From positions 1 through 28,155 of IMG/VR virus record IMGVR_UViG_2547132281_000009: DNA of 28,155 bases, one strand, 5' to 3'. This document shows, piece by piece, positions 1 to 28,155 of the stretch. The translations under genes and the position numbers were made by a program. The notes below the pieces were generated by a model. The model was not told the DNA's origin. It made no database searches and was given only the letters and a program-made list of their open reading frames with translations. The DNA comes from a virus. Its lineage: Duplodnaviria > Heunggongvirae > Uroviricota > Caudoviricetes. How positions within the stretch are numbered: position 1 is the first letter of the stretch; the number at the start of each line of letters is the position of its first letter.

Positions 1-870
1 TTGCTTGACAGCTTCACCGAAAAAATGGCGCGAAATTTTCATTTCGAATATGGAACAGCGCGCGCCTGGGGATCTTTTGGCTATGCTATTGGCGCGTTCT
101 TTGCCGGCATATTTTTTAGTATCAGTCCCCATATCAACTTCTGGTTGGTCTCGCTATTTGGCGCTGTATTTATGATGATCAACATGTGTTTTAAAGATAA
201 GGATCACCAGTGCGTAGCGGCGGATGCGGGAGGGGTAAAAAAAGAGGATTTTATCGCAGTTTTCAAGGATCGAAACTTCTGGGTTTTCGTCATATTTATT
301 GTGGGGACGTGGTCTTTCTATAACATTTTTGATCAACAACTTTTTCCTGTCTTTTATGCAGGTTTATTCGAATCACACGATGTAGGAACGCGCCTGTATG
401 GTTATCTCAACTCATTCCAGGTGGTACTCGAAGCGCTATGCATGGCGATTATTCCTTTCTTTGTGAATCGGGTAGGGCCAAAAAATGCATTACTTATCGG
501 TGTTGTGATTATGGCGTTGCGTATCCTTTCCTGCGCGCTGTTCGTTAACCCCTGGATTATTTCATTAGTGAAGCTGTTACATGCTATTGAGGTTCCACTT
601 TGTGTCATATCCGTCTTCAAATACAGCGTGGCAAATTTTGATAAGCGCCTGTCGTCGACGATCTTTCTGATTGGTTTTCAAATTGCCAGTTCGCTTGGGA
701 TTGTGCTGCTTTCAACGCCGACTGGGATACTCTTTGACCACGCAGGCTACCAGACAGTTTTCTTCGCAATTTCGGGTATTGTCTGCCTGATGTTGCTATT
801 TGGCATTTTCTTCTTGAGTAAAAAACGCGAGCAAATAGTTATGGAAACGCCTGTACCTTCAGCAATATAG
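1..870 (+). CDS. cscB: Sucrose permease CscB (LacY-family MFS oligosaccharide:H+ symporter), C-terminal 289 aa; 5' end lies outside the window
   Basis: ORF runs from the window edge to a TAG at 868-870; translation is multi-TM and LacY-like (DSFTEKMARNFHFEYGTARAWGSFGYAIGAFFAG...), matching CscB as I recall it; csc genes are known to sit next to argW in sucrose-positive E. coli. Confidence 0.8.
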   Translation: MLDSFTEKMARNFHFEYGTARAWGSFGYAIGAFFAGIFFSISPHINFWLVSLFGAVFMMINMCFKDKDHQCVAADAGGVKKEDFIAVFKDRNFWVFVIFIVGTWSFYNIFDQQLFPVFYAGLFESHDVGTRLYGYLNSFQVVLEALCMAIIPFFVNRVGPKNALLIGVVIMALRILSCALFVNPWIISLVKLLHAIEVPLCVISVFKYSVANFDKRLSSTIFLIGFQIASSLGIVLLSTPTGILFDHAGYQTVFFAISGIVCLMLLFGIFFLSKKREQIVMETPVPSAI

Positions 871-1311
871 ACGTAAACTTTTTCCGGTTGTTGTCGATAG
901 CTCTATATCCCTCAACCGGAAAATAATAATAGTAAAATGCTTAGCCCTGCTAATAATCGCCTAATCCAAACGCCTCATTCATGTTCTGGTACAGTCGCTC
1001 AAATGTACTTCAGATGCGCGGTTCGCTGATTTCCAGGACATTGTCGTCATTCAGTGACCTGTCCCGTGTATCACGGTCCTGCGAATTCATCAAGGAATGC
1101 ATTGCGGAGTGAAGTATCGAGTCACGCCATATTTCGCTATCAGGATTCTGTGTGATGGTTACATCGCCCGGCCCAGGGCTGTTTAGTCATCAGCGCTTTC
1201 TGACAGTGCTGAGATTTCAACCTGTTGCAGTAAAAATGAGTAGATATAAGGCAAGTGTGCTGCCAAACCCATCTTTTACGGGGTGAAGGTAGATTTCGTT
1301 TGAAGGGTATC

Positions 1312-1326
1312 TGGTGTCCCCTGCAG
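1312..1326. repeat. attL core: 15-bp copy of the 3' end of tRNA-Arg (tggtgtcccctgcag)
   Basis: Exact match to 27071-27085, which is the 3' terminus (CCA end) of the intact tRNA; sequence diverges from the tRNA immediately after. Confidence 0.75.
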
Positions 1327-1385
1327 ACATCTACTTGAGGTTGCAGGGGATTGATTGGAATGGTGTTTTTTAGATGTGAAAAATA

Positions 1386-1405
1386 TTTTACCCGCTATTT
1401 TACCC
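1386..1405. promoter_or_regulatory. Tandem TTTTACCC repeats (1386-1393 and 1398-1405), candidate integrase arm-type binding sites
   Basis: Direct repeat spaced 12 bp between attL core and the xis-like gene; the same motif ttttacccg recurs at about 26949-26957, just upstream of the integrase start. Confidence 0.3.
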
Positions 1406-1600
1406 ATTGGCGCGGCTTAAGAGCTTATTTTTGAATTCACAATGGTCACGATATAACCATCTTGCTCGCCCGTGGATAACTTTGGCTTTTGGCAGGTCGC
1501 CGGACTTAATCCGGTCGTAGATGAAGGTTTTACCGAAGCCAGTATCGGCCATGATGAATTTCAAATCAACCAGTGAATCAGGCTGTAGTTCGTGTTGCAT
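1400..1600 (-). CDS. AlpA/Xis-family excisionase-like DNA-binding protein (66 aa)
   Basis: ATG at 1600 with a GGAGA Shine-Dalgarno 8 nt upstream; translation LVDLKFIMADTGFGKTFIYDRIKSGDLPKAKVIHGRARWLYRD resembles the AlpA/phage excisionase HTH family; sits next to the att core. Confidence 0.55.
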   Translation of the reverse strand: MQHELQPDSLVDLKFIMADTGFGKTFIYDRIKSGDLPKAKVIHGRARWLYRDHCEFKNKLLSRANG

Positions 1601-1644
1601 GAGTGCTATCTCCGAATAGGGAATCGAACCTGCAAATCAGGCAA

Positions 1645-1665
1645 TAAAAAACCGCATTGATGCGG
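1645..1665 (-). terminator. Putative Rho-independent terminator (minus strand)
   Basis: 5-bp GC-rich stem ccgca/tgcgg with 4-nt loop followed on the minus strand by TTTTTT. Confidence 0.35.
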
Positions 1666-1722
1666 CGATGGTAGGTCTTGATATCTTGAGAAATGAACAG
1701 GCCTCATCGAGTGTGAGGCGGG

Positions 1723-2067
1723 TTAGTCCTTGCGTAGCTCGCTGATTCTTCTGTAAGTCTCTGGTGCTTTGTTCCCGTACGTCTTCATTTCAGACTTCAA
1801 CAGAGCAACGAGTGAATCCCATTCGTTGAGGATTCCTTTGAATGCCGGAACGCGCTTTGCAACCTTGTCGAATGAATCTCTGATTTCTGGAATCTGCTCA
1901 ACAAGTGCAACGCATCGCCGAAAGTCTGCTGCGTCATGGGGAGCGCCGAAGTGATGACCATAGATATTCTTTTTCAGGCCACATGCGATTGAGGCAAGAG
2001 TTGCGCTACTGATGCCGACATCGCCAGTTGATTGCCATTTCAAAACCTTCATAGCCAAATCTGACAT
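1723..2067 (-). CDS. Hypothetical early-left protein (114 aa)
   Basis: ATG with GGAGA Shine-Dalgarno; no recognisable motif. Confidence 0.5.
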   Translation of the reverse strand: MSDLAMKVLKWQSTGDVGISSATLASIACGLKKNIYGHHFGAPHDAADFRRCVALVEQIPEIRDSFDKVAKRVPAFKGILNEWDSLVALLKSEMKTYGNKAPETYRRISELRKD

Positions 2068-2155
2068 TTCTTGTCTCCATAAAACAAAACTCGCCGTAGC
2101 GAGCTCAGATAAAAGAAATCCCCGCGAGTGCGAGGATTGTTATGTAATATTTGGT

Positions 2156-2437
2156 TTAATCATCTATATGTTTTGTACAGAGAGGGCAAGTATCGTTTCC
2201 ACCGTACTCGTGATAATAATTTTGCACGGTATCAGTCATTTCTCGCACATTGCAGAATGGGGATTTGTCTTCATTAGACTTATAAACCTTCATGGAATAT
2301 TTGTATGCCGACTCTATATCTATACCTTCATCTACATAAACACCTTCGTGATGTCTGCATGGAGACAAGACACCGGATCTGCACAACATTGATAACGCCC
2401 AATCTTTTTGCTCAGACTCTAACTCATTGATACTCAT
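2156..2437 (-). CDS. Hypothetical Cys/His-rich protein (93 aa)
   Basis: ATG preceded by AAGGAG; contains C..C..HH and CPLC motifs suggesting metal binding. Confidence 0.5.
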   Translation of the reverse strand: MSINELESEQKDWALSMLCRSGVLSPCRHHEGVYVDEGIDIESAYKYSMKVYKSNEDKSPFCNVREMTDTVQNYYHEYGGNDTCPLCTKHIDD

Positions 2438-2628
2438 TTATAAACTCCTTGCAATGTATGTCGTTTCAGCTAAACGGTATCAGCAATGTTTATGTAAAGA
2501 AACAGTAAGATAATACTCAACCCGATGTTTGAGTACGGTCATCATCTGACACTACAGACTCTGGCATCGCTGTGAAGACGACGCGAAATTCAGCATTTTC
2601 ACAAGCGTTATCTTTTACAAAACCGATC

Positions 2629-3282
2629 TCACTCTCCTTTGATGCGAATGCCAGCGTCAGACATCATATGCAGATACTCACCTGCATCCTGAACCCATTG
2701 ACCTCCAACCCCGTAATAGCGATGCGTAATGATGTCGATAGTTACTAACGGGTCTTGTTCGATTAACTGCCGCAGAAACTCTTCCAGGTCACCAGTGCAG
2801 TGCTTGATAACAGGAGTCTTCCCAGGATGGCGAACAACAAGAAACTGGTTTCCGTCTTCACGGACTTCGTTGCTTTCCAGTTTAGCAATACGCTTACTCC
2901 CATCCGAGATAACACCTTCGTAATACTCACGCTGCTCGTTGAGTTTTGATTTTGCTGTTTCAAGCTCAACACGCAGTTTCCCTACTGTTAGCGCAATATC
3001 CTCGTTCTCCTGGTCGCGAGATTTGATGTATTGCTGGTTTCTTTCCCGTTCATCCAGCAGCGCCTGCACTACTTCAGGGTTGAAAGCTGCGATATAACGA
3101 GCGTTGTTCTCTGCGTTGTTCTGTCCATCAAAGCCGGTCCATTTGATAACGTCTTCACATCGTTTATCACCAGGTGTATGCACCGCATATGTACCAGTAC
3201 CAGACGAAATAAATGCGACCCATTCACCCTGTGTTGCCAGTTGCGCCGCTTCACGCAGTGCCTGATAGTCAATCTTGTTCAT
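2629..3282 (-). CDS. Ead/Ea22-like early protein (217 aa)
   Basis: Central coiled-coil region and C-terminal ITHRYYGVGGQWVQ-type motif typical of Ead/Ea22-family proteins of lambdoid early-left regions (from memory). Confidence 0.55.
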   Translation of the reverse strand: MNKIDYQALREAAQLATQGEWVAFISSGTGTYAVHTPGDKRCEDVIKWTGFDGQNNAENNARYIAAFNPEVVQALLDERERNQQYIKSRDQENEDIALTVGKLRVELETAKSKLNEQREYYEGVISDGSKRIAKLESNEVREDGNQFLVVRHPGKTPVIKHCTGDLEEFLRQLIEQDPLVTIDIITHRYYGVGGQWVQDAGEYLHMMSDAGIRIKGE

Positions 3283-3283
3283 G

Positions 3284-3604
3284 TCACATCACCCTGAATC
3301 CGTTGCATTTACGTAAGAAATCGCAGATATAGCCCTTCATTTTTTCATGCCAATCTCGATCATTCCCATTGCACCAACCATCAGGTGGAGTCCAGTTTTC
3401 TATCAGAGCAGCCATTTTCTTTGCTTTCGCCGGAGTAGCTGTTGCGGTATCGCAGTAATGACGAGTGTCAACCAACGCATCCATACCATCGATATCAAGT
3501 ACGCAAAACCATGTGTGATTCGGAATTCCTACAGGTGGTATTTGTTGCCCACGTCGACGTTTATCAATAAGATATACACTCACTGCTTGCCTCCTTTGCG
3601 CCAC
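3284..3604 (-). CDS. Hypothetical protein (106 aa from a GTG start; alternative ATG at 3484 gives 66 aa)
   Basis: Long ORF in the early-left operon; start codon uncertain. Confidence 0.4.
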
Positions 3605-3747
3605 ATCGCATTCAGATATTTGTTTTGATTCACTGAAGGAAAAGAATTTCTCTTAAGCAATTCCTCTCTCGATGGCATTGGCTTTACGCGTTGGCGAATA
3701 ATCATTTCTGCCGGAAGAATGCCTGGATTGTATGCAAGTCCTCTCAT
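3580..3747 (-). CDS. Hypothetical small protein (55 aa)
   Basis: ATG at 3747 with GAGGAA Shine-Dalgarno 7 nt upstream; follows the stop of the upstream gene. Confidence 0.35.
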
Positions 3748-3757
3748 GGTAAATTCC

Positions 3758-4054
3758 TCAGTCATTACTGATAGCGCCATAGCGTGAGCGGTAATTACGC
3801 AGGCGCGGGTCGATATATTCAGGGAAGTGGGTATATGTGGCTTTGCGGAATGGTCGGATTGATGTCTGGTAAATTCGCTCGCGTTCTTCTTTCTCTGCAA
3901 GCCATATACAGTGGCGAAATTCCTTTTCCTCTTTCGTTTCCTGCGGTAGCGACATTATCCGGTCGTAGTTTTTCCTGAATTTATCCAGCACCTCCGATAC
4001 GGAATTGCCGGAACAGCGGCGCGGGTCATCCGCACCATACTGAGGCGCTGGCAT
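3758..4054 (-). CDS. Hypothetical protein (98 aa)
   Basis: ATG at 4054 with strong AGGAGA Shine-Dalgarno. Confidence 0.5.
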
Positions 4055-4067
4055 GATTTTCTCCTGA

Positions 4068-4547
4068 TTAAATTGCGTGAATAGCGTGACGAGGGAAGGG
4101 GAGAGTTACTGGCTCCTCGTCTGGGTAGATAGGTTTGTTATGTTTGTGCCACTCGACATGACATGACTTGCAGAGCCACATCACATCGGTTGGTTTGCTG
4201 TAGTCGCAGTGGTGCGCCTGTGGTTTACATTCTGATCCGCAGCACTCACATTGTGGTGGTCGGATTAGCTTACCGTCGCGCAAAAAATTACCCACGATGA
4301 TGTGGGCTTTTCTTTTCCATGGGTTGCTCTGAATGAACCGCTTTTTGGCTGCGTTACACCGTTCTCTGCCGCGTTCCGATGATTGATATTCTCTCCTTGC
4401 TGATACTCGATGTGGCAATCCCGCGCGCTCTTTGTCGTATTCAGCCAGGCAAGCCCGGCAAGCGGCAGTTAATCCATCTCTGGATGCTCTTCTGATTTGA
4501 AAGTCCCTTTCTTCCTTCTGTTGATGGCATCTTGAGCAGATTTTCAT
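4068..4547 (-). CDS. HNH-family endonuclease-like protein (159 aa)
   Basis: Multiple CxxC pairs and a C-terminal HH...LC..CH motif typical of the HNH zinc-finger nuclease fold; good Shine-Dalgarno. Confidence 0.6.
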   Translation of the reverse strand: MKICSRCHQQKEERDFQIRRASRDGLTAACRACLAEYDKERAGLPHRVSARREYQSSERGRERCNAAKKRFIQSNPWKRKAHIIVGNFLRDGKLIRPPQCECCGSECKPQAHHCDYSKPTDVMWLCKSCHVEWHKHNKPIYPDEEPVTLPFPRHAIHAI

Positions 4548-4556
4548 ATTCAGCTC

Positions 4557-5030
4557 CTAGAACGGAATATCCGAATCGTCGAAGTTCATAGGTGGTTCGC
4601 TGTGATTCCCCTGCTGCTGAGGTTGCTGTCTTTGTTGCTGACCGTTATTTCGCTGAGGTGAAGACTGTTCATTGCCTCCTTGCTTGCCACCAAGCATTTG
4701 CATGGTTCCACCAACGCCCACGATGACTTCGGTAGTGAACCGATCCTGTCCGCTTTGATCCTGCCATTTTCTTGTCCGCAATTTGCCTTCAAGATAAACC
4801 TCAGAGCCTTTTCGCAGATATTCGCTGGCAATTTCTGCCAGTTTCCCGCTCATTACCACACGGTGCCACTCCGTCTGCTCCTTTTGCTCTCCAGTTTGCT
4901 TATCACGCCATTGTTCTGACGTAGCAACTGTAAGGTTTGCAAATGCCGTTCCTGATGGTGAATATCTGATTTCTGGATCATGCCCAAGGCGACCAATAAT
5001 GATCACCTTATTTACGCCTCTGCTTGCCAT
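4557..5030 (-). CDS. ssb: Single-stranded DNA-binding protein (SSB), phage-encoded
   Basis: N-terminal OB-fold sequence [23 protein letters not shown], Gly/Gln-rich linker and acidic C-terminal tail DDSDIPF are diagnostic of bacterial/phage SSB. Confidence 0.9.
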
Positions 5031-5738
5031 TTATGCCGCCTGTTTTAGCTCGTTAACTCTGATGTTCATTACCTGAACGCATTTAGCCTGCGCCTCCTCG
5101 TTGCCAGCCATTAATTGCCAGTCACGCTGATAACGCTCGATGAGTTTTTTCTTGTCAGTTTCTGTTGACGCATAATCGCTGAAGTCTTTCAGGATTTGTT
5201 CGCAGTCAACCGATGGAGATTTCTGGTTGGTATTTTCTGGTGATGGTTTGTTATCTGATGCTGGGATTGCCCATCCCGGCAGCGATGGAGGGAGCCAGTA
5301 AAATCCTGTTCCATCCTTCAGTTTTGCCCTGTGCCACCCCTGCTTTTTATCGAGAGATGTTTGTGCGAAACCTTCCTCAAGGTTATACAGATACCGACCG
5401 ATTCCCCACTGAACGGCAGCGCGCTTCATTGCACCGGAACGACCACCTTTGACGGCTTCTACCTGCGTGTTTTCAGCAGCATCCCATTTGGTTACCCATT
5501 CGGAATCAATCTTTATTGATATGCCGCATTCAACGCCGCCGTTGTTGGGAATATCGCGGTATTCATTGCGCCATCCTGCTTTGCCGCAAACATCGTCCAG
5601 GCGCTTCATGATTGCCCGGTTCGTGACATAAGCCAGCACCATAGCCCACACCTTGCCATCGCGTGTTTTACCGCTTTGCTGTATTCGCCATTCGATATCT
5701 TCAGGGCTGAATGGCTCATCGAATTTATTCAAATCCAT
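5031..5738 (-). CDS. Single-strand annealing recombinase, Rad52/Erf-like (235 aa)
   Basis: Directly upstream of ssb in the position of lambdoid recombination genes; sequence resembles Rad52/22-type phage recombinases (from memory, not searched). Confidence 0.55.
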   Translation of the reverse strand: MDLNKFDEPFSPEDIEWRIQQSGKTRDGKVWAMVLAYVTNRAIMKRLDDVCGKAGWRNEYRDIPNNGGVECGISIKIDSEWVTKWDAAENTQVEAVKGGRSGAMKRAAVQWGIGRYLYNLEEGFAQTSLDKKQGWHRAKLKDGTGFYWLPPSLPGWAIPASDNKPSPENTNQKSPSVDCEQILKDFSDYASTETDKKKLIERYQRDWQLMAGNEEAQAKCVQVMNIRVNELKQAA

Positions 5739-5837
5739 AATTCACCTCAGAATGGACACGACCCAAGGAAATAACGCTGATTTAATACTTCGACTCGGGA
5801 CAAATTAAGGCATACCCGCATTCCTTCGCGGTCGCCA

Positions 5838-5996
5838 TTATGGCGATACCAGAGAGCTTTCTGCGTGTACATGCGTCTCTGTAACTTGCTCTCCTTCACT
5901 GTGGTTGCAAGTGACATGAATATCTCCTTCGTTACCGATTAAATCTTTCATTTGACGAATGAATTCTTCGTCTGACCAGTTATCTGTAAAACTCAT
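5838..5996 (-). CDS. Small protein in Kil position (52 aa), translationally coupled to cIII-like gene
   Basis: ATG overlaps the TGA of the upstream gene (ATGA); positional analogue of lambda kil. Confidence 0.4.
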   Translation of the reverse strand: MSFTDNWSDEEFIRQMKDLIGNEGDIHVTCNHSEGEQVTETHVHAESSLVSP

Positions 5997-6163
5997 GGAC
6001 GGCCTTGTTGTTTCAAAATATCCCAAAGCTTTTCGAGCAAACTTTTCATTCTTGGTTGTTTAAAGTCCGCTCCGGTTAAAATATTCTTTCGTGAATGCTG
6101 TACCGATAAAATCGGGTTGAAAGGGCGAACCGATGCCGCCCCTGCAATAGCGAACTGTTGCAT
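5993..6163 (-). CDS. CIII-like protease inhibitor (56 aa)
   Basis: Internal ATG at 6163 with AAGGAG Shine-Dalgarno; MQQFAIAG...SLLEKLWDILKQQG resembles lambda CIII (MQYAIAGW...); position between N and the recombination genes. Confidence 0.55.
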   Translation of the reverse strand: MQQFAIAGAASVRPFNPILSVQHSRKNILTGADFKQPRMKSLLEKLWDILKQQGRP

Positions 6164-6226
6164 AGGATGCTCCTTCTGTTTGATTGCATAACGAAAACGC
6201 CTCGAATGAAGCGTTATTGGTATGCA

Positions 6227-6253
6227 TATAAAAAAGCCCTCACACTGGAGGGC
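6227..6253 (-). terminator. Rho-independent terminator (tL-like) between the N-proximal genes and the cIII-like gene
   Basis: Stem gccctc/gagggc with 6-nt loop followed on the minus strand by TTTTTT. Confidence 0.6.
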
Positions 6254-6381
6254 AAAGAAGATTTCCAACAATCAGAACAAGTCTGCTCCTGTTTAATTAC
6301 GAGCGACATTGCTCCGTGTATTCACTCGTTGGAATGAATACACAGTGCAGTGTTTATTCTGTTGTTTGTTCCAAAGTGAAT

Positions 6382-6624
6382 TTAACCAGCAATAAACTCT
6401 TCTGGTAATTTATCAACCAGTTGATGGCTTATTATCAGCCATTTGCCATCCTTCGTTTCGTATGCATATTTCTGGTCTTTTATCATCATGTGTTCGGCTA
6501 CTGCCTTAACTGCCTGTTCTGTGACATCTTCTTTTTTTCCTACCCACATTCCTTTTTCAGTGTTTAATGTTCCTTGAAAAATACGACCGCTTAATGGGCT
6601 TGCGCCCATGGTTTTAATTTTCAT
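6382..6624 (-). CDS. Hypothetical early protein (80 aa)
   Basis: ATG with AAGGTG Shine-Dalgarno; no recognisable motif. Confidence 0.5.
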   Translation of the reverse strand: MKIKTMGASPLSGRIFQGTLNTEKGMWVGKKEDVTEQAVKAVAEHMMIKDQKYAYETKDGKWLIISHQLVDKLPEEFIAG

Positions 6625-6651
6625 ATAGCACCTTAAAAATAAAGGCCACCA

Positions 6652-6903
6652 TCAGGCAGCCTTGTTGTAAATGTTGCAGGTATCAAGTAAGTAATTAGAT
6701 GGAGCGCCATAAATTATGAATTCATCGTTTGTCGGGTCCATCTCCATCTCTTGGCCTATTGCCATTCTTGCGTCAGTGTCATCAGCTGCGAAGCATAAAA
6801 CAGCCCACGCACCCATTGTTTTAAAAAGAACTGCAATTGGCTGTGGTTTTACTGAATTTGCGTTAGCGCGAAAATCATAAATCGCACTTTCATGAAATTC
6901 CAT
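6652..6903 (-). CDS. Hypothetical protein in the ral position (83 aa)
   Basis: ATG with GAGG Shine-Dalgarno, 3 nt after N stop; ends in NKAA like lambda Ral but otherwise unlike Ral. Confidence 0.5.
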   Translation of the reverse strand: MEFHESAIYDFRANANSVKPQPIAVLFKTMGAWAVLCFAADDTDARMAIGQEMEMDPTNDEFIIYGAPSNYLLDTCNIYNKAA

Positions 6904-6906
6904 ATA

Positions 6907-7239
6907 TCACCCCTCATACAGTGGTTTGCTGCCTAATTTCATTTTCTGGCGACCAACACAAGTCAACCCCATTTCACTACGTGGCTTGCTGTACCATGTG
7001 CGCTGATTCTTGCGCTCAATACGTTGCAGGTTGCTTTCAATCTGTTCGTGGTATTCAGCCAGCACTGTAAGGTCTATCGGATTCAGTGCGCTTTCTACTC
7101 GTGATTTCGGTTTGCGATTCAGCGAGAGAATAGGGCGGTTAACTGGTTTTGCGCTTACCCCAACCAACAGGGGATTTGCTGCTTTCCATTGAGCCTGTTT
7201 CTCTGCGCGACGTTCGCGGCGGCGTGTTTGTGCATCCAT
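6907..7239 (-). CDS. N: Antitermination protein N (lambda N-like, 110 aa)
   Basis: Translation begins MDAQTRRRERRAEKQAQWKAANPLLVGVSAKPVNRPILSLNRKPKSRVESALNPIDLTVLAEYH, matching lambda N including the arginine-rich motif; C-terminal ~25 aa differ. Confidence 0.9.
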   Translation of the reverse strand: MDAQTRRRERRAEKQAQWKAANPLLVGVSAKPVNRPILSLNRKPKSRVESALNPIDLTVLAEYHEQIESNLQRIERKNQRTWYSKPRSEMGLTCVGRQKMKLGSKPLYEG

Positions 7240-7482
7240 TTTATTCTCCTTTGAGCAACTTCATCGCTTCATCAATACGTGATTGTGTCCCTGCGTTTGG
7301 CTCCACTTCTTGAATTCGGCGAGCGTCCTCAAGGAGTTTCGCAATCATTTCTTTAAGCGCTTCGTTATTCATGGTCATTCTCCTGTCAGTTAGCTTTGAG
7401 TAACGCGCCGTGATGCTTATCTCCACGGTTGCTGTCTTGCAGCTGCATTTCGCGCTACTCAAAGCCTTCTGCTTTGAATGCT

Positions 7483-7513
7483 GCCCTTCTTCAGGGCTTA
7501 ATTTTTAAGAGCC
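7483..7513 (-). promoter_or_regulatory. nutL site (boxB hairpin GCCCTGAAGAAGGGC and boxA-like GCTCTTA)
   Basis: On the minus strand: ggctcttaaaaattaagccctgaagaagggc, the lambda nutL arrangement. Confidence 0.8.
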
Positions 7514-7553
7514 TCACCTTCAATGGTGGTTAGTGCGTCCTGCTGATGTGCTT

Positions 7554-7616
7554 AGTATCACCGCTAGTGGTATCTGTGTCAACACCGCCAGAGATAATTT
7601 ATCACCGCAGATGGTT
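7554..7616 (-). promoter_or_regulatory. pL promoter with OL1, OL2, OL3 operators
   Basis: Three 17-bp lambda-type operators (tatcaccgctagtggta 7556-7572, caacaccgccagagata 7580-7596, tatcaccgcagatggtt 7600-7616); minus-strand TTGACA (7577-7582), 17 bp, GATACT (7554-7559). Confidence 0.85.
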
Positions 7617-7770
7617 ATCTGTATGTTTTTTATATAGATTTATTTTTTTTGCAGGGGGGGCTTGGGAGGTGATCGAGAGATCTGAATTGCGATGTTTAGT
7701 GAGTTGTATCTATTAATTTTCAAATAAATACAATTGGTTATGTGTTATTGGTTGAAGGGGATCGTGAGGC

Positions 7771-7800
7771 AAAGAAAACCCGGCGCTGAGGCCGGGTTGT
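7771..7800 (-). terminator. Rho-independent terminator ending the cI operon (tImm-like)
   Basis: Stem cccggc/gccggg (7779-7796) with 6-nt loop, followed on the minus strand by TTTTCTTT; sequence matches the lambda terminator distal to rexB as I recall it. Confidence 0.75.
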
Positions 7801-7803
7801 ATA

Positions 7804-8676
7804 TTATTTAATTTCTTTTTCCGGTAAATACATTGTCATTTGAACAGGTTTCTTTCCATAGTGTTGAGCAACTCGACTTCTTAGCTCATGCATGGTGTCG
7901 CATGTTTTTGCGACCCCAATAACCTCCCAGCACCTTGATACAAGCTGCCTTACACCTAGGTTCTCGGTTAACTGTCTATGCCAGTGAACTCCTGCCGCAG
8001 GCTTGTTTTCTTTAAGATATTTAGCCACATCTTCGTCAAGAGTGTCATAAATTAACTCTATAACTAATTTCCCCCACCATTTGGGCCTTGATTGCAATGG
8101 GGTACTCCATCCTGTCAATCTACCAAATTCTTCCCATAACTCATCAGGAAATGTTTTTTCCCATGCTCTTAGTTCCTCAGCGATGAACGCCCTGAGTTTT
8201 ACTTGGAGAGCATCCTCTGCGCGCTCATACTGATACCCAGTAGCCTCATCAATTAGAGCATCTAACCCAGTCCTGGTTAAACCTGCTGTTAATACAGCAC
8301 ATTTAATTGCTATTTCTCGCTGTCTATCTGTCAATGGCGCGCCTTTGTATAGCGCCTGTACATAGCCGCGACAAATCAATTCAAATTGCTCAGTCTTAAG
8401 TCCTTGGCTCTTAAATTGGGTTCCTGGTATGGAAAACTCTATGAGTTCGGCCAGGACTAAGTCTTTGTCTATAAAGCCATTAAGTGAGCTAACGCCAATA
8501 AATTTAGCCAGGTCTCCTGACTCCGCATTGGCAATTGCTTTTACAGTTGCTCGCAAAGCTATAACACGATGTCCAGTGTCAAGCACATAGCAATCAATAC
8601 TTTCACCACCTAAGTCGATCTTCCCCTTCCATTTTGCGAATGGGGATGGTAATTGCTGTAAATCATCATGTTCCAT
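7804..8676 (-). CDS. Unknown-family protein (~290 aa) in the rexAB slot downstream of cI; candidate exclusion/defence gene
   Basis: Long ORF co-oriented with cI; start most likely the ATG at 8676 (AAGGG upstream, 32 nt after cI stop); the ORF-track start at 8772 would overlap the cI coding sequence by 65 bp; no transmembrane segment; no similarity to RexA/RexB. Confidence 0.6.
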   Translation of the reverse strand: MEHDDLQQLPSPFAKWKGKIDLGGESIDCYVLDTGHRVIALRATVKAIANAESGDLAKFIGVSSLNGFIDKDLVLAELIEFSIPGTQFKSQGLKTEQFELICRGYVQALYKGAPLTDRQREIAIKCAVLTAGLTRTGLDALIDEATGYQYERAEDALQVKLRAFIAEELRAWEKTFPDELWEEFGRLTGWSTPLQSRPKWWGKLVIELIYDTLDEDVAKYLKENKPAAGVHWHRQLTENLGVRQLVSRCWEVIGVAKTCDTMHELRSRVAQHYGKKPVQMTMYLPEKEIK

Positions 8677-8707
8677 TAATTGAATTACCCTTTTTTGCTG
8701 CGTTGAA

Positions 8708-9424
<717 letters not shown>

Positions 9425-9431
9425 TTAAATC

Positions 9432-9497
9432 TATCACCGCAAGGGATAAATATCTAACACCGTGCGTGTTGACTATTTTACCTCTAGCGGTGATAAT
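9432..9497. promoter_or_regulatory. OR3-OR2-OR1 operators with divergent pRM and pR promoters
   Basis: tatcaccgcaagggata (9432-9448), taacaccgtgcgtgttg (9455-9471), tacctctagcggtgata (9479-9495); pR TTGACT (9469-9474), 17 bp, GATAAT (9492-9497); cro Shine-Dalgarno AGGAGG. Confidence 0.9.
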
Positions 9498-9512
9498 GGT
9501 TGCATGTACTAA

Positions 9513-9722
<210 letters not shown>

Positions 9723-9729
9723 ATAACCA

Positions 9730-9761
9730 CGCTCTTACACATCCCAGCCCTGAAAAAGGGC
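9730..9761 (+). promoter_or_regulatory. nutR site (boxA CGCTCTTA, boxB GCCCTGAAAAAGGGC), followed by the tR1 region
   Basis: cgctcttacacatcccagccctgaaaaagggc immediately after the cro stop, as in lambda. Confidence 0.85.
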
Positions 9762-9840
9762 ATCAAATTAAACCACACCTATGGTGTATGCATTTATTTG
9801 CATACATTCAATCAATTGTTATCTAAGGAAATACTTACAT

Positions 9841-10134
9841 ATGGTTCGTGCAAACAAACGCAACGAGGCTCTACGAATCGAGAGTGCGTTGCTTAACAAA
9901 ATCGCAATGCTTGGAACTGAGAAGACAGCGGAAGCTGTGGGAGTTGATAAGTCGCAGATCAGCAGGTGGAAGAGGGACTGGATTCCAAAGTTCTCAATGC
10001 TGCTTGCTGTTCTTGAATGGGGTGTCGTTGACGACGACATGGCTCGATTGGCACGACAAGTTGCAGCGATTCTCACCAATAAAAAACGCCCGGCGGCAAC
10101 CGAGCGTTCTGAACAAATCCAGATGGAATTCTGA
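9841..10134 (+). CDS. cII: CII transcriptional activator (lambda CII-like, 97 aa)
   Basis: [73 protein letters not shown]... matches lambda CII; the ORF-track N-terminal extension from 9781 is upstream read-through. Confidence 0.95.
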
Positions 10135-10166
10135 GGTCATTACTGGATCAATCCACAGGAGTCATT

Positions 10167-10313
10167 ATGACAAAACAACTCAGTCCTTACCAGGACAAAA
10201 TTCACAAACACATACTACGTGATCGCTTCCTGTCCAGCTTCAAGCAGCCTGGTCGATTCCGGGCTGAGTTGGAAAAAGTGAAGCTGATGCAGAAGGAGAA
10301 AGGTCATGAGTAA
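10167..10313 (+). pseudogene. Truncated 48-codon ORF at the position of the replication-initiator (O-like) gene; probable remnant at a deletion junction
   Basis: Starts with the lambda O-type initiation context aggagtcattATGACAAA right after cII, then stops after 48 codons; gp10 follows 113 bp later. Confidence 0.3.
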
Positions 10314-10426
10314 CATATCTAATCTATCCAAACCGTATGCCTGTTGGTAGCGGTAACCAGTTGGCGAAGTGGAACGGTTGGAATTACTTCCACCGGAAGG
10401 AACCTTGCGATAACGGGAGCGAATAA

Positions 10427-11845
10427 ATGCCGATTCAGCAACTTCCGCTTATGAAAGGTGTCGGCAAAGACTTTCGAAACGCCGACTATATCGACTATCT
10501 GCCAGTGAATATGTTGGCTACACCCAAAGAAATCCTGAACAGCAGCGGATATCTTCGCTCATTCCCGGGCATTGCCAAACGTTCTGATGTGAACGGAGTA
10601 TCGCGAGGCGTCGAGTACAACATGGCGCAGAATGCTGTTTATCGCGTGTGTGGTGGCAAGCTGTACAAAGGAGAAAGTGAAGTCGGTGACGTCGCCGGAA
10701 GTGGTCGTGTATCAATGGCGCATGGTCGGACATCACAGGCGGTAGGTGTTAATGGTCAACTGGTCGAGTATCGCTATGATGGAACGGTTAAAACCGTCTC
10801 AAACTGGCCTACAGACAGCGGATTCACGCAGTATGAGTTAGGTTCTGTTCGTGACATTACGCGCTTACGCGGGCGTTATGCGTGGTCAAAAGACGGCACT
10901 GATTCATGGTTTATCACTGACCTTGAAGACGAATCGCATCCTGACAGATACAGTGCACAATATCGTGCCGAGTCTCAGCCTGACGGTATTATCGGCATCG
11001 GAACATGGCGAGACTTCATCGTCTGCTTTGGTTCATCGACGATTGAATATTTCTCCCTGACTGGTGCAACCACAGTTGGTGCTGCTTTGTATGTCGCACA
11101 GCCATCGCTGATGGTGCAAAAAGGCATCGCCGGGACTTACTGCAAAACGCCGTTTGCTGATTCCTATGCGTTTATCAGCAATCCGGCAACGGGTGCGCCG
11201 TCTGTATACATTATCGGCTCCGGTCAGGTGTCACCAATCGCCAGCGCGAGCATTGAGAAAATTCTCCGCTCCTACACTGCTGATGAACTGGCTGATGGTG
11301 TGATGGAGTCTCTGCGATTTGATGCGCATGAGCTGCTGATTATCCACCTTCCGCGCCATGTTCTCGTGTACGACGCATCTTCAAGCGCCAATGGTCCGCA
11401 ATGGTGTGTGTTGAAAACTGGCTTGTATGACGATGTGTACCGCGCTATCGACTTCATTTACGAAGGCAATCAGATAACGTGCGGCGATAAGCTGGAATCG
11501 GTTACCGGCAAATTGCAGTTCGATATCAGCAGCCAGTACGACAAGCAACAGGAACACCTGCTGTTTACTCCACTGTTCAAAGCGGATAACGCCAGAGTTT
11601 TCGACCTTGAGGTTGAATCGTCAACTGGCGTTGCGCAGTATGCTGACCGCCTTTTTCTCTCTGCAACCACTGACGGCATCAATTACGGGCGTGAGCAGAT
11701 GATTGAGCAGAATGAACCGTTCGTTTACGACAAACGCGTTTTGTGGAAGCGAGTAGGGCGCATCAGGAAAAATGTCGGCTTCAAATTGCGCGTTATCACG
11801 AAGTCACCTGTCACTCTGTCTGGCTGCCAGATAAGGATTGAGTAA
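10427..11845 (+). CDS. P22 gp10-like tail accessory (head-completion/tail hub) protein, 472 aa
   Basis: [48 protein letters not shown]... matches P22 gp10 over its length and size (from memory). Confidence 0.85.
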
Positions 11846-12693
11846 TGGCGGATTCGAATCTCAATGTGCCGGTAATCATCCAGGCTACGCGGCTCGACAC
11901 ATCAGTCCTTCCACGCAATATCTTCTCGCAGTCATATCTGCTGTACGTTATCGCACAGGGTACTGATGTTGGTAACGTGGCGAACAAGGCCAACGAGGCC
12001 GGACAGGGCGCTTATGATGCACAGGTCAGAAACGATGAGCAGGATGTGATTCTCGCTGACCATGAGCAGCGAATTTCTGCTGCGGAAGCAACGCTTGTTA
12101 ATCATGAGGAGCGAATCAGCCAGGCAGAATCAACTCTTCAGGAACATGAAACACGAATAGCTCAGAATGAAAGCGATATTGCGTCGCTTGATACCAGAGT
12201 TCAGTCGCTGGAATCGCAGGTTTCAGACCATGAAACGCGCATCGATGCTCTGAAGTATGCCACTACTCGCAAGAAGTCAGAGGTTGTTTACTCTGGCGTA
12301 TCTGTAACCATCCCGACAGCGCCGACCAACCTTGTTAGCCTACTGAAAACGCTCACGCCGTCATCCGGCACGTTGGCACCATTCTTCGACACCGTTAACA
12401 ACAAGATGGTTGTGTTCAACGAGAACAAAACCTTGTTCTTCAAGCTGTCGATCGTCGGGACGTGGCCCAGCGGAACCGCAAACAGGTCAATGCAGCTAAC
12501 ATTTTCCGGTTCTGCTCCTGACACACTGGTAAGCAGTCGCAACTCGGCGACAACAACCGACAACATCCTGTTAGCTACGTTCTTCAGCGTGGATAAAGAC
12601 GGCTTTCTTGCCACAAATGGCAGTACGTTAACCATTCAGTCAAATGGGGCGGCGTTTACTGCCACAACCATCAAAATCATTGCGGAGCAGTGA
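11845..12693 (+). CDS. P22 gp26-like tail needle protein with extended C-terminal domain (282 aa)
   Basis: Follows gp10; central heptad repeats ([64 protein letters not shown]) typical of the trimeric coiled-coil needle; ~50 aa longer than P22 gp26. Confidence 0.75.
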
Positions 12694-13148
12694 TGATTCA
12701 GTTCAAACCAACGCGAAACATCGACCTGATCGAAGCGGTAGGAAATCACCCTGACATTATCGCCGGGAGCAACAACGGTGATGGATACGACTACAAACCT
12801 GATTGCCGTTACTTTGAGGTGAACGTGCACGGGCAGTTCGGCGGCATTGTTTACTATCAGGAGATTCAGCCGCTGACATTCGATTGCCACGCCATGTACC
12901 TGCCAGAGATTCGCGGCTTCAGCAAGGAAATCGGGCTGGCGTTCTGGCGATACATTCTGACTAACACCACCGTTCAGTGCGTCACATCGTTCGCCGCACG
13001 CAAATTCCGCCACGGGCAGATTTACTGCGCAATGATTGGCCTTAAGCGTGTAGGAACCATCAAGAAATACTTTAAAGGCGTGGATGACGTGACTTTTTAC
13101 AGCGCCACACGCGAAGAACTAATCGACTTCCTGAATCACGGGAGATAG
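12690..13148 (+). CDS. P22 gp14-like head assembly/ejection-associated protein (152 aa)
   Basis: Assigned by conserved position in the P22 order 10-26-14-7-20-16; overlaps upstream stop (ATGA). Confidence 0.6.
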
Positions 13149-13150
13149 CC

Positions 13151-13846
13151 ATGTTATATGCATTTAAGCTGGGCAGAAAACTGCGCGGCGAGGAACCTTA
13201 TTGCCCTGAAAAGGGTGGGAAAGGTGGCAGTTCTGATAAAAGCGCAAAGTATGCAGCAGAAGCTCAGAAGTATGCCGCAGACCTGCAAAATCAGCAGTTC
13301 AACACCATCATGAACAACCTGAAGCCGTTTACTCCTCTGGCTGATAAGTATGTCGGCAGCCTCGAGAACTTATCGTCTCTGGAAGGGCAAGGTCAGGCAC
13401 TTAACCAGTATTACAACTCTCAGCAGTATAAAGACCTTGCAGGTCAGGCTCGCTATCAGAGTCTGGCGGCAGCGGAAGCAACAGGTGGGTTAGGTTCCAC
13501 CGCAACCAGTAATCAGTTAGCAACAATCGCACCAACGCTTGGTCAGCAATGGCTATCTGGACAAATGAACAACTACCAGAATCTGGCAAATATCGGTCTT
13601 GGCGCTCTTCAGGGGCAGGCAAACGCCGGGCAAACATATGCCAACAACATGAGTCAGATTTCACAGCAAAGCGCGGCTCTTGCAGCGGCAAACGCCAACC
13701 GACCATCAGCAATGCAATCTGCTATTGGCGGAGGTGCGTCTGGTGCTATTGCTGGGGCCGGACTTGCGAAATTAATTGGCTCATCAACTCCGTGGGGTGC
13801 TGGTATCGGTGCTGGTATCGGTCTGCTTGGTTCACTGCTTTATTAA
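13151..13846 (+). CDS. P22 gp7-like ejection (internal virion) protein (231 aa)
   Basis: Position in the P22 order and Gly/Ala/Gln-rich low-complexity composition typical of ejection proteins. Confidence 0.65.
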   Translation: MLYAFKLGRKLRGEEPYCPEKGGKGGSSDKSAKYAAEAQKYAADLQNQQFNTIMNNLKPFTPLADKYVGSLENLSSLEGQGQALNQYYNSQQYKDLAGQARYQSLAAAEATGGLGSTATSNQLATIAPTLGQQWLSGQMNNYQNLANIGLGALQGQANAGQTYANNMSQISQQSAALAAANANRPSAMQSAIGGGASGAIAGAGLAKLIGSSTPWGAGIGAGIGLLGSLLY

Positions 13847-13856
13847 GGGGTAATCA

Positions 13857-15206
13857 ATGGCTACGTGGCAACAGGGTATTAATTCTGGTGGTTTTCTGGC
13901 TGGCATTGGTGCGCAAAACGAGAATGCGCCAAAGGCAAAAGACATTAATGCAACGCTTGGCCTGATCCGCGAAAACAATGAACTGGCTCGCTCAGGTGCA
14001 AATAACGTTGGCCTGACCGCGTTACGTGGTCTGGCTGGAGTTGCTGATATTTACAATCAGGAACAGCAACAGAAAGCTATTAGTGCGTTCAATAAGGTTC
14101 ACGCTGATGCATGGGCTTCTGGTGATCCATCGGGACTATTTAAGTTTGCCCAGGAAAATCCAGCGTTTGTTGCACAGGCACAACAGGCGTTTTCTGGTCT
14201 TAATGATCAGCAACGCAACGATATGGGCGATTTAGCCATGAGGGCTAACGTCGCTCTTTCTCAGGGACCGGAAGCCTACAGTAAATTCATTACTGACAAC
14301 AAGGACAGGTTAAATCGCGTGGGGGCGAATGCTGACTGGATGATTCAGACAGGTATCCAGAATCCAGAGCAGCTATCACACATGCTGACTACGATGTCTC
14401 TCGGTGCGCTTGGGCCAGAAAAGGCGTTTGCTGTTCAGGACAAGATGGTTGGTCGCCAGCAGGAGCAGCAAAGAATTAACGAAACCATTCGCAATAATGA
14501 CATGACGAATGCGAGGGCTATTAGGGGGCAGGATCTTTCCTATAAGGCTCAAATGGCAAGACTGAATCACGACAAGTATGTGTTTAAGCAGTCACAGGCG
14601 GCCCTTGAAAGAGCAGGACAACTTCAGGATATGGATGTTTTGTCTCTTAACTCACAGATAGCAGCGACGGGAATTGATCCTCTAACCGGTAAAGCTGCAA
14701 CGTCAGCCAGAATGTCTCAGGCTAAGAGATGGCTTGATGGCAACAATAATTACAACAATGCGTTGATTACTGGTGAGCGAGGGATAGAGAAAATAGATTC
14801 TTTGCTTGGTAAGAAGGAGCTTGAAGGTATCGGTCGCTTCGAAGGAAGAAATATAGATGGCTTCACAAGTGCTGAAGGGCTTGCAAACCGTAATGCGATA
14901 GAAGAATTAAAGTCGGGTGCGTTTGTCCAGAACGTGCAGACTATGCGAGGTATGGGTAGCCTCTCCAATGCTGAAGGCCAAAAACTGGAAAACCTGATCG
15001 CGAAACTCGATATAACACAGCCTGAAGAGGTCGTCAGAAAACAGTTATCTGAAATACGATCTCAATATTCTGTATTTCAAAAGGTTGCAGCAAGGGAGGC
15101 TGAATCAATGGGATACAGTTCATCAGGTTATGACACATATGTTAGTGAGCGAAAATCAGGAAGCGACAGCAATAAGTCCGGTTTCTCGTCTTTATGGGGT
15201 GATTAA
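13857..15206 (+). CDS. P22 gp20-like ejection protein (449 aa)
   Basis: Position in the P22 order; size and composition. Confidence 0.65.
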
Positions 15207-17374
15207 TGGCTAAAGCATGGAAAGATGTTATCGCTTCTCCACAGTATCAGGCGTTAACTGAAGAACAGAAAGCACAGGCTCAAGCGCAATATTTTGATGA
15301 GGTTGTTGCCCCTAAGGCTGGTGACAAATGGGCTGAAGCAAGAGATCAGTTTTATGCAGCATACCCTCCGCCTCAGCAGCAGAAAGAAGAACCATCATTG
15401 ATGCAACAAGCTGGCGATTGGCTCACTGGTGGTCAAAGTGCAGGGCAAATTGCAGAGCAGGCTGGTCGTGGTCTGGTAAACATACCATTTGACGTATTGC
15501 AGGGTGGCGCAAGTCTGATTAATGCAATCAGCCAGGGGCTTGGTGGCCCCAAGGTTTTGGACGATGTCTATCGTCCAGTAGATCGACCAACAGACCCTTA
15601 TGCGCAAGCTGGTGAAACAATTGGTGGGTATCTCCTGCCAATTGGCACAGCGGCAAAAGCTGCTGGAGCGCCAGCAAAGCTCGCTGGAGATATCGGTTCC
15701 GCAGGAAACATGATTGCAGGTTCTCTTGCTGATGCTGCAAATCAGGAGGGCGACTTTGCACAAAATGCTGCCATTAACGGTGGTATCAATATTGGTGCTC
15801 AGGGGATACTTTCTGGGGCTGGAAGGATCTTAACCTCTAAATCACCTCAAGTTCTTGGTGGCGGGGCAATAAATTCCGCTGCTGATGTTTCGAAAATGGC
15901 AAAGTCTGGTACAGGAAGAGAGATTATTGCCAGACAGTCAGCTAATGTGTCAGACGAAATAGCAAAAGCAGCAGATACTGCTGGAATAGATATCAACGCA
16001 TTAACTCCTGGCATGAGATCAGGTAGTCGTGGTCTTGCTCAGGCGGAGGGGATTCTGGCGTCAAAGCCCGGAATTACACAGGATGCACACACCAAAGCAT
16101 TCAGTGAAATAGAGTCGAAATTTAACTCAGCATTGGATGAGTTTGGGGCTGAAGCAGGAACTGCATCAGAAAAAAGTGCAGCCATAAAACAAAGGGTTTT
16201 GGCAAGTATTGATAAAATGAAAAATTCAGAAAAGGCCGCATGGGATAGCGTCCGCTCCACGATGCCTGACGCAAAGGCCAGAATGTCAAACCTGAACGCT
16301 ACAATTCAGGGTGATATTTTGGCTGGCATGCCGCTAACTCCTGAGATGAAACAATTCGCATCTGCTTATGCTAAAACTGGTAAAAAAGGAATCACGTTTG
16401 ATGCCATGAAGGCATGGCGAAGTAAACTTGCTGACGCAGAGCAGAAGTATATAAGGTCTGGTGAGGCAAATACGGCAAGGCGCATGGCTGAGCTTCGTGA
16501 TGCAGCAACGGAAGATATGCGCATAATGGCTCAAAATGGCGGTTTTCTTGATGACTGGCAAAAAGCTAATGATCTGTCAAAGGCAAGATTTACAGCACAA
16601 GAACAGGCTGAAGCAGCGTTTGGTAGAGACCTTGCAACTGATCAGTTGGTAACTAATGGATCTAAGGCGTTACAGGGTTCAGCAAAAAGTGGAACAGGTC
16701 AGTTCCATAAAATAATAAGCGCCCTACCTGAGTCGGAACGCGCGCCAGCAATTGCATCAATATTACAAGATGCAATGTCGCAAGGGGTACGCGGAGGTAA
16801 GTCTGAAGAGGCTGGAATTAAGCATATCGCGACTATTCTTACCCCACAAAACGTGAAGGCAATTAGTCGATATTCTCCAGAACTTGGCAGGATTACAAGT
16901 TCATACGGAGAACTTGCACGAGCAGCAACAAAGCCACTTCGATATGTTGAACAGACAGGGCGATCTATGCCAGCCATTAGCACTCTTGAGAATGGCCTTC
17001 ATCCAGTTTTAGAGAGCGCATTGTCTGGCGCTTTTAGAACTACTGGCACTATCGCAGGGTTCTCTGGAGGAGGCGTTATTGGAGCAATAGCGGGTGGCGC
17101 TGCAGGTGGGGCAATTGATGCAATGGCAAAAGGAGCGATAGCGAAATTATCCGCAACTAGAAGCGGTCGTTACGCTATTGAAAAGGCTGTTCAAGAGGCA
17201 ACAAAGGCAGTTAAGGTTGGGGCAAGTGATGGTGCATTAGCGGCGGCGGAACGCAGATTTATGGCAAATAAGGCCGCCGTAAAAGCAATACGCGAGGCAC
17301 TAGGAAACGAAGAGTTCCAGCGTTTAGCAAGAGCTGGAATTGTGGCATCGCTAAGCGGAATGGCACAGGAGTAA
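15206..17374 (+). CDS. P22 gp16-like ejection protein (722 aa)
   Basis: Position in the P22 order; last gene of the rightward structural block; longer than P22 gp16 as I recall it. Confidence 0.65.
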
Positions 17375-17767
17375 TTAGTCATCCATGGATGGATTGAGCT
17401 TATCTCGTGTTGATGTGGCAATTTTCCCAACATTTTTCAACCAAGATTTTAAGAAGGATATGTCGTCCTTAATATCATGAATATCCTCATTCTTTATACG
17501 ATCAACCTTATCCTCTAAGCTCTCTATAGAACGCTCAATGCTAGACAGAGAGATTTTTAAGTCCCCTTGCTCACGTTCCAGTGAGGATTTGAGAGCACAA
17601 TATTCGTTTTCTAGAATTCCTATTTTTTTTGTTAGAGAGTGCATTCGATACTCATACACCAAACCAGAAACGACTAATGCAGCCAACAGAAACCATTCAA
17701 GCACACCAACCTCCTTAGTTTTGTGCAGGATACCAGATGGTTTGGAGTGAGATAAAGGTTTGTCCAC
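17375..17767 (-). CDS. Small membrane-anchored coiled-coil protein (130 aa), candidate superinfection-exclusion or accessory component
   Basis: ORF fills the entire gap between the gp16 stop and the PIN gene; one hydrophobic helix (WFLLAALVVSGLVY) followed by heptad-like charged repeats; GTG start with weak Shine-Dalgarno, so the start is uncertain. Confidence 0.45.
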   Translation of the reverse strand: MDKPLSHSKPSGILHKTKEVGVLEWFLLAALVVSGLVYEYRMHSLTKKIGILENEYCALKSSLEREQGDLKISLSSIERSIESLEDKVDRIKNEDIHDIKDDISFLKSWLKNVGKIATSTRDKLNPSMDD

Positions 17768-17787
17768 TTTTGGCTATAGCTTTATGT

Positions 17788-17815
17788 ATCCGTGACGGAT
17801 GTAATTATCACGGAT
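17788..17815. promoter_or_regulatory. Inverted-repeat element ATCCGTGACGGAT ... TCACGGAT between the PIN gene and the downstream membrane-protein gene
   Basis: 13-bp palindrome at 17788-17800 and a third half-site copy at 17808-17815; no U-tract, so not a canonical terminator; possible operator. Confidence 0.3.
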
Positions 17816-17831
17816 GCATAAAAATTATATT

Positions 17832-18380
17832 TTAGTGTAATCTCTGATCGTCTGAATCGTGTAAGAACTCCATGAGACTTTGAACCGGAATTGGTTCTAT
17901 TGATGATAATGTGAACACAGGAATATTGAGACTTTTGCAACGCTCAAACACTCCCTTATCATGAGTCCATACCTCGTCAGCATTAATTGCTCTTGCAATT
18001 GCTATTATTTGTCTGTCAAACTTAATTTTGTTTGCTGTACCTTCTGTGCTAATTTTCCTTAATTCTTTTAATGTTGGTATCGATGCGCATTCAATAGCAG
18101 CCAACTCATCAAATGATACAGTTTCGAAGCACGATAACGATTTGATAACATTCAGTTTTTCTTGTTGGTAATCTTTATGGATTCCAACTAAAAACTCCGC
18201 CAATACAGGAGTTGGAACGATGATTGTCCCGTTCTTGTTATCTATTCGATCAACAAGAGCTTCTGCTCTTCTTTTGGCATCTGGAATCTCAGAACCAAGT
18301 ATAGGGTCAGATAATCTATAATCGTGTTCTATATCTGATAGTAGGTATACCAGAATATTGGTATCTAAAATTACTCGCAA
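17832..18380 (-). CDS. PIN-domain nuclease-like protein (182 aa)
   Basis: N-terminal MRVILDTNILVYLL with the conserved Asp in the first strand, further acidic residues and a C-terminal WTHD motif, consistent with a PIN fold; TTG start with AGGAAG Shine-Dalgarno, overlapping the upstream stop by 10 nt. Confidence 0.7.
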   Translation of the reverse strand: MRVILDTNILVYLLSDIEHDYRLSDPILGSEIPDAKRRAEALVDRIDNKNGTIIVPTPVLAEFLVGIHKDYQQEKLNVIKSLSCFETVSFDELAAIECASIPTLKELRKISTEGTANKIKFDRQIIAIARAINADEVWTHDKGVFERCKSLNIPVFTLSSIEPIPVQSLMEFLHDSDDQRLH

Positions 18381-19090
18381 TTTATCTTCCTCAGAGTCCT
18401 AAGGATTGAATCAACATCGCGTTCCTCGGACCACTGATCTCCAGGAACTTGCTTGATAGCATTAATAGCATCCTTGAGTGATGATTTTTTGAGCAATACA
18501 AATGAAGTTATTTTTAGTTTCTTTAGCTCCCATTTGTTGTTCTTTTTTTCCCAGCACCCATCTCCTTTAACCCTAATATATTTGAATAGATGGGACCCAA
18601 GAGCTGCCGCCAAATCAGGGGTTGCCTCGCACTTGAATGTTTCACCGTTGGCTCCCTCAATACGCACAGGTATTGAGTTGTCTTTTCCGCCAACACTGTA
18701 TAGCCTTCCTTGAACTTCTGACGTTTTTGTTATGAGTAAAGGGATTGGCTCCTTTTTTACTCGCGGGAATGCGATAATGGTTGAGTGGTTTCGTCCGAGT
18801 AGTTTCGCTGAAAAACCATCATGCTCCAGTAAATTAACAATTTTTTGATACGCGGGTGATTTCTCTTTGGCTGAGAGAGAGGCCCTTGCTATGACAGCGT
18901 TATAACAAATATCATTATCGACCCATGCATTTAAGTCAGCCGATCCTTCACTTACACAGTCGAAGTGAACAGAATCTGCAGAACCGTATAGATCTACGAG
19001 AGCAGACATATACTTGACCAACTTAGCCATTGACAGCTGGCCAGGGGTGGTTCCGTCAAGTTTTAATGTGAGTCCATTGCTTTTTTTCAT
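18371..19090 (-). CDS. Unknown-family protein (239 aa), upstream partner of the PIN-domain gene
   Basis: ATG at 19090; stop overlaps the PIN start (operon); AT-rich; no recognisable motif, no P-loop, no transmembrane segment. Confidence 0.65.
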   Translation of the reverse strand: MKKSNGLTLKLDGTTPGQLSMAKLVKYMSALVDLYGSADSVHFDCVSEGSADLNAWVDNDICYNAVIARASLSAKEKSPAYQKIVNLLEHDGFSAKLLGRNHSTIIAFPRVKKEPIPLLITKTSEVQGRLYSVGGKDNSIPVRIEGANGETFKCEATPDLAAALGSHLFKYIRVKGDGCWEKKNNKWELKKLKITSFVLLKKSSLKDAINAIKQVPGDQWSEERDVDSILRTLRKINCE

Positions 19091-19139
19091 TTGTCATCAC
19101 GCGAGCCAATATCGATATGGTTAACTATACGTCATAAGC

Positions 19140-19394
19140 CTATAACTTACTTTTGCTATAAATATTTTTCAGCGTTTCAAAGACCATCTTCTTAACAACG
19201 TCAGATTGCTCATCCGCGACTCGCTCAGCTTCGTCTCGATAGCCTACAATTGATGATGGCTTTGAGAGAGCATCCTGAACGATTTGTAATAACTCAGAGT
19301 TCATTGACCTTCCGTTAGCCTCGGCTCTTAATTTCAATTTTTCTCTTACTTCCAAAGGCATACGGAAGTTAAAGTGCGGATCATCTCTAGCCAT
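19140..19394 (-). CDS. mnt: Mnt repressor (P22 Mnt-like, ribbon-helix-helix)
   Basis: MARDDPHFNFRMPLEVREKLKLRAEANGRSMNSELLQIVQDALSKPS... closely matches P22 Mnt as I recall it. Confidence 0.85.
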   Translation of the reverse strand: MARDDPHFNFRMPLEVREKLKLRAEANGRSMNSELLQIVQDALSKPSSIVGYRDEAERVADEQSDVVKKMVFETLKNIYSKSKL

Positions 19395-19417
19395 GCCATC
19401 ACTCCAAGTTAGTATCT

Positions 19418-19675
19418 CTAACTTTCGTCTTTATTGTTGCCATACATGCATTTCAACTTCTCAACATCATGTTCAAGATCTATCAATCGTGATGCTATAG
19501 TTGCAAGGTCTAGTGCTTGAATGTGTTTATTTTTTTCGGTCCATGCTTCAAGTGCAGCGACCATCTCAGCATTTAATGAACGAGAATTAGCCTCAGCCAG
19601 TTCAATAAGACGTTCCTTTATCTCTACAGGAAGCCTCAGATTCACTTGAGGGTTTTTGTACTTACGATCAGACAT
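19418..19675 (-). CDS. Second ribbon-helix-helix (Arc/Mnt-family) repressor-like protein (85 aa)
   Basis: NLRLPVEIKERLIELAEANSRSLNAEMVAAL is an RHH fold signature; probable ATG start at 19675 (the ORF-track GTG is at 19681). Confidence 0.6.
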   Translation of the reverse strand: MSDRKYKNPQVNLRLPVEIKERLIELAEANSRSLNAEMVAALEAWTEKNKHIQALDLATIASRLIDLEHDVEKLKCMYGNNKDES

Positions 19676-19721
19676 CGGCACACCCTGAATAATTTTTTAC
19701 CACAGGATATGTAGGTGTCTA

Positions 19722-19761
19722 TTGACTATCAATGCGTACCTAAATACTATGTATGCGTACC
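19722..19761 (+). promoter_or_regulatory. Pant-like promoter (TTGACT, 17 bp, TACTAT) with flanking direct repeats ATGCGTACC (19732-19740, 19753-19761), candidate Arc/Mnt operators
   Basis: Consensus-like -35/-10 with 17-bp spacing upstream of arc; a 9-bp direct repeat brackets the -10 at 21-bp periodicity. Confidence 0.5.
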
Positions 19762-19780
19762 ACATACAGCGGAGGATGCA

Positions 19781-19921
19781 ATGAAGGTAAAAACACTGCG
19801 TATGCCAGAGAAGTTAGAAAAAATCCTTGAAGAGAAAGCAAAGGAAGAGTGTCGATCGTTTAGCGCAGAAGTAATTAAACGGGTGCTGGACAGCTTGAAG
19901 AGAGAGGGGGTGATGGTATGA
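19781..19921 (+). CDS. arc: Arc-like ribbon-helix-helix repressor (46 aa)
   Basis: ATG at 19781 with GGAGGA Shine-Dalgarno; MKVKTLRMPEKLEKILEEKAKEECRSFSAEVIKRVLDSLKREG resembles P22 Arc; first gene of the arc-ant operon. Confidence 0.7.
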   Translation: MKVKTLRMPEKLEKILEEKAKEECRSFSAEVIKRVLDSLKREGVMV

Positions 19922-20121
19922 GTAAAGAATGTTGTTTCTGCGGCATTAGCGAATCAGACACTGATCAAACATACATTTACTCTAAAGAAACAGGTCGGAT
20001 GCTGTGTAGTGACTGCGTGTTGGACATCATAAGATACAAGCATCTTGGATGTTCTGCCAGCATTAGCAATATAGGTGAAGTATACGAAGGGAAAGATATA
20101 ACTGATAGAGCAGAAAGTTGA
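19918..20121 (+). CDS. Small Cys-rich (zinc-ribbon-like) protein, 67 aa, translationally coupled to arc
   Basis: ATG overlaps the arc TGA (ATGA); two CxxC pairs (CCFCG ... CSDC). Confidence 0.45.
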   Translation: MSKECCFCGISESDTDQTYIYSKETGRMLCSDCVLDIIRYKHLGCSASISNIGEVYEGKDITDRAES

Positions 20122-20184
20122 AGCCCCAACTGCTGGAACAGTCAGGGCTTCGGTATCGTAAAACCACGCATAGGAATTAACGAC

Positions 20185-20485
20185 ATGACGAGTGTAGCAA
20201 TTGCAGAACATACAATCAACGTTCCATTCCACGGAACAAATCTCTTTTTGGTCAGCATTAACAATGAACCTTACGTTCCTATGAAACCCGTTGTAGAAGG
20301 CATGGGTATGGTTTGGGCTGCTCAATTTGTTAAATTAAAACAGAGATTTGTCAAAGGTATTTCGGAAATCGAAATACCTTCTGCTGGCGGTAAACAGTTA
20401 ATGATATGCCTTGCCTTTCGTAAGTTTGCGGCTTGGCTTTCAAGCATTCAGCCAAACAAAGTCCGTCCTGAAATCCGCGACAAGG
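20185..20485 (+). pseudogene. ant: Antirepressor Ant, N-terminal part (AntA-type domain), interrupted by IS insertion
   Basis: AntA-like N-terminal domain (VPFHGTNLFLV...EPYVPMKPVVEGMGM); reading frame runs into the IS at 20486 and resumes in frame at 22928. Confidence 0.75.
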
Positions 20486-20556
20486 GTAAGCGTACAGCCT
20501 GAACCGTCTGGTCAGAATCTGACAAATTAGACAAAGTGGTGTCCACCAAATAAGTA

Positions 20557-20958
20557 GTGGGAACCAAAGTGTCAGATATGCAGAAAAATGTGACTCCCGG
20601 CAGGCGAAAAGGCTGCCCTAATTATCCTCCCGAATTTAAACAGCAGCTCGTTGCTGCCTCCTGTGAACCCGGGATATCCATCTCAAAACTTGCTCTTGAA
20701 AATGGCATTAACGCCAATCTGTTGTTCAAATGGCGACAACAATGGCGCGAGGGAAAGCTGCTATTACCTTCTTCAGAGAGCCCCCAGCTACTTCCTGTGA
20801 CTCTCGATGCAGCTGCCGAACAGCCAGAATCGCTCGCAGAGGACCCGGAAACCCTCAGTATCAGCTGTGAGGTAACGTTCCGGCACGGGACGCTCCGCTT
20901 CAATGGCAATGTCAGCGAAAAGCTCCTGACTCTGCTGATACAGGAACTGAAGCGATGA
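20557..20958 (+). CDS. IS66-family accessory protein TnpA (orf1)
   Basis: First ORF of the IS; typical IS66 orfA sequence. Confidence 0.8.
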   Translation: MGTKVSDMQKNVTPGRRKGCPNYPPEFKQQLVAASCEPGISISKLALENGINANLLFKWRQQWREGKLLLPSSESPQLLPVTLDAAAEQPESLAEDPETLSISCEVTFRHGTLRFNGNVSEKLLTLLIQELKR

Positions 20959-21302
20959 TCCCGTTACCTTCCGGGACCAAAATTTGGCTGGTTGCCGGTA
21001 TCACCGATATGAGAAATGGCTTCAACGGCCTGGCTGCGAAAGTACAAACGGCGCTGAAAGACGATCCCATGTCCGGCCATGTTTTCATTTTCCGGGGCCG
21101 CAGCGGCAGTCAGGTTAAACTGCTGTGGTCCACCGGTGACGGACTGTGCCTCCTGACCAAACGGCTGGAGCGTGGGCGCTTCGCCTGGCCGTCAGCCCGT
21201 GATGGCAAAGTGTTCCTTACGCAGGCGCAGCTGGCGATGCTGCTGGAAGGTATCGACTGGCGACAGCCCAAGCGGTTGCTGACCTCCCTGACCATGCTGT
21301 AA
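20955..21302 (+). CDS. IS66-family accessory protein TnpB (orf2)
   Basis: Overlaps the orf1 stop (ATGA); [31 protein letters not shown] is the conserved IS66 orf2 N-terminus. Confidence 0.85.
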
Positions 21303-21351
21303 ATCTCTTTATCCTGGTTGTCACAGAATAAGCCCGGTAAAATACGGGCTT

Positions 21352-22890
21352 ATGAACGACATCTCTTCTGACGACATCTTCCTGCTGAAACAGCGCCTGG
21401 CCGAACAGGAAGCGCTGATCCACGCCCTGCAGGAAAAGCTGAGCAACCGGGAGCGCGAAATAGACCATCTGCAGGCGCAGCTGGATAAACTCCGCCGGAT
21501 GAACTTCGGCAGTCGTTCCGAAAAAGTCTCCCGCCGTATCGCACAAATGGAAGCCGATCTGAACCGGCTTCAGAAAGAGAGCGATACGCTGACTGGTAGG
21601 GTGTATGACCCGGCTGTACAGCGTCCGTTGCGTCAGACCCGCACCCGTAAGCCGTTCCCTGAATCACTACCCCGTGACGAAAAGCGACTGTTGCCTGCGG
21701 CGCCGTGCTGCCCGAACTGCGGCGGTTCACTGAGCTATCTGGGCGAGGATACCGCCGAACAGCTGGAGTTGATGCGTAGTGCCTTCCGGGTTATCCGGAC
21801 GGTACGGGAAAAACATGCCTGTACTCAGTGCGATGCCATCGTGCAGGCACCTGCACCTTCGCGGCCCATCGAGCGGGGTATCGCCGGACCGGGGCTGCTG
21901 GCCCGCGTGCTGACCTCGAAGTATGCAGAGCACACCCCGCTGTATCGCCAGTCAGAAATATACGGCCGGCAAGGTGTGGAGCTGAGCCGTTCACTGCTGT
22001 CGGGCTGGGTGGATGCATGCTGCCGGCTGCTGTCTCCGCTGGAAGAGGCGCTTCATGGCTATGTCATGACTGACGGCAAACTCCATGCCGATGATACCCC
22101 GGTCCAGGTACTGCTGCCGGGTAATAAGAAGACGAAGACCGGGCGGTTGTGGGCGTATGTTCGTGATGACCGCAATGCCGGGTCAGCGTTGGCACCTGCA
22201 GTGTGGTTCGCTTACAGCCCGGACAGAAAAGGCATCCATCCGCAGACTCATCTTGCCTGCTTCAGCGGTGTGCTGCAAGCGGATGCGTACGCCGGGTTCA
22301 ACGAGCTGTATCGCAATGGTGGGATAACGGAAGCTGCCTGCTGGGCTCATGCCCGCCGAAAGATCCACGATGTGCACGTCCGCATCCCGTCAGCACTGAC
22401 GGAAGAAGCCCTGGAGCAGATCGGTCAGTTGTACGCCATAGAGGCGGATATAAGGGGAATGCCGGCAGAGCAGCGGCTTGCTGAACGTCAGCGAAAAACG
22501 AAACCGCTGTTGAAATCCCTGGAAAGCTGGTTGCGTGAAAAGATGAAAACCCTGTCGCGACACTCAGAACTGGCGAAAGCGTTCGCATACGCCCTGAACC
22601 AGTGGCCGGCGCTGACGTACTATGCAGATGATGGCTGGGCTGAGGCGGACAATAACATCGCTGAAAATGCGTTGCGGATGGTCAGTCTGGGCCGCAAAAA
22701 CTACCTGTTCTTCGGTTCGGATCATGGAGGAGAGCGGGGAGCGCTGCTGTACAGCCTGATCGGGACGTGCAAACTGAACGGAGTGGAGCCAGAAAGCTAC
22801 CTCCGCTATGTCCTTGACGTCATAGCCGACTGGCCGATAAACCGGGTCGGCGAACTGCTCCCCTGGCGCGTAGCACTGCCGACTGAATAA
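21352..22890 (+). CDS. IS66-family transposase TnpC (orf3), 512 aa
   Basis: N-terminal leucine-zipper region, CxxC...CxxC zinc motif and C-terminal DDE-type core characteristic of IS66 transposases. Confidence 0.9.
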
Positions 22891-22927
22891 CACATCCCCG
22901 TCAATACGGTTCTTGCTGCACGCTTAC

Positions 22928-23558
22928 CGACAAGGTAATCCAGTATCAGGAAGAGTGTGACGATGTGCTCTACGAGTACTGGACTAAAGGTCATGTAGTT
23001 AACCCACGCAAAGCTAAAAAAGCGTTGCCGGGTAAAATCACCACTGAACAGCAGGAAGCCATTAAACAACTCGTCATGAGTCGCGGTCAGTCTCTACCAA
23101 AAGAAAAACAGGCTAAGGCGATGATCACCATGTGGTCGTCACTGAAATCTCATTTTGGGTGTTCATACAAAGAAATCAGTGAGGAGCAGTTTACCGAAGC
23201 ACTGTCACTTGCTGCTCGCGTTCCGCTCGAAGGTGAGTTCATCGGCAAACAAGAGAAGAAAACCAACGAGCTTTCTGCAAAAGAAGCAAACAGCCTTGTA
23301 TGGTTATGGGATTATGCCAACCGCTCACAGGCATTATTCCGCGAACTGTATCCGGCGCTAAAACAAATTCAATCGAACTATTCCGGCAGATGTCATGACT
23401 GCGGTTATGAGTTCTCCCGTATTATCGATATGGCGAGAGATGTTTTAATCAACCACACACGAGATGTTGATATCAATGAGCCAGACGGACCAACGAATCT
23501 TTCCGCATGGATGAGACTTAAGAATAAAGAATTACCTCCTTCAGTACATAACTACTGA
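22928..23558 (+). pseudogene. ant: Antirepressor Ant, C-terminal part, downstream of the IS insertion
   Basis: In frame with the N-terminal part once the IS and one target-duplication copy are removed (2450 bp); combined length ~308 aa, similar to P22 Ant. Confidence 0.7.
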
Positions 23559-23577
23559 CAGATAACCAACGCAACGA

Positions 23578-23600
23578 CCCAGCTTCGGCTGGGTTTTTTT
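23578..23600 (+). terminator. Rho-independent terminator after ant
   Basis: Stem cccagc/gctggg with ttcg loop followed by TTTTTTT. Confidence 0.8.
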
Positions 23601-23658
23601 ATGCCCAAAATTCATCGTAGCCATGCTTCGGTGATTCCTTGTATCTGGAGCAAATTAA

Positions 23659-25662
23659 ATGACAGACATTACAGCCAATGTTGTAGTGAGCATGCCTTCG
23701 CAACTCTTTACTATGGCTCGTTCTTTTAAAGCCGTAGCTAATGGCAAAATTTATATCGGAAAAATTGACACTGATCCGGTAAATCCTGAAAACCAGATCC
23801 AGGTTTATGTAGAGAATGAAGACGGTTCTCACGTTCCTGTTTCGCAACCAATCATCATTAACGCTGCTGGTTACCCGGTATATAACGGGCAGATTGCCAA
23901 GTTCGTAACTGTGCAAGGTCATTCGATGGCTGTTTATGATGCATATGGTGCACAGCAGTTTTATTTTCCTAATGTGCTGAAGTATGATCCTGATCAGTTA
24001 TCTATAAAACTATCAAGTAATATTGGATACAAATACATTGGAATGGTAGAGAGCGCTAACTCCCTTAAAGATATACAAGGAATGTCGATATCTGATAAAT
24101 TATATTTAAAATCATACGTATCCGGACTCGAACTTGGTGGTGGGTTTGTTGTAGCTGTAGACAAGTCAATTGCAGTTGATAACGTAATGGTTTTAGAAGG
24201 TAACGGTGTAAATTGGAAGAGAATAAACCCAAGCCTTGAGTTTTCTGTATATGACGCTGGTTACAGCGGCGCTGGGGATATTGCATTATTTATTAATAAA
24301 ATAAACTCTCTAGGTTATGATTGCGTTGTCCCATGTAGTGGAGAATTCTCGTCTTTAATTGATATTGATTTCGCGAAGGGTGGGTTAAGAGGAACGAATA
24401 AATGCGTTTTAACTGAGATTAATGGGATATCAGGTGATTATGCAATTAGGTTAAGTAACTCTAATATTTCTTATGATAATAGGGATGAAATAAATGCAAC
24501 ATCAATTTTAGATGGCATATCTTTTAAGATGCTAGGATCTAAAAAGATTTTACTTGGAGGTATTGGCGCTGGTGAATTATCAGAGTTAAGAATAAGTAAT
24601 TCTTCATTCATATCATCTGCTGGAATTGAGTTTCTTGATAATTCATATAGAATTTTATTTGACAAAGTAACAATATCAAGATGTCTAAACAACACAATTA
24701 TATTTAATTCTCCATCAAACTCAGGCGAGGTAATGACATTTAATAATTGTTGGGTTGTTGATAATGGAGGTCCATTGACAATTAGAAATGGTCAATTTAT
24801 TTTTAACTGTTGCTCTATGCCAGCAGGTAAGAAAGAAGGTTATTTTGATTCTACTGTTTTTATTGAAGATAACGCAACCGTTGTTTACTCAAGTGGAAAT
24901 ATTGAGTTTCAGCCAGGTCAAAGCTTTGTGGCGTTCTCTGCATCTGGAAGCACAAGAATAAGCATTAAAGATACAACGCTACTTACTCCCTCTGGATATA
25001 GTTCAGTTCCGTTTGTTGTAAATGATGATTCAGTACTTTCATTAACAAATTGCTCATTGCCTTTATTTGACCAAATGGATTTGGCGACAGGATCAGCAAC
25101 TAGACAGGTAGTTGGAGGTAATAGTAAAAAAATAATGTCATATGGATGCTATCCACGATCTGGATTTATAACAACTCAGTGGGATAAAGGGAACATAGTT
25201 AGTCCATACATAAATTCGCTATCAAATGGAAGTGGACAGTTTTTAAACTACTCTAACTGGAGCCTTCAACAAACTGGTTCAGGTGTTGTTACAGCAGGAA
25301 CGGATTCTGATGTTCCAAATGATATTATGTTTTCCAGGTCTTTGTATGTAGCAATACCATCTATAGGAGCATCTGCAAAATTTTATCAGGAGTGCTCAGA
25401 CTGCTCACCAGGACGATATTTCCAGTTAGGTTTTTGGGCTAAGAATCAAGTGACAACAATCTCTGGTATTGAGTTTTTTGATAAAGAAGGGAACTCTGTT
25501 CAGGGAAAAGCAACATTTACAATTCCACTAGGATCCACATGGAATTTCTACGCATTAATAGATATTGTTCCTCCTGGAGCAAGCAAGGTTAGGATTGATT
25601 TTGATGTTTCCGGTGAAGCAGGCTCTCTTCATTTGCATAATGTTATTTATGGGCTGATTTGA
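23659..25662 (+). CDS. Tailspike protein: P22 gp9-like N-terminal head-binding domain fused to a divergent beta-helix receptor-binding domain (667 aa)
   Basis: N-terminus [59 protein letters not shown]...[13 protein letters not shown]...LKYDPDQ matches the P22 tailspike head-binding domain; the remainder is AT-rich and not P22-like. Confidence 0.9.
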
Positions 25663-25753
25663 AGATTTCACATCTAATGTGACCAAACTTAGACAAAACA
25701 AAGCCTTGTCTGGATTGCAAAGCTTTGTGCTCTTCGATAATGGTAAAGGTGGG

Positions 25754-26911
25754 TCACTCCACCTTTTCATCAAGCCAGTCCGCCCACCACTGCATCATTT
25801 CTCTGCGCTTATCGAGATACTGAGCATGGTTGTAAATACCGCGCACAGATCCGCCGTTGGCATGTGCCAGCTGCACTTCAATAGCGTCAGCAGGCCATTC
25901 GTGCTCGTTCATAATCGTGCTGAATTCATGCCTGAATCCGTGACCGCTTTCCAGACCTTCATAGCCGATTTGTTTGATCACAAGCAATACCGCGTTCTCG
26001 CAGATTGGCTTCTTCTTATCGTTGCGCCCGGCAAAAACAAACTCTGATACTGGTTTGGTGATTGAGCTTAGCGTAGTGAGAAGTTCAACCACCTGGTCTG
26101 ACATAGGAACAACATGAATCTTGCGGCCCTTCATCACACTGGCGTCGATGGTGATAATCCTGTTTTCAAAATCGACGTTCTTCCATTGCATGGAACGAAG
26201 CTCTTTCGTTCTTAGGGCTGTGTAGCGTAAAACTTTGGTCGCAATGAGCGATACGATGCTTCCTGAAAATGTTGCCAGTGCTTTGTTGAATGCAGGGATC
26301 TGGTCTGCTGGAAGAAACGGGAAGTTCTTCTTGCGGTATCCTTTCATGGCGTCTGCAAGGTCAGGTGCCGGGTTATATTTAGCCCTTCCGGTGACAATAG
26401 CGTAACGGAAAACCTCGCCGCATCTTCTGCGGGCTTTGTTGGCTCGCTCCATTGCACCGCGATCTTCAAATCTGCGGATTACTTCCAACAGTTGCATCGG
26501 CTCAATATCCTGAATTTCAAGGCTGCCGATGATGGGTAAAATGTCGTCATCAAACATTTTGGCAAGTTCAGTTGCATAGCCTACTGACCAGACTTGCTTC
26601 TTGTGCTCGTACCATTCCTTGTAAATCGCACTAAATGAATTGTTGTTAGACGAAGCCTTTTTCGCTTTTACCGGATCGATGCCAACCGAGATGTCTTTCC
26701 TCGCGGTCCATGCTTTATCTCTTGCCTCCTGCAAAGTCATAAGCGGATATTTTCCTACGGTCAGGATTTTCTCCTTACCGTCAATCTTGTAGCGAAGCTG
26801 CCATACCTTTTTCCCGGATACAGGGACATAAAGGTACAGGCCATTACCATCGAGAAGGCGGTATGGTTTTTCTTTCGGCTTTGCTGCTTCAATCTGCTTA
26901 ACGGTGAGCAT
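25754..26911 (-). CDS. Tyrosine integrase, P4 family (IntS-like)
   Basis: N-terminus MLTVKQIEAAKPKEKPYRLLDGNGLYLYV and C-terminal catalytic region (HGFRHEF...LAHANGGSVRGIYNHAQY) match CPS-53 IntS-type integrases; an upstream in-frame ATG at 26947 is an alternative start. Confidence 0.95.
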   Translation of the reverse strand: MLTVKQIEAAKPKEKPYRLLDGNGLYLYVPVSGKKVWQLRYKIDGKEKILTVGKYPLMTLQEARDKAWTARKDISVGIDPVKAKKASSNNNSFSAIYKEWYEHKKQVWSVGYATELAKMFDDDILPIIGSLEIQDIEPMQLLEVIRRFEDRGAMERANKARRRCGEVFRYAIVTGRAKYNPAPDLADAMKGYRKKNFPFLPADQIPAFNKALATFSGSIVSLIATKVLRYTALRTKELRSMQWKNVDFENRIITIDASVMKGRKIHVVPMSDQVVELLTTLSSITKPVSEFVFAGRNDKKKPICENAVLLVIKQIGYEGLESGHGFRHEFSTIMNEHEWPADAIEVQLAHANGGSVRGIYNHAQYLDKRREMMQWWADWLDEKVE

Positions 26912-27070
26912 GGGTAAAAATCCGGTGGGTAAAATTATTTTATCCACTTTTTACCCGTCATGGAGTGCGGCTGTCAACGATCTGACGCGAACCATGACGA
27001 ACCGTGAATATACGGAAGGATTGATATTCAGGGGATTTTGCGGACTGGTACGGATGGGAGCGAACTGATA

Positions 27071-27147
27071 AATGGTGTCCCCTGCAGGAATCGAACCTGC
27101 AATTAGCCCTTAGGAGGGGCTCGTTATATCCATTTAACTAAGAGGAC
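27071..27147 (-). tRNA. argW: tRNA-Arg (anticodon CCT), argW; its 3' end forms the attR core
   Basis: Minus-strand sequence GTCCTCT...CTCCTAA...GGTTCGATTCCTGCAGGGGACACCA with acceptor-stem pairing, CCT anticodon and encoded CCA; ends may be off by 1-2 nt. Confidence 0.9.
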
Positions 27148-27222
27148 AATGCGGCATGAGTATACCCGCTAATGGAGTGCGGGGTAAGTACGCTGCCGCT
27201 CGATTGCTTAAACCCTCGCCAT

Positions 27223-28155
27223 TTATGCCGGGTTTTTATCATTTTTCTTAATGTTTTCCGCACGTTCTGCTTTTTGGCGTGCTTCTGCTTTACGCTTGTT
27301 GCTCATGTCGTTACGAATCTGTGCATGACTCATTAACGCGAAGATAAAGGTGCCGCCGCAGATGTTCCCCGCTAAAGTAGGTAGTGCGAAGGGCCAGATG
27401 AAATCGCTCCAGTGCAGCGTACCGTTAAACACCAGATAGAGGATTTCAACAGAACCGACCACGATATGGGTGGTGTCACCCAGGGCAATAAGCCAGGTCA
27501 TCAATATAATCACCACAATCTTTGCCGCACCTGCTGCAGGAAACATCCATACCATAGTGGCGATCAGCCAGCCGGAAATGATCGCGTTGGCAAACATCTC
27601 GCTGGGGGTGTTCTTCATCACATCCATGCCGATTTTGACAAATGCATCGCGAGTTTCTTCATTGAAGATAGGCATATATTCAAATGCCCATGCAGCAATA
27701 CCTGTCCCGAGAATATTACCCAGCAGCACGACGCCCCATAATCGCATAAGTAAGCCGACGTTGCTCATTGTCGGTTTTTGCATGACGGGTAGTACCGCAG
27801 TCACGGTGTTTTCGGTAAATAATTGCTGGCGGGCCATAATGACGATAATAAAACCAAAGGTATAACCGAGATTCTCCAGTAAGAAGCTGCCCGGCACACC
27901 TTCCAGTTCGACATGAAATATCCCTTTTGCCAGTAACGAAGCGCCCATCGACAGACCCGCCGCAATGGCTGACCACAGTAGCGCCATTGCGTCGCGTTCC
28001 AGCTCTTTTTCACCATCCTGGCGGATATGCTCATGAATTGCCATCGCCCGGGAGGGGAGTCGGTCTTCATCTATTTCTATTTTTTTGCCGCGCTCTTTTT
28101 CTTCGCTCTCAACTTCAATTTCGTCGCTGTGTTGATCAATTTTGTCGTTGTCCAT
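27223..28155 (-). CDS. yfdC: Inner-membrane formate/nitrite-transporter-family protein YfdC (310 aa)
   Basis: Multi-TM protein matching YfdC as I recall it; yfdC is the chromosomal neighbour of argW in E. coli; start codon is at the window edge. Confidence 0.85.
   Translation of the reverse strand: MDNDKIDQHSDEIEVESEEKERGKKIEIDEDRLPSRAMAIHEHIRQDGEKELERDAMALLWSAIAAGLSMGASLLAKGIFHVELEGVPGSFLLENLGYTFGFIIVIMARQQLFTENTVTAVLPVMQKPTMSNVGLLMRLWGVVLLGNILGTGIAAWAFEYMPIFNEETRDAFVKIGMDVMKNTPSEMFANAIISGWLIATMVWMFPAAGAAKIVVIILMTWLIALGDTTHIVVGSVEILYLVFNGTLHWSDFIWPFALPTLAGNICGGTFIFALMSHAQIRNDMSNKRKAEARQKAERAENIKKNDKNPA

Follow-up and report, generated by a model that had tools for sequence, protein, structure and literature searches.

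The stretch of DNA analysed here (the window, 28,155 nucleotides) almost certainly carries a 25.76-kb defective P22-like prophage, which is inserted in the tRNA gene argW at its 3' end and uses the recombination module of KplE1 (CPS-53), HK620 and Sf6. The two TGGTGTCCCCTGCAG repeats are the real ends of this defective P22-like prophage in argW. The IntS/TorI attachment system at argW has already been named and characterised in KplE1/CPS-53, HK620 and Sf6, and the element in the window shows every property of that module that can be tested on sequence.

Ends of the prophage and the reconstructed attP

The elements that define the two ends are the following (coordinates are those of the window).

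27073-27147, minus strand: argW, tRNA-Arg(CCT), identified by ARAGORN and the same as K-12 argW by eye
27073-27087, no strand assigned: int-side core (attL in K-12 naming), the 3' end of intact argW, identified as an exact duplicate and by ARAGORN
1312-1326, no strand assigned: torI-side core (attR in K-12 naming), the displaced 3'-terminal 15 nt of argW and the equivalent of the K-12 pseudogene pawZ, identified by the duplication, the empty-site join and the K-12 annotation
25754-26911, minus strand: intS, tyrosine integrase (385 aa) that has an arm-DNA-binding domain at its N terminus, identified by 383/385 identity to K-12 IntS and by Pfam
1400-1600, minus strand: torI, recombination directionality factor (RDF, excisionase) of 66 aa, identified by 66/66 identity to K-12 TorI, a match to PDB 1z4h and RefSeq
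1651-1666, minus strand: terminator-like hairpin at the inner edge of the conserved recombination module, identified by conservation across torI-upstream sequences

A sequence-only reading of this DNA had placed the 15-mer TGGTGTCCCCTGCAG at both prophage ends. The first copy lies where it was placed, at 1312-1326, and the second, given as 27071-27085, actually occupies 27073-27087, 2 nt further on. These are the only two exact copies in the window, where 0.07 would be expected; none of 100 shuffled sequences reached two, and no further copy was found when up to two mismatches were allowed. The copies are 25,761 bp apart from start to start, in agreement with the proposed length of about 25.8 kb. 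The 15-mer was also rightly taken for a tRNA 3' terminus: it forms the last 15 nt, CCA included, of tRNA-Arg(CCT), the single tRNA that ARAGORN found in the window. The core of KplE1 is 16 nt, CTGCAGGGGACACCAT (PMC2951348), and 15 of the 16 published nucleotides of the argW 3'-end core, CTGCAGGGGACACCA(T), are duplicated here. The perfect duplication is 15 nt rather than the published 16 because the csc-side flank has a C where K-12 has an A. The length of the perfect duplication is set by the bacterial flank and is 15 nt here, 16 nt in K-12 and 17 nt in strain MP1.

The predicted empty site (1012-1326 joined to 27088-27400) was searched in 5426 complete E. coli genomes. Many E. coli chromosomes contain it in one unbroken piece at 100% identity, and query coverage reaches 80% or more in 1415 of the 5426 genomes; in one example, NZ_CP033401, the gene order is cscA-cscK-cscB-argW-yfdC. 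Prophage-free E. coli join exactly at the 15-mer and show no different junction, which bears out the proposed boundaries against the uninterrupted cscB-argW junction.

The integrase is identical to IntS of the K-12 cryptic prophage CPS-53/KplE1 at 383 of 385 residues, and its gene is 96-97% identical at the DNA level to the int genes of HK620, Sf6 and CUS-3. Pfam assigns it the domains Arm-DNA-bind_3 (E = 2e-25), Phage_int_M and Phage_integrase. Its start faces the tRNA, as had been read, with the ATG at 26911-26909 on the minus strand, toward argW. The gene described earlier as xis-like is torI, whose product is identical to K-12 TorI at all 66 residues and matches PDB 1z4h; it sits at the opposite prophage end, where it adjoins the far core. 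RefSeq names torI in genomes sharing the cscB-torI junction, and every protein retrieved from IMG/VR with TorI as the query was 100% identical. Across 73 unique sequences upstream of torI, conservation stays at 95% or higher between the T-run of the hairpin and the torI ATG and collapses upstream of the T-run, so that the hairpin at 1651-1666 delimits the shared recombination module on its inner side.

The predicted attP was built from 26880-27087 joined to 1327-1660 and compared with HK620 and Sf6 over 541 bp. It aligns without gaps to the contiguous int-attP-hkaC region of the free phage HK620 (96.9% identity), to the int-attP-gene 18 region of the free phage Sf6 (97.2%) and to the joined K-12 ends (96.1%). 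In the records of both phages the attP core is annotated at this same point, between int and the TorI homologue. This gapless match to two native attP regions confirms the proposal that in the circular form attP lies between the xis-like gene and int. Phage Kapi1 uses the same att; its attP was shown experimentally to lie between int and xis, and a 17-bp duplication is found in its host (PMC8787464). An argW query against phage records, aimed at attP sites with longer tRNA identity, returned mostly prophage records with host DNA and unrelated phage-encoded tRNA genes.

Two further repeats lie on the torI side.

1620-1635, no strand assigned: orphan 16-mer GGAATCGAACCTGCAA, which matches the argW T-arm (27087-27102) exactly and is part of the phage, identified by sequence match
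1317-1325 and 1342-1350, no strand assigned: inverted repeat TCCCCTGCA / TGCAGGGGA, which runs across the edge of the core into the beginning of the P arm, identified from sequence

In argW, the T-arm stretch matched by the 16-mer GGAATCGAACCTGCAA follows straight on from the core; the 16-mer keeps that order and orientation, but torI and the P arm separate it from the core by 293 bp. Its exact match to the T-arm beyond the core could be read as placing the left boundary of the prophage at 1620-1635, with 1312-1619 as a separate small element or a tandem remnant. We give this reading next to no credence, since free HK620 and Sf6 carry 1327-1635 contiguous with attP, empty-site genomes join exactly at the 15-mer and the attR substrate used in vitro ends at 1423. 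The empty-site and free-phage comparisons rule out 1620-1635 as an alternative boundary, as a tandem element and as a second att site. The boundary at the 15-mer is thus retained, and the 16-mer is a phage sequence. Free HK620 and Sf6 carry it, as do K-12 and 79 of 84 torI loci, and more distant attP sequences lack it. The minimal attR substrate does not include it, and in HK620 it falls within a promoter annotated "phage integration". One rather unlikely explanation is that it is a relic of an older attP with ~30 contiguous argW nucleotides, split by a 293-bp cassette of torI and the present P arm. If so, the RDF and one arm of this module would have been acquired together, as a single unit, at the point of crossover. 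No intermediate form was found among 146 loci. Alternatively, the 16-mer may simply be part of the torI leader.

The inverted repeat at 1317-1350 is kept in HK620, Sf6, K-12, Klebsiella phage Chronis and the type-B attP loci described below, with 15-22 nt between its arms. This core-adjacent repeat, also written as CCCCTGCA / TGCAGGGG, is conserved in both of the arm-word clades. The right arm of the repeat in the window overlaps an IHF-like match at 1344-1356 (one mismatch). The scan of the att arms found no exact IHF consensus, only two one-mismatch matches.

Arm-type words and the intS promoter

The words and promoter elements on the two att arms are listed here. The K-12 coordinates of the -10 box, the transcription start site (TSS) and the TorI blocks (PMC2951348) were moved to the window by ungapped alignment.

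1386-1393 and 1398-1405, plus strand: P-arm pair, putative IntS arm-type sites, direct copies of TTTTACCC with a 12-nt period, 59 nt from the core, identified by sequence and the HK620 attP repeat
26912-26956, no strand assigned: P'-arm cluster, putative IntS arm-type sites, with GGGTAAAA at 26912-26919 and 26927-26934, TTTTATCC at 26938-26945 and TTTTACCC at 26949-26956
26972-26977, minus strand: intS -35 box, TTGACA, from sequence and the published promoter
26948-26953, minus strand: predicted intS -10 box, within the copy GGGTAAAAA and overlapping the P' TTTTACCC at 26949-26956, from transferred K-12 coordinates
26939/26940, minus strand: predicted intS TSS, from transferred K-12 coordinates
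26977-27004, minus strand: predicted TorI block I3-I4-I5 (GTTCG, GTTCG, GATCG), from transferred K-12 coordinates, with pentamers at 26978, 26988 and 26998
27040-27067, minus strand: predicted TorI block I1-I2 (GTTCG, GTCCG), from transferred K-12 coordinates, with pentamers at 27041 and 27061

The word TTTTACCC occurs eight times in the window, counting both strands, against 0.74 expected, and none of 100 shuffled sequences reached eight. The att arms hold five of the exact copies, together with one degenerate copy. The tandem pair at 1386-1405 and the copy at 26949-26956 had been reported before and are exact. Two inverted copies and a one-mismatch copy on the P' arm had been overlooked; the inverted copies are at 26912-26919, where the word abuts the int ATG, and at 26927-26934, and the one-mismatch copy TTTTATCC is at 26938-26945. 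Of the three copies beyond the att arms, one is in cscB (at 233), one at 23030 and one within int (at 26534), where the word encodes Ile-Leu-Pro; we assign no function to any of the three. The HK620 record marks the equivalent of the int-internal copy as an attP repeat.

Both arm clusters are conserved among the relatives. The P-arm pair is identical in K-12, HK620 and Sf6, the P'-arm cluster is 100% identical to all three, and all arm words are the same in the predicted attP, the K-12 join and the HK620 and Sf6 attP. The attP repeats annotated in the HK620 record coincide with the words on both arms. According to the KplE1 study, the K-12 IntS P' arm-type sites all contain TAAA, and P'1 overlaps the intS -10 box TAAAAA (PMC2951348). 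The same source places the KplE1 intS promoter over the int-side att region, together with five TorI sites (GTTCG, GATCG, GTCCG). In the window the -35 box, the -10 box and the P' words are identical to K-12 and five of five pentamers are present. The published intS promoter was missed by a generic sigma-70 scan, as its -10 box, TAAAAA, does not satisfy the rule that the scan applies.

The published excision substrates cover the same words. In vitro, a 135-bp attR substrate was sufficient for TorI-dependent excision (PMC3509656). The primer attR-IHF2 of that study equals window positions 1404-1423, so the attR substrate ends at 1423, just beyond the tandem TTTTACCC pair, and the int-side substrate corresponds to 26888-27107. 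Compared with K-12, the equivalent stretches differ at 6 positions in the 220-bp int side and at 4 in the 112-bp torI side. None of these 10 substitutions falls within an arm word or a TorI pentamer.

We then compared IntS relatives, taking one genome per species together with IMG/VR and inspecting the 75 nt upstream of the int ATG at 57 loci. A tRNA-Arg(CCT) gene lies just upstream of int in 21 of 23 genome loci scanned with ARAGORN. At 27 of the 57 loci only GGGTAAA/TTTACCC was found, in 2-4 copies (word A), and at the other 30 only GGGCAT/ATGCCC, in 3-4 copies (word B); no locus mixes the two. The layout is common to both groups, with two copies toward int followed by inverted copies, the last of which abuts the ATG. 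The split tracks the N-terminal domain of the integrase (KVWQLRYK...LTVGKYP vs KVWR[LM]RYRF...LVIGPYP), although the switch represents a single evolutionary event separating two clades and its instances are not statistically independent evidence. On the other arm, all eight native type-B attP loci carry a tandem GGGCA[TC]A with a 12-13-nt period, ~60 nt from the core, corresponding to 1386-1405 of the window. The word of the RDF-side tandem pair is that of the int-side arm in native attP sequences. Both arms thus switch word with the integrase, which is what sites recognised by its N-terminal domain should do. Across the loci (L006-L146; for example L087, L091, L107 and L122), the core and the architecture are common to both classes.

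The words at the positions of the TorI sites (equivalent to 26977-27067 in the window) vary by lineage among GTTCG, CGAAC and [AG]TTACC, independently of the arm-word class. On these sequences, this suggests that RDF specificity may be exchanged independently of the integrase.

The TTTTACCC words might instead be promoter or operator elements, or TorI or IHF sites, that merely cluster near the att cores. The P' copies do overlap the intS -10 box and the 5' leader, and one degenerate copy overlaps an IHF-like match. We consider this explanation very improbable. The TorI sites are other words (GTTCG, GATCG, GTCCG) at other positions, whereas the published P' sites (PMC2951348) resemble these copies in containing TAAA and in overlapping the -10 box. 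Two P-arm copies, moreover, lie 25 kb from any int promoter and within the minimal attR substrate, and the word switches on both arms together with the N-terminal domain of the integrase. The earlier proposal that the motif marks arm-type sites therefore agrees with the coinciding HK620 attP repeats, the published IntS P' description and the comparative word switch. Taken together, the partial published descriptions, the HK620 annotation and the comparative test support the TTTTACCC words as putative IntS arm-type sites.

The defective P22-like body

Between the cores lies a P22-like set of genes that has lost a central part and gained an insertion sequence.

1327-27072, no strand assigned: defective P22-like prophage body, identified by gene content
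20486-22927, plus strand: IS66-family insertion that interrupts a P22-type antirepressor gene, with the 8-bp target duplication CGACAAGG

The body begins with torI, ea genes, a Rad52-type recombinase, CI, Cro and cII, and continues from gp10 onward. After gp10/head closure come the tail needle, three ejection proteins, a PIN-domain gene, the IS66-split antirepressor, the tailspike and intS. No replication, nin, lysis, terminase, portal, scaffold or coat genes were found in the prophage, which is a defective derivative without the complete morphogenetic and replication set of a P22-like (Lederbergvirus-type) phage. At the deletion joint (10134-10427), the cII-like gene (9781-10134) runs straight into gp10 (10427). 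The IS66 element encodes TnpA, TnpB and a DDE transposase, has 23-nt terminal inverted repeats and has a GC content of ~0.59 vs ~0.45 around it. The same whole prophage was not found in complete RefSeq E. coli genomes, where the best match covers 49%.

Some smaller genes of the body were also recorded. A PIN-domain ORF (182 aa) and an overlapping 239-aa ORF without a family match occupy 17832-19090 on the minus strand, with a GC content of 0.38-0.40. With the ejection genes on one side and the immI-like region on the other, the pair occupies a place typical of moron or defence genes. PADLOC gave no match for the PIN-domain gene or for nine other small ORFs. A 322-aa ORF (7804-8772, minus strand) adjoins the CI-like repressor with a slight 3'-end overlap; it matches only phrog_2384 (PHROG, function unassigned) and has no PADLOC match.

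Known relatives, proposed mechanism and meaning

KplE1 (CPS-53) of K-12 resembles the window element in its core, arm words, TorI pentamers and intS promoter, in an intS that is read away from argW and in a torI at the far end. The two differ in body, which is 10.2 kb with gtr-type genes in KplE1 vs 25.8 kb and P22-like in the window. They also differ in the torI-side flank (dsdC in K-12, cscB in the window) and at 10 att-arm positions outside the site words. HK620 and Sf6, and also CUS-3 and Kapi1, share the order int, repeats, core, repeats, hkaC/gene 18, as well as the orphan 16-mer and P22-like virion genes. They are complete infectious phages of 38-40 kb, whereas the copy in the window lacks the replication-to-coat region and carries IS66.

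The attachment region had also been likened to P4-type elements. P4 targets leuX, whereas the target here is argW. The likeness holds for the integrase family and for the uncoupled int/RDF layout, but the element itself is P22-like: it contains no P4 genes and does not fit a P4-like satellite (primase-helicase, cnr, psu/sid; helper dependence). The KplE1 authors themselves compare the int/RDF layout with that of P4 (PMC2951348). In the same source, P4 Int/Vis is alike in that int and the RDF gene are not co-transcribed and in that int has its own promoter, which overlaps att and is repressed by Int and the RDF; the integrase is also of the same broad type, with an N-terminal Arm-DNA-bind_3 domain (Pfam), and the target is likewise a tRNA 3' end. 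A difference noted by these authors is that Vis may act on int mRNA, whereas TorI binds DNA (PMC2951348).

With lambda Int/Xis/attP the element shares a heterobivalent integrase, core and arm-type sites, an RDF acting on direct repeats in one arm, and IHF. The first of these is seen here as an N-terminal arm-binding domain together with a repeated non-core word on both arms. In lambda, xis and int are adjacent and co-transcribed on one side of attP, whereas in the window the two genes flank attP and lie at opposite prophage ends. Further differences from lambda are that the int-proximal arm holds the RDF sites and that att contains the int promoter.

From these comparisons, we propose the following mechanism. 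IntS would act as a heterobivalent tyrosine integrase whose catalytic domain recombines the core TGGTGTCCCCTGCAG common to attP and the argW 3' end, and the phage copy of the core would restore the tRNA on integration. Its N-terminal domain would bind the arm words TTTTACCC/GGGTAAAA, namely two direct copies by torI on the P arm and three exact copies plus one degenerate copy on the P' arm, between the intS -10 box and the ATG. Five GTTCG-type sites, located between the intS -35 box and the core, are predicted to be bound by TorI, which would so steer the reaction to excision. The arm words on both sides and the int-side TorI sites would then assemble an excisive complex with IHF, and the excised circle would have the order int, P' arm, core, P arm, torI. 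Since the intS promoter is overlapped by the P' arm, IntS and TorI would repress intS as well. What is said of protein binding, of autoregulation and of excision comes from work on near-identical DNA (PMC2951348; PMC3509656), in which excision was demonstrated in vivo and in vitro and TorI-dependent formation of attP and attB was shown for K-12 and HK620 substrates.

The prophage could, on the other hand, be a fixed remnant, with att, int and torI intact, that never excises in this host, so that the repeats are only a historical mark of insertion. The body is defective, with its replication, lysis, terminase, portal and coat genes missing and IS66 inserted, and the terminator-like hairpin would shield torI from upstream transcription. 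The same cscB-torI junction is found, furthermore, in 136 genomes at a query coverage of 80% or more, a distribution that fits vertical inheritance. Against this, KplE1 of K-12 is more degraded (10.2 kb) and yet excises in vivo when TorI is supplied (PMC2951348). IntS and TorI of the window are 99% and 100% identical to those of K-12, and every mapped site word is intact. Permanent fixation therefore appears quite unlikely, and the prophage in the window is probably still excisable when TorI is made, as is the more degraded KplE1.

The value of these results is mainly in annotation: the prophage ends are fixed to the base, the integrase and the excisionase are named, and a defective P22-like element is recognised. 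The conserved tRNA T-arm fragment in the torI leader is of possible interest for work on integrase specificity. Finally, the two argW-targeting classes, which have the same core and different arm words (GGGTAAAA or GGGCATA), represent a natural specificity swap that could guide domain-swap experiments.

Follow-up and report, generated by a model that had tools for sequence, protein, structure and literature searches.

Why should an exact copy of part of a host tRNA gene lie directly in front of the ribosome-binding site of a phage excisionase gene? This question is raised by the left end of the window, which here means the whole stretch of DNA that was analysed (28,155 nucleotides, IMG/VR record IMGVR_UViG_2547132281_000009). 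A first-pass annotation had noticed that 16 nucleotides beside an xis-like gene match the T arm of the tRNA near the other end, and had considered several origins for them. We first describe the integration module in which the match is found and then take up the match itself.

The window contains a single tRNA gene, identified by ARAGORN as tRNA-Arg(CCT), that is, argW (27073-27147, minus strand). The 3' end of this tRNA is the att core TGGTGTCCCCTGCAG, which is present at 1312-1326 and again at 27073-27087; it is 15 nt long here, and its length is given in the literature as 16-17 nt. The two core copies bracket a prophage of about 25.8 kb. Its right flank is yfdC-like, and in prophage-free E. 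coli argW is directly followed by the 400 nt that stand here left of the core. The features of the recombination module are as follows.

1312-1326, minus strand: the copy of the att core on the torI side of the prophage, with the putative C' site GACACC at 1313-1318 and the putative 7-bp overlap TGCAGGG at 1319-1325.
1326-1336, minus strand: P-side flank of the core, AAGTAGATGTC on the xis strand, with the putative core-type site C (GATGTC) and what is left of a T loop in register with the tRNA, degraded to GTAGAT here and reading TTCGAT in relatives.
1342-1350, no strand: left arm of a perfect 9-bp inverted repeat whose partner is at 1317-1325 (TCCCCTGCA / TGCAGGGGA).
1384-1405, no strand: a direct repeat TATTTTACCC, present twice and overlapping the torI stop codon; both copies are presumed to be arm-type sites for IntS in the P arm.
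1400-1600, minus strand: torI, the recombination directionality factor (RDF, excisionase), an ORF of 66 aa beginning MQHELQPDSLVDLKF.
25754-26911, minus strand: the integrase gene intS (385 aa), adjoining the tRNA gene and transcribed away from it.
26912-27072, minus strand: P' arm with the intS promoter region, in which five GTTCG/GTCCG/GATCG boxes correspond to TorI sites I1-I5 of the literature.
27073-27147, minus strand: tRNA-Arg(CCT), argW, in which the phage supplies the final 15 nt as the core (27073-27087) and the T-arm 16-mer occupies 27087-27102.

IntS of the window is identical to HK620 Int at 380 of 385 positions (99%), and its Pfam domains Arm-DNA-bind_3, Phage_int_M and Phage_integrase represent the arm-binding, central and catalytic parts. 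TorI is 100% identical to HK620 HkaC, Sf6 gp18 and E. coli TorI, and bears the name 'response regulator inhibitor TorI' in the matching RefSeq genomes. HK620 and Sf6 have the gene order xis-attP-int, with torI and intS at opposite ends of the prophage. The boxes of the P' arm (GTTCG, GTCCG or GATCG) form two blocks that overlap PintS and match, at the sequence level, the description by Panis (2010), from which the boxes and their spacing are known; the same work gives TAAA as common to the IntS arm-type sites. By its gene and site content, the window represents a prophage at argW that uses the known KplE1(CPS-53)/HK620/Sf6 recombination module described by Panis et al.: the target is the 3' end of tRNA-Arg(CCU), the core is duplicated, IntS lies beside the tRNA, and TorI is encoded at the opposite end. 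The agreement with the KplE1 (CPS-53)/HK620/Sf6/CUS-3 argW module (Panis et al. 2007, 2010, 2012) covers the integrase, the RDF, the core, the layout, and both the TorI boxes of the P' arm and the arm sites. The published account describes five TorI sites as well as sites of the arm and core types, and says nothing of a T-arm copy in the leader of torI (Panis 2010).

The 16-mer GGAATCGAACCTGCAA occurs exactly twice in the window, at 1620-1635 and 27087-27102, on the plus strand in both cases, with no further copy at up to two mismatches. The second copy lies in the T arm of tRNA-Arg(CCT). Thus, the exact match reported in the first-pass annotation is real and its left copy was placed correctly, although the tRNA copy had been put 2 nt off, at 27085-27100. 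The match was also rightly judged to lie beyond chance: dinucleotide-preserving shuffles gave a mean of 0.02 matches and none of 100 reached two, which rules out coincidence, and the 16-mer is homologous to the T arm of the very tRNA that the phage targets. The further statement that deleting 1327-1620 would recreate a 30-nt tRNA 3' segment is literally true, since 1312-1326 joined to 1621-1635 reproduces 27073-27102 at 30 of 30 bases. Beyond the 16-mer, on either side, the identity to the tRNA breaks off.

Along the torI strand, the order is an ORF (1723-2067), a hairpin (1719-1701), a terminator-like hairpin (1666-1651) with its T run, the 16-mer as TTGCAGGTTCGATTCC (1635-1620), the bases c-tattc, the Shine-Dalgarno (SD) sequence GGAGAT, 7 nt, and the torI ATG. 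The leader features are listed below.

1641-1666, minus strand: intrinsic-terminator-like hairpin (1666-1651) and T run, found by a terminator scan, immediately upstream of the element.
1620-1635, minus strand: exact 16-nt copy of the argW T arm, which takes in the T loop together with the preceding (5') half of the T stem and the first 2 nt of the following (3') half.
1619-1629, minus strand: conserved centre GTTCGATTCCC, with its start at -29 from the torI ATG and 5 nt between its end and the SD sequence.
1608-1613, minus strand: torI SD sequence GGAGAT, read from the sequence and conserved in the alignment of leaders.

ARAGORN reported argW only, and Rfam covariance models applied to 1250-1850 gave nothing meaningful (best E = 1). 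Inspection by eye of the element gave no convincing match to the IHF, Fis, LexA or ARG-box consensus. An internal direct repeat (1568-1583 / 1627-1642) agrees at 13 of 16 positions, which we judge to be near chance.

The arrangement is not peculiar to this genome. Positions 1312-1666 of the window have a match of about 97% in the virion genomes of HK620 and Sf6, where the element stands at the same place. Phages with other integration modules, namely HK022, 434 and Stx phages, match the window only from 1638 on (1638-1800 for HK022 and 434), and the terminator-like hairpin upstream of the element is where the former homology ends and the latter begins. Since the HK620/Sf6 homology stops just past the element and that of the other phages starts at 1638, the element is the outermost part of the xis-attP-int module. 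The same torI-leader arrangement is found in 1,403 of 5,426 complete E. coli genomes, K-12-type KplE1 also has the element, and TorI relatives are encoded on 443 IMG/VR stretches, the best 80 of which have the same leader with minor variants. Two IMG/VR scans, one with TorI and one with a TorI alignment, gave only identical E. coli-type loci. With free phages and 1,403 E. coli genomes all having it, the arrangement belongs to the module itself and is no local scar. The proposal of a scar or rearrangement of this genome therefore falls, and a strain-specific scar or a tandem integration at argW is ruled out on the same grounds; the attP comparison with related phages that had been suggested as a check, made here with HK620 and Sf6, returned a conserved native feature, the very outcome named in advance as speaking against such an origin. 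Nor does the element behave as a junction fragment, since its place is 293 bp into the prophage and the free phages HK620 and Sf6 have it too.

For a wider comparison, Xis homologues were found by protein alone, taking one genome per species, and the 60 nt upstream of each start codon were read. In 15 of the 32 species-level loci, GTTCGATTCC (with at most one mismatch) is located at -28/-29 from the xis ATG, or at -35 in Serratia fonticola; at the same stringency, the remaining 184 kb of those loci contain 12 matches. The carriers belong to Escherichia, Citrobacter, Serratia, Pantoea (two), Edwardsiella, Enterobacter (three) and Phytobacter, and a Hafnia chromosome carries the element as well. 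Their Xis proteins include some just 30-45% identical to TorI; in the phage carriers g341c and Emek, Xis is about 50% identical. The 10-11-mer centre stands at -28/-29 in phages g341c, phiEt88 and Midgardsormr38 also. In phiEt88, whose Xis is 36-39% identical, the element is perfect: 12 of 12 bases are kept, and the flanks are unalignable, with identity at about the chance level. Midgardsormr38 has two tandem copies of the element 16 nt apart, and a metagenomic prophage with a 30% identical Xis has a perfect element in two copies 13 nt apart, again between unalignable flanks.

In the alignment of leaders, the centre GTTCGATTCC(C) is conserved like the SD sequence and the ATG, and the 5-6 nt loop, the bases to its left and much of the spacer vary freely. 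Note that possession of the element is in part what defines the set of carriers; the argument is the contrast with the flanks, the fixed position and the absence of intermediates. Leaders without the element are unrelated sequence, and no decayed intermediates were seen among these loci, which had been found via the Xis protein. A clean gap of about 25 nt, the element included, is seen in Dryocola and Enterobacter R1, where the SD sequence directly follows terminator-TTATTGCC(T/C)G. About half of the lineages, among them RCIP0114, EhrS_49, Dryocola, Yersinia and Morganella, are without the element, which is therefore dispensable. Every homologue reached targets the same tRNA-Arg 3' end, and the Yersinia lineage with a variant core is one of those without the element. 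This pattern suggests that the 16-mer is an old conserved cis-element of the torI leader, probably a functional and regulatory one.

As to the origin of the element, its identity to the tRNA is 16 of 16 in the E. coli lineage, and the consensus over all lineages, TTCCAGGTTCGATTCCC, agrees at 15 of 17 positions. The T-stem part fades from lineage to lineage (TTGCAG, TTCCAG, TTACAG, GTCAG, CTAG, CCAA, CCCT). In Serratia and one Pantoea the leader copy is extended 3' into CCTG (GATTCCTG), and the lineages taken together cover TTGCAGGTTCGATTCCTG. Descent from the T arm is the simplest reading of these similarities. A second degenerate core derived from the acceptor stem was sought after the element and rejected: the consensus leader agrees with the tRNA at 8 of 22 positions (hand count), which is not significant, and the 7/10 agreement of GGAGATAGCA with GGGGACACCA as an acceptor-stem trace is confounded by the SD sequence.

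The point at which the similarity to the tRNA ends can be related to the crossover site. The alignment of core flanks has an inverted symmetry around a 7-bp segment, G[A/G]TGT[C/A]-TGCAGGG-GACACC. The symmetry is perfect in g341c and EhrS_49 (GGTGTC / GACACC) and co-varies with differences in the host tRNA, being GGCGTA / AACGCC in Edwardsiella and GACGTC / GACGCC in Pantoea. From the symmetry and its co-variation we infer a C-O-C' organisation with the overlap O = TGCAGGG. The 10 nt immediately to the left of this overlap in argW, that is, the putative B arm of attB, are GTTCGATTCC; in terms of sequence, the element is thus an attB half-site next to the predicted cleavage position, and its identity to the tRNA stops at the putative B/O boundary. 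This coincidence fits either an integrase-catalysed exchange at a secondary site as the origin of the element, or its present recognition by the core-binding domain of the integrase.

Taking these observations together, we think it on balance probable that the argW-type IntS/TorI module (KplE1/CPS-53, HK620, Sf6) has in the 16-mer a conserved cis-element of its own, situated in the torI leader between the intrinsic terminator and the SD sequence. In a distant ancestor, a rearrangement may have joined the T arm to the xis leader at the cleavage boundary of the integrase, and the element would now be kept by selection as a sequence-specific regulatory site for the expression of torI. A protein of the module might bind it with a specificity pinned by the invariant host tRNA, either IntS through its core-binding domain or TorI through the GTTCG box, and the binding would damp either read-through transcription or translation of torI. 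This mechanism in particular, a sequence-specific site bound by IntS or TorI and controlling torI, is put forward only tentatively. Consensus and terminator scans found no sigma-70 consensus promoter in 1250-2100 and two terminators upstream of torI.

For TorI as the ligand, it can be said that the known TorI boxes are 8-mers ending in GTTC(G), GATC(G) or GTCC(G) (Panis 2010) and that the element contains GCAGGTTC(G), which fits them, although it is solitary in the window whereas the boxes usually form phased arrays of two or three. GTTCG boxes fill the P' arms of phages of the TorI and g341c types. However, phiEt88 keeps the element even though the repeats of its P' arm are not of the GTTCG type, which weakens the reading as a TorI operator while leaving it plausible; the five described TorI sites all lie in the P' arm, with none at the tRNA T loop or the torI leader (Panis 2010).

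For IntS, the invariance of the host tRNA is the central argument: among the proteins of the module, it means that only core recognition by the integrase must keep the same specificity in all lineages, as host factors also do. A mimic of an IntS core-type (B-arm) site would thus explain both the invariance of the element independent of RDF divergence and the coincidence of boundaries. The element resembles the weaker B arm (GATTCC) and not the C/C' consensus (G[A/G]TGTC), and core-type integrase sites, those of the B type included, usually bind weakly on their own. A bolder form of this idea, to which we give rather little weight, is that the torI leader carries an attB half-site mimic by which the integrase would sense or throttle its own directionality factor, a "target-site mimic as operator" serving the stability of lysogeny; as a companion to this, the element would be the fossil of an integrase-mediated secondary-site event that fused the T arm to xis and created the xis-attP-int order.

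Another possibility, which we regard as doubtful, is control at the RNA level: the element (GGUU..AUUCCC) would pair with the SD sequence and the spacer (GGAGAU..AACC) and hide the ribosome-binding site, and in the E. coli lineage an extra UUGCA would pair with UGCAA in the region of the start codon. This hairpin is the minimum-free-energy fold in most lineages, 86.5% of the cells of the leader alignment pair as against 32-65% with a slid partner, and the substitutions in the stem keep or improve the pairing (C16>U turns C.A into U-A, and U-A alternates with U.G). However, there is no real covariation, and the shuffle controls are not exceeded. The energies range from -3 to -11 kcal/mol with z-scores of -2.6 to +0.7, and shuffling the 11-mer alone leaves the accessibility of the SD sequence unchanged on average (mean percentile 0.42). 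In addition, the two unpaired bases of the hairpin (CG) are as invariant as the paired ones, and the tandem copies of the element have no explanation in it. The hairpin is therefore compatible with the data without being specifically supported, and the conservation of the sequence is left unexplained by pairing. Known leader hairpins that sequester the SD sequence offer a parallel, since here too GGAGAU has a possible pairing partner in a pyrimidine-rich segment that lies 5 nt upstream; they differ in that the pairing here is weak and no better than that of a shuffled segment, and in that the sequence is conserved and not just its complementarity.

It is improbable, in our view, that the element is a functionless fossil, a fragment of the T arm left by an ancient att rearrangement and carried along beside xis. 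Its clear resemblance to the tRNA, the gradual decay of the T-stem part among lineages and the absence of the element from half of them would all be expected of such a fossil. Against this, all 10-12 nt are kept in lineages that have 30-40% identity in Xis and saturating change in the loop, the spacer and the upstream flank, the spacing to the ATG is constant, no intermediate stages of decay were seen among the leaders examined, and the element was duplicated independently in two lineages. The suggestion in the first-pass annotation of a relic of an older attP homology thus survives as a possible origin, but not in the sense of something decaying like a relic, since the element is invariant amid saturated neighbouring bases.

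Yet less probable is the model originally proposed, in which a contiguous 30-nt attP homology was split by an xis cassette of about 294 bp, or in which the element is a scar of successive integrations at argW. The perfect abutment of the two pieces in tRNA coordinates speaks for the model, as does the element marking the outer edge of the module, with the HK620/Sf6 homology ending just beyond. It is at odds, however, with the presence of the arrangement in free phages and across genera, and with what is found beside the core. When the P-side core flanks of all lineages were aligned to the tRNA with GCAGGGG as the anchor, many of them read (G/A)TTCGATgt[a/c/t]TGCAGGGGACACCA, as compared with GTTCGATtccTGCAGGGGACACCA in the tRNA. 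TTCGAT stands beside the core in the exact tRNA register in at least eight lineages, and several more have 5 of its 6 bases; the attP flank of relatives thus resembles a T loop in the register of the tRNA (TTCGATgtaTGCAGGGGACACCA). In the E. coli lineage the flank is GTAGAT (4/6), so that the window alone has only 4 of 15 matches beyond the core. The similarity between attP and the tRNA in these phages therefore reaches, imperfectly, through the T loop, and this is what allows the C-TGCAGGG-C' assignment made above.

Since a T-loop-like segment lies in register beside the core in relatives and the leader copy reaches into CCTG in Serratia and Pantoea, there are two copies and not one that was split. 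In Serratia both T-loop-like copies coexist and overlap in tRNA coordinates, which could not result if xis had simply been inserted into a single uninterrupted homology. By these alignments, the leader element is a second copy of the T arm and not half of a split one. A contiguous version had been proposed as something to look for in related strains. Among at least 120 IMG/VR stretches with a match, 80 loci were examined, and in none of them was the unsplit 25-mer of T loop and core found outside a complete tRNA gene: 74 of these loci have the full-length 5' part of tRNA-Arg (at least 45 of 50 nt), and the other 6 end inside the gene at the end of a contig.

Finally, the promoter activated by cII that is annotated at this place in HK620 and Sf6 ('promoter, phage integration') is scarcely credible as an explanation: GenBank entries AF335538 (promoter 1664-1702, cII site 1689-1701) and AF547987 (pI) do cover the element, and TTGCCTGATTTGC is present in the window, but the box here is TTGC-N5-TTGC and not the canonical TTGC-N6-TTGC of lambda and P22 cII/C1, many E. 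coli prophages, those of the K-12 type among them, have TTAC in place of its first TTGC, its second TTGC is absent in other genera, a consensus scan gave no -35/-10 pair, the annotation is older than the identification of HkaC/TorI as an excisionase, and a promoter driving xis along with int would oppose integration. A cII/pI promoter at the element is thus not specifically supported by the sequence, and the finding corrects the database annotation of a cII-dependent 'integration' promoter.

Several known systems can be compared with a conserved site in the torI leader. Reiter is said to have described in 1989 the duplication of tRNA 3' ends by elements that integrate into tRNA genes, and Williams reportedly distinguished in 2002 sublocation classes of such integration. 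As in those duplications, the sequence found here is a piece of the target tRNA, has the orientation of the core and lies within the att region. Unlike them, it is not at the junction, restores no tRNA and excludes the crossover segment; it is also 293 bp from the core, beyond xis, and conserved past what att function needs. In lambda, control by pI/cII and sib retroregulation of int-xis likewise place control elements of int and xis around attP; the order, however, is attP-int-xis there and xis-attP-int here, where the cII box is neither canonical nor conserved. The element stays on the xis side of attP, so that its linkage, in contrast to the lambda case, is unchanged by integration. A further parallel is PintS, for which autoregulation through binding at the att site has been demonstrated, with IntS and TorI repressing PintS in attL (Panis 2010). 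The logic proposed here is the same, namely that a site of a recombination protein doubles as the operator of a recombination gene, with the difference that the PintS case concerns intS with arm-type and TorI sites, whereas the candidate target here is torI and the candidate site is of the core type (B-arm-like).

The interest of such a site lies in the control of excision. In this module family, excision is held to depend only on the timing of TorI (RDF) production, its control thus resting on RDF expression, and the promoter PtorI has been called uncharacterised (Panis 2010). The element is near-invariant from Escherichia to Erwinia, Edwardsiella and Serratia, sits at the ribosome-binding site of torI and matches the T arm of the host tRNA exactly, which makes it a concrete candidate for the so far missing point at which prophage stability is controlled. 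Given that RDF expression is held to be decisive and PtorI uncharacterised, it is also a cheap and specific target for mutagenesis.

A minor observation concerns the 9-bp inverted repeat on the P side of the core: it is kept in relatives, and Rouxiella has a compensatory change in it.

The 16-nt copy of the argW T arm in the torI leader (the T-arm element) has counterparts upstream of the excisionase gene (xis) in other lineages. In two independent lineages, Midgardsormr38 and the metagenomic prophage L442, it is present in two tandem copies:

Midgardsormr38, approximately 2800-2835: tandem T-arm elements, start-to-start distance 16 nt
L442, 1913-1940: tandem T-arm elements, start-to-start distance 13 nt

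In Dryocola (L297) and Enterobacter sp. R1 (L313) the terminator-TTATTGCC(T/C)G joins the Shine-Dalgarno sequence directly, about 30 nt upstream of xis. Compared with E. coli, a clean indel spanning some 25 nt takes out exactly the T-arm element at these two loci.

Two further repeats lie near the core and the leader in the window:

1317-1325 and 1342-1350: perfect 9-bp inverted repeat, TCCCCTGCA/TGCAGGGGA, P arm
1568-1583 and 1627-1642: direct repeat, AACCAGTGAATCAGGC/AACCTGCAAATCAGGC, 13/16 identical

The arms of the inverted repeat are separated by 16 nt, and the repeat puts the inferred overlap segment (TGCAGGG), in inverted form, beside the core. Relatives keep the repeat, and the Rouxiella locus (L300) has joint changes in its two arms (CCCCTACA/TGTAGGGG). 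The direct repeat, one copy of which is located within torI codons 6-11 while the other overlaps the T-arm element, is estimated to be near chance level.

The core duplication itself is 15 nt long in the window strain, with edges at 1311/1312 and 27072/27073; the 16th core base reported for K-12 (CTGCAGGGGACACCAT) is a mismatch at the torI-side junction (G in place of T on the xis strand). Two annotated ORFs, HK620 hkaB and Sf6 gene 17, which are putative genes, extend over the attP core and would therefore be interrupted upon integration:

HK620, 1324-1464: hkaB; the corresponding span in the window is divided between 1312-1407 and the intS end

On a chromosome-sized Hafnia contig of 4.87 Mb (L445), xis, attP and int directly adjoin one another (1501-3134). 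This is the unintegrated (attP) configuration inside a chromosome, which could represent a tandem prophage junction or integration via another site. Three viral contigs from IMG/VR metagenomes (L327, L330 and L352) all start at one identical base within tRNA-Arg (TAACGAGCCCC...); this base is 29 nt upstream from the T loop. The contigs may belong to a different phage type that has about 54 nt of argW in its attP, or they may reflect an assembly break at the repeat.

The window prophage is only about 26 kb in length, whereas HK620 and Sf6 are 38-39 kb, and because of this shorter length it is probably defective. The argW downstream flank has on its left a LacY-like permease ORF (window 1-870), which is truncated by the window start.

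What the first reader, a model, noticed from the sequence alone, without database searches (positions are those of the whole stretch)
6382..6903. Non-Ral genes in the ral position of the pL operon
Directly downstream of N are an 83-aa and an 80-aa ORF with good Shine-Dalgarno sequences and no similarity to lambda Ral, although the 83-aa protein ends in NKAA like Ral, suggesting a recombination junction at the gene's 3' end. Ral alleviates restriction, and this early-left position commonly hosts anti-restriction or anti-defence genes.
Basis: partly seen in the sequence, partly recalled or inferred. Interest (0 to 1): 0.4.

Follow-up and report, generated by a model that had tools for sequence, protein, structure and literature searches.

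The report
Swappable accessory genes behind phage N
Two small, real but uncharacterised phage genes sit where lambda carries its anti-restriction gene ral; they are interchangeable cassettes in a known hypervariable region, and nothing so far shows that either blocks restriction.

Summary
On the minus strand, an 83-aa ORF (6652-6903) starts 3 nt after N, and an 80-aa ORF (6382-6624) follows. Neither resembles Ral.

ORF83 belongs to phrog_2471, an orphan family confined to Enterobacterales prophages. It is acidic and under strong purifying selection (dN/dS about 0.08).

ORF80 belongs to Pfam DUF7446. Its model is confident (pLDDT 92) but matches no solved fold. The family is also conserved in virulent Ackermannviridae.

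The shared NKAA ending marks a real recombination joint. A 34-nt terminator-like hairpin plus T-run (6635-6668) overlaps the last codons of ral, ORF83 and a third allele, orf184. Its 5' arm encodes K-A-A.

All four combinations of (ral or ORF83) with (DUF7446 cassette present or absent) exist. DUF7446 is a clean 262-nt insertion, and in 32 of 50 other prophages it occupies the first post-N slot itself.

The anti-restriction idea rests on position alone. A one-residue variant of ORF83 (orf60, Silas et al.) was among 200 phage accessory genes listed for that functional screen and was not reported as a hit. In the MG1655/lambda EcoKI screen only ocr, ral and ardA scored.

Verdict: ordinary accessory cassettes of unknown function, in a region already described.

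The parts
7554..7582 (-). pL promoter (TTGACA-17-GATACT), which drives the operon
   Evidence: Promoter scan, 10 of 12 matches, the same hexamers as found in lambda at the equivalent place.
7483..7497 (-). nutL boxB hairpin (GCCCTGAAGAAGGGC on the minus strand)
   Evidence: Hairpin found by the scan. The identical element lies inside lambda's annotated NutL.
6907..7239 (-). Antiterminator N, a hybrid of lambda N and an alternative C-terminus (...KMKLGSKPLYEG)
   Evidence: Pfam N36. The alignment with lambda, HK106 and an E. coli prophage shows lambda identity up to about 6975 and ORF83-cassette flank after that.
6904..6965 (-). Junction J1: N 3'-end remnant plus Shine-Dalgarno (..GGCAGCAAACCACTNTATTTGAGG..), the upstream boundary of post-N cassettes
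   Evidence: Coding in the window but non-coding in HK106 and CFSAN061763, where it follows unrelated N genes. The same motif precedes DUF7446 in 32 of 50 lambdoid contigs and precedes the diverged ORF83 homologues.
6652..6903 (-). ORF83: an acidic 83-aa protein of phrog_2471, the alternative to sieB-ral in the first post-N slot
   Evidence: pI 4.2 and net charge -7. dN/dS 0.08-0.09. It always follows an N-type gene in Citrobacter, Klebsiella and Enterobacter prophages. It equals orf60 of Silas et al. except for one residue.
6635..6668 (-). Junction J2: terminator-like hairpin (stem 6663..6642) plus T-run; its 5' arm encodes K-A-A-stop
   Evidence: Terminator scan, fold at -13.9 kcal/mol. Annotated as a rho-independent terminator in mEp234. 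Shared by ral, ORF83 and orf184. Pairing is kept in diverged homologues.
6376..6637 (-). The DUF7446 cassette: a 262-nt block absent from lambda and HK106, bounded by TTT on both sides (placement uncertain by 3 nt)
   Evidence: Four-way alignment. Two-piece megablast matches, 388 nt in the records against 651 nt in the query.
6382..6624 (-). ORF80: DUF7446 (PF24233, phrog_1578), a small alpha/beta protein
   Evidence: AF2 pLDDT 92. No PDB fold match. Found in 283 phage records, mostly Ackermannviridae.
6358..6375 (-). Junction J3: TTTGGAACAAACAACAGA, the conserved joint downstream of the cassette
   Evidence: Present after the hairpin in lambda and HK106 and after DUF7446 in the window and SE10. 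In SE10 another gene starts right after it.
6196..6253 (-). Two terminator-like hairpins before cIII
   Evidence: Terminator scan. Near-identical (one or two substitutions) hairpins in lambda. HK106 and mEp234 annotate a terminator at the corresponding position.

Best explanation
The region carries two unrelated, independently mobile accessory-gene cassettes. They are stacked in the hypervariable stretch that follows the antiterminator gene N in lambdoid and P22-like phages.

Shown:
- ORF83 fills the first post-N slot, in place of lambda's sieB-ral segment.
- DUF7446 is a separate 262-nt cassette inserted directly behind a terminator-like hairpin.
- The cassettes are bounded by three short conserved joints. 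J1 is the N 3'-end plus Shine-Dalgarno motif. J2 is the hairpin plus T-run, whose 5' arm encodes the shared K-A-A C-terminus. J3 is TTTGGNAYAAAYAACAGA.
- All four combinations of (ral or ORF83) with (DUF7446 present or absent) occur in nature.
- Both genes encode real proteins under purifying selection.

Inferred:
- The cassettes were shuffled by recombination at these joints.
- Both genes are transcribed from pL. ORF83 is made together with N, before the hairpin. DUF7446 comes only after N-mediated read-through.
- Their most likely role is a dispensable early function that helps the phage against host immunity or competing elements.
- The target is unknown. For ORF83 it is probably not type I restriction, so neither is a Ral analogue.
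For: Anatomy.

Checkerboard: lambda = ral with no cassette; SE10 = ral plus cassette; HK106 = ORF83 with no cassette; window = ORF83 plus cassette.

Joint J2: exact matches of 31 nt or more at the ends of both ral and ORF83 in 70 phage records. A third allele, mEp213 orf184, ends in DKAA within a variant hairpin. Diverged ORF83 homologues keep a hairpin plus T-run across the last codons through pair-preserving changes.

Joint J1.

Slot occupancy: DUF7446 follows J1 directly in 32 of 50 lambdoid contigs, the ral hairpin in 11 and the ORF83 hairpin in 2. The ORF83 locus is matched in 2210 of 5426 complete E. coli genomes, but the ORF83 + DUF7446 pair occurs in only 11. No record in the phage collection carries the pair.

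Selection.

Region: Silas et al. name several high-scoring 'Ral' accessory regions. A neighbouring allele, orf184, triggers the gop-beta-cII abortive-infection system.

Not Ral: plus the screen results.
Against: No direct functional evidence exists for either protein. The counter-defence reading rests on position, early timing, small size and horizontal spread.

The one experimental data point is negative: orf60 has no reported phenotype.

In Ackermannviridae, DUF7446 lies near the major head gene among unknown genes. That is not an obviously early or anti-defence context.

The hairpin has not been shown to terminate transcription, and its fold z-score is only -1.7.

The prophage in the window is defective, so these copies may never be expressed in a productive cycle.
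Confidence: 0.6

Rival explanations
1. ORF83, ORF80 or both are functional analogues of Ral. On this reading they alleviate type I restriction or enhance modification, despite having unrelated sequences.
For: ORF83 occupies the same slot as ral and ends in the same joint. It is acidic, with pI 4.2, as DNA-mimic anti-restriction proteins are. No ral gene lies elsewhere in the window.
Against: The ORF83 homologue orf60 is on the screen's gene list, yet the MG1655/lambda (EcoKI) screen is noted as hit only by ocr, ral and ardA. There is no sequence or profile similarity to Ral. ORF83's net charge is -7 against -28 for Ocr. DUF7446 often co-occurs with ral, in 11 of 50 contigs, which argues against redundancy between them.
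Confidence: 0.07
2. The genes are prophage-borne exclusion or lysogenic-conversion functions, like sieB or rexAB. On this reading they protect the lysogen rather than the infecting phage.
For: In lambda and SE10 the same region carries sieB. The ORF83 locus is present in 41% of complete E. coli genomes. The window's prophage is defective, yet both ORFs remain intact.
Against: Both genes lie on the pL strand with no credible promoter of their own. The only minus-strand hit near them is a 9-of-12 match inside ORF83, within the number expected by chance. pL is repressed in lysogens. PADLOC gives no meaningful hit. DUF7446 is conserved in strictly virulent Ackermannviridae, which do not form lysogens.
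Confidence: 0.1
3. The genes are modulators of phage development or host physiology, in the way cIII and Kil are. One version has ORF83 working with N. On this reading they have no link to host immunity.
For: ORF83 always sits directly after an N-type gene, whatever the N family. In the window it starts 3 nt after the N stop. The rest of the operon encodes host-directed regulators: cIII and the region where Kil is annotated in related phages.
Against: ORF83 is replaced by unrelated genes (ral, orf184, DUF7446) or is absent in many closely related phages. It therefore cannot be a required partner of N. The linkage to N is explained by joint J1.
Confidence: 0.15
4. The ORFs are chance or decaying reading frames in a defective prophage.
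For: The prophage has lost its replication, lysis and head genes and carries an IS66 element.
Against: dN/dS is about 0.08 for ORF83. For DUF7446, pN is far below pS, and a curated Pfam family and a confident fold exist. Both ORFs are full length and 95-99% identical to copies in viable phages.
Confidence: 0.02

Closest known systems
Lambda Ral (Pfam PF11058), restriction alleviation protein
   Same: Same operon and same general position. Its last four residues (NKAA), its stop codon and the downstream hairpin are the same DNA as at the end of ORF83.
   Different: Ral is 66 aa, basic (pI 8.8) and has four Cys. ORF83 is 83 aa, acidic and has two Cys; ORF80 has none. No profile similarity. In lambda, sieB lies between N and ral, whereas ORF83 abuts N. 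Ral scored in the MG1655/lambda screen and orf60 did not.
orf60 (AFM76313.1, mEp234_034) in the accessory-gene screen of Silas et al. (bioRxiv 10.1101/2023.04.06.535777; Nat Commun 2025, PMC12373910)
   Same: It is the same protein as ORF83 apart from one residue (Y14C), from the same slot behind N in mEp234.
   Different: Nothing structural. It is listed without comment and is never reported as a conditional-lethal or host-sensitising hit. I could not confirm that it was well represented in every pooled library; 196 of the 200 genes were finally scored.
orf184 (AFM76385.1, mEp213_045), trigger of the gop-beta-cII abortive-infection system
   Same: It lies in the same accessory region. It is acidic (pI 4.1) and ends in DKAA within a variant of the same hairpin plus T-run.
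   Different: It is an unrelated 107-aa sequence (phrog_1372). It sits second after N, behind a 74-aa gene. It has a demonstrated phenotype.
Mosaic boundary ('linker') sequences of lambdoid phages. This concept comes from my own knowledge of the comparative work on HK97, HK022 and related phages; I read no paper on it here.
   Same: Short conserved sequences at gene boundaries flank interchangeable modules. J1, J2 and J3 behave exactly this way.
   Different: Here one joint doubles as a terminator-like hairpin that overlaps a coding end. It therefore imposes the same C-terminal tripeptide on three unrelated proteins.
DNA-mimic anti-restriction proteins (Ocr, ArdA)
   Same: They are small, acidic, early-expressed phage proteins, and ORF83 has a similar pI.
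   Different: ORF83 has a quarter of Ocr's negative charge. Its low-confidence model mixes strands and helices. There is no sequence match, and it was not a hit where Ocr and ArdA were.

Membership tests
Ral (PF11058) | Sequence match to the Ral family | tested here: not met
   No Pfam hit at E<=1 for either ORF. BLASTP finds only NKAA. hhalign probabilities are 0.5% for ORF83 and 2.5% for ORF80.
Ral (PF11058) | Four conserved cysteines (CX5CX2CX5C) in a basic protein of about 66 aa | tested here: not met
   The Ral alignment shows C11, C17, C20 and C26 invariant. ORF83 has two Cys in a different arrangement and pI 4.2. ORF80 has no Cys.
Ral (PF11058) | Alleviates type I (EcoKI) restriction when expressed in trans | not testable with these tools
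   Literature only. The one-residue variant orf60 was in the gene set, yet the MG1655/lambda hits were ocr, ral and ardA. ORF80 has never been tested.
DUF7446 (PF24233) / phrog_1578 | Full-length match above the curated cut-off | tested here: met
   ORF80 scores 101.1 bits against a cut-off of 24.1, residues 4-72 on profile positions 2-70 of 70. phrog_1578 at E 6.6e-41. The invariant S9, G13, G18, T19, W27, K31, D33, V34, T35, E44 and H45 are all present.
phrog_2471 | Full-length match | tested here: met
   ORF83 at E 1.2e-60, residues 1-83 on profile positions 1-83 of 83.
Intrinsic (rho-independent) terminator | G+C-rich hairpin followed directly by a T-run, conserved in relatives | tested here: met
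   Nine pairs (five G-C), a 4-nt loop and TATTTTT, folding at -13.9 kcal/mol. The hairpin plus T-run is kept in Citrobacter, Klebsiella and Enterobacter homologues and in mEp213 despite base changes.
Intrinsic (rho-independent) terminator | Terminates transcription, and is read through with N | not testable with these tools
   Only the depositors' annotation in mEp234 is available.
Phage accessory region in the sense of Silas et al. | Variable gene content between conserved flanks in otherwise related phages | tested here: met
   ral, ORF83, orf184, DUF7446 and other genes alternate between N and cIII behind shared joints. The authors name several top-ranked regions 'Ral'.
Known anti-defence or defence protein families | Sequence or fold match to a characterised member | tested here: not met

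The most novel reading that the evidence does not exclude
DUF7446 is a counter-defence or host-takeover protein with a fold not yet seen in solved structures, shared between temperate lambdoid phages and virulent Ackermannviridae. Alternatively or additionally, ORF83 is an inhibitor of a defence other than type I restriction, made together with N before the first terminator-like hairpin. Such a target would have been missed in the ECOR screen because the relevant system or phage was not sampled.
Probability: 0.3. Interest if true: 0.55.

Novelty: new member of a known kind. Interest (0 to 1): 0.27.

Why it matters
The post-N region of lambdoid phages is one of the top-scoring accessory regions in enterobacterial phages. 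It has already yielded Ral and a trigger of an abortive-infection system.

The ORF83 locus is matched in about 41% of complete E. coli genomes, including genomes with Shiga-toxin phages. DUF7446 is found in most of the Ackermannviridae records that were hit, a group used in phage therapy and biocontrol. A function for either would therefore apply to many genomes.

The clearest gain here is mechanistic. A terminator-like hairpin serves as the recombination joint, and it explains why unrelated proteins share a C-terminus. The three joints also give a simple recipe for listing every cassette in this slot.

As it stands, though, this is an expected kind of variation in a known hotspot, and no function has been shown.

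Tried and rejected
Homology searches
- Pfam, PHROGs, NCBIfam and PADLOC gave only unknown-function families.
- PDB sequence searches found nothing below E 0.09, with single sequences or profiles.
- The 5.8-billion-protein search found 19 clusters for ORF83, all Enterobacterales.
- The exhaustive profile search of 1.84 billion representatives found 7 proteins. Five are ORF83-family proteins or fragments. One of the other two (P0083, read) is a long repeat protein whose repeats contain VDVLCFG. P0082 has the same many-stretch pattern. I reject both as summed chance matches to AVLCFA.

Structure
- The AF2 model of ORF83 was poor (pLDDT 54), so I ran no fold search on it.
- The afdb50 library was not available.

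Cassette-to-cassette comparison
- hhalign of ORF83 against DUF7446, and of each against Ral, gave no relationship.

Other checks
- Rfam found nothing in 5500-8000.
- Literature searches for DUF7446, PF24233, the phrog ids and the RefSeq accessions found no paper. Searches on anti-defence in the pL operon and on Ackermannviridae transcription found nothing relevant.
- A formal pair count on the hairpin alignment was abandoned. MAFFT put the 3' arms out of register where loop lengths differ. I relied on the individual folds instead.
- I first suspected that the 322-aa ORF next to cI was the Sf6 gene-33-like ORF of mEp234. It is not.

Full report
**What is in the sequence**

The window carries the early-left (pL) operon of a lambdoid phage on its minus strand. 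The order is:
- pL at 7582..7554 (TTGACA-17-GATACT);
- the nutL boxB hairpin at 7483-7497;
- a 46-aa ORF;
- N at 6907..7239 (Pfam N36, E 1.6e-26);
- an 83-aa ORF at 6652..6903;
- an 80-aa ORF at 6382..6624;
- two terminator-like hairpins at 6253..6196;
- cIII, small recombination-cofactor genes, a Rad52-type recombinase, SSB and an HNH protein.

The ORF83 ATG lies 3 nt after the N stop, and GAGGGGTGA spans that stop. ORF80 has AAGGTG 4 nt before its ATG.

**Neither protein is Ral**

Pfam gives no Ral hit at E<=1. BLASTP against lambda Ral finds only the terminal NKAA. Profile-profile comparison with a Ral alignment gives probabilities of 0.5% for ORF83 and 2.5% for ORF80. Ral is basic and has four invariant cysteines. 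ORF83 is acidic (pI 4.2, net charge -7), and ORF80 is near neutral with no cysteine. No ral gene lies elsewhere in the window.

**What the two proteins are**

ORF83 matches phrog_2471 end to end (E 1e-60, function unknown) and has no Pfam family.

The family is very small. It has 19 clusters among 5.8 billion proteins, all from E. coli, Shigella, Enterobacter, Citrobacter or Klebsiella. An exhaustive profile search of 1.84 billion representatives returned 7 proteins. Five of these are ORF83-family proteins or fragments. The other two are long proteins matched in 12 and 43 short stretches. The one I read is a repeat protein, and I treat both as chance.

It is nevertheless a real gene. Against homologues 70-72% identical, dN/dS is 0.08-0.09, with saturated synonymous sites. 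In those Citrobacter, Klebsiella and Enterobacter prophages it again sits directly after an N-type gene, whichever N family that is. The locus is matched in 2210 of 5426 complete E. coli genomes and in 341 phage records, including many Stx phages, HK106 and mEp234. Its AF2 model is poor (pLDDT 54), so no fold inference is possible.

ORF80 is a full-length member of Pfam DUF7446 (101 bits against a cut-off of 24) and of phrog_1578. Its AF2 model is confident (pLDDT 92), with three strands, a helix and a beta-hairpin. The invariant polar residues are S9, T19, T22, K31, D33, T35, E44 and H45.

tblastn finds the family in 283 phage records. Nine are P22-like Salmonella phages at 96-99% identity. 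Nearly all the rest are 150-160-kb virulent phages of Salmonella, Klebsiella, Escherichia, Dickeya and Serratia at 50-60% identity, listed as Kuttervirus and related Ackermannviridae where I checked. In those phages the gene lies among unknown genes and a homing-endonuclease-like gene near the major head gene.

**The NKAA ending is a real joint, and it is a hairpin**

A 34-nt block (window 6635-6668) is shared by phages whose upstream gene is ral (lambda, SE10, Sf6 gene 35, BTP1, N7, Sf101) and by phages whose upstream gene is ORF83 (HK106, VT2-Sakai, many Stx phages). A 43-nt query found exact matches of 31 nt or more in 70 records of both kinds.

On the coding strand the block reads AAC AAG GCT GCC TGA TGGTGGCCTT TATTTTT. 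AAGGCTGCC pairs with GGTGGCCTT, giving nine pairs followed by a T-run. The terminator scan picks it up, it folds at -13.9 kcal/mol, and the mEp234 depositors annotated it as a rho-independent terminator. The last three codons, K-A-A, are therefore the 5' arm of the stem.

Two further observations support this reading. First, orf184 of mEp213, a third and unrelated gene in this slot, ends in D-K-A-A within a variant hairpin (AAGGCCG CATAGT CGGCCTT TATTTTT). Second, the diverged ORF83 homologues end in KQAA, KQAV or KAA, and each overlaps its own hairpin plus T-run with pair-preserving base changes. The shared C-terminus is thus a by-product of a conserved RNA or DNA element that also acts as a recombination joint.

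**Both genes are cassettes**

A four-way alignment gives a complete checkerboard:

| Phage | Gene before the hairpin | DUF7446 cassette |
|---|---|---|
| lambda | ral | absent |
| SE10 | ral | present |
| HK106 | ORF83 | absent |
| window | ORF83 | present |

The DUF7446 cassette is a clean 262-nt block (6376-6637). It lies between the T-run and a second conserved motif, TTTGGNAYAAAYAACAGA (J3, 6358-6375). In SE10, J3 is followed by yet another gene.

Upstream, the roughly 60 nt before ORF83 (J1, 6904-6965) are a diverged copy of the 3' end of lambda N. In the window they are read as the C-terminus of a hybrid N protein. In HK106 and an E. coli prophage the same DNA is non-coding and lies behind unrelated N genes.

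I classified 50 lambdoid viral contigs that carry DUF7446:

| What precedes DUF7446 | Contigs |
|---|---|
| J1 directly (the slot ORF83 fills here) | 32 |
| ral hairpin | 11 |
| ORF83 hairpin | 2 |
| variant hairpin | 3 |
| other | 2 |

The ORF83 + DUF7446 pair seen in the window is rare. It occurs in 11 of 5426 E. coli genomes and in no record of the phage collection.

**Function**

No search links either protein to a characterised family. What remains is context:
- the genes lie on the pL strand with no promoter of their own, so they should be expressed early;
- they are small and soluble;
- they move horizontally;
- they sit in a region that also holds ral, sieB and orf184.

Silas et al. 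ranked several 'Ral' accessory regions among the highest-scoring regions in enterobacterial phages. They showed that orf184 triggers the gop-beta-cII abortive-infection system.

Their Supplementary File 3 lists UDP0060, which is AFM76313.1 of mEp234. It differs from the window's ORF83 by one residue, so it was among the 200 genes chosen for the screen. It appears in none of their lists of genes with phenotypes, and in neither main text. For MG1655 challenged with lambda, which reads out EcoKI alleviation, their records name only ocr, ral and ardA (AGs 1, 87 and 169) as hits.

This is indirect evidence. I could not check how well orf60 was represented in the pools, and 196 of the 200 genes were finally scored. 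It is still the only experimental evidence, and it argues against a Ral-like role. DUF7446 was not in their gene set: searches of the supplements for its motifs GASPLSG, GASPLTG and AVAEH found nothing.

**Best reading and its limits**

I am confident, at about 0.85, in the evolutionary and anatomical account. That account is two independent cassettes joined at conserved J1, J2 and J3 joints, with the hairpin explaining the shared C-terminus.

I am much less confident about function. I put roughly 0.35 on a dispensable early function directed at host immunity or competing elements. Type I restriction alleviation is unlikely for ORF83. The overall confidence of 0.6 combines these two.

If the hairpin does terminate, ORF83 would be made with N before antitermination, and DUF7446 only after it. 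That step is inferred, not shown.

**Context of this copy**

The window is a whole, defective prophage of the Sf6/KplE1 type integrated at argW. It runs from a host LacY-like transporter gene at the left end to an integrase and tRNA-Arg(CCU) at the right. It has lambda-type cI, cro and cII. The match to lambda-type O ends at about 10178, with a P22 gp10-like gene starting at 10427, so the replication, lysis and head genes are missing. It also carries an IS66 element. Both ORFs are intact, but here they may never be expressed in a productive cycle.

**Verdict**

The junction idea is confirmed and explained. The anti-restriction interpretation is unsupported and, for ORF83, mildly contradicted. 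This is an ordinary example of cassette turnover in a known accessory hotspot. It involves two catalogued families of unknown function.

Noticed in passing
window 7241-7381 (-): A 46-aa ORF (phrog_32391, E 4e-34) lies between the nutL boxB hairpin (7483-7497) and N, ending 1 nt before the N start codon. Lambda has no annotated gene in this leader.
   Followed up: partly
window 7804-8772 (-): A P63C-domain protein (Pfam PF10546, E 2.7e-22; phrog_2384) sits between cI and pL, where lambda has rexAB, and is followed by a strong hairpin at 7798..7777. The listed start overlaps the end of cI, so the true start is probably a downstream ATG. An Enterobacter prophage (L092) has the same repressor-then-P63C layout. 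HK106 and mEp234 carry HicAB there instead.
   Followed up: partly
window 6907-6975 (-): N is a hybrid. It is lambda-like for about 84 residues, then switches to the alternative C-terminus carried by the ORF83-cassette flank. A 1-nt length difference relative to HK106 extends it from ...SKPLI to ...SKPLYEG.
   Followed up: yes
window 9300-10430: The match to lambda-type cI-cro-cII-O ends at about 10178, inside O. A P22 gp10-like gene (Pfam Phage_stabilise) starts at 10427. This implies an internal deletion of the replication, nin, lysis and head genes, so the prophage is defective.
   Followed up: partly
window 20578-22890 (+): An IS66-family element (HTH_Tnp_1 ORF plus DDE_Tnp_IS66 transposase) is inserted among the late genes, upstream of a P22 antirepressor C-domain ORF and the tailspike.
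   Followed up: partly
window 25-870 (+) and 25754-27147 (-): The prophage ends look like the Sf6/HK620/KplE1 arrangement as I recall it, with int and xis at opposite ends. A host LacY-like MFS gene lies at the left. The integrase (25754-26911) lies next to tRNA-Arg(CCU) (27073-27147) at the right.
   Followed up: partly
L012, L016, L020, L027, L031, L034, L040, L048, L051, L054 (about 30 nt after DUF7446): A roughly 97-aa gene starting M(E/K)EFKGTxGKW often follows DUF7446 in other prophages and is absent from the window. A similar protein (UDP0110) was in the Silas gene set. It could be a partner cassette.
   Followed up: no
proteins P0082 (3126 aa) and P0083 (1357 aa): The ORF83 profile hit these proteins at E 1e-34 and 3e-13, through 43 and 12 short stretches. 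P0083 is a repeat protein whose repeats contain VDVLCFG. I did not read the P0082 sequence. I regard both as repeat-summed false positives, not homologues.
   Followed up: yes
window 5031-5738 (-), 4557-5030 (-), 4068-4547 (-): The recombination module is a Rad52/Rad22-family annealase plus SSB plus a Cys-rich ORF that I take to be HNH-like (no Pfam hit). It replaces the Erf of HK106 and mEp234 and the Bet/Exo of lambda, another mosaic swap in the same operon.
   Followed up: partly

Follow-up and report, generated by a model that had tools for sequence, protein, structure and literature searches.

A P63C-family gene in the rex position of the lambda-type immunity region of a defective Escherichia coli prophage

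Introduction

What stands between cI and its downstream terminator when a prophage with lambda immunity has lost rexA and rexB, and what might the replacing gene do? The question is posed by a window of 28,155 nucleotides, the whole stretch of DNA that was analyzed (IMG/VR record IMGVR_UViG_2547132281_000009), which is a defective P22-like prophage of Escherichia coli TW14425 with lambda immunity. Owen et al. (2021, PMC8585504), with reference to Degnan et al. (2007), describe the interval between cI and N as a hotspot already known for its mosaic diversity. Lambdoid phages exchange accessory genes that are expressed in lysogens in this interval, and it is not uncommon to find rexAB replaced by other genes. 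An earlier note on this DNA had described the locus as a cassette swap, in which a single soluble protein of unknown family, unrelated to RexA or RexB, is encoded between flanks nearly identical to lambda.

Replacement of rexAB in the immunity region

The features of the immunity region, in window coordinates, are as follows.

6907–7239, minus strand: N gene, downstream of the nutL boxB
7483–7497, minus strand: nutL boxB hairpin, GCCCTGAAGAAGGGC, identical to lambda
7554–7616, minus strand: lambda-like operators OL1 (7556–7572), OL2 (7580–7596) and OL3 (7600–7616)
7554–7559 and 7577–7582, minus strand: pL, GATACT and TTGACA, respectively
7777–7798, minus strand: timm-equivalent intrinsic terminator hairpin, AACCCGGCCTCAGCGCCGGGTT then TTCTTT
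7799–8706, minus strand: substituted segment of 908 bp, no similarity to lambda by blastn
7804–8676, minus strand: P63C-family gene, 290 aa, start ATG at 8676 (8674–8676), stop TAA at 7804–7806
8677–8707, minus strand: cI–P63C spacer, 31 nt, with a Shine-Dalgarno-like AAGGG
8708–9421, minus strand: cI repressor gene, 237 aa, 233/237 identical to lambda cI
9432–9495, by alignment to lambda: OR3 (9432–9448), OR2 (9455–9471) and OR1 (9479–9495), with pRM and pR

Two blastn matches to lambda delimit the exchange. Window positions 8707–10174 match lambda 37226–38693 at 97.6%, and positions 7460–7798 match lambda 35496–35826 at 90.4%. Similarity ends one base past the cI stop (8707) and restarts at the timm hairpin (7798), five bases past the stop of the P63C gene; the lambda DNA displaced (35827–37225, 1399 bp) holds rexB, rexA and the cI–rexA spacer. 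In the TW14425 prophage, a single P63C-family gene has taken the place of rexA and rexB; it is the only ORF filling 7799–8706, and the non-lambda DNA on its two sides amounts to just 5 nt and 31 nt. The swap is bounded by two sequences common to lambdoid phages, the 3' end of a cI-type repressor gene and the timm terminator. The lambda and junction alignments place both breakpoints exactly where the earlier note had put them, and its description of the flanks also holds: besides cI, the operators are lambda-like and the timm hairpin is identical to that of lambda. The sole difference in the OR region is G>A at 9486 in OR1, the same change is found in OL1, and identity to lambda is 93% between timm and nutL, OL and pL included. 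A pR consensus match lies at 9469–9497.

The swap as such is an ordinary event. GenBank immunity-region records of wild lambda-immunity phages (HK244, HK542, HK544, mEp332, mEp234/HK106, CL707) have other genes in the rex slot, which in mEp234/HK106 is occupied by hicAB. The cassettes in EF120455–EF120461 resemble the present one in combining a lambda-type cI and operators with genes unrelated to rexAB in the same place, but none of these phages has a P63C gene there. Matches to the window in the phage database stop at the same two breakpoints (59% coverage). Among E. coli genomes with a lambda-type cI, the slot is filled by rexAB, KilA-N, NYN+PIN, DUF1828, DUF2335, HicAB or DUF6932 genes.

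No terminator-like site is present on the minus strand of the spacer (8677–8707), part of which is conserved at the repressor–P63C junctions of Salmonella phage SI8 and a Klebsiella prophage, as seen in the junction alignment. Both SI8 and Klebsiella likewise keep the timm hairpin behind their P63C genes. Homology with lambda, and a sequence with neither a promoter consensus nor a terminator between the two genes, suggest that the P63C gene is made from the leftward cI transcript, which would be initiated at pRM in lysogens and at pRE during establishment, and would end at timm. By analogy with lambda, the pRM at 9432–9495 is probably the start of a transcript that covers cI and then the P63C gene. 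RexAB of lambda occupies the same slot between cI and timm/OL, and the presumed transcription of the P63C gene with cI is like that of RexAB. On the other hand, RexAB consists of two proteins, of which RexB is a membrane protein, whereas the P63C product is a single soluble protein with no sequence or family relation to either.

Family and predicted fold of the protein

The ATG at 8674–8676 is preceded by AAGGG and aligns with the initiator methionine of the SI8 and Klebsiella homologues. Two longer starts, an ATG at 8772 (322 aa) and the TTG at 8715 annotated by RefSeq/PGAP (303 aa), were rejected, as both overlap cI and neither has a counterpart at the N-termini of the homologues.

The protein is not of unknown family, as the earlier note had supposed. 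The RefSeq entry (WP_000342823.1) is named "P63C domain-containing protein", Pfam P63C (PF10546) matches residues 161–245 (E 2.3e-22, 79.8 bits against a cut-off of 26.1), and PHROG 2384 matches the full length (residues 6–287, E 1.3e-86). Its other attributes stand. Scans of the 290-aa protein against Pfam, NCBIfam and PADLOC gave no Rex match, nor did PHROG point to such a relation, and a diverged RexA or RexB is ruled out by this lack of a family match and by the presence of a single gene; the AlphaFold model (pLDDT 81.5) is that of a soluble alpha/beta plus helical protein. A literature search turned up no publication on what any P63C protein does; the only relevant mention was a network link in a paper on a Paracoccus phage.

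The N-terminal domain (approximately residues 13–110) weakly resembles the Bro-N and Dachshund folds, and the fold matches include many viral Bro-N proteins and p63 of Myxococcus phage Mx8. The C-terminal part is helical and contains the Pfam P63C domain and an invariant G137..ALxDEATG147-YQ..R152 motif. As judged on an alignment of 89 sequences spanning 26–89% identity, the invariant residues are all present in the window protein (L32, G92, G137, A140-L141, D143-E-A-T-G147, F176, P198, G202, Y210, G241). Full-length homologues in PF10546/PHROG 2384, such as Mx8 p63, 933W L0095 and SI8, share the invariant ALxDEATG; identities range from 28% (L0095) to 90% (SI8) for the copies compared by sequence, Mx8 p63 being a structural match. 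Many members of the family bear an N-terminal basic extension of the KGG-ARA type that the window protein lacks, and some relatives have an extra HTH domain of the Cro/YdaS type. The model and these matches suggest a soluble two-part protein whose N-terminal domain is of the Bro-N/Dachshund type, which is associated with DNA binding. The C-terminal module differs from those of the Bro-N proteins of phages and insect viruses and of the metazoan Ski/Dachshund DHD proteins.

Pfam Bro-N (PF02498), KilA-N and Ski_Sno gave no match at E up to 1, and no relative of solved structure was found with the single sequence. A profile match at residues ~210–250 to IBP39, a winged-helix initiator-binding protein, was insignificant (E 0.57) and was discarded, as were the fold matches of the C-terminal part (helical membrane proteins, 14-3-3), which are noise.

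Distribution and conservation

The P63C family counts over 5000 members. Homologues directly follow the immunity repressor gene, on the same strand, in Salmonella phages SI8 and SPN9CC, Erwinia phage Midgardsormr38, Gordonia phage Kuwabara, Streptococcus phage Javan515, a prophage of S. pyogenes M1, and prophages of Klebsiella, Pseudomonas and Delftia. This placement is therefore seen in phages of Proteobacteria, Firmicutes and Actinobacteria. On IMG/VR viral contigs, a cI-like gene is the immediate upstream same-strand neighbor in 18 of 77 homologues and lies within three genes in 24 of them, where about 1 in 60 would be expected for a gene placed at random in a phage of 60 genes; these counts are lower bounds, given a crude ORF caller in high-GC DNA and repressors found only by a cI-seeded iterative search.

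The window protein shares 73–84% amino acid identity with copies from Alphaproteobacteria, Betaproteobacteria, Pseudomonas and a MAG assigned to Chloroflexi, with synonymous sites saturated. Across the compared copies dN is 0.08–0.35, the lowest value being that against the 90%-identical SI8 copy, and dS is saturated. These comparisons indicate that the family evolves very slowly and under strong purifying selection, and that it is conserved more strongly than is usual for genes of mobile elements.

In E. coli the gene is rare, being present in 11 of 5426 complete genomes. This rarity, and the state of the TW14425 prophage, from which the replication, lysis and head genes are missing and which has a large internal deletion and an IS66 inside ant, would fit a neutral hitch-hiker that has stayed with cI in a decaying prophage and is at present without function there. 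Such an explanation is very improbable, since the ORF is intact and of full length, the other ten E. coli copies are 99.7–100% identical to it at the nucleotide level, cI, the operators and the terminator are intact as well, and the family as a whole is under strong purifying selection. The prophage of strain EC28 encodes the identical protein (WP_000342823.1) and keeps the replication, nin, lysis and head genes that are missing in TW14425.

Not all phage homologues follow a repressor gene. The 933W-type Stx phages have a distant homologue, L0095 (28% identity), in the nin region. Its neighbors in this early region are genes for restriction alleviation and methyltransferases, and it would be expressed in lytic growth. 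This neighborhood would fit the idea that P63C proteins are counter-defense or host-takeover factors that aid a newly arrived element whatever the host, for instance through a block on a conserved function of the host or of a rival element. The extremely broad host range with near-identical sequence would fit, as would the GC content of P63C copies, which is lower than several host genera normally show and is what DNA on the move between hosts would be expected to have. Even so, we regard this idea as unlikely. Constant expression from a repressor operon in a quiescent prophage would be unusual for an anti-defense gene, a protein of 290–350 aa with two domains is larger than typical inhibitors, and the PHROGs and Pfam annotation offers no similarity to a known anti-defense protein.

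Carriage by insertion sequences

The second habitat of the family is the insertion sequence. Of 78 genome loci, 24 have an IS1595-family transposase gene adjacent to the P63C gene. In 15 of these the P63C start and the transposase stop overlap by 4–8 bp (by exactly 8 bp in 13), and in three more the start falls within 4 nt of the stop; about 11 further neighboring ORFs are IS1-family transposases. No transposon type beyond these two related families was found among the P63C neighbors. Both the P63C and the transposase genes are found inside complete IS units of 1.9–2.7 kb that are bounded by terminal inverted repeats and 8-bp target duplications, and the IS-borne homologues are up to 80–82% identical to the window protein, depending on the alignment used. 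Passenger genes in the IS1595 family were reportedly described by Siguier et al. in 2009, and close P63C homologues resemble such genes in being internal to IS1595 and IS1 elements. The window gene differs in being embedded in a phage immunity operon. No IS1595 or IS1 transposase is annotated in the 42-kb stretch that contains the window, where the only IS is the IS66 inside ant, and the window has no IR-like sequence at up to three mismatches; with neither a transposase nor IS ends found, an IS remnant around the window gene was rejected.

The overlap with the transposase stop suggests that the two proteins are co-produced, and perhaps that the P63C protein takes part in DNA transactions of the element itself. 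It could be a DNA-binding accessory or regulatory factor that modulates IS1595/IS1 transposition and, in phages, helps to establish or stabilize lysogeny, for instance through an effect on integration, replication or gene silencing when made together with cI from pRE and pRM. We consider this role possible, and almost as likely as one in exclusion or conflict between elements. It agrees with the frequency and tightness of the transposase linkage, with the complete IS units that enclose both genes and with the restriction to two related IS families. In some phages the gene is also close to that for the integrase: it stands between the repressor and integrase genes in Streptococcus prophages, is separated from the integrase gene by an HTH gene in Kuwabara and adjoins it in Burkholderia phage DC1. 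Very slow evolution would suit contact with DNA or with universal host machinery, and a Bro-N-type N-terminal domain with HTH fusions in relatives would suit a regulator.

Against a role in the element's own transactions, the phage copies function with no IS1595 or IS1 transposase, the window has no such transposase or IS end, and most IS1595 and IS1 elements (as collected in ISfinder) are not known to have a P63C gene, in which case neither partner would need the other. The IS-borne genes occur in three arrangements in the two families, which looks like repeated capture of cargo and argues for a self-contained function. The lambdoid slot otherwise holds dispensable conflict genes, and in TW14425 the gene is kept in a prophage unable to replicate or to excise productively. 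Co-divergence of P63C proteins and linked transposases is uninformative here (Spearman 0.08 for 171 pairs), because the identities saturate.

Comparison with BstA and a possible role in conflict between elements

BstA of the Salmonella prophage BTP1 is a single protein of ~300 aa encoded directly downstream of the repressor, with a terminator after it; its N-terminal domain is alpha/beta and putatively binds DNA, a further domain lies at the C-terminus, and the protein occurs in prophages of many bacteria (PMC8585504). The layout in TW14425 is alike, with the P63C gene 31 nt after cI on the same strand, a terminator after it and a promoter that is presumably shared. Nevertheless, the two proteins are not homologues: BLASTP gave an E of 1.6, and an hhalign comparison of profiles built from 89 P63C and 38 BstA sequences gave a probability of 0.86% (E 0.064). 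The sole stretch aligned pairs the two N-terminal domains and is not significant. BstA forms its own Pfam family (PF26567) and diverges much faster: in the same search its homologues were 48–55% identical, against ~80% between E. coli and alphaproteobacterial P63C copies.

The reading that we prefer, tentatively and with less than even confidence, is that P63C is a DNA-binding cargo protein, expressed in lysogens, that acts against competing incoming elements. The protein would be made with cI, would bind DNA and may act by superinfection exclusion or by abortive infection, in the manner of BstA or RexAB but with no kinship to either. A benefit to the host shared across carriers would explain both the retention in repressor operons across phyla and the passenger status in IS1595 and IS1. 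Several observations favor this reading. The precise breakpoints and the lambda-identical flanks are consistent with an exchanged cargo gene, and the same position is used in unrelated phages. Other occupants of the slot in E. coli (rexAB, KilA-N-domain proteins, NYN+PIN, HicAB) are known or likely conflict genes, and BstA has the same position in BTP1. The Bro-N-like fold and the HTH-bearing relatives point to DNA binding. The strong selection on the family, the intact gene in a decayed prophage and the autonomy suggested by carriage in two IS families also speak for this reading.

An exclusion function is plausible from the position of the gene, and this argument is weakened by the occurrence of P63C genes in IS elements and in the nin region of Stx phages as well. 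The transposase overlaps and the 933W homologue count against a role in conflict, as does a conservation far above that of BstA, which is atypical of proteins in an arms race. None of 5027 PADLOC defense models matches the protein. In bacterial genomes its neighbors are mostly transposases and housekeeping genes rather than defense islands; among 132 neighboring ORFs no enrichment of defense genes was seen, only isolated matches (PDC-S02, DndB, a methylase and PD-T4-2_B). These negative results also count against the conflict reading.

A bolder form of the preferred reading, which we hold to be doubtful, is that P63C is a widespread single-gene DNA-binding system against phages or mobile elements that every defense catalogue has missed, spread by two unrelated kinds of carrier, temperate phages, which in three or more phyla have it in the repressor operon, and the IS1595 and IS1 elements that bear it as cargo, with an N-terminal domain that is the prokaryotic counterpart of the animal Ski/Dachshund domain. 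If this were true, the P63C-bearing IS1595 and IS1 elements would be the first known insertion sequences that carry defense.

Implications

It is the occupant of the rex slot, rather than the swap, that matters, as it belongs to a family of thousands that is catalogued by domain name alone. The family combines three unusual traits: a post-repressor position in three phyla, carriage in active-looking IS1595 and IS1 elements, and ~80% identity across bacterial classes. P63C is a good candidate for a new gene of conflict between mobile elements. The gene is short, its product is soluble and it stands behind the best-understood phage promoter, so it is easily testable in E. coli. If it is a defense gene, it would constitute a new single-protein system and would show that immunity can travel on small insertion sequences; if it is a helper of transposition or lysogeny, it would be an unrecognized accessory factor common to phages and transposons.

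The P63C Gene and Its Lambda-Like Flanks

The earlier note had described a cI and operators nearly identical to those of lambda, with similarity breaking off after the cI stop and resuming at the terminator, and both descriptions hold. By blastn, similarity to lambda covers window positions 8707-10174 (97.6%) and 7460-7798 (90.4%); it stops one base past the cI stop and restarts exactly where the timm hairpin begins, five bases past the stop of the P63C gene. The window cI matches lambda cI at 233 of 237 residues (changes T3A, K71N, V131I, and Q201H). One base separates the OR region from that of lambda, and the equivalent base is also changed in OL1. The same G>A is found at the same operator position in OR1 (9486) and OL1 (7565), TACCTCTaGCGGTGATA and TACCACTaGCGGTGATA, and could represent a co-adapted operator variant.

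7804-8676, minus strand: P63C gene, stop codon at 7804-7806

The preferred start, ATG 8676, gives 290 aa, is preceded eleven bases upstream by AAGGG, and lines up with the first Met of the homologs from Salmonella phage SI8 and Klebsiella, whose upstream genes differ. The RefSeq/PGAP start, TTG 8715 (303 aa, 8-base overlap with cI), is less likely, as homolog N-termini and the SI8 annotation favor ATG 8676; the 13 N-terminal residues of WP_000342823.1 are probably spurious. The gene is reachable only by the predicted read-through transcript from cI, before the conserved terminator. By analogy with lambda, pRM would drive its expression in lysogens, and pRE would do so during establishment.

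Family and Conservation

The protein was previously assigned to no known family, an assignment that has to be revised: Pfam P63C (PF10546; 79.8 bits) and PHROG 2384, the latter spanning the whole protein, both match. Both are catalogued as families of unknown function, the Pfam name being derived from p63 of Myxococcus phage Mx8. More than 5000 relatives are named only "P63C domain-containing" or "hypothetical", and no published experiment on any family member was found in the searchable literature. Searches of PADLOC, NCBIfam, and PDB sequences gave no match to the window protein. BstA, a single-protein abortive-infection system that occupies the same slot in Salmonella prophage BTP1, is unrelated; homology was ruled out by BLASTP (E-value 1.6) and profile-profile comparison (probability 0.86%).

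Amino-acid identity of P63C homologs to the window protein
Salmonella phage SI8 group: 90%
Caldilineaceae MAG (Chloroflexi-assigned): 84%
Paracoccus phage Pkon1: 83.5%
Pseudomonas, Burkholderiales, Rhodobacterales, Acetobacteraceae: 73-82%
Firmicutes, Actinobacteria, Cyanobacteria: 55-64%
Planctomycetes, Bacteroidetes, Acidobacteria, Saccharibacteria: 41-50%

These high identities do not reflect recent transfer: the SI8 copy, 90% identical as a protein, agrees with the window gene at only 77% of nucleotides, with a dN of 0.08 and saturation at synonymous sites. The gene is real, intact, and under strong constraint; neutral carriage is among the less likely explanations of its presence. In contrast, BstA homologs found with the same kind of search, mostly from Enterobacterales, drop to 48-55% identity outside the closest clusters. 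An alignment of 89 P63C sequences has an invariant G..AL.DEATG followed by YQ..R, and also keeps F176/P177, R186/L187, P198, G202, and Y210.

Many P63C proteins, the window protein not among them, carry a basic N-terminal motif, KGG-x-ARA-x2-L(S/T)-x-E-x-R-x-EIAR-x-A-x2-ARW, which is seen in the homologs of 933W (L0095), SPN9CC, and Gordonia. In some genomes it forms a separate small ORF just upstream (4468-4710 in L062 and 4323-4667 in L073; L numbers denote loci with P63C homologs).

Predicted Structure

In an AlphaFold model built from the 89-sequence alignment (mean pLDDT 81.5), residues 13-110 form an alpha/beta domain, whose best PDB match is the human SKI DHD domain (Foldseek probability 0.97, E-value 0.027). 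Matches among predicted viral structures were weak, yet their annotations were strikingly alike, comprising Mx8 p63 and dozens of Bro-N proteins from phages, baculoviruses, ascoviruses, and entomopoxviruses. The N-terminal domain is probably a Bro-N-like, DNA-binding module, and a protein of this fold would be expected to bind DNA. Fold searches with the helical C-terminal two-thirds, which hold the invariant motif, gave no convincing structural relative. Some family members have an extra N-terminal Cro/YdaS-type HTH domain. One such fusion (366 aa) is followed, four genes further downstream, by a gene for a DUF4238 protein (the region is L022 4001-7755); DUF4238 is reported to be a phage-defense gene of P2/P4 hotspots.

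The Slot and Its Neighbors in Other Phages

The window, the SI8-group P22-like phages of Salmonella, and a Klebsiella prophage agree in the final codons of the repressor, in part of the short spacer, and in the hairpin of the terminator (AACCCGGCC..GCCGGGTT); the SI8-group repressor differs from the window cI, yet has a similar end. The edges of the swap are thus not random; common to three kinds of element, they indicate that the cassette moves between phages by recombination in conserved flanks, the usual route to lambdoid mosaics. Exchange of rexAB for another cassette is an already known kind of event. Other genes occupy the slot in GenBank immunity regions of wild lambda-immunity phages, and in E. 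coli genomes whose cI is of the lambda type it holds rexAB, KilA-N, NYN+PIN, DUF1828, DUF2335, HicAB, or DUF6932 genes. The P63C cassette is rare in this species: 11 of 5426 complete genomes have it, and every copy is ≥99.7% identical in nucleotide sequence. The slot has been called a hotspot explicitly (Owen et al., 2021; PMC8585504, citing Degnan et al., 2007).

In Salmonella phages SI8 and SPN9CC, Erwinia phage Midgardsormr38, Gordonia phage Kuwabara, and prophages of Klebsiella, Pseudomonas chlororaphis, and Delftia, the gene that directly follows the immunity repressor in the same orientation is a P63C homolog. The same holds for Streptococcus phage Javan515 and a prophage of S. pyogenes M1, where the order is repressor, P63C, integrase. 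At 18 of 77 viral loci from IMG/VR, the adjacent upstream gene on the same strand encodes a cI-like protein, and at 24 such a gene lies within three genes (at 16 of the 25 loci most similar to the window protein). These counts are lower bounds, as recognition was limited to cI-like repressors. The 933W-type Stx phages have a distant homolog (28% identity) in the nin region instead. In several proteobacterial prophages (L024 2908-3818, L112, L125, and L137) two unannotated genes of ~195 and ~100 aa recur between an S24 repressor and the P63C gene, with which they might form a larger unit.

Homologs Inside Insertion Sequences

In a genomic survey of one genome per species (78 loci), an IS1595-family transposase (Pfam DDE_Tnp_IS1595 plus zinc ribbon) adjoins the P63C gene at 24 loci. 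In 15 of these the end of the transposase gene and the start of P63C overlap by 4-8 bases (exactly 8 in 13), and in three more the P63C start is within 4 nt of the transposase stop. An IS1-family transposase is the immediate, divergent upstream gene in seven loci, and 11 neighboring ORFs at loci lacking the IS1595 transposase match the IS1 transposase model. Ten loci (L026, L028, L029, L032, L034, L038, L104, L057, L081, and L058) hold complete elements of these families. In complete units of 1.9-2.7 kb, both genes lie between terminal inverted repeats with perfect 8-bp target duplications outside.

Complete P63C-carrying units (locus, unit, inverted repeats, target duplication)
L032, 2976-4965, 25/25, AAAAAAAC
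L029, 3897-5910, 24 nt at 92%, AAAAATAA
L028, 3891-5902, 24/26, TTAAATTG
L104, 2621-4550, 28/28, ATCATCAA
L057 (IS1-like), 3786-6193, 19/19, TTGAATCG
L081 (IS1-like), 3820-6209, 20/20, TGGGGGAG
L058 (divergent IS1595), 3361-6062, 25/26, TTTATGTT

The family is therefore a recurrent passenger or accessory gene of insertion sequences, in Alphaproteobacteria and in MAGs assigned to several other groups. IS-borne copies, some reaching 82% identity, are among the closest non-enterobacterial relatives of the window protein; neither a transposase of the IS1595 or IS1 family nor an IS end of this kind was found in the window. The remaining genomic copies have mostly housekeeping genes as neighbors, as expected for a transposon, with no clear enrichment of known defense genes. 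Tight coupling to transposases of only two related families, a position beside integrases in Gram-positive phages, absence from defense islands and catalogues, and housekeeping-like conservation would all fit a protein that serves the DNA transactions of the element carrying it, in transposition, integration, or the control of lysogeny; we rate this reading as less probable than not, though only a little behind an exclusion role.

The Host Prophage

The window is 100% identical to E. coli TW14425 (NZ_CP127265.1, ~3,628,137-3,656,291), a human stool isolate from Guinea-Bissau. The P22-like prophage adjoins tRNA-Arg and yfdC and combines an IntS/TorI integration module with lambda immunity. It is defective, having lost nin and Q along with the genes for replication, lysis, terminase, portal, scaffold, and coat. 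At the deletion junction (10314-10427), cII and a DUF2740 gene are followed directly by the end of gp4 and then gp10.

9841-10134: cII
10167-10313: DUF2740 gene
10325-10426: 3' remnant (~100 bases) of a P22 gp4-family gene
10427-11845: gp10
17832-18380, minus strand: PIN-domain gene, 182 aa
18371-19090, minus strand: 239-aa gene without annotation, overlapping the PIN-domain gene
20185-23559: P22-type antirepressor gene ant, interrupted
20591-20959: IS66 tnpA
20956-21303: IS66 tnpB
21353-22891: IS66 tnpC

About 15 kb is missing relative to the related EC28 prophage (L185), which keeps all the lost genes, has a different chromosomal insertion site, and encodes next to cI a protein identical to the window protein. 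A complete IS66-family element interrupts ant, while upstream of ant the three genes for Arc-family regulators (19140-19921) are intact. The PIN-domain gene and its 239-aa neighbor, neither with a PADLOC match, have the DNA-ejection genes on one side and the Arc/Mnt immI region on the other, a position typical of an accessory or toxin-type pair. To the left, two sucrose-utilization genes, cscB (3' part at 1-870) and cscK (immediately before base 1 of the window), are annotated as pseudogenes with internal stops, and a DUF4942 gene remnant (1013-1102) precedes torI.

Possible Function

A BstA- or Rex-like exclusion role is the reading we tentatively favor, while holding it to be somewhat short of probable, because of the slot that the gene occupies and the company kept there, and because it recurs behind repressors in three phyla, is autonomous of any partner gene, and has been retained in a dead prophage. 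A counter-defense role is less likely. What appears undescribed is the combination of deep conservation, presence in prophage immunity operons across phyla, carriage by IS1595 and IS1 elements, and a clean example that follows lambda cI in E. coli. In this last position, P63C is amenable to direct test by standard lambda genetics.

Follow-up and report, generated by a model that had tools for sequence, protein, structure and literature searches.

The window analysed here, a viral stretch of 28,155 nucleotides (IMG/VR record IMGVR_UViG_2547132281_000009), contains a prophage of about 25.8 kb located between a sucrose-permease-like gene and yfdC, at the argW site (Table 1). The element is delimited by two exact copies of a 15-nt repeat, for which the number expected by chance is 0, and several features that mark a cryptic prophage were found: an integrase gene and att direct repeats at a tRNA gene; P22-type virion genes in the canonical order of P22 (10-26-14-7-20-16 ... 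9), recognized through the Pfam families Phage_stabilise, Phage_tail_NK, DUF2824, P22_gp7, Inj_translocase and Head_binding; and the absence of one or more modules that lytic growth requires. Searches with Pfam and PHROG profiles detected no ORF matching replication, nin, Q, lysis, terminase, portal, scaffold or coat functions between the att repeats. The missing modules are therefore not located elsewhere in this element, and an earlier note on this DNA, made from the letters alone, was right in declaring the modules from replication to coat absent from the window. The retained gp10 to gp16 and tailspike genes are full length, as judged from Pfam matches and, for gp10 to gp16, from the lengths in relatives. 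Judged by its gene content, the product is predicted to be unable to replicate, to lyse the host and to build or fill heads. A phage satellite of the PICI or P4-like kind was considered and discarded: no replication initiator, primase, terS or cpm-like ORF was found in the window, and the replication gene is reduced to 21 nt.

Table 1. Features of the prophage and its attachment site, with coordinates in the window
Feature	Position	Strand	Evidence or remark
attL core, repeat of argW 3' end, TGGTGTCCCCTGCAG	1312–1326	+	15-nt direct repeat, second copy at 27073–27087
Early-left arm	1400–7239	-	PHROG matches; annotation of relatives
Excisionase (torI-like)	1400–1600	-	PHROG; annotation of relatives
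abc2	3758–4054	-	PHROG; annotation of relatives
erf	5031–5738	-	PHROG; annotation of relatives
cIII	5993–6271	-	PHROG; annotation of relatives
N-like antiterminator	6907–7239	-	PHROG; annotation of relatives
ea genes, endonuclease, ssb	within 1400–7239	-	PHROG; annotation of relatives
P63C-domain accessory gene, downstream of cI	7804–8772	-	PF10546; phrog_2384
Lambda-type cI repressor	8708–9421	-	phrog_4; LexA-family / S24 in relatives
cro	9522–9722	+	phrog_35
cII	9841–10134	+	97 aa, phrog_191 full length; ~98% identical to lambda here
DUF2740 gene (P22 orf48 homologue; the 48-codon ORF)	10167–10313	+	PF10872, intact
Replication-gene remnant (gene-18-type, first 21 nt = 7 codons)	10306–10326	+	Identical to E. 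coli JNE131328 (L002) through 10326
Deletion junction	10325–10326		TA present in both parents; also the recurrent gene-4 hotspot
Gene 4 remnant (P22-type, last 102 nt = 33 codons + stop)	10325–10426	+	Alignment to gp4 of IME10 and intact prophages
gp10	10427–11845	+	PF11134, full length
gp10, gp26 (Sf6-type knob), gp14, gp7, gp20, gp16	10427–17374	+	Pfam; full length, lengths as in intact relatives
immI-like region (including one ORF without assigned family and arc-like genes)	17375–20121		Pfam and PHROG; gene calls in L017
PIN-domain ORF (within immI-like region); its 239-aa partner	17832–18380; 18371–19090
mnt (within immI-like region)	19140–19394		Pfam/PHROG
ant, N-terminal part; C-terminal part	20185–20502; 22965–23558	+	P22_AR_N; P22_AR_C
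IS66-family element splitting ant	about 20486–22927		2.44 kb; tnpA/B/C domains; 23-nt terminal inverted repeats
Tailspike, 667 aa, P22 head-binding domain	23659–25662	+	PF09008
IntS-type tyrosine integrase	25754–26947	-	Pfam integrase domains; intS in relatives
tRNA-Arg(CCT) argW, with attR core at 27073–27087	27073–27147	-	ARAGORN; repeat

The deletion junction

Inspection of the sequence and of its list of ORFs gave, between the immunity region and the virion genes, the layout that had been claimed for positions 10135–10426: cII, a 48-codon ORF, a gap of 113 bp (10314–10426) and gp10. The ORF itself had been taken for a product of the deletion. A Pfam search matched it to PF10872 (DUF2740) over profile positions 1–43 of 43 (E = 9e-29), and complete E. 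coli genomes offer hundreds of intact lambdoid prophages in which such an ORF is annotated as 'DUF2740 family protein', with a 'lambda phage CII family protein' on one side and the replication gene on the other. Its P22 counterpart is orf48, which overlaps the start of gene 18. The 48-codon ORF is thus not a deletion product, because it is a full-length DUF2740 gene kept in intact relatives, and the same evidence disposes of a truncated O/rep fusion; a conserved intact gene in relatives was what the earlier note had named as contradicting this part of its claim. The lambda O-type initiation context that it had pointed out is real: homology to lambda spans the cII–O intergenic region and ends about 10 nt into the ORF (~10177). 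On the comparisons made, this end is to be read as a natural mosaic boundary common to intact phages and not as a deletion scar.

Alignment to intact relatives located the breakpoint further downstream, at 10325–10326, with TA as the microhomology. By BLAST and alignment, the window follows the left parent (JNE131328) through 10326 and then diverges, and it follows the right parent (IME10 and intact prophages, L003/L008) from 10325 onwards. Around the junction the left parent reads ATGAGTAACATATCTAATCTA followed by GCCGAAGCC, the right parent ...AAGTCCGGTTA followed by TCCAAACCG, and the window ...AATCTATCCAAACCG. The parents share TA at the crossover, the extended match being imperfect (7/10), and no IS or att-like sequence was found at 10300–10350 of the window. 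Both parents, a TA overlap and a junction free of mobile-element or att sequence, as looked for in a microhomology deletion, were thus all found. The junction lies 12–13 nt 3' of the 48-codon ORF; there the replication gene breaks off at codon 7 and is followed, out of frame, by the 34 codons that end gene 4 (33 aa + stop), and the fusion opens a chimeric ORF of 14 codons (10306–10350). At an equivalent locus (L078), tblastn identified the gene 4 remnant as gp4 residues 134–166.

Both flanks also occur in an intact prophage of E. coli 2012C-4431, where 17,372 bp separate them, the P22 equivalent being about 16 kb; the deletion size of ~17.4 kb given here is estimated from that relative rather than from the true parent. 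Two assemblies, GCA_000166615.2 and GCA_002458215.1, match the junction at 100% identity over 256 nt. The window may itself derive from one of them; since the two agree, an assembly artefact at the junction is unlikely. The exact junction had no match among GTDB species representatives. As to the internal deletion that the earlier note had proposed, the loss of the replication-to-coat modules and the joining of the immunity/cII side to the gp10 block stand, but the breakpoint lies within gene 4 and the ORF is native. Combined, these comparisons make it very probable that the element is a defective P22-like (Lederbergvirus-type) prophage at argW that lost ~17.4 kb, by the estimate above, through one illegitimate deletion at a shared TA, the gene-4 end of which is a hotspot.

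Gene 4 as a recurrent deletion endpoint

The cI-to-gp26 segment was used as a query against complete E. coli genomes and retrieved two analogous deleted prophages at argW. In 2020CK-00188 the endpoints are unrelated to those of the window, the middle of the replication gene being joined 123 nt into gp10. In ZY22049 an Sf6-gene-46-like nin gene is joined to gene 4 at the same TATCC. A search of metagenomes for a non-native base preceding TATCC yielded two further partners, a lambda-type P and a different replication gene, the second of which was also present in IMG/VR. The TA concerned has the context CCGGT-TA-TCCAAACCG and belongs to the Tyr codon of a YPNRMP motif.

The frequency of such truncations was assessed with a query of 301 nt from an intact P22-type gene 4 (199 nt to the left of the site and 102 nt to its right) in 5,426 complete E. 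coli genomes. Matches were obtained in 247 records, 219 full length and 28 partial, and all of the 12 truncated records sampled from the 28 begin at query position 196–200, the TATCC site. At least 6 of the 28 represent a single, clonal porcine ETEC lineage, so that the independent events number about a dozen rather than 28. A position-unbiased sample of 80 gp10 loci from IMG/VR contained 79 with intact gp4 (31 Sf6-type, 27 P22-type and 21 CUS-3-type); the only truncated gp4 was broken at residue 134, which is the hotspot site.

The same phosphodiester region was therefore used in independent events, and the gene-4 TA is a nucleotide-precise deletion hotspot, forming one end of at least 12 different E. 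coli prophage deletions, the window included. At least 11 different partners were observed (Table 2), located in the Q region/holin, the cII ATG, two sites in gene 3, terL, abc2, Sf6 gene 46, a lambda-type P and two replication genes. Partner sites lie 0.4–17 kb away on either side and match at TA plus 0–4 further bases, and the TA is inside the microhomology (2–6 nt) in 10/10 resolved leftward junctions. No IS, att or repeat sequence was found at the mapped junctions. Every leftward product has one and the same right half-site, TATCCAAACCGTATGCC. One deletion, L121, has the opposite polarity: coat and gene 4 through ...CCGGTTA are joined via TA to the 3' end of gp14, with a rightward loss of 2.8 kb. 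No earlier description of a deletion hotspot in gene 4 was seen among the titles and abstracts that literature searches gave.

Table 2. Partners joined to the gene-4 site
Prophage or locus	Partner	Shared bases
Window	Replication gene, nt 21	TA
ZY22049	Sf6 gene 46-like (nin gene)	TATCCA
L020	Lambda-type P	TA
L021 / L022 / L078	Another replication gene	TATCC
L104	Holin, codon 9	GTTA
L105	cII ATG region	TAT
L106 (ETEC lineage)	Gene 3	TTA
L107	Gene 3, nt 418	TA
L108	terL	TA and flanking imperfect homology
L109 (prophage at another att site)	abc2 region	TAT
L110	Gene-4 junction outside the 10 resolved leftward cases
L121 (rightward)	gp14 3' end	TA

The first two cases, the window and ZY22049, could by themselves share a breakpoint by chance, with a probability of roughly 0.2–1%. 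Coincidence, or an artefact of assembly or annotation, becomes negligible as an explanation in view of the 12/12 sampled truncations falling within 5 nt of one another and of the controls. With the last 301 nt of the Sf6-type gene 4 as query only 3/430 records were partial (Fisher exact test for 28/247 against 3/430, p = 3e-10), and with the 301 nt directly to the left of the P22-type query 0/219 were. Short- and long-read assemblies, isolates and metagenomes also agree on the endpoint. That TATCC merely marks a mosaic boundary between types of head module was discarded, because sequence differences among the three gp4 types extend as far as the ribosome-binding site of gp10. Within the window, no other copy of the hotspot motif was found allowing up to 3 mismatches. 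At the homologous position of the Salmonella P22 allele no junctions were seen in IMG/VR, a test of low power.

The truncated right arms carry the SNP variants of intact phages (AGC/AGT and AAC/AAT, as well as the GGCAGTGGAAACC allele shared with the intact L014), a diversity that argues for several independent origins. This bears on the possibility that a single old truncated right arm ('gp4-gp10...) spread by homologous recombination and acquired its partners through serial leftward deletions at the retained right half-site. Such a history would explain why that half-site is the same in every leftward product, and multiple sequential deletions are indeed apparent in these prophages. We consider it unlikely, given that the right arms are as diverse in SNPs as those of intact phages and that the rightward deletion L121 keeps the left half of the site. 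In its serial-deletion form this reading is, moreover, a variant of the hotspot model and not an alternative to it. Part of the diversity of partners may come from serial deletions at a still-active half-site and not from fresh events in intact prophages.

Possible origin of the fixed endpoint

We infer that a site-specific DNA break at the gene-4 TA underlies the hotspot. The break or cut would be sequence-specific, at CCGGT^TA^TCC, and might leave a 2-nt overhang of TA. Of the two ends, one would stay intact, and the other would be degraded over 0.4–17 kb and rejoined at a microhomology containing TA; processive degradation of one end is RecBCD-like behaviour. Leftward deletions would be commoner in genomes because they remove replication, Q and lysis, that is, the lethal lytic genes, while cI immunity stays. 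As to the agent, we tentatively put forward, as a possibility that falls somewhat short of probable, that P22-type gene 4 carries the site of a so far unrecognised, sequence-specific nuclease or recombinase, encoded by the host, a plasmid or a rival phage, which would cut CCGGT^TA^TCC, probably leaving a 2-nt TA overhang, and whose mis-repaired cuts would disarm prophages. No link to the gene-4 site could be made for any enzyme, IS end, att-like site or CRISPR spacer, and the partner sites share with it only TA and variable short matches.

Several candidate agents were examined. An HNH/NUMOD4 homing-endonuclease gene adjoins gp10, among the loci examined, only in the ETEC lineage; it is probably not the cutter, because phage HZ41 has a homologue and yet keeps an unchanged site. 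The pseudo-pac hypothesis was rejected as well, since the sequence resembling P22 pac lies in E. coli gene 3 and the gene-4 site is unlike it. A hairpin or cruciform formed by CGGTT-ATCCA-AACCG would have a stem of 5 bp and scored no better than shuffled sequence (z = -0.4). Neither the known recombination and transfer sites (hix/gix half-site, dif/Xer, integron GTT, the nic sites of RP4, R388 and F) nor the gyrase consensus, Chi or Type III sites (CAGAG + 26 nt) appear to fit the position of the crossover or its uniqueness.

The endpoint might instead be fixed without a nuclease, if replication switched templates or stalled at a small hairpin or a protein-bound site. The TA does lie at the stem-loop boundary of CGGTT-ATCCA-AACCG, microhomology is always present at the resolved junctions, and the motif begins with TTATCCAAA, a 9-mer found once in K-12 oriC, where we take it to be the R3 DnaA box; this is a lead only. 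A single weak DnaA box is not known to act as a fork barrier. The hairpin is weak, not exceeding shuffled sequence, and jumps of 0.4–17 kb in both directions go far beyond typical slippage, which renders this explanation rather improbable.

Scars of self-targeting by type I-E CRISPR-Cas, in which Cas3 nicks within the R-loop and then degrades DNA in one direction, were also considered. Cas3 deletions have one fixed and one variable end, which the hotspot pattern resembles, and an AAG PAM can be read from the sequence 6 nt upstream of the TA. The proposal fails because no spacer-length match to the 301-nt region occurs in 5,426 complete E. coli genomes, each truncated-gp4 record having a single matching place; a deletion in the opposite direction (L121) likewise speaks against it. 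Self-targeting is, in sum, very improbable, and a site-specific break remains our preferred reading of the fixed endpoint.

Decay of the element

From the intact-looking genes the earlier note had concluded that the element reflects selective retention rather than random decay. This conclusion is contradicted by the IS-split ant, by further losses in a sibling and by erosion in analogous prophages. A protein look-up with the IS-truncated Ant fragment identified the sibling assembly ERR119526, in which ant is split by the same IS; a further deletion of 9.8 kb, corresponding to positions ~2687–12487 of the window and with CA as microhomology, has removed most of the early-left arm, the immunity region, the junction, gp10 and most of gp26. 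Erosion has also gone further in other prophages broken at this gene-4 site: gp10 is gone in CH468 and 3PT, and gp26 is truncated in the ETEC lineage. The gp10 protein of the window is identical to that of very many prophages (10 loci viewed of more than 2,500 index blocks, all intact), and its intactness reflects recency, because the copies in intact prophages are identical; selection is not required.

Several observations are nevertheless in keeping with retention of the immunity, recombination, ejection-protein and tailspike genes by the host for their usefulness, selection or domestication having shaped the architecture. The genes from gp10 to gp16 and the tailspike gene are full length, similar remnants consisting of immunity plus gp10...tailspike exist in other strains, and deletions to the left that spare cI while eliminating lytic genes are probably favoured. 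We regard such retention as quite improbable. Against it stand the disruption of ant, the losses in ERR119526 and in the CH468, 3PT and ETEC prophages, the sufficiency of recency to explain gp10 and, from established P22 biology, the lack of any known assembly partner for the retained proteins once gp4, portal and capsid are gone. Furthermore, the shared endpoint is nucleotide-precise whatever the reading frame, a property that selection on gene products cannot yield. A domesticated element such as a tailocin, a GTA or a defence remnant was excluded on related grounds: its gene set varies and erodes, ant is disrupted, and gp4, portal and capsid are absent. It is plausible, all the same, that deletions removing lytic genes yet keeping cI are favoured. 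The element would best be described as an intermediate of decay, in which the deletion would have come first, followed by insertion of the IS66 element in ant and, in the sibling, by the further 9.8-kb loss.

Discussion

Taken alone, the element in the window is an ordinary cryptic prophage of the well-known P22-like argW class. What matters is the recurrent breakpoint in gene 4, a robust regularity. Should a defined break lie behind the hotspot, inactivation of E. coli prophages can follow a specific, repeatable path and not only random erosion, and this path would be reproducible in the laboratory, traceable to an enzyme and a marker of past conflict between phage and host or between phages. 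Mis-repair of the cut would then turn inducible P22-like prophages into harmless remnants, and its scar would be present in ~11% of the genomes carrying this type of gene 4. A rule for annotation also follows: a 102-nt pseudogene labelled 'gp4, missing N-terminus' directly before gp10 flags this class of deletion.

Among known systems, the classic case of this class is KplE1 / CPS-53, the cryptic prophage of E. coli K-12 at argW. KplE1 resembles the element in its location at argW next to yfdC and in its IntS integrase / TorI excisionase module, and both are presumably non-inducible remnants of P22/HK620/Sf6-like phages. It differs in being a remnant of ~10 kb that kept other genes, whereas the window element preserves the whole early-left arm, the lambda-type immunity region and the genes from gp10 through the tailspike, with a junction mapped to the base. 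With the intact phages P22, Sf6, IME10 and HZ41 (Lederbergvirus) the element shares the order cII/c1 - orf48 - gene 18 on the left and 4-10-26-14-7-20-16-immI-ant-9 on the right. By contrast to them, it lacks the ~17.4 kb (as measured in the relative) that lie between replication-gene codon 7 and gene 4 codon 134, and its ant is interrupted by IS66.

The hotspot itself can be compared with two kinds of deletion. Enzyme-anchored deletion hotspots arise at the nick sites of M13 gene II or pC194 Rep and at gyrase sites. Unlike these, the gene-4 site could be matched to no Rep/relaxase nick motif, gyrase consensus or enzyme; the likeness is one of pattern only, and consists of one invariant endpoint with many variable partners in both directions. 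Illegitimate recombination at short homologies and alternative end-joining in E. coli are exemplified by the formation of lambda bio / Spi- phages and by RecBCD-dependent A-EJ. The gene-4 junctions resemble their products in having 2–6 nt of microhomology, no IS or att sequence and deletions on the scale of kilobases. Classical events of this kind are dispersed, or show only modest hotspots, whereas in gene 4 the same dinucleotide forms one end of at least 12 events, and this end was never resected.

Sequence features and deletions around the hotspot

The motif CCGGTTATCCAAACCG (window 10320-10340), at the hotspot in P22-type gene 4 (gp4) where about a dozen separate prophage deletions end, includes the 9-mer TTATCCAAA, which occurs once in the oriC of K-12 (L136 343-351). 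The motif forms a 5-bp hairpin (CGGTT-ATCCA-AACCG), and an AAG stands 6 nt upstream of it. No link to the breakpoint was established for the oriC 9-mer, the hairpin or the AAG.

In E. coli ZY22049 (L005), which has a hotspot deletion, a second and separate deletion at 16800-16860 joins codon 5 of cro to sequence just upstream of a DnaB-like helicase gene, and cro, cII, orf48 and the replication initiator were lost through it. The independent deletion junction of E. coli 2020CK-00188 (L001 ~18970-19250) adjoins tandem GCCGCACATGAA-like repeats and a C-rich/G-rich inverted motif, which may be origin iterons within a truncated replication gene. In E. coli 3PT (L109, 2400-3100), the prophage with a hotspot-truncated gp4 is strongly eroded and sits elsewhere in the chromosome, beside dacD/sbmC; there, abc2 is fused to gp4 lacking its N-terminus ('gp4), behind which just 123 nt of gp10 and a piece of cI remain.

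The sibling assembly ERR119526 (L019, Logan) has an extra 9.8-kb deletion with CA microhomology at L019 2230-2380, corresponding to window ~2687-12487; the loss covers the early-left arm, the immunity region and the junction along with gp10 and most of gp26. Its ant gene is split by the same 2.44-kb IS66-family element that interrupts ant in the window, and the Ant fragment truncated by the IS was used as the lineage marker.

Intact P22-type gp4-gp10 was found in two RefSeq records labelled 'DH5alpha' (NZ_CP026085.1 1466776-1467375 and NZ_CM135829.1 4534577-4535176; hits H318, H327, H379 and H380). These genes are unexpected in a K-12 derivative such as DH5alpha; the strain may have been mislabelled, or its stock may have become lysogenised.

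Accessory genes

Besides the homing-endonuclease genes listed in the table, further HNH/NUMOD4 genes were located in the nin regions of these prophages.

Coordinates of accessory and inserted genes
Feature	Location	Strand	Remark
NUMOD4/HNH homing-endonuclease gene	L106 4543-5076		ETEC prophage lineage; between gp10 and gp26
NUMOD4/HNH homologue	L133 (phage HZ41) 2230-2775		between gp10 and gp26; 50% identical to L106 gene
ant (antirepressor), in two parts	window 20185-23558		IS66-family element inserted
IS66 tnpA/B/C	window 20557-22890
IS66 terminal inverted repeats	window 20485-20507 and 22906-22928		23 nt
PIN-domain protein (182 aa) and 239-aa protein	window 17832-19090	-	overlapping genes; 239-aa protein of unknown function (phrog_19868)
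P63C-domain ORF	window 7804-8772	-	322 aa; directly 3' of cI

The PIN-domain/239-aa pair, a candidate toxin-antitoxin or defence module, lies in the sieA position, with gp16 on one side and mnt on the other. In another P22-like prophage (L007), the immI region holds a P63C-domain ORF equal in length to that of the window. The window's ORF shares 65 nt with the 3' end of the cI ORF and occupies the place that rexAB has in lambda.

Follow-up and report, generated by a model that had tools for sequence, protein, structure and literature searches.

The ‘ant moron’ of the P22-like phages has been described as a region in rapid flux (PMC2629481), and in P22 itself it contains sieA, hkcC, orf59a, mnt, arc and ant. 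The best-described of these products for the present purpose is SieA, an inner-membrane protein that is sufficient for exclusion and whose escape mutations lie in gp16 and gp20 (PMC10883804). Other temperate phages also encode exclusion proteins, among them HK97 gp15 and Lactococcus Sie2009 (cited in PMC10883804). In HK620, a gene named hkcB (AAK28903.1; phrog_5962) lies in a position that converges on gene 16 and is preceded by the same adaptor sequence as the gene considered here. Of the literature searched, PMC2629481 is the one relevant paper with the name, and no phenotype is reported there for the gene; in the same literature, the protein accession WP_000895335 is mentioned nowhere and no phenotype or function is ascribed to hkcB. 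The gene, deposited in the databases as HK620 hkcB, and the flux of the region were thus both known beforehand.

The window analysed here, a stretch of 28,155 nucleotides from an IMG/VR virus record, belongs to a P22-like (Lederbergvirus) phage or prophage. Gene 16 (15206..17374, plus strand) encodes a 722-aa ejection protein of the HK620 type, with 95% aa identity to HK620 gp16, and converges on hkcB (17375..17704, minus strand), the two stop codons abutting. hkcB occupies the variable slot between gene 16 and immI (mnt/arc/ant), which is the site of sieA in P22. In the order of minus-strand transcription, the genes that lead to it are an extra ribbon-helix-helix gene (19418-19681), an mnt homologue (19140-19394), a gene for a 239-aa protein (18371..19090) and a PIN-domain gene (17832..18380; PF01850, E 4e-10), the last two overlapping by 10 nt and belonging to a module separate from hkcB. 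The 239-aa partner of the PIN protein has an OB-fold domain (AF2 pLDDT 82.5) with Foldseek matches to Stn1, RPA32, the LysRS N-domain and Rim1 (E 3e-5 to 1e-3), so that, as modelled, it would resemble single-stranded nucleic-acid binders and not a duplex-DNA repressor. Between the PIN stop and the slot lies a spacer (17735..17831, minus strand) that accompanies the E. coli version of the PIN cassette. Because a terminator scan of the minus strand from 19090 to 17375, the spacer included, found no terminator-like site, co-transcription across this whole interval is plausible. The difference from HK620 is in the upstream neighbour of hkcB, which is the OB-fold/PIN pair in the window and hkcC in HK620; the gene itself shows no difference of substance.

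The preliminary description of this DNA had recognised a 130-aa ORF that was thought to fill the whole gap between gene 16 and the PIN gene and to begin at a GTG with a weak Shine-Dalgarno sequence. An open frame of this length does exist (17375-17767, minus strand), but hkcB is a real 109-aa gene of P22-like phages, running from 17704 to 17375, and 127 nt are left between the PIN stop (17832) and its start. Its GTG at 17704 comes 5 nt after a strong Shine-Dalgarno sequence, AAGGAGG (17716-17710), so that the weak one had been assigned to the wrong start. The choice of the 109-aa start rests on this spacing and on three further observations. Firstly, phrog_5962, whose function label is ‘unknown’, aligns with residues 22-130 only of the 130-aa frame, and does so over profile positions 1-109 of 109 (E 2.6e-61). 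Secondly, 109 aa is the annotated length of both HK620 hkcB and the PGAP protein WP_000895335.1, corresponding to a start at GTG 17704. Thirdly, the 21 codons upstream of this GTG fall in DNA that varies among relatives. The gene as corrected is equal in length to HK620 hkcB, with 98.2% nt and 99% aa identity, and shows 99.8% nt identity to phage vB_EcoP-611R6. The identical protein is found on at least 1,000 contigs, where it is labelled ‘hypothetical’ or carries spurious transferred names.

The HkcB family is small, comprising 26 clusters at 90% identity from Escherichia, Salmonella, Klebsiella and Serratia. Homologues include epsilon34 gene 14/15 and a CUS-3 gene, and this epsilon34/CUS-3 type is about 50% identical to HkcB. 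Only 12 matches were obtained in a profile search of 1.84 billion representatives; about seven of these (P0024, P0027-P0030, P0032 and P0033) are HkcB relatives or fragments by sequence. Four long proteins among the 12 appear to be coiled-coil noise, and P0034 was discarded as a relative because what it has in common is only the foreign N-terminal segment of two chimeric alignment members. In P0030 (Serratia) and P0033, both distant members, an N-terminal anchor, a long helix and a C-terminal SW(L/V/I)xNVG motif are retained. Searches with HkcB of the Pfam, NCBIfam and PADLOC profiles returned sub-threshold coiled-coil noise only, the best matches, all rejected, being PADLOC DpdH (E 0.002), Pfam FlaC_arch (E 0.037) and NCBIfam ASRP (21 bits, the cut-off being 300). 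The comparison of the C-terminal part of hkcB with the epsilon34 type gives pN/pS values of 0.22-0.27 at pS 0.5-0.6, and in the C-terminal 45 codons the ratio is 0.27 (pS 0.59, pN 0.16), which amounts to purifying selection on the protein. In Serratia marcescens, a distant member directly follows mnt and converges on a gp16 homologue, so the position of the gene is conserved well beyond the reach of the adaptor.

HkcB begins with a hydrophobic anchor (residues 1-17), which is followed by a long helix with a heptad pattern, and it has a conserved motif, SWLKNVGKIATSTRDKLNP, in its C-terminal part. The one hydrophobic helix and the heptad-like character seen earlier are both borne out: residues 1-17 have a Kyte-Doolittle mean of 2.0 and are the sole such segment, AlphaFold (AF2) models residues 2-103 as one helix (pLDDT 84), and between residues 36 and 70 eight of the ten a and d positions of the heptads are L, I, V or M, which is equalled in 94 of 5,000 shuffles. 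The N-terminus is MLE, and in all four divergent members there is no Lys or Arg before the anchor and there is Arg or Lys after it. HkcB is inferred from these features to be a bitopic inner-membrane protein. By the positive-inside rule, the Arg and Lys residues after the anchor would place the helical domain and the SW(L/V/I)xNVG motif in the cytoplasm, and the coiled coil and motif are thus predicted to be cytoplasmic and anchored to the inner membrane. Oligomerisation of the helical domain is likewise predicted and is probable.

HK97 gp15 and Sie2009 are small bitopic membrane-anchored exclusion proteins, and HkcB is like them in being a small and, as far as its position tells, prophage-expressed moron product with a membrane anchor, encoded among virion genes. 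It differs in being predicted to be mostly a cytoplasmic coiled coil, and the likeness noted here is one of architecture. An N-terminal anchor followed by a coiled coil is also the design of the Rz-like i-spanins, but HkcB was rejected as an i-spanin on several grounds. The match to phrog_739 is not significant (E 0.1), the gene lies in the ant moron and not in a lysis cassette, it has no o-spanin partner and it is antisense to late transcription; furthermore, since HkcB begins with MLE and has no basic N-terminus, a topology opposite to that of an i-spanin is predicted.

With P22 SieA, HkcB has in common the slot (gene 16 to gene 9), the adaptor carrying the ribosome-binding site and start codon, the antisense orientation and the predicted inner-membrane location. 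However, BLASTP of HkcB against SieA gave no alignment at E <= 100, and the proteins differ in size and design, HkcB having 109 aa and one hydrophobic segment and SieA 164 aa and three. The P22 SieA types A, B and C have three or four transmembrane segments and a cytoplasmic FxRYPxEAxxFNK motif, and HkcB has neither. Judged by sequence, HkcB is not a homologue of SieA.

The shared element is a 33-nt ‘expression adaptor’ (GGTATCCTgcacAAAACTAAGGAGGTTGGTGTG; 17702..17734, minus strand), which contains the AAGGAGG sequence and has the GTG (17704-17702) as its end. It is identical in P22 sieA, HK620 hkcB, 611R6 and E. coli prophages; the four positions 17726-17723 are variable, and two or three positions in its middle vary independently of both flanks. 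The segment GGTATCCTnnnnAAAACTAAGGAGGTTGGTGTG, ending in the start codon, is the pivot of all the slot arrangements. Together with T17735, the adaptor reads TGGTATCCT (17735-17727), which is like an extended -10, so that a promoter inside the adaptor may be surmised. A sieA promoter, PsieA, was reportedly proposed in a 1995 paper. Promoter-like sites are not enriched in the region as a whole (10, against 6.6 +/- 3.1 in shuffles).

When IMG/VR was scanned for the exact pattern, the adaptor was found in at least 119 contigs, and the ORFs behind it belong to 12 unrelated families, P22 SieA included. The slot is therefore a site of cassette exchange of which hkcB is one allele, and translation of hkcB starts at GTG 17704 by way of an adaptor that at least 12 unrelated slot genes, sieA among them, have letter for letter in common. 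The boundary (linker) sequences of lambdoid mosaics, a concept said to come from the HK620 genome paper, offer a parallel, and bsq features are annotated in CUS-3. Like those sequences, the adaptor is short, perfectly conserved and situated at the joint of interchangeable modules; unlike them, it is a complete translation-initiation signal and has two or three freely variable positions in its middle. Most of the proteins concerned have envelope-like features. A strongly hydrophobic segment was scored in 8 of the 12 family representatives, and signal-like N-termini were read by eye in three more (129, 99 and 68 aa); in the authors' reading, 9 of the 12 have an anchor, a signal-like segment or several hydrophobic segments. 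The 140-aa slot protein has no hydrophobic or signal-like segment. A Pfam scan of ten of the slot families gave no significant match.

The slot allele goes almost without exception with the C-terminal type of the adjacent gp16 (20 of 21 loci for HkcB, 11 of 11 for SieA and 10 of 10 for the 75-aa gene) and is nearly random relative to the upstream module. All hkcB loci with enough flanking DNA have the HK620-type gp16. A functional link between HkcB and gp16 is possible on this pattern, but physical linkage suffices to explain the association, since the stop codons of the two genes abut and a single gp16 type hosts several slot alleles.

The position of hkcB, antisense to the late operon as are sieA and mnt in P22, suggests that the protein is expressed from the prophage. 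The gene may be transcribed by polymerases that read on from Pmnt and the PIN cassette, no terminator intervening, with a possible further contribution from the TGGTATCCT extended -10 in the adaptor. By analogy with SieA, which blocks the gp16/gp20 DNA-delivery conduit, HkcB might then act in superinfection exclusion or phage defence at the inner membrane; this is the leading guess as to its function, though a tentative one. The earlier suggestion that the gene encodes a separate exclusion protein is plausible on the same analogy. A variant, that hkcB is the SieA counterpart of phages with a SieA-resistant gp16, was rejected. The HK620 ejection proteins are partly SieA-resistant (PMC10883804), but CUS-3 carries hkcB and an HK620-like gp16 (76.7% identical), and yet it is fully excluded by P22 SieA (PMC10883804). 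Thus, hkcB cannot simply be what SieA-resistant phages have in place of SieA.

The strongest competitor to an exclusion role, and a somewhat unlikely one, is that HkcB is a prophage-expressed lysogenic-conversion factor, whose target could be a process of the host membrane or cytoskeleton, such as division, envelope stress or transport, or else the induction of the prophage itself. An N-terminal anchor and a coiled coil within about 105 aa are reminiscent of bitopic scaffolds, and a slot allele of the same design has a weak match to DivIC (E 0.004, below the cut-off). Moreover, the slot also houses soluble (140 aa) and signal-peptide-like proteins and so does not appear to be restricted to one function. 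Set against this are the lack of homology of HkcB to any scaffold family and the fact that the sole characterised slot allele is an exclusion protein (PMC10883804). More doubtful again is a broader form of the exclusion proposal, according to which the slot is a cassette-exchange site whose adaptor (ribosome-binding site, start codon and perhaps an extended -10) would allow unrelated small envelope proteins to swap in and be expressed at once, each of the 12 or more families being a distinct exclusion or defence determinant. HkcB would then represent a new class, one that works at the cytoplasmic side of the inner membrane against the DNA-delivery conduit of the incoming phage.

A separate matter is the sequence between the PIN gene and the slot, where a 13-nt palindrome (ATCCGTGACGGAT; 17788..17800) and a third half-site (ATCCGTGA; 17808..17815, minus strand) had been pointed out in the preliminary description, together with the lack of a U tract. 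These sequences and positions are exact, but they are parts of a larger inverted repeat that had been overlooked (17781..17822), with 15-nt arms at 17781-17795 and 17808-17822 that are complementary at 14 of 15 positions and lie 12 nt apart. The palindrome covers the inner end of one arm and runs into the loop, and the half-site is the inner end of the other arm, overlapping a -10-like GATAAT (17809-17804). Among the eight local inverted repeats of at least 13 nt in the window, this one has the highest complementarity. It starts 10 nt past the PIN stop, where most distant relatives show a hairpin and T run. The predicted RNA hairpin has an energy of -17 kcal/mol on the minus strand (z = -5.4) and -20.1 kcal/mol on the plus strand (z = -6.0), where the sole mismatch becomes a G-U pair. 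An intrinsic terminator was considered and rejected: there is a stem but no U tract, the 3' flank reading GCUAUAGCC (minus strand) or AAUUAUAU (plus strand), and the repeat was not among the sites reported by the terminator scan.

The spacer with the inverted repeat is 100% identical in the 32 of 5,426 E. coli genomes that have it, and is always behind PIN. A scan of IMG/VR with a degenerate form of the pattern returned the same PIN-cassette contigs only, so the inverted repeat is not a repeat family or the end of a mobile element. Nor is it a conserved part of the cassette or the slot, since it is absent from a 72%-identical cassette at the same position in Salmonella enterica subsp. salamae, which has an unrelated spacer of about 60 nt and retains no more of the adaptor than its 3' two-thirds. 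The palindrome thus forms the core of a repeat of 42 nt, able to fold into a hairpin, and this repeat is confined to a single recent version, that of E. coli, of the spacer between PIN and the slot. All copies being identical by recent descent, conservation of the hairpin is uninformative; one IMG/VR copy (L070) has an uncompensated G-to-T change in the stem. A covariance scan of 17300-19800 with Rfam 15 gave no match to the repeat, only two chance-level ones at other places in that interval (E 1.1 and 2.8).

The explanation of the inverted repeat ranked first, and a quite possible one, is that it has no function, having arisen when a rearrangement brought this version of the PIN cassette next to the adaptor, and that it persists only because all copies are recent. 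In E. coli all 32 copies are 100% identical, as are most of those in IMG/VR, the pattern is absent elsewhere in IMG/VR and unmatched in Rfam, and the nearest diverged cassette is without the repeat. This explanation has to contend with the quality of the structure, as a 14/15 repeat with arms 12 nt apart is expected only about 0.02 times per 28 kb (the authors' estimate) and the folds have z values of -5.4 and -6. Ranked next is that the inverted repeat is at most an RNA-level 3' or 5' stem-loop that might affect stability or processing, a possibility to be held only tentatively.

Third in rank, and improbable, is a DNA operator, in which a repressor bound to ATCCGT(G/C)A sites would control the promoter of the slot gene, the candidate promoters being the GATAAT at 17809-17804 and a TTCAGA-16-TAAAAT at 17856-17829. 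Three copies of the 8-mer lie within 28 nt, one of them overlapping the -10-like hexamer, with the palindrome just downstream. However, there is no further site in the window at fewer than two mismatches, and a search of the window with up to three mismatches found none that was convincing and none near promoters. By itself, the 8-mer count in the window (4, with 1.64 expected) is not beyond chance, a count of 4 being attained in 8 of 100 shuffles. Neither candidate promoter is strong or rises above the shuffle expectation, the cassette proteins have PIN and OB-fold domains and not HTH or RHH domains, the 72%-identical Salmonella cassette is without the element, and in one natural copy a half-site is broken. 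The preliminary description had suggested that the repeats might act as an operator, for which no support emerged: a second motif copy near the promoters of the window is missing, the PIN partner has an OB fold, and the Salmonella cassette is without the element.

It had also been suggested that the small gene is a third component of the PIN cassette. In such an arrangement, HkcB would be, for example, a membrane effector or an anchor, and the repeats would be its operator. The two genes do lie on the same strand, 127 nt apart and with no terminator-like site between them, so that co-transcription of PIN and hkcB is likely. Their distributions nevertheless make a common module very improbable. 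The 239-aa gene is upstream of PIN in 24 of 24 cassette loci, at identities from 100% down to 44%, and an hkcB homologue is beside PIN in none of these 24 loci, drawn from IMG/VR and GTDB genomes. The relatives at 44-76% identity have no hkcB homologue, and most of those at 51-57% have a GC-rich hairpin and T run (read by eye, not by terminator scan) shortly past the PIN stop, with no hkcB-like gene behind. The scan of GTDB genomes for PIN relatives gave four loci only, none of intermediate divergence. The 72%-identical OB-fold/PIN pair of the Salmonella enterica subsp. salamae prophages, which is at the same position as the pair in the window, was obtained by a protein search with the PIN partner.

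The same independence is seen on both sides of the adaptor. In E. coli prophages, a 99-100%-identical PIN cassette with the same spacer is followed by five genes unrelated to one another: a soluble protein of 140 aa, a signal-like one of 129 aa, proteins of 75 aa and 62 aa, and hkcB. Conversely, on 57-58 IMG/VR viral contigs, hkcB homologues are preceded by at least eight distinct modules, never by PIN, and in CUS-3 the arrangement is alike, the two genes between mnt and hkcB being those of another cassette. Among 5,426 complete E. coli genomes, 81 have full-length hkcB and 32 have the spacer with the inverted repeat, but only two have both. The OB-fold/PIN pair upstream is a two-gene insertion in its own right, on the far side of the adaptor, and hkcB assorts independently of it. 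Weakest of all, and scarcely credible, is the notion that the ORF is not a gene, which its small size, GTG start and want of a family annotation might encourage but which is contradicted by the purifying selection, the strong Shine-Dalgarno sequence, the synteny kept in Serratia, and the architecture and C-terminal motif conserved across genera.

Taken as a whole, the picture that seems rather likely is of hkcB as an occupant of the sieA slot, independent of PIN, that encodes a membrane-anchored protein, perhaps for exclusion or defence, with the palindrome as the core of a hairpin. The PIN locus is best analysed as a two-gene OB-fold/PIN module and not as a three-gene one. The start of P22 SieA is given as uncertain in PMC10883804, and the adaptor supports its GTG (164-aa) start. 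What is added to the existing knowledge of this region is a corrected gene model, the independence of PIN and hkcB, and the recognition of the adaptor as an initiation signal shared by a dozen orphan, mostly membrane, proteins. With the corrected start and the shared adaptor, clean constructs can be made for exclusion tests of hkcB and the eleven other orphan slot genes.

The 33-nt adaptor that supplies the RBS and GTG start of the slot gene, at window 17702-17734 ahead of hkcB, recurs as the same sequence in loci L093-L169; among the matches listed it precedes 12 unrelated ORF families, on at least 119 contigs in IMG/VR. Four positions in its middle, 17726-17723, are variable (GCTC, GCGC, GCAC, GCGA, GCGT, GAGC and others), and this variation is independent both of the upstream module and of the downstream allele. 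The start codon of SieA has been regarded as uncertain, giving a protein of 162 or 164 aa (PMC10883804); the P22 sieA GTG for the 164-aa form (positions 2501-2503 of the P22 locus, L002) occupies the same adaptor position as the start of all other slot genes.

At the other end of hkcB, its TAA (- strand) and the TAA of gene 16 (+ strand) abut at window 17372-17377 with zero spacer and no terminator between them, and late transcription must therefore run antisense through hkcB. When the HK620 and epsilon34 types are compared, the final 15 codons of hkcB show 98% nucleotide identity, against 40-70% for the remainder of the gene. In the metagenomic proteins P0022 and P0023, an unrelated, non-hydrophobic N-terminal half is joined to the last 45 residues of HkcB, its conserved part. 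These fusions suggest either recombination within hkcB or a C-terminal part that can separate as a module of its own.

The occupant of the slot in the S. enterica salamae prophages (L214, L215 and L217, about 4318-4440) is an uncalled 41-aa hydrophobic peptide, MITNIILWIIFAVLVTISVQLSNVTKLLRSIDAKNAESRPE, which is followed by a terminator-like GC-rich hairpin and T run. A hairpin and T run, read by eye, lies 3' of the PIN gene in most of the 51-57%-identical relatives. The 239-aa partner of PIN (window 18371-19090, - strand) has no match in Pfam, NCBIfam or PADLOC. AlphaFold models it (pLDDT 82.5) with an OB fold, for which Stn1, RPA32, the LysRS anticodon-binding domain and the Rim1 SSB are matches, and the pairing of this gene with PIN is kept in hosts ranging from E. 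coli to Pseudomonas. A perfect 10-nt palindrome, ATATCGATAT (19109-19118), lies within the 49 nt that separate the mnt stop from the 239-aa gene's start; it is a possible control site of the PIN cassette. Further upstream, between mnt and the arc-like gene, is a second Arc/Mnt-like ribbon-helix-helix gene of 87 aa (19418-19681, - strand); it is missing from the otherwise near-identical E. coli KE40 prophage, and CUS-3 also has two mnt-like genes.

The gp16 proteins of CUS-3 (L211 913-3072) and HK620 (L001 407-2575) are 76.7% identical over their full length by BLASTP, whereas PMC10883804 gives this identity as 26%. The mismatch bears on the argument made there as to which ejection protein gives SieA resistance.

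Follow-up and report, generated by a model that had tools for sequence, protein, structure and literature searches.

Organization of the immI region

The region analyzed here lies within a 28,155-nt stretch of viral DNA, the whole of which we call the window, and is located, like immI of phage P22, between a gene-16 homologue and the tailspike gene. It holds three Arc/Mnt-family RHH genes, two of them in tandem on the minus strand and the third divergent from both, followed by an antisense RNA and an interrupted antirepressor gene. For RHH repressors and for secondary immunity alike, the textbook examples are Arc, Mnt and P22 immI. The genes, with the tandem junction, are as follows:

19140–19394, minus strand: mnt1, P22-type Mnt repressor gene, apparently a promoterless second cistron (Pfam, P22 comparison)
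19395–19417, minus strand: 23-nt junction, the retained mnt1 leader with a GGAG ribosome-binding site (P22 and CUS-3 comparison)
19418–19675, minus strand: mnt2, type-2 Mnt-like RHH repressor gene (Pfam Arc, 3.3e-10; PHROG 795; PDB 1mnt)
19781–19921, plus strand: arc2, 46-aa Arc-like RHH protein, first gene of the ant operon (Pfam Arc, 3e-8)
19918–20121, plus strand: 67-aa Cys-rich ORF, its start overlapping the arc2 stop (ATGA), optional cargo before ant
20116–20183, minus strand: sar antisense RNA (Rfam RF00262, 81.2 bits against a gathering score of 43, E 8.6e-16)
20185–20485, plus strand: ant, N-terminal part (Pfam P22_AR_N, 9.9e-28)
20486–22928, plus strand: IS66-family insertion sequence in ant (HTH_Tnp_1, TnpB_IS66 and DDE_Tnp_IS66 ORFs; terminal inverted repeats)
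22929–23558, plus strand: ant, C-terminal part (Pfam P22_AR_C, 1.1e-28)

All three RHH genes that the initial annotation had assigned to immI are present as open reading frames with Pfam Arc matches. The gene it had called a close Mnt homologue, mnt1, encodes an 84-aa product that matches both Pfam Arc (5.7e-27) and Repressor_Mnt (4.8e-13), has 82% aa identity to P22 Mnt with residues 1–13 the same, and combines an RHH domain bearing the Mnt recognition residues with a C-terminal tetramerisation domain. It is also 100% identical (aa) to the solo Mnt of the E. coli AF46 prophage, where the gene adjoins P22-like Oarc/Omnt operators. The second gene, mnt2, on the same strand and divergent from arc as had been described, encodes an 85-aa product with 33% identity to that of mnt1. 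RHH homology places Mnt2 in the Mnt repressor family: besides the Pfam Arc match, Mnt (1mnt, E 1.9e-5) came out as the closest solved structure, and Mnt2 belongs to PHROG 795 (7.3e-26 over residues 1–82), a family shared with Mnt1. Pfam PF11423, the C-terminal Mnt tetramerisation domain, gave no hit in Mnt2. Mnt2 is nevertheless probably a tetramer because of a C-terminal helix (residues 57–79) in its single-sequence AlphaFold model, which is of low confidence (pTM 0.33, with the two RHH helices merged); several Mnt2 alleles finish in ...LKTMYGK, resembling Mnt-type C-termini.

For the arc-like gene, the previously given end (19921) holds and the start moves by one base, from 19782 to an ATG at 19781. 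Its product has the size and position expected of the Arc family, directly 3' of the ant promoter (Pant) and behind a GGAGG ribosome-binding site, and is annotated as an Arc family protein by RefSeq. Arc contacts DNA through Gln9, Asn11 and Arg13. This pattern is absent from the Arc2 strand KVKTLRMP, the Q-x-N-x-R arrangement being borne by Mnt2 (PQVNLRLP). The Cys-rich ORF, found in only part of the type-2 loci, belongs to PHROG 7150 (1.7e-49), a family without assigned function, and had no Pfam or PADLOC hit; a suspected likeness to the ClpX-type zinc-binding domain was dropped, given the Pfam result and PDB matches that were weak and RING-like (E 0.007). The sar RNA sits between arc and ant, as in a P22-type immI, and ant retains both P22 antirepressor domains though split by the IS66-family element, which is flanked by an 8-bp target duplication, CGACAAGG, at 20478–20485 and 22929–22936. 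The ant gene of the window is already dead, so that the cis circuit has no remaining target.

Promoters and repeated sites between mnt2 and arc2

As in P22-type immI, mnt2 (minus strand) and arc2 (plus strand) flank the ant promoter, 105 bp apart. The intergenic features are:

19704–19732, minus strand: candidate promoter Pmnt2, -35 TTGATA (19732–19727), 17 nt, -10 TATCCT (19709–19704) (consensus scan)
19712–19721, no strand assigned: site A, a degenerate third repeat and 10-bp near-palindrome, TAGGTGTCTA, in the Pmnt2 spacer
19722–19750, plus strand: Pant, the arc2-ant promoter, TTGACT (19722–19727), 17 nt, TACTAT (19745–19750) (consensus scan)
19725–19740, plus strand: site B, operator candidate in the Pant spacer, core ATGCGTACC at 19732–19740
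19746–19768, plus strand: site C, operator candidate over the expected Pant start, core ATGCGTACC at 19753–19761

The promoter reported earlier, with its -10 bracketed by two copies of ATGCGTACC starting 21 bp apart (19732 and 19753), was found exactly as claimed. The two -35 elements overlap by one base, with a symmetry centre read from the sequence at 19727, and Pant and the candidate Pmnt2 therefore stand back to back. ATGCGTACC has just these two occurrences in the 28-kb window, and the repeat extends to 16 nt (19725–19740 versus 19746–19761, 88% identical, spacing 21); an exact 9-mer repeat within 40 bp arose in 112 of 20,000 shuffles of the intergenic region. Site A lies 21 bp upstream of site B and reads GTGCGTACC or GGTACC in Photorhabdus/Xenorhabdus relatives. 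Site C falls inside a 19-bp imperfect palindrome (19750–19768) and occupies the position of Omnt in P22, immediately 3' of the -10.

These elements are strongly conserved. The repeats are retained across 38 distinct intergenic variants, in which Pant is nearly invariant, site B is kept bar one A/G position, and the core 19708–19768 is almost constant despite Mnt2 and Arc2 identities down to 48–60% and 45–52%, respectively (e.g. Photorhabdus). The -35 of Pmnt2 is invariant, and its -10 retains a TAnnnT pattern in most of the diverged relatives. The Mnt2 and Arc2 beta-strands differ (QVNLRL versus VKTLRM), and sites B and C are identical. The Mnt2 strand PQVNLRL is unchanged in 45 variants and KVKTLRMP of Arc2 is nearly invariant in the fetched loci, so covariation was abandoned as a means of assigning the sites to Mnt2 or Arc2, the sites and both strands being too invariant; Photorhabdus Arc2 alone differs in its strand (EPVSVRMP), with no clear matching site change. 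Pairing sites A, B and C individually with either protein is guesswork. By analogy with P22, and from position, synteny and the co-conservation of beta-strand and sites, we infer that Mnt2 keeps ant repressed in the lysogen from an operator that overlaps the Pant start.

The region thus resembles P22 immI in its overlapping promoters, from which RHH genes of the mnt and arc types diverge, its sar RNA, an ant with P22_AR_N and P22_AR_C, and the presence of a P22-type mnt. In P22, however, the operators are two different palindromes, Oarc and Omnt, and direct repeats are absent, whereas the promoter/operator DNA here is unrelated, lacks both operators and carries direct repeats phased at 21 bp. 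The promoters, fully interleaved in P22, overlap here only at the -35; the presumed acting Mnt, Mnt2, has just 33% identity to Mnt and gave no Pfam match to the C-terminal Mnt domain; and the P22-type mnt has neither promoter nor operator.

A second immI type and its relatives

That P22 has only two RHH genes was upheld, and the upstream gene, mnt2, had on that ground been regarded as the additional one. It is instead the sole gene at the mnt position in phage SEN22 and in 70 of the 92 Mnt2 loci fetched, with arc2 as its conserved partner. On this comparative evidence the extra gene is the P22-like mnt1 rather than mnt2, Mnt2 is the cognate partner of the type-2 control region, and mnt2, the intergenic region and arc2 together are a complete non-P22 immI type. 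With mnt2 as the standard partner of this control region, its different operator architecture is therefore normal for another immI type: the architecture does depart from P22, as the initial annotation held, but its proposal of modified control by an extra protein was not supported.

SEN22 (KT630648) has the window's promoter/operator core between an mnt2-type gene (85% aa) and one of arc2 type, and its ant too is broken by a transposon; unlike the window, it has no second mnt, a terminator directly after mnt2, and no Cys-rich ORF. CUS-3 (CP000711; King et al. 2007), a prophage also present in K1/ST95-type E. coli, matches the window at 97% identity from the tandem and its junction through the intergenic region and arc2 to the Cys-rich ORF and sar. 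It differs in that the 3' part of mnt1 and the downstream cargo of the window come from an AF46-like lineage and the window's ant carries the IS66-family insertion. Both tandem genes of CUS-3 were already annotated as mnt in 2007, while arc2 and the Cys-rich ORF go unannotated in its GenBank record. A later comparison concluded that CUS-3 has no arc (PMC2629481), a published view that is contradicted here.

Among 5426 complete E. coli genomes, type-1 immI was commoner (215 genomes) than type 2 (145), and 44 carried the mnt2-mnt1 tandem. Among the full-length tandem matches listed, 20 of 20 had 97.2% identity to the query, and the tandem copies in E. coli seem for the most part to lie in CUS-3-like prophages that are nearly identical. 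Relatives thus do show the arrangement recurrently, in CUS-3 and these 44 genomes, but not with a known function, and a literature search for tandem or duplicate mnt genes returned nothing relevant and no paper discussing the arrangement. Other stacks were of types 3>2>1 (locus L015), 3>2 (L061), 2>4 and 2>5. The promoter-proximal gene in a stack always matched the adjoining control region, of which three or more distinct types occur in this analysis.

The mnt1 junction and the missing P22 operators

P22 homology starts inside the junction, some 20 nt 5' of the mnt1 ATG, and 23 nt separate this ATG from the mnt2 stop codon; mnt1 has kept its ribosome-binding site and lost Pmnt, Oarc and Omnt. 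Single-base variants aside, the 23-nt junction is equal in all tandem loci, and the 3>2 junction likewise keeps just the 17-nt mnt2 leader. In place of the junction, all solo type-1 loci carry Oarc/Omnt, with AGGTCCAC(C/G)GTGGACCT upstream of mnt. No minus-strand promoter- or terminator-like site was found between mnt2 and mnt1, and the own interleaved promoter and cognate cis operator of a Mnt family gene were likewise not found for mnt1. Searches with P22 Omnt (AGGTCCACGGTGGACCT) and Oarc (ATGATAGAAGCACTCTACTAT) gave no match within 3 mismatches in the 28-kb window or in the whole CUS-3 genome. For Omnt, the best match differed at 7 of 16 positions within the intergenic region and at 5 in the window as a whole, and the best intergenic Oarc match had 10 mismatches. 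As this search gave nothing close, we rejected a main model in which Mnt1 acts in cis.

These results bear directly on the initial annotation's view that three RHH proteins jointly control the arc/ant promoter in cis, for instance with Mnt1 on one repeat or in mixed Mnt1-Mnt2 oligomers. A single intergenic region is flanked by all three genes, there are three sites for three proteins, and the ACCAC end of site C, as read from the sequence, is faintly like the Omnt half-site TCCAC. Yet the three sites are unchanged in the majority of loci, which have no mnt1; Mnt1 has the recognition residues of P22 Mnt, to whose operator nothing intergenic comes close; and the C-terminal domains differ, Pfam Repressor_Mnt matching Mnt1 only. 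Joint control in cis is, on balance, highly unlikely.

Downstream of mnt1 lie a 239-aa ORF and a PIN-domain ORF, with no terminator or promoter found in between, and the same mnt1-cargo linkage exists in the AF46 prophage. RHH proteins are common antitoxins, and mnt1 could be kept for the regulation or expression of this cargo, e.g. as an antitoxin-like partner. However, mnt1-type genes precede many unrelated cargos (sieA in P22, a YafO-type module in CUS-3, and others) or a terminator, Mnt1 is a full Mnt homologue with Mnt recognition residues, and the two cargo ORFs had no PADLOC hit as a known defence system; we give such a role scarcely any credence.

The tandem mnt1 alleles, of which 10 or 11 distinct by DNA were seen (one tandem locus was mislabelled as solo), are all intact. 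Their N-terminal 13 residues are nearly invariant (D4N in one, M12I in one), and the RHH domain has a dN/dS of 0.01–0.16. Past the first ~40 nt they are the same as solo alleles, and therefore recombination inside mnt1 has been repeated, with fresh intact copies arriving. Intactness and dN/dS were not taken as proof of selection; they are not decisive for alleles that are recombinants of solo ones. The window is itself recombinant, with an AF46-like left arm that includes the 3' part of mnt1 and a CUS-3-like right arm, and for an 8-kb stretch of it the best coverage among complete E. coli genomes was 53%.

The allele identity and the recombinant make-up of the window both speak for mnt1 as a neutral passenger, whose conserved 5' end would serve type-2 and type-1 phages as a recombination linker; the intact mnt1 acquired with every exchange would be without function in the recombinant and would decay in time. 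The rapid flux for which the region is known (PMC2629481) fits as well, as do the few nonconservative changes in tandem copies (S30L in L014, D4N in L015). Several observations point the other way: two loci have a frameshift in mnt2, yet every tandem mnt1 is undisrupted; the ribosome-binding site is kept in two independent junction types, 2>1 and 3>2; at least four other Mnt types also take part in stacks; and ST64T and L-type phages retain an orphan mnt in the absence of ant (PMC2629481; PMC8022706). We regard the passenger explanation as rather unlikely, if still a serious contender.

Discussion

The operator of mnt1 is missing, so the gene most likely either guards against other phages or is a leftover of recombination. 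The reading that we prefer, with a probability of roughly 60%, is a mosaic immI in which the type-2 module controls Pant and a co-transcribed orphan mnt1 acts on other, type-1 phages. Pant would drive arc2, the Cys-rich ORF and ant, and Pmnt2 would drive mnt2, with three RHH-type sites 21 bp apart placed to act in the Pmnt2 spacer (A), in the Pant spacer (B) and over the Pant start (C). By analogy with P22, Mnt2 would be the prophage maintenance repressor that shuts Pant, probably on the identical sites B and C, and Arc2 an early autoregulator, while sar RNA is retained as an antisense brake on ant. Recombination would have joined the type-2 module straight to the mnt1 leader, leaving mnt1 as the second cistron of the mnt2 transcript and outside the type-2 circuit.

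The DNA-reading N-terminus of Mnt1 is that of P22 Mnt and the operator is absent, and therefore its only plausible target would be a foreign type-1 Pant/Omnt, carried by superinfecting or co-resident type-1 phages. Mnt1 would in this way extend the immI immunity of the lysogen to a second specificity and shield the prophage repressor from a foreign antirepressor. P22 Ant inactivates the repressors of other phages, e.g. L, lambda and 21 (PMC3121763), and Mnt represses ant (PMC7380047; PMC11016777). Possible targets are at hand in E. coli, where type-1 immI is the commoner type. Counting against our proposal, mnt transcripts were undetected in Kapi1, a related P22-like lysogen (PMC12922286), the tandem mnt1 alleles are recombinants of solo ones, and the ant of the window itself is dead. 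A Mnt-type repressor retained without a cis target has precedent in ST64T, ST104 and phage L, which carry an orphan mnt without arc or ant (PMC2629481; PMC8022706); unlike the present case, their mnt stands alone, presumably with its own promoter, whereas the orphan here is a downstream cistron behind a different, working mnt.

A broader extension can be offered only tentatively, and as a joint proposition we hold it at somewhat short of even odds: stacked promoterless Mnt genes may form an anti-antirepressor array, and the two-turn operators may imply an RHH-tetramer geometry other than that of Arc and Mnt. A prophage would gather the maintenance repressors of rival immI types, all expressed from one promoter, and would then be safe from induction by superinfecting phages of those types, whose Ant could not be turned on. 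As to geometry, the operators of types 2 and 3 place identical sites around the -10, exactly two helical turns from each other, an arrangement that RHH tetramers would bind in a different manner.

Taken together, the comparisons suggest that natural P22-like phages hold several heterotypic immI specificities, that non-P22 immI types use another operator geometry, and that recombination at the mnt leader stacks repressors of differing specificity in one transcript. Should the orphan repressors work in trans, immI would be a battleground of related prophages, in which broad antirepressors are set against collected Mnt repressors.

Organization of the immI region

A P22-like prophage of the Lederbergvirus type has its right end in the window, and the initial annotation of three Arc/Mnt-family RHH genes at 19140-19921 was confirmed by Pfam Arc matches to all three.

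Features of the prophage end
Ending at 17374: gene-16 homologue
19140-19394, minus strand: mnt1, P22-type Mnt repressor gene (Pfam Arc 5.7e-27, Repressor_Mnt 4.8e-13)
19418-19675, minus strand: mnt2, type-2 Mnt-like RHH gene (Pfam Arc 3.3e-10)
19781-19921, plus strand: arc2, 46-aa Arc-like gene (Pfam Arc 3e-8)
20116-20183, minus strand: sar antisense RNA (Rfam, 81 bits, full conservation)
20486-22928: IS66-family element (three ORFs, terminal inverted repeats, 8-bp target duplication CGACAAGG)
23659-25662: tailspike gene
25754-26947: integrase gene
27073-27147, minus strand: tRNA-Arg(CCT), adjoining the integrase gene

The IS66-family element splits ant, parting its P22_AR_N portion from its P22_AR_C portion, so that any effect the repressors still have in the window could only be in trans; the ant gene of SEN22 is also interrupted by a transposon. 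A 67-aa Cys-rich ORF (CxxC...CxxC; 19918-20121, plus strand), whose start codon and the arc2 stop codon overlap (ATGA), matches PHROG 7150 (1.7e-49), a family with no assigned function, and gave no Pfam or PADLOC match. It occurs in some type-2 immI loci only, and is left unannotated in both CUS-3 and RefSeq E. coli SF-173. Two overlapping ORFs follow mnt1 (17832-19090, minus strand), one of 239 aa and one with a PIN domain. Neither a terminator nor a promoter-like site separates mnt1 from them, and in the lysogen the mnt promoter may drive their expression. Both belong to PHROG families with no assigned function and have no PADLOC match, and they are possible toxin or defence cargo.

A complete type-2 module and a repressor without its operators

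The upstream gene, mnt2, had been taken as the addition to a P22-like pair, and the relatives reverse this. In SEN22 the sole gene at the mnt position is of the mnt2 type (85% amino acid identity), with a terminator behind it, and in front of it lie the promoter/operator DNA seen in the window and an arc2-type gene; mnt2 stands alone in 70 of the approximately 92 fetched loci encoding a Mnt2 relative. On these grounds mnt2, the intergenic region and arc2 constitute a complete, non-P22 immI control module, here called type 2. The homology of the mnt1 locus to P22 (X01916) breaks off some 20 nt before the mnt1 ATG, retaining the leader with its GGAG ribosome-binding site; the place that Pmnt, Oarc, Pant and Omnt occupy in P22 is taken in the window by the 3' end of mnt2, whose stop codon lies 23 nt from the mnt1 ATG, a junction common to every tandem (mnt2 then mnt1) locus.

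Every solo type-1 (P22-like) locus has AGGTCCAC(C/G)GTGGACCT upstream. The window contains no P22-type Omnt or Oarc: the best Omnt match, in unrelated genes, has 5 mismatches, and the closest in the intergenic region has 7. Likewise, the 40-kb CUS-3 genome holds no Omnt or Oarc at 3 or fewer mismatches. Since Mnt1 and P22 Mnt do not differ in the recognition N-terminus and these operators are absent, Mnt1 is predicted to be a repressor with nothing to bind in cis. The locus joins a promoterless P22-type mnt to a type-2 control module whose sites are phased at 21 bp.

Architecture and conservation of the control region

The arc2-ant promoter, Pant, is as first described (TTGACT 19722-19727, 17 nt, TACTAT 19745-19750), as are the copies of ATGCGTACC at 19732 and 19753, exactly two in 28 kb, which belong to a 16-nt direct repeat with a spacing of 21 bp; such a repeat arose in 0.56% of intergenic-region shuffles. 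A candidate mnt2 promoter, Pmnt2, lies on the minus strand (TTGATA 19732-19727, 17 nt, TATCCT 19709-19704), and its -35 shares one base with that of Pant, so that the two stand back to back, symmetric about 19727. Each carries a 10-bp site four bases past its -35: ATAGACACCT (minus-strand reading) in the Pmnt2 spacer (site A) and ATGCGTACCT in that of Pant (site B). A further copy, site C, matches that of Pant in nine bases and lies over the expected start of Pant; the three centres, at 19716.5, 19737.5 and 19758.5, are spaced by exactly 21 bp. As had been suspected, this layout differs from that of P22, where direct repeats are absent and the two palindromes differ from each other. Site A is degenerate in the E. 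coli lineage and reads GTGCGTACC in Photorhabdus. Position 19717, inside it, is G in the CUS-3 lineage, including the window, and A in all 34 other intergenic variants (GTAGGTGTC vs GTAGGTATC), which could weaken or retune the site.

Among the 38 distinct intergenic variants collected, 19708-19768 is near-invariant, also across loci of Photorhabdus, Xenorhabdus, Arsenophonus and Chimaeribacter, whose Mnt2 and Arc2 have only 48-60% and 45-52% identity, respectively, and on this comparison it is a strong phylogenetic footprint. The Mnt2 beta-strand PQVNLRL, unchanged in 45 protein variants, aligns to the Arc strand and has the Gln-x-Asn-x-Arg pattern known for Arc; the Arc2 strand is KVKTLRMP. 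As a working assignment, Mnt2 would bind sites B and C and thereby block Pant, and site A would be bound by Arc2 and/or Mnt2 in autoregulation. A C-terminal helix of Mnt2, seen in a weak model, would fit a Mnt-like oligomer. The proposal that the additional RHH protein modifies immI control, with all three proteins acting jointly in cis, is unlikely, as the sites are unchanged in loci that lack mnt1.

Origin of the tandem and stacking elsewhere

CUS-3 (CP000711) carries the same tandem at 97% identity, with both genes annotated as mnt. Its arc was reported as apparently missing (Villafane et al. 2008, PMC2629481), a claim that appears wrong and that arose because arc2 is hidden in a feature named 'bsq2 boundary sequence' (CP000711 6505-6986), which spans the arc2/Cys-rich ORF/sar stretch and lists no genes; RefSeq now annotates three Arc-family genes. 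The tandem has been public since 2007, yet is uncharacterised. Of 5426 complete E. coli genomes, 145 carry the mnt2 module, 215 carry mnt1-type genes and 44 the tandem junction; the 20 full-length matches listed, all 97.2% identical to the query, look like copies of one CUS-3-like prophage.

The window itself is a recombinant. From the 5' part of mnt1 rightwards it matches CUS-3, and the solo Mnt1 of E. coli AF46, whose prophage has the same downstream cargo plus P22-like Oarc/Omnt and an unrelated 73-aa ORF in place of the Cys-rich one, is identical to that of the window. Tandem mnt1 alleles are highly divergent among themselves (dS >1 in some pairs), and past the first ~40 nt each matches a solo allele, so the junction probably formed once, with recombination within mnt1 following. 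This allele pattern makes it plausible that mnt1 is a recombination passenger, the main alternative to the role in trans proposed below, and one also compatible with the intactness of all tandem mnt1 alleles and their low dN/dS.

Stacking of mnt genes is general. One locus (L015 2630-3536, IMGVR_UViG_2541047931_000005) has three tandem Mnt-type genes, types 3>2>1, preceded by an immI control region of a third kind, built on the same plan with different sequence words: two copies of CTACACCGTG, spaced by 21 bp, lie around a TTGACT-16-TAGTAT promoter, along with a palindromic copy. Another (L061) is 3>2, and further loci are 2>4, 2>5, 2>6 and 2>7. In every stack the promoter-proximal gene fits the control region next to it and the type of arc (the strand PLGIRIP, for instance, is common to Mnt3 and Arc3), and type 1 was promoter-proximal in none of the stacks found. 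The 3>2 junction keeps only the 17-nt mnt2 leader. In two viral contigs mnt2 is frameshifted (L086 3001-3257; L089 471-717), with the downstream mnt1 intact in the former.

A proposed role in trans

In a lysogen, ant is kept off by Mnt (PMC7380047; PMC11016777), and P22 Ant inactivates the repressors of phages L, lambda and 21 (PMC3121763). Because Mnt silences ant and Ant acts on the repressors of other phages, we infer a role in trans: orphan Mnt1, made from Pmnt2, would shut off Pant in type-1 phages, the commoner immI type in E. coli, whether incoming or co-resident, and would thereby shield the prophage from induction by a foreign antirepressor. Should the stacks turn out to work as a trans-immunity array, the locus would be of greater interest.

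Follow-up and report, generated by a model that had tools for sequence, protein, structure and literature searches.

Within the window, by which we mean the whole 28,155-nt stretch of DNA that was analysed, lies the immI region of a P22-like prophage. Its antirepressor gene ant sits between gene 16 and the tailspike gene, of which the head-binding domain was found, and it is interrupted by a complete insertion sequence with three genes of its own (Table 1). Gene order and orientation, both in immI itself (mnt, arc, sar, ant) and from gene 16 to the tailspike, equal those of P22, and the Mnt protein of P22 is 81% identical to the copy here. The sar RNA is full length (model positions 1-68 of 68), lies directly upstream of the ant start codon and aligns with the sar region of P22; a promoter-like site on the plus strand (19722-19750) is found near arc.

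Unlike in P22, ant is split here by the insertion sequence, an additional Arc-family gene (19418-19681, minus strand) and an additional 67-aa ORF (19918-20121) are present, a pair of PIN-domain genes takes the place of sieA, and integration is served by an argW / IntS / TorI module. PADLOC found nothing significant among the cargo genes nearby, which include the PIN pair, a P63C protein and others.

Table 1. Features of the prophage, its immI region and the inserted element (positions in the window)
Feature	Position	Strand	Evidence or remark
Defective P22-like (KplE1/argW-type) prophage, 25.8 kb including the IS	1312-27087		15-bp att core TGGTGTCCCCTGCAG
722-aa ORF (gene 16)	15206-17374		Phage_P22_gp16, as called in an identical public contig
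mnt, 84 aa, repressor silencing ant in the lysogen, appears intact	19140-19394	-	Pfam Arc and Repressor_Mnt
arc, 46 aa, homologue of the Arc repressor and first in the Pant operon	19781-19921	+	PF03869 Arc; public records call a 46-aa gene
sar antisense RNA, regulator of ant translation	20116-20183	-	Rfam RF00262, 81.2 bits (gathering score 43)
ant 5' part, codons 1-100 and first base of codon 101	20185-20485	+	phrog_524 'anti-repressor Ant', positions 7-101
Left target-site duplication copy, CGACAAGG	20478-20485		Octamer single at the matching place in the intact allele
IS66-family insertion sequence, ISEc8 type, complete, 2442 bp	20486-22927	+	Inverted repeats and 8-bp duplication
IRL, 22 nt, GTAAGCGTACAGCCTGAACCGT	20486-20507	+	Equals IRL of the O157:H7 ISEc8-family copy
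tnpA, 126 aa, helix-turn-helix accessory protein	20578-20958	+	PF01527 HTH_Tnp_1, 1.8e-12
tnpB, 115 aa, IS66 Orf2-type accessory protein	20955-21302	+	PF05717 TnpB_IS66, 1.2e-38; NF033819, 120 bits
tnpC, 512 aa, DDE transposase	21352-22890	+	LZ_Tnp_IS66, zf-IS66, DDE_Tnp_IS66, DDE_Tnp_IS66_C
IRR, 22 nt, inward reading GTAAGCGTGCAGCAAGAACCGT	22906-22927	-	19/22 match to IRL
Right target-site duplication copy, CGACAAGG	22928-22935		Same octamer as the left copy
ant 3' part, rest of codon 101 to codon 307 and stop	22936-23558	+	phrog_245 'anti-repressor Ant', positions 127-292; P22_AR_C
Integrase	25754-26947	-	

Judged from its gene content, the host prophage is a defective deletion remnant, a point absent from the initial annotation. 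Its att cores lie at 1312-1326 and 27073-27087, the latter being the 3' end of tRNA-Arg(CCT). At a deletion joint near 10325 the start of gene O (its first ~20 nt) runs directly into the 3' end of gene 4, with cII (9781-10134) before the joint and gp10 (at 10427) after it; thus the replication, nin, Q, lysis, terminase, portal, scaffold and coat genes are absent. Still present in the remnant are an intact cI-type repressor (8708-9421; HTH_3 and Peptidase_S24), N and the early-left operon.

The inserted element and its relation to ISEc8

The initial annotation had described an IS66-family element of 2442 bp with three ORFs of the IS66 type, ends beginning GTAAGCG and perfect 8-bp repeats on either side, and re-inspection agrees with it on every one of these points. 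The direct repeat is perfect, and its octamer has only two plus-strand copies in the window, with exactly 2442 bp between them; the chance of an identical 8-mer at two fixed positions is about 1.5e-5. When the left terminus is set against the reverse complement of ACGGTTCTTGCTGCACGCTTAC, 19 of the 22 positions pair and both ends begin GTAAGCG; a repeat search gives 20/23 for the inverted repeats, because one flanking G/C pairs too. The element has a G+C content of 56.8%, against 45.2% in the remainder of the window.

All three genes are intact, lie on the plus strand and follow the order of a classic three-ORF IS66 element. The tnpA product scores 97.4 bits (cut-off 74) with NF047595, 'IS66-like element accessory protein TnpA'; its start codon was chosen according to the gene calls in public records. 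TnpC matches PF03050 (DDE_Tnp_IS66) at 5.7e-106, the alignment spanning profile positions 1-283 of 284, and reaches 461 bits with NF033517, for which the cut-off is 180. As read from the sequence, the ATG of tnpB overlaps the stop codon of tnpA as ATGA (20955-20958). Translational coupling of tnpA and tnpB is reportedly, from work by Han et al. in 2001, a trait of the IS66 family.

Each of the traits by which the element belongs to IS66 was found here: the ORF order, the DDE domain, a TnpB of the Orf2 type, the GTAAGCG ends and the 8-bp duplication. The literature describes the same features, namely an 8-bp target duplication for IS66 (PMC6778807), ends starting GTAAGCG for Pseudomonas members, and a classic layout of three ORFs encoding TnpA, TnpB and a DDE transposase (PMC12888890).

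The initial annotation had pointed to ISEc8 and its relatives for comparison. ISEc8 is an IS66-family element described from E. coli O157:H7, and the comparison was made with an O157:H7 copy whose transposase is annotated (PGAP) as 'IS66-like element ISEc8 family'. That copy, which is likewise flanked by an 8-bp duplication, aligns to ours without gaps at 97.5% nucleotide identity, and its length of 2442 bp, its three-ORF layout, its IRL and its TnpA and TnpB proteins (100% at the amino acid level) are all equal to those here. The differences are unevenly spread: 52 of the 60 mismatches fall within the last 420 nt, so that the 3' end of tnpC together with IRR is about 12% divergent while the remainder differs by about 0.4%. 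IRR alone shows 5 differences over 22 nt.

According to the ISfinder rule, isoforms agree in at least 95% of the nucleotides along the entire element and in at least 98% of the amino acids of the transposase. TnpC is 97.3% identical to that of the O157:H7 copy (14 of 512 residues differ) and falls below the 98% rule for ISEc8, the comparison being with an ISEc8-family copy and not with the ISfinder reference. With TnpC under 98% and both accessory proteins at 100%, the element is a borderline or mosaic isoform, and hence we call it 'ISEc8-type'. Measured against the annotated O157:H7 copy, it looks like a mosaic isoform. RefSeq labels the exact TnpC protein, which is found on 399 public contigs, only as 'IS66 family transposase'.

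Copies with 100% identity to the entire element occur in ETEC H10407 (on the chromosome and on plasmid p666) and in many other strains; the copies in ETEC H10407, TW10722, ARS-C301 and others differ by 0 or 1 mismatch over 2442 bp. Those copies occupy other sites, namely a fimbrial usher gene, a P-type ATPase gene and plasmid DNA, and none lies within ant. Three of the four identical-copy sites that we examined bear perfect 8-bp duplications of their own (GCACAAAT, GTATCCTC, GGTAAAGG). Such identical copies with fresh duplications at unrelated sites, as in ETEC strains, are a sign that this ISEc8-type isoform is probably still moving today.

The interrupted ant gene

The prediction that the ant frame is continuous across the insertion is borne out. 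Joining 20185-20485 to 22936-23558 yields 924 nt, a multiple of 3, with one ORF of 307 aa and no internal stop. The restored gene aligns without gaps to 10 intact E. coli alleles among the matches listed, at 95.8-97.9% identity, the nearest of them in nucleotide sequence being at 97.9%, and the intact allele that we inspected has one CGACAAGG at the insertion site and is colinear with the spliced gene. The exact 307-aa protein is present uninterrupted in public records. The insertion is thus as simple as had been proposed. A composite transposon and an IS-mediated deletion at the site were also considered; both are ruled out, as the flanks rejoin without the loss of one base.

The restored protein matches PF10547 (P22_AR_N) at 7e-40 and PF10548 (P22_AR_C) at 2.4e-28, and it is 55% identical to Ant of P22 (E = 6e-116), with close to 90% identity in the C-terminal third; a sequence search for a solved structure matched none. 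Given these domains, this identity, the position and the adjoining mnt, arc and sar, the gene is, as far as comparison of sequences can tell, the true immI ant, as the initial annotation had it. Its statement that P22 Ant inactivates the lambda repressor also agrees with the literature: the targets of Ant include the repressors of lambda, 21 and further heteroimmune phages, and Ant is dispensable for induction and for lytic or lysogenic growth of P22 (PMC3121763).

The insertion interrupts the P22_AR_N domain at codon 101. The 5' reading frame now runs to 20502 and specifies a 105-aa product (WP_000204914.1), the last five residues of which, GKRTA, are encoded by the element. With the P22_AR_N domain cut, what would result is a 105-aa stub under the control of Pant, Arc, Mnt and sar, and a 3' fragment lacking a promoter. 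We infer from this gene structure that Ant function has almost certainly been lost. In our opinion, the interval 20185-23558 is best annotated as a single IS-interrupted ant pseudogene and not as two 'antirepressor domain' proteins.

Origin, distribution and significance of the insertion

We are confident in the following reading of the locus: codon 101 of ant, in a P22-like argW prophage of E. coli, was hit by transposition of an active ISEc8-type IS66-family element, probably as a neutral step of decay. From what is known of the family, TnpC (the DDE transposase) together with TnpA and TnpB would link the GTAAGCG ends to a target whose two strands were cut 8 bp apart, and repair of this staggered cut would produce the duplication of CGACAAGG. 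The replication, late-regulation, lysis and head genes would have been lost either before or after this event.

A search with the left junction found no place covering at least 80% of the query in 5426 complete RefSeq E. coli genomes, so that the insertion does not occur in this set, and the exact 30-nt junction pattern had no match in the GTDB species-representative genomes. Two NCBI assemblies and one Logan read set, located through the neighbouring 67-aa ORF, contain the same insertion, and each assembly found with the insertion in ant also carries the large deletion. Relatives found through this ORF that lack the IS all carry an antirepressor of the KilA-N + P22_AR_C type, and no isogenic empty site was found among them. 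At least three assemblies or read sets share the insertion, which is therefore fixed in a clone, and the ant::IS junction is a clone-specific marker of that lineage. This bears on the earlier description of the insertion as recent. The element and both halves of ant are indeed free of decay, but 'recent' is to be taken in a relative sense, the insertion being shared within a clone.

Could the junction be an artefact, with a repeated IS misplaced in a draft assembly? Multi-copy elements often break or mis-join short-read assemblies, and two contigs with the insertion end inside the IS. However, a mis-join is not expected to yield both junctions, a perfect 8-bp duplication and a reading frame that is restored exactly. 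Moreover, the left junction occurs in five contigs, one of them longer than 1 Mb, and the 105-aa product is annotated in a record named E. coli TW14425, the longest contig bearing that product being 4.94 Mb. The junction is 100% identical in independent assemblies, which argues that it was not created by assembly, and we give this explanation practically no chance. Only slightly less remote is the idea that the split gene still works, with the C-terminal 197-aa ORF (22965-23558, P22_AR_C) expressed by read-through or from an outward IS promoter and retaining repressor binding. Related immI regions do bear a 296-aa KilA-N + P22_AR_C protein in place of P22_AR_N + P22_AR_C, and this exchange in front of P22_AR_C implies that antirepressor domains are modular; the element and ant are also co-oriented. 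On the other hand, the 197-aa ORF begins at a GTG within the region that usually forms the N-terminal domain, and no promoter-like site lies in or near the right IS end. A promoter scan of 19000-23800 detected only the Pant/Pmnt sites and one minus-strand site inside ant, and hence no outward promoter at the right end of the element. We regard retained activity of this kind as very improbable.

A different question is whether the loss of ant was of benefit to the host. Loss of a broad-specificity antirepressor from the defective prophage could keep co-resident lambdoid prophages, or the toxic early genes of the remnant, from being induced by accident, and so stabilise polylysogeny. The action of P22 Ant on heteroimmune repressors (PMC3121763) gives this idea some basis, as do the retained cI-type repressor, N and early-left operon of the remnant, and degraded ant genes are recurrent in P22-like phages (PMC2629481). 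Against it, the intact Mnt, Arc and sar should already silence ant, the insertion is confined to one lineage, and chance hits of IS elements in non-essential prophage genes are expected. In our opinion selection is quite unlikely. Given that ant is silenced by Mnt and dispensable in P22, and that the prophage is defective, we read the insertion as most likely selectively neutral, a step of prophage decay, fixed in one clone and seen in one lineage only.

The event is real but ordinary; it is of a kind already known and nothing new. Since the prophage is a deletion remnant and Ant is dispensable in P22, its biological weight is small. Its value lies mainly in annotation, as a textbook case of simple IS66-family insertion with an exact reconstruction of the empty site, and in the single step that it documents in how a P22-like prophage at argW decays. 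The ant region is known as the most variable part of the late operon, with the highest genetic flux (Villafane et al. 2008, PMC2629481). HK620 and Scho1 offer a parallel in their 'ant moron', as ant is degraded there too in an otherwise P22-like late region (PMC2629481), although the cause here is a single clean IS insertion, reversible in principle, and not deletion or point decay.

One further possibility concerns the element itself. It is co-oriented with ant and lies 293 nt inside the Pant transcript, so that transcripts initiated at Pant may extend into tnpA, tnpB and tnpC. It is quite improbable, in our estimate, that one or the other of two further propositions holds, namely that such read-through ties expression of the ISEc8 transposase to derepression of immI, or that the ant knock-out was selected against lambdoid prophage induction. 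If the former were true, transposase expression in this clone would be linked, for example, to superinfection or to loss of Mnt, Pant being normally shut by Mnt, Arc and sar.

The insertion and the interrupted gene

On re-inspection (sequence reading of 20300-23100 and a script) the octamer CGACAAGG adjoins both ends of the element, and the perfect 8-bp target duplication described in the initial annotation thus stands. These two copies are the only ones on the + strand of the 28-kb window, and the chance of the same octamer adjoining both ends is about 1.5e-5. The element between them is exactly 2442 bp long, as had been stated, and its termini are indeed inverted repeats, both starting GTAAGCG, with 19 of 22 positions paired (a repeat search scores 20/23, because a neighbouring G and C of the duplication pair by coincidence). 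Its G+C content is 56.8%, versus 45.2% in the remaining window. IS66 elements have a three-ORF layout and GTAAGCG ends (PMC12888890) and duplicate 8 bp of target (PMC6778807). The three ORFs proposed earlier all have IS66 family matches (see table), the tnpB start and tnpA stop overlapping as ATGA in the sequence. With every testable defining feature present, this is a classic IS66-family element. Transposition in this family involves a DDE enzyme and a target cut with an 8-bp stagger, and TnpC would be the enzyme responsible here.

Features of the insertion and of its host prophage
Feature	Position (strand)	Product	Remarks
cscB	1-870
att core TGGTGTCCCCTGCAG	1312-1326; 27073-27087		right copy is the 3' end of argW, tRNA-Arg(CCT)
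P63C-domain ORF	7804-8772 (-)	322 aa	phrog_2384
cI-type repressor	8708-9421
cII	9781-10134
gp10	starts 10427
PIN-domain protein	17832-18380 (-)	182 aa	overlaps next ORF
Second ORF of pair	18371-19090 (-)	239 aa
Second Arc-family gene	19418-19681 (-)		ribbon-helix-helix; between mnt and Pant
Cys-rich ORF	19918-20121 (+)	67 aa	phrog_7150; between arc and sar
CGACAAGG	20478-20485; 22928-22935		target duplication
IS66-family element	20486-22927
tnpA	20578-20958	126 aa	HTH_Tnp_1; NCBIfam 'IS66-like element accessory protein TnpA', score above cut-off
tnpB	20955-21302		PF05717 at 1.2e-38
tnpC	21352-22890	512 aa	leucine-zipper, zinc-finger, full-length DDE_Tnp_IS66 (5.7e-106), IS66 C-terminal element

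Splicing 20185-20485 to 22936-23558 by script restores a 924-nt ORF of 307 aa, so the frame is continuous as claimed. The restored protein has P22_AR_N and P22_AR_C domains and 55% identity to P22 Ant; the break lies at codon 101, within the N-terminal domain (residues 12-121), and the two fragments match adjoining halves of the 'anti-repressor Ant' profiles in PHROG. The spliced gene aligns end to end and without gaps with annotated intact E. coli antirepressor genes (best identity 97.9%), and in 301 genomes a single uninterrupted match covers 80% or more of it. In the closest allele, of strain 19AR1724, the site reads ...ATCCGCGACAAGGTAATCC... with one CGACAAGG only, and the protein differs from restored Ant by one residue; the exact 307-aa Ant is found uninterrupted in public E. 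coli records. The insertion is therefore simple, as first proposed, with an exact empty site.

Could the junction nevertheless be an assembly artefact? The truncated product is a 105-aa protein, Ant 1-100 followed by GKRTA, and an exact-sequence look-up returned five contigs. It is carried by AELE01000004.1 (GCA_000166615.2), which matches the window at 100% identity over stretches of 12.3 kb and 18.2 kb, by GCA_002458215.1 and by the Logan assembly of ERR119526. In one source the strain is called E. coli TW14425. The insertion was not found in the complete RefSeq E. coli set. From this distribution it follows that the insertion is genuine and fixed in one clone, and we consider the probability of an artefact low.

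The immI region and the host prophage

Directly upstream of ant lies a full-length sar antisense RNA (Rfam, 81 bits), and further upstream arc, a second Arc-family gene and mnt, whose product is 81% identical to P22 Mnt. Divergent promoter-like sites occupy the position expected for Pant/Pmnt, and the P22 order is kept, with gene 16 upstream of immI and the tailspike gene downstream. Judged by its domains, its identity to P22 Ant, these neighbours and promoters and this position, the interrupted gene is immI ant.

The second Arc-family gene and the 67-aa ORF have no counterpart in P22; both are kept in relatives with another antirepressor type. In five relatives found through the 67-aa ORF (L012, L014-L017), this module of arc and the 67-aa ORF precedes an antirepressor of 296 aa, in which KilA-N replaces P22_AR_N and is joined to the same P22_AR_C; the exchange is a case of domain shuffling in antirepressors. 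The P22 sieA slot here holds the PIN-domain pair, in place of which relatives have a YafO-toxin pair. It may be toxin-antitoxin or exclusion cargo; a PADLOC scan of the pair gave no match.

The window spans cscB to yfdC, and the prophage between the att cores is P22-like, of the KplE1/argW type, with IntS adjoining the tailspike and TorI at the opposite end, as in relatives. It measures just 25.8 kb, IS included. A joint near 10325 (within 10131-10426) fuses the initial ~20 nt of replication gene O to the final ~100 nt of gene 4. The prophage lacks its replication, nin, Q, lysis, terminase, portal, scaffold and coat genes, and the late promoter with them. Because the late promoter and Q are lost, the leftover tail, ejection and tailspike genes are without normal transcription. 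The prophage is defective.

The right breakpoint of this deletion (|ATCCAAACCGTATGCC) coincides to within 2 nt with that of a separate remnant prophage in E. coli CUVET19-1937, in which the left breakpoint falls inside the small terminase gene; two different deletions have one endpoint in common. In the Logan contig of ERR119526, window position 2686 is joined straight to 12488 with no homology at the joint, and 9.8 kb more is lost (early-left genes, repressor, cII, gp10 and part of the needle gene); a sister isolate may have decayed further, or the contig may be misassembled. A second exact 16-nt argW piece, GGAATCGAACCTGCAA, from the T-arm region, lies at 1620-1635 (= 27087-27102), just within the prophage beside torI and separate from the true att core. 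The P63C-domain ORF overlaps the repressor ORF by 65 nt as listed and lies directly downstream of it, where lambdoid phages often have exclusion genes.

Meaning of the insertion

Since the N-terminal domain is cut and the C-terminal part lacks a promoter (a promoter scan found no outward promoter-like site for it), Ant function has presumably been lost, and residual function of a split fragment has a low probability. The initial remark that P22 Ant inactivates lambda-type repressor is confirmed by the literature: it inactivates C2 as well as the repressors of phages L, lambda and 21 (PMC3121763). One could thus imagine that the insertion was selected, to silence a trans-acting antirepressor. 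We give this a low probability as well. P22 Ant is reported dispensable for induction, lytic growth and lysogenic growth (PMC3121763), and within the late operon no part is more fluid than the ant region, ant being degraded in HK620 and Scho1 (PMC2629481). Because Mnt, Arc and sar are intact and the prophage is dead, we find it most economical to regard the insertion as neutral, a step in the decay of the prophage. The finding is correct and its interpretation supported, and the case is an ordinary one of a known kind: an IS of a known type has inserted, as such elements normally do, into a dispensable gene, and the prophage around it is defective.

Relatives of the element

Among 5426 complete E. 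coli genomes, 4060 have matches to the element, and 317 records hold copies at least 99% identical. Several are 100% identical, for example on the chromosome and plasmid p666 of ETEC H10407. Four near-identical copies (0 or 1 mismatch) were inspected; because three have their own perfect 8-bp duplication, each of different sequence, we see here the signature of an isoform that is probably mobile at present.

The proposed comparison with ISEc8 was run against the O157:H7 ISEc8-family copy, to which the element is 97.5% identical without gaps. TnpA and TnpB are identical, whereas TnpC is 97.3% identical and 52 of the 60 differences fall within the final 420 nt (22507-22927), where divergence is ~12%, IRR included, versus ~0.4% elsewhere. 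This clustering suggests that the right end is recombinant, from another IS66-family relative. Together with the protein identities it leads us to name the element, provisionally, an ISEc8-type mosaic isoform, with the O157:H7 copy as the reference.

Two unrelated ISEc8-type sites, in O157:H7 (ycjG) and on plasmid p666, carry identical 8-bp duplications, GCACAAAT, and agree in the 10 nt on the left side, CAGCACAAAT, too, which may be target preference or chance. The H10407 chromosomal copy (2303981-2306422) is 100% identical to the element and has no 8-bp duplication. A further IS66-family tnpC gene has its 3' end at most 32 bp away, suggesting that IS66 elements are nested or rearranged at this place.

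Follow-up and report, generated by a model that had tools for sequence, protein, structure and literature searches.

The tailspike encoded at 23659..25662 of the window, by which we mean the whole 28,155-nt stretch of DNA analysed here, is likely that of an Sf6/HK620-like (Lederbergvirus, P22-like) prophage at argW, equipped with a TSP4-type receptor module for the O78 O-antigen and by now a relic. The gene lies on the plus strand and, according to the list of open reading frames, runs from an ATG start through an intact frame of 667 codons; its product matches PHROG 4217 ('tail protein') with an E-value of 1e-264. An exact-sequence look-up returned the same protein from RefSeq as WP_000129921.1, and at least 22 independent contigs encode it without a single change. 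Minus-strand ORFs within the gene (e.g. 23599-23922 and 24471-24695) were discarded as spurious, being short, AT-rich and unsupported. The gene is a real but ordinary, already catalogued example of a module swap: the family and its specificity have been published, and an O78 receptor domain on a Lederbergvirus anchor has likewise been reported (PMC10408124, Table S1, Fig. 7).

Residues 1-113 (23659..23997, plus strand) constitute a head-binding, or particle-attachment, domain of the Sf6/HK620 type, recognised by Pfam PF09008 Head_binding with an E-value of 2.8e-67 and a score of 224.5 bits against a cutoff of 24, and closed by the YDPDQ hinge motif at residues 108-112. Over 112 residues, 104 are identical to Sf6 gp14 (92.9%) and 86 to P22 gp9 (76.8%). 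The first-pass annotation, made from the sequence alone, had described the first ~115 residues as following P22 gp9 almost residue for residue; that the domain belongs to the P22 family holds, but the near-identity does not, as the closer match is to the Sf6 type. In the monomer model this domain is poorly resolved (pLDDT below 50 for residues 1-126), because few of the aligned sequences carried it, and it was assigned by sequence matches to solved structures, not by the model. The tailspike is predicted to assemble into a homotrimer, which would dock through this domain onto the gp4/gp10 tail hub.

The junction between the two modules falls in codons 112-114 (23992..24000, plus strand), where P22-like DNA homology stops and TSP4-type homology starts. 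The DNA up to 23999 is 94-96% identical to that of Sf6, HK620 and N7, and the DNA matches to Sf6, HK620, CUS-3, N7 and CurroJimenez all stop at 23997-24000. The alignment with 5W6H, the structure of CBA120 TSP4, begins at residue 113, with Q113/L114 placed opposite S483/L484 of TSP4. This is within ~4 residues of an engineered TSP4 graft point that is known to be functional, since a graft of TSP4 residues 480-1036 alone makes a different phage infective for O78 (PMC9965104). Of the genomes in the E. coli collection, 1094 have a match to the gene, which in most cases covers just the first ~341 nt, and at least 80% of the gene is found in 13. That most genomes share only the 5' part, together with the common end of the P22-like matches, bears out the earlier suggestion that such modules are exchanged horizontally. 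Domain, junction, genome and fold matches also lend good support to the central proposal of the first-pass annotation, a chimera of a P22-family head-binding domain and a beta-helix receptor module.

The composition of the gene follows this division only loosely. Its head-binding part (23659-23997) has a GC content of 41.9% and the remainder (23998-25662) one of 35.4%, with a GC3 of 23.8%, compared to 46.2% for the whole window and 49% for the adjoining virion genes. The lowest-GC stretch of 1665 nt in the window is 23902-25566, and in a scan of the whole window no stretch of that length outside the tailspike gene fell below 39.1%, confirming that the receptor part is markedly AT-rich. A GC profile across the gene, which had been proposed as a check on the domain boundary, does show the drop; however, GC declines gradually and not in one step, and the head-binding part already lies below the prophage average.

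Beyond the hinge, the domain order and fold are those of TSP4, as judged from Foldseek and the domain map in the literature. A neck helix and a small D3' module occupy residues ~113-189 (23995..24225, plus strand), with approximate borders transferred by homology: D3' of TSP4 comprises residues 503-557 (PMC7506556), which map to residues 133-187 of our protein, and the model shows a helix at 111-117 followed by strands and a helix at 126-188. Next comes a right-handed parallel beta-helix, D3, at residues ~190-470 (24226..25068, plus strand), defined by the model and Foldseek and presumed to be the domain that binds the O-antigen and acts as glycosidase. The AlphaFold model shows short repeated strands here, with a pLDDT of ~70-97 over D3 and of 80-97 as given for residues 130-470. 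The C-terminal beta-sandwich, D4, covers residues ~480-667 (25096..25659, plus strand; border approximate), with model strands at 491-660 and Foldseek matches to CBM61 and CBM11 over ~145-157 columns, in line with the carbohydrate-binding-module-like D4 of TSP4, a beta-sandwich resembling carbohydrate-binding proteins (PMC7506556). In Foldseek, 5W6H ranks first (E 3.9e-57, 56% identity over 571 columns), with the K2-2 tailspike and CBA120 TSP2 next. The model and these matches to tailspikes and depolymerases support the beta-helix that had been read from the C-terminal part, and the NCCSMPAG motif singled out there is indeed present, at residues 383-390 within D3. Across 37 homologues, more than 120 columns are invariant, among them the acidic residues D207, D221, D237, E253, E309, E324, D335, E357, D368, E416 and D457. 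The remark that the protein has the length of P22 gp9 is correct for its 667 residues, but this is a coincidence: near-identical alleles in ACN001, XB2 and NC22 measure 668 residues and Sf6 gp14 measures 623.

The gene sits in a prophage that is defective. Integration took place at the tRNA-Arg(CCU) gene argW (27073..27147, minus strand, ARAGORN), which holds the attL core at 27073-27087; a 15-nt copy of the argW 3' end found by local alignment at 1312..1326 (plus strand) is the attR core, and the prophage therefore spans ~1312-27087. A 16-nt tRNA-like repeat at 1620-1635, which as an att site would leave torI outside the prophage, was rejected in favour of this attR core, since the torI/xis ORF (1400-1600, minus strand) and the att sites have the same layout in K-12 CPS-53. 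At the other end the integrase gene intS (25754..26947, minus strand) is convergent with the tailspike gene; its listed ORF has a GTG start, relatives are annotated as intS of 385 residues, and the assignment also draws on the Pfam families of identical contigs. No O-antigen modification gene (gtr or oac) appears in the ORF list between the tailspike gene and intS. The late-gene order is the expected one, with the tailspike gene last, 3' of gp10, gp26, gp14, gp7, gp20, gp16 and mnt/arc/ant, and adjoining intS and argW; PHROG assignments cover the virion genes at 10427-17374 and ant. At 10326..10421 lies a deletion joint that fuses the cII/DUF2740 region to gene 10, as seen from collinearity with ACN001, where window positions 10142-10326 correspond to 978-1162 of its contig L007 and positions 10421-11846 to 9205-10630. 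By collinearity, PHROG and ORFs, the replication, nin, lysis, terminase, portal, scaffold, coat and gp4 genes are missing, which renders the prophage defective. Moreover, ant is split into an N-terminal part (20185-20499) and a C-terminal part directly upstream of the tailspike gene (22965-23558; both by PHROG) by IS66-family tnpA, tnpB and tnpC (20557..22890, plus strand; PHROG matches, and Pfam families of the identical contig L009). In the gap that separates ant from the tailspike gene, a pattern scan found a terminator-like hairpin followed by a T-run (23576..23595, plus strand), a match to the consensus only. A promoter scan in and around the tailspike gene gave 11 matches, as against 10.5 ± 3.2 in shuffled sequence, and hence yields no expression signal that could be claimed; the gene is probably silent at present.

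What does the receptor module recognise? Residues 113-667 match 5W6H with an E-value of 1.1e-213, and identity to CBA120 orf213 amounts to 58.3% over residues 123-667 (tblastn), or 60% in the alignment from residue 190. TSP4 cleaves the O78 O-antigen (PMC8825819, PMC10408124), a target that prophage tailspikes had earlier helped to predict (PMC6966330). The module has matches in the tailspikes of at least eight phage genera, for the most part from O78 hosts; phages recorded on such hosts and carrying homologues at 53-63% identity are ECOO78, EC1-UPM (O78:K80), phiWAO78-1, AVIO78A, ASO78B, XT18/32/73 and phiHAO78-1. A neighbour-joining tree places the module with ECOO78 gp42 (73%) and the prophage protein of H10407 (O78:H11; 72%), and O78-linked members (ECOO78/ep3, the H10407 prophage and ZY22049) occur in both main clades. 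Seventeen complete E. coli genomes have the module, and 8 of them possess the O78 wzx/wzy cluster, versus 39 of 5426 overall (Fisher p = 8e-14). Under a published definition, members of the O78 receptor-binding subtype have a receptor domain that shares at least 30% identity, at a coverage of 60% or more, with an O78 tailspike validated by experiment (PMC10408124); the match to TSP4, at 58.3% over residues 123-667 and E 1e-213 over residues 113-667, falls within it. A stricter threshold of more than 75% identity, used in one study for specificity subtypes in the Ackermannviridae and quoted in PMC10408124, lies above both the 60% to TSP4 and the best match to a phage of O78 hosts (73%, ECOO78 gp42). 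An O78 specificity of this allele, and its glycosidase activity, thus appear probable by homology.

These matches do not support the novelty that the first-pass annotation had implied, a receptor module of as yet undescribed specificity: an E-value of 1e-213 to 5W6H and 55-63% identity to tailspikes of many O78-host phages leave no place for an orphan, a reading we rejected on the strength of these full-length PDB and phage matches. It had itself listed, as the outcome that would speak against it, a C-terminal domain matching a tailspike of known specificity, and the structure and tailspike comparison returned precisely this in O78-specific TSP4. The description of the module as 'unrelated' is right with respect to the body of the P22 endorhamnosidase, but not in general, as close characterised relatives exist.

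The hosts of the nearest alleles complicate the picture. Thirteen complete genomes carry a module 93-99.6% identical to ours, and nine of these are not assigned to O78: Survcare253 is O100 with an O154 remnant, XB2 is O35, NC22 is O145, and the O78 list does not include another six isolates from humans. The window itself matches ETEC TW14425 (ST23) at 100%. Could the same architecture then serve another glycan, either that of the Salmonella serogroup of the 86%-identical relatives, or O35, O100 or O145? The identity to the experimentally tested TSP4 is merely 58-60%, and the closest relatives outside the E. coli cluster are prophage tailspikes of Salmonella enterica (77-86% identity). As the three O-types are unrelated, however, they cannot each be the target, and the non-O78 hosts share the flank of ACN001, which is O78 and has a module 99.5% identical in DNA to that of the window: over 18,440 nt beside argW, there are 0-3 differences among ACN001, XB2, NC22 and Survcare253. 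All examined copies of the near-identical allele are defective prophages in one clonal background, and the five examined (the window, Survcare253, ACN001, XB2 and NC22) each bear a different internal deletion. We infer that O-antigen switching took place in one clone that carries a dead prophage. With so similar a flank and such differently deleted copies, the O-type of these non-O78 carriers is therefore uninformative on the former hosts of the phage, and O35, O145 and O100 were rejected as targets. Furthermore, the H10407 prophage and ECOO78 fall in the same tree clade as the module, O78-linked members being present in both main clades, and the published definition at 30% identity or above keeps O78 specificity across the whole divergence (PMC10408124). 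Another glycan is for these reasons unlikely.

A different question is whether the host keeps the tailspike because it uses it, as a free O-antigen depolymerase acting on its own LPS or that of competitors, as a barrier to superinfection, or as a component for another resident P22-like phage. In all five examined copies, gp14-gp16, the tailspike gene and intS are intact despite the different deletions, and the gene is disrupted in only one of the 13 genomes (by IS2, in VTB97022v). Yet deletions in the middle of a prophage spare end-proximal genes by default, and copies that are 98.4-99.6% identical have had little time to decay. No expression route is evident either, with the late-gene activator region deleted, ant split by IS66 and a terminator-like hairpin upstream, and hosts that have changed to O35, O145 or O100 lack the presumed substrate. 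Use by the host accordingly strikes us as quite improbable. We would attach equally little weight to a specific form of co-option, in which the tailspike would be a host-encoded O78 depolymerase against competing O78 strains, or a spare module that recombines at YDPDQ into superinfecting P22-like phages; the idea starts from the intactness of the gene, along with intS and the ejection-protein genes, through at least five independent deletions and through host switches from O78 to O35, O145 and O100. Lastly, because GC is at its minimum here within the window and the surrounding prophage is decayed, the AT-rich 3' part might be taken for a degenerate or mis-assembled insert instead of a functional domain. 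Such a reading deserves next to no credence: the part consists of 555 codons without interruption, and it is refuted by the more than 120 invariant columns in 37 homologues, by a confident model that matches a crystal structure, and by recurrence of the same protein on at least 22 independent contigs.

Under the preferred reading, an O78-type tailspike of an Sf6/HK620-like prophage, residues 1-113 would have docked the trimer onto the tail hub in the virion, and residues 113-667, comprising the neck, D3', the D3 beta-helix and the D4 beta-sandwich, would have bound and endolytically cleaved the E. coli O78 O-antigen, allowing the particle to reach the outer membrane. Recombination joined the two halves directly after the conserved YDPDQ hinge, at the very point where P22-like phages swap their tailspike bodies and where engineered grafts are functional. 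With the replication-to-gp4 genes lost and IS66 in ant, the prophage can no longer make particles; its tailspike, though intact, therefore most likely survives as a relic and not as a functioning part.

Tailspike receptor modules decide which O-serogroup can be attacked by a phage, an engineered pyocin or a reporter phage, and among avian pathogenic and enterotoxigenic E. coli O78 is one of the major serogroups. The allele described here is a further natural case of a TSP4-type O78 module on a podovirus anchor, and its natural graft point agrees with the engineered ones, which could be useful for O78-targeted reagents. It also illustrates that tailspike type and host O-type can disagree if a dead prophage passes through an O-antigen switch, a mismatch that limits the prediction of serotypes from prophage tailspikes. 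Otherwise, the scientific addition is small: RefSeq already contains the protein, both the family and its specificity have been described in the literature, and similar prophage tailspikes have already been used in the O78 prediction for CBA120.

Among known systems, P22 gp9 resembles our tailspike in plan, with a head-binding domain, a hinge and a beta-helix body, in its 667 residues, and in the 77% identity over residues 1-112. Its body, which acts on the rhamnosyl-galactose linkage of Salmonella O:4/O:9/O:1, is unrelated in sequence: the phmmer alignment covers residues 1-150 with clear identity only to residue ~117, the Foldseek TM-score is 0.17, and neither method found homology of our body to P22 gp9 residues ~125-666. 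Sf6 gp14 and HK620 gp9 come closer in context, as each is likewise the last late gene, convergent with intS at argW, and follows virion genes (gp10 to gp16) with 94-96% DNA identity to the window. Their receptor bodies, directed at the S. flexneri Y O-antigen (Sf6) and O18A1 (HK620), nevertheless show no detectable sequence similarity to ours beyond residue ~119, and Sf6 carries oac beside its tailspike gene, whereas the window has no O-antigen modification gene there.

For the receptor module, the closest relatives from E. coli phages are the Jilinvirus ECOO78 gp42/ep3 tail protein-depolymerase and WP_000872050.1 of the H10407 prophage, at 72-73% identity over residues 190-667 and from O78 hosts. 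Both have N-terminal anchors that differ from ours, and the H10407 copy belongs to another type of prophage (in which a holin and a GH19 endolysin follow it) and is truncated by an IS66/ISCro1 insertion. CBA120 TSP4 (orf213, PDB 5W6H), an O78-specific tailspike from a Kuttervirus, aligns end to end with the module, residues 113-667 against 483-1036, and presumably shares its glycan target and inter-subunit glycosidase mechanism. The difference lies at the N-terminus, where the 480 residues of TSP4 (baseplate anchor, XD1-3 and D1-D2 head) build a branched four-spike complex on a myovirus, whereas our tailspike has a 113-residue podovirus head-binding domain in their place; identity between the two modules is below 75%. 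The same arrangement as in the window, judged by its published description, is that of RHB17-C10_Prophage_RBP (CP057690.1), a Lederbergvirus anchor delineated at residue 123 and joined to an O78-subtype domain (PMC10408124). That protein, with an O78 assignment made purely in silico, is presented as an example of cross-genus transfer (PMC10408124, Fig. 7 and Table S1).

The tailspike gene (23659-25662, plus strand) is a single long ORF encoding 667 aa, and its chimeric architecture, proposed in the first-pass annotation together with an exchangeable receptor-binding module, is near-certain. Matches to P22-like phages (Sf6, HK620, CUS-3, N7, CurroJimenez and others), which run through the virion genes at 91-96% identity, all stop at 23997-24000, one to two codons past a YDPDQ hinge (codons 108-112). 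From aa 113 onward, the protein instead aligns to tailspike protein 4 (TSP4) of phage CBA120: in a sequence search against all PDB chains, aa 113-667 matched 5W6H in a single unbroken alignment (E 1.1e-213), while Sf6 and P22 tailspike matches were confined to the first ~119-150 residues. The receptor domain is thus unrelated to the P22 body, as had been proposed, but it is no orphan in specificity. The anchor is indeed a head-binding domain (PF09008, aa 1-113, E 2.8e-67), the sole Pfam domain that a Pfam scan found in the protein. However, it does not follow P22 gp9 almost residue for residue, since identity over 112 aa is 76.8% to P22 gp9 versus 92.9% to Sf6 gp14. The length shared with P22 gp9 is a coincidence, the sister alleles of ACN001, XB2 and NC22 being 668 aa.

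A second mosaic boundary lies within the head-binding domain. Compared with the Survcare253 allele, 15 of the 22 nucleotide differences in the gene fall in its first 198 nt and the 600 nt upstream contain 127 differing positions, whereas the module is 99.6% identical. This indicates that the module moves as a unit, recombined onto slightly different anchors.

In base composition, the AT-rich remainder of the gene (23998-25662; 35.4% GC, GC3 23.8%) stands out from the head-binding part (23659-23997; 41.9%), the gp10-gp16 block (49.0%), int (47.5%) and the whole window (46.2%). Among all 1665-nt stretches of the window, 23902-25566 is the GC minimum, and those outside the tailspike gene never fall below 39.1%, so the AT-richness noted from the sequence is genuine and, at this locus, extreme. 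The anticipated compositional break at the domain boundary is only partly borne out: the drop exists, but it already starts within the head-binding part and is gradual, not sharp. Furthermore, the last 1450 nt of the homologues examined have 39.6-45.6% GC, all above the module's 35.4%, so none of them is its direct donor.

Structure prediction and structure search confirm that the C-terminal part is a beta-helix module. The AlphaFold model, built on an input alignment of 37 homologues, has a confident body (pLDDT 80-97 over aa 130-470), in which the strands are short and repeated, as in a parallel beta-helix, and a beta-sandwich comes after them; the NCCSMPAG motif remarked on earlier does lie in the receptor part, at aa 383-390. 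Foldseek against the PDB ranked 5W6H first (E 3.9e-57, 56% identity), followed by Klebsiella K2 tailspikes, CBA120 TSP2 and Acinetobacter depolymerases, with carbohydrate-binding-module matches on the C-terminal ~150 residues.

What, then, does the module recognize? The first-pass annotation had named similarity to a tailspike whose specificity is known as speaking against its reading, and 5W6H is such a case: according to PMC8825819 and PMC10408124, CBA120 TSP4 cleaves the O78 O-antigen of E. coli, and its aa 480-1036, grafted on the TSP4 N-terminus of another phage, suffice for spotting on O78 (PMC9965104). Using tblastn, 37 of 50,697 phage records had identities of 53-63% over 80% or more of the query. 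These belong to Jilin-, Kutter-, Gamaleya-, Kaguna-, Nonana- and Justusliebigvirus, among others, and many come from O78 hosts (ECOO78, EC1-UPM (O78:K80), phiWAO78-1, AVIO78A, ASO78B, XT18/32/73 and phiHAO78-1). A neighbour-joining tree from the identity matrix of aa 190-667 has two clades, one formed by lytic phages around TSP4, and the other in which the window protein is joined by Salmonella prophage alleles, ECOO78 gp42 (73%) and, at 72%, a protein from a prophage of H10407 (O78:H11), meaning that O78-host-linked members are present in both. We consider it likely that the module is specific for O78. In Salmonella enterica, including subsp. diarizonae, the module occurs at 66-86% identity in 667-aa head-binding-domain tailspikes and in 765-aa proteins (P0002-P0009, P0013 of our protein search); their precomputed Pfam label, PF27114, had no match to the window protein in the Pfam scan.

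The prophage at argW lies entirely within the window. Its attR core (1312-1326), 15 nt of the argW 3' end, lies downstream of torI (1400-1600), and is followed by early-left genes including erf and ssb, a c2-like repressor (8708-9421), and cro and cII. At a deletion joint at about 10326-10421 (noted region 10142-10427), the cII/DUF2740 region is fused directly to gene 10, with loss of the genes for replication, nin, lysis, terminase, portal, scaffold, coat and gp4. The same prophage occurs in Survcare253, ACN001, XB2 and NC22, where it has four further internal deletions, each different from the others and from that of the window. After the joint come gp10, gp26, gp14, gp7, gp20 and gp16, in that order. 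Between gp16 and the mnt/arc/ant region, three minus-strand genes of 38-40% GC (17375-19090) encode proteins of 130 aa, of 182 aa with a PIN domain (PF01850, E 4e-10) and, overlapping, of 239 aa; PADLOC gave no match on this block, a candidate moron of the toxin-antitoxin or exclusion type. The antirepressor gene ant (20185-23558) is split by IS66-family tnpA, tnpB and tnpC (20557-22890); the copy of the module in the unrelated H10407 prophage is likewise truncated by an IS66/ISCro1 insertion (4279-6894 of that region, L006). A terminator-like hairpin separates ant from the tailspike gene, with intS, convergent, 91 nt downstream, and argW beyond it. The last 30 nt of argW (27073-27102) recur at the far prophage end as two pieces, 1312-1326 and 1620-1635, the latter a 16-nt T-arm segment that precedes the torI start by 20 nt, within the promoter region of that gene. 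No O-antigen modification genes (gtr, oac) were found in the window. This prophage is incapable of particle formation and, with the late-activator region gone, the tailspike has no evident route of expression. It is most likely an intact relic; that it has been retained because it was co-opted is speculative and highly improbable.

Among 5426 complete E. coli genomes, a set without the complete TW14425 genome (CP127265), 1094 matched the tailspike gene, most of them with 90-95% identity and over only about the first 341 nt, while in 13 the match covered 80% or more of the gene; a sensitive search that used just the module as query found 17. An O78 probe, the ACN001 wzx-wzy segment annotated 'O78 family', detected 39 genomes, including 8 of the 17 module carriers (ACN001, H3, VTB97022v, ZY22049, E7, SEC470, H10407 and APEC17), an enrichment with Fisher p = 8e-14 among genomes that are phylogenetically non-independent. 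Other carriers differ in O-type, XB2 being O35 and NC22 O145, and Survcare253 having an O100-family cluster that adjoins the remnant of an O154-type one, accompanied by a second galF and an IS1. Such a mismatch could be taken to mean a different specificity. However, the 18,440 nt of chromosome adjacent to argW are the same in XB2 and NC22 as in ACN001 (O78), with three differences in Survcare253, and in all four the tailspike and intS alleles are alike, each prophage having its own deletion. The simplest reading, which we infer from this, is that these carriers represent one ST23-like clone. The clone would have taken up the phage while O78, later exchanging its O-antigen locus and passing on the dead prophage vertically, which accounts for the mismatch without invoking another specificity. 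The composite Survcare253 locus (NZ_CP076305.1 2,711,116-2,731,958), its O100-family cluster complete and its O154-family cluster partial, appears to be the footprint of an O-antigen replacement in a clone with O78, O35 and O145 sister strains. Window positions 20659-28155 (7497 nt) match AELE01000004.1 of ETEC TW14425 at 100% identity (Guinea-Bissau 1996; ST23, STh, CS14).

As such, we are fairly confident in an overall reading in which an Sf6-type anchor and a TSP4-type, probably O78-specific module are joined at the YDPDQ hinge, within a defective argW prophage. While chimerism and module exchange thus stand, the implied novelty of specificity does not. The protein is an exact match to RefSeq WP_000129921.1, 'phage head-binding domain-containing protein', one of the 152 members of its 90% cluster, and occurs on at least 22 contigs. 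Moreover, the tailspike of Lederbergvirus prophage RHB17-C10 has been assigned to an O78 subtype, delineated at aa 123, and cross-genus module transfer has been illustrated by Lederbergvirus and Kagunavirus O78 and O145 tailspikes (PMC10408124). A review (PMC6966330) attributes to Plattner et al. 2019 that the O78 target of TSP4 was first suggested by similarity to prophage tailspikes, and then confirmed by infection. The phenomenon was therefore read correctly, but it is well known and the protein has been catalogued before, so that the tailspike is not new as an example of module swapping.

The integration site itself resembles that of K-12 CPS-53, which has the same split argW-repeat layout (11276 and 11585 of that region, L017). 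In K-12 the prophage lies next to dsdC, whereas window positions 1-870, in the left flank, encode the C-terminal portion of an MFS permease for sucrose or oligosaccharides, placing the prophage of this lineage between the csc sucrose locus and argW. The csc-locus neighbours of the permease are present in Survcare253 and NC22; both annotate the permease as a pseudogene, owing to an internal stop. As for the tailspike, published descriptions of TSP4 (PMC8825819, PMC7506556) distinguish the head (D1-D2), a neck that is helical, the small module D3' (residues 503-557), the beta-helix D3, which is catalytic, and D4, a large beta-sandwich. With Q113/L114 aligned to S483/L484 of TSP4, the window protein comprises the neck, D3', D3 and D4, which it has in common with TSP4, but where TSP4 has its own anchor and head, it carries a podovirus head-binding domain instead.
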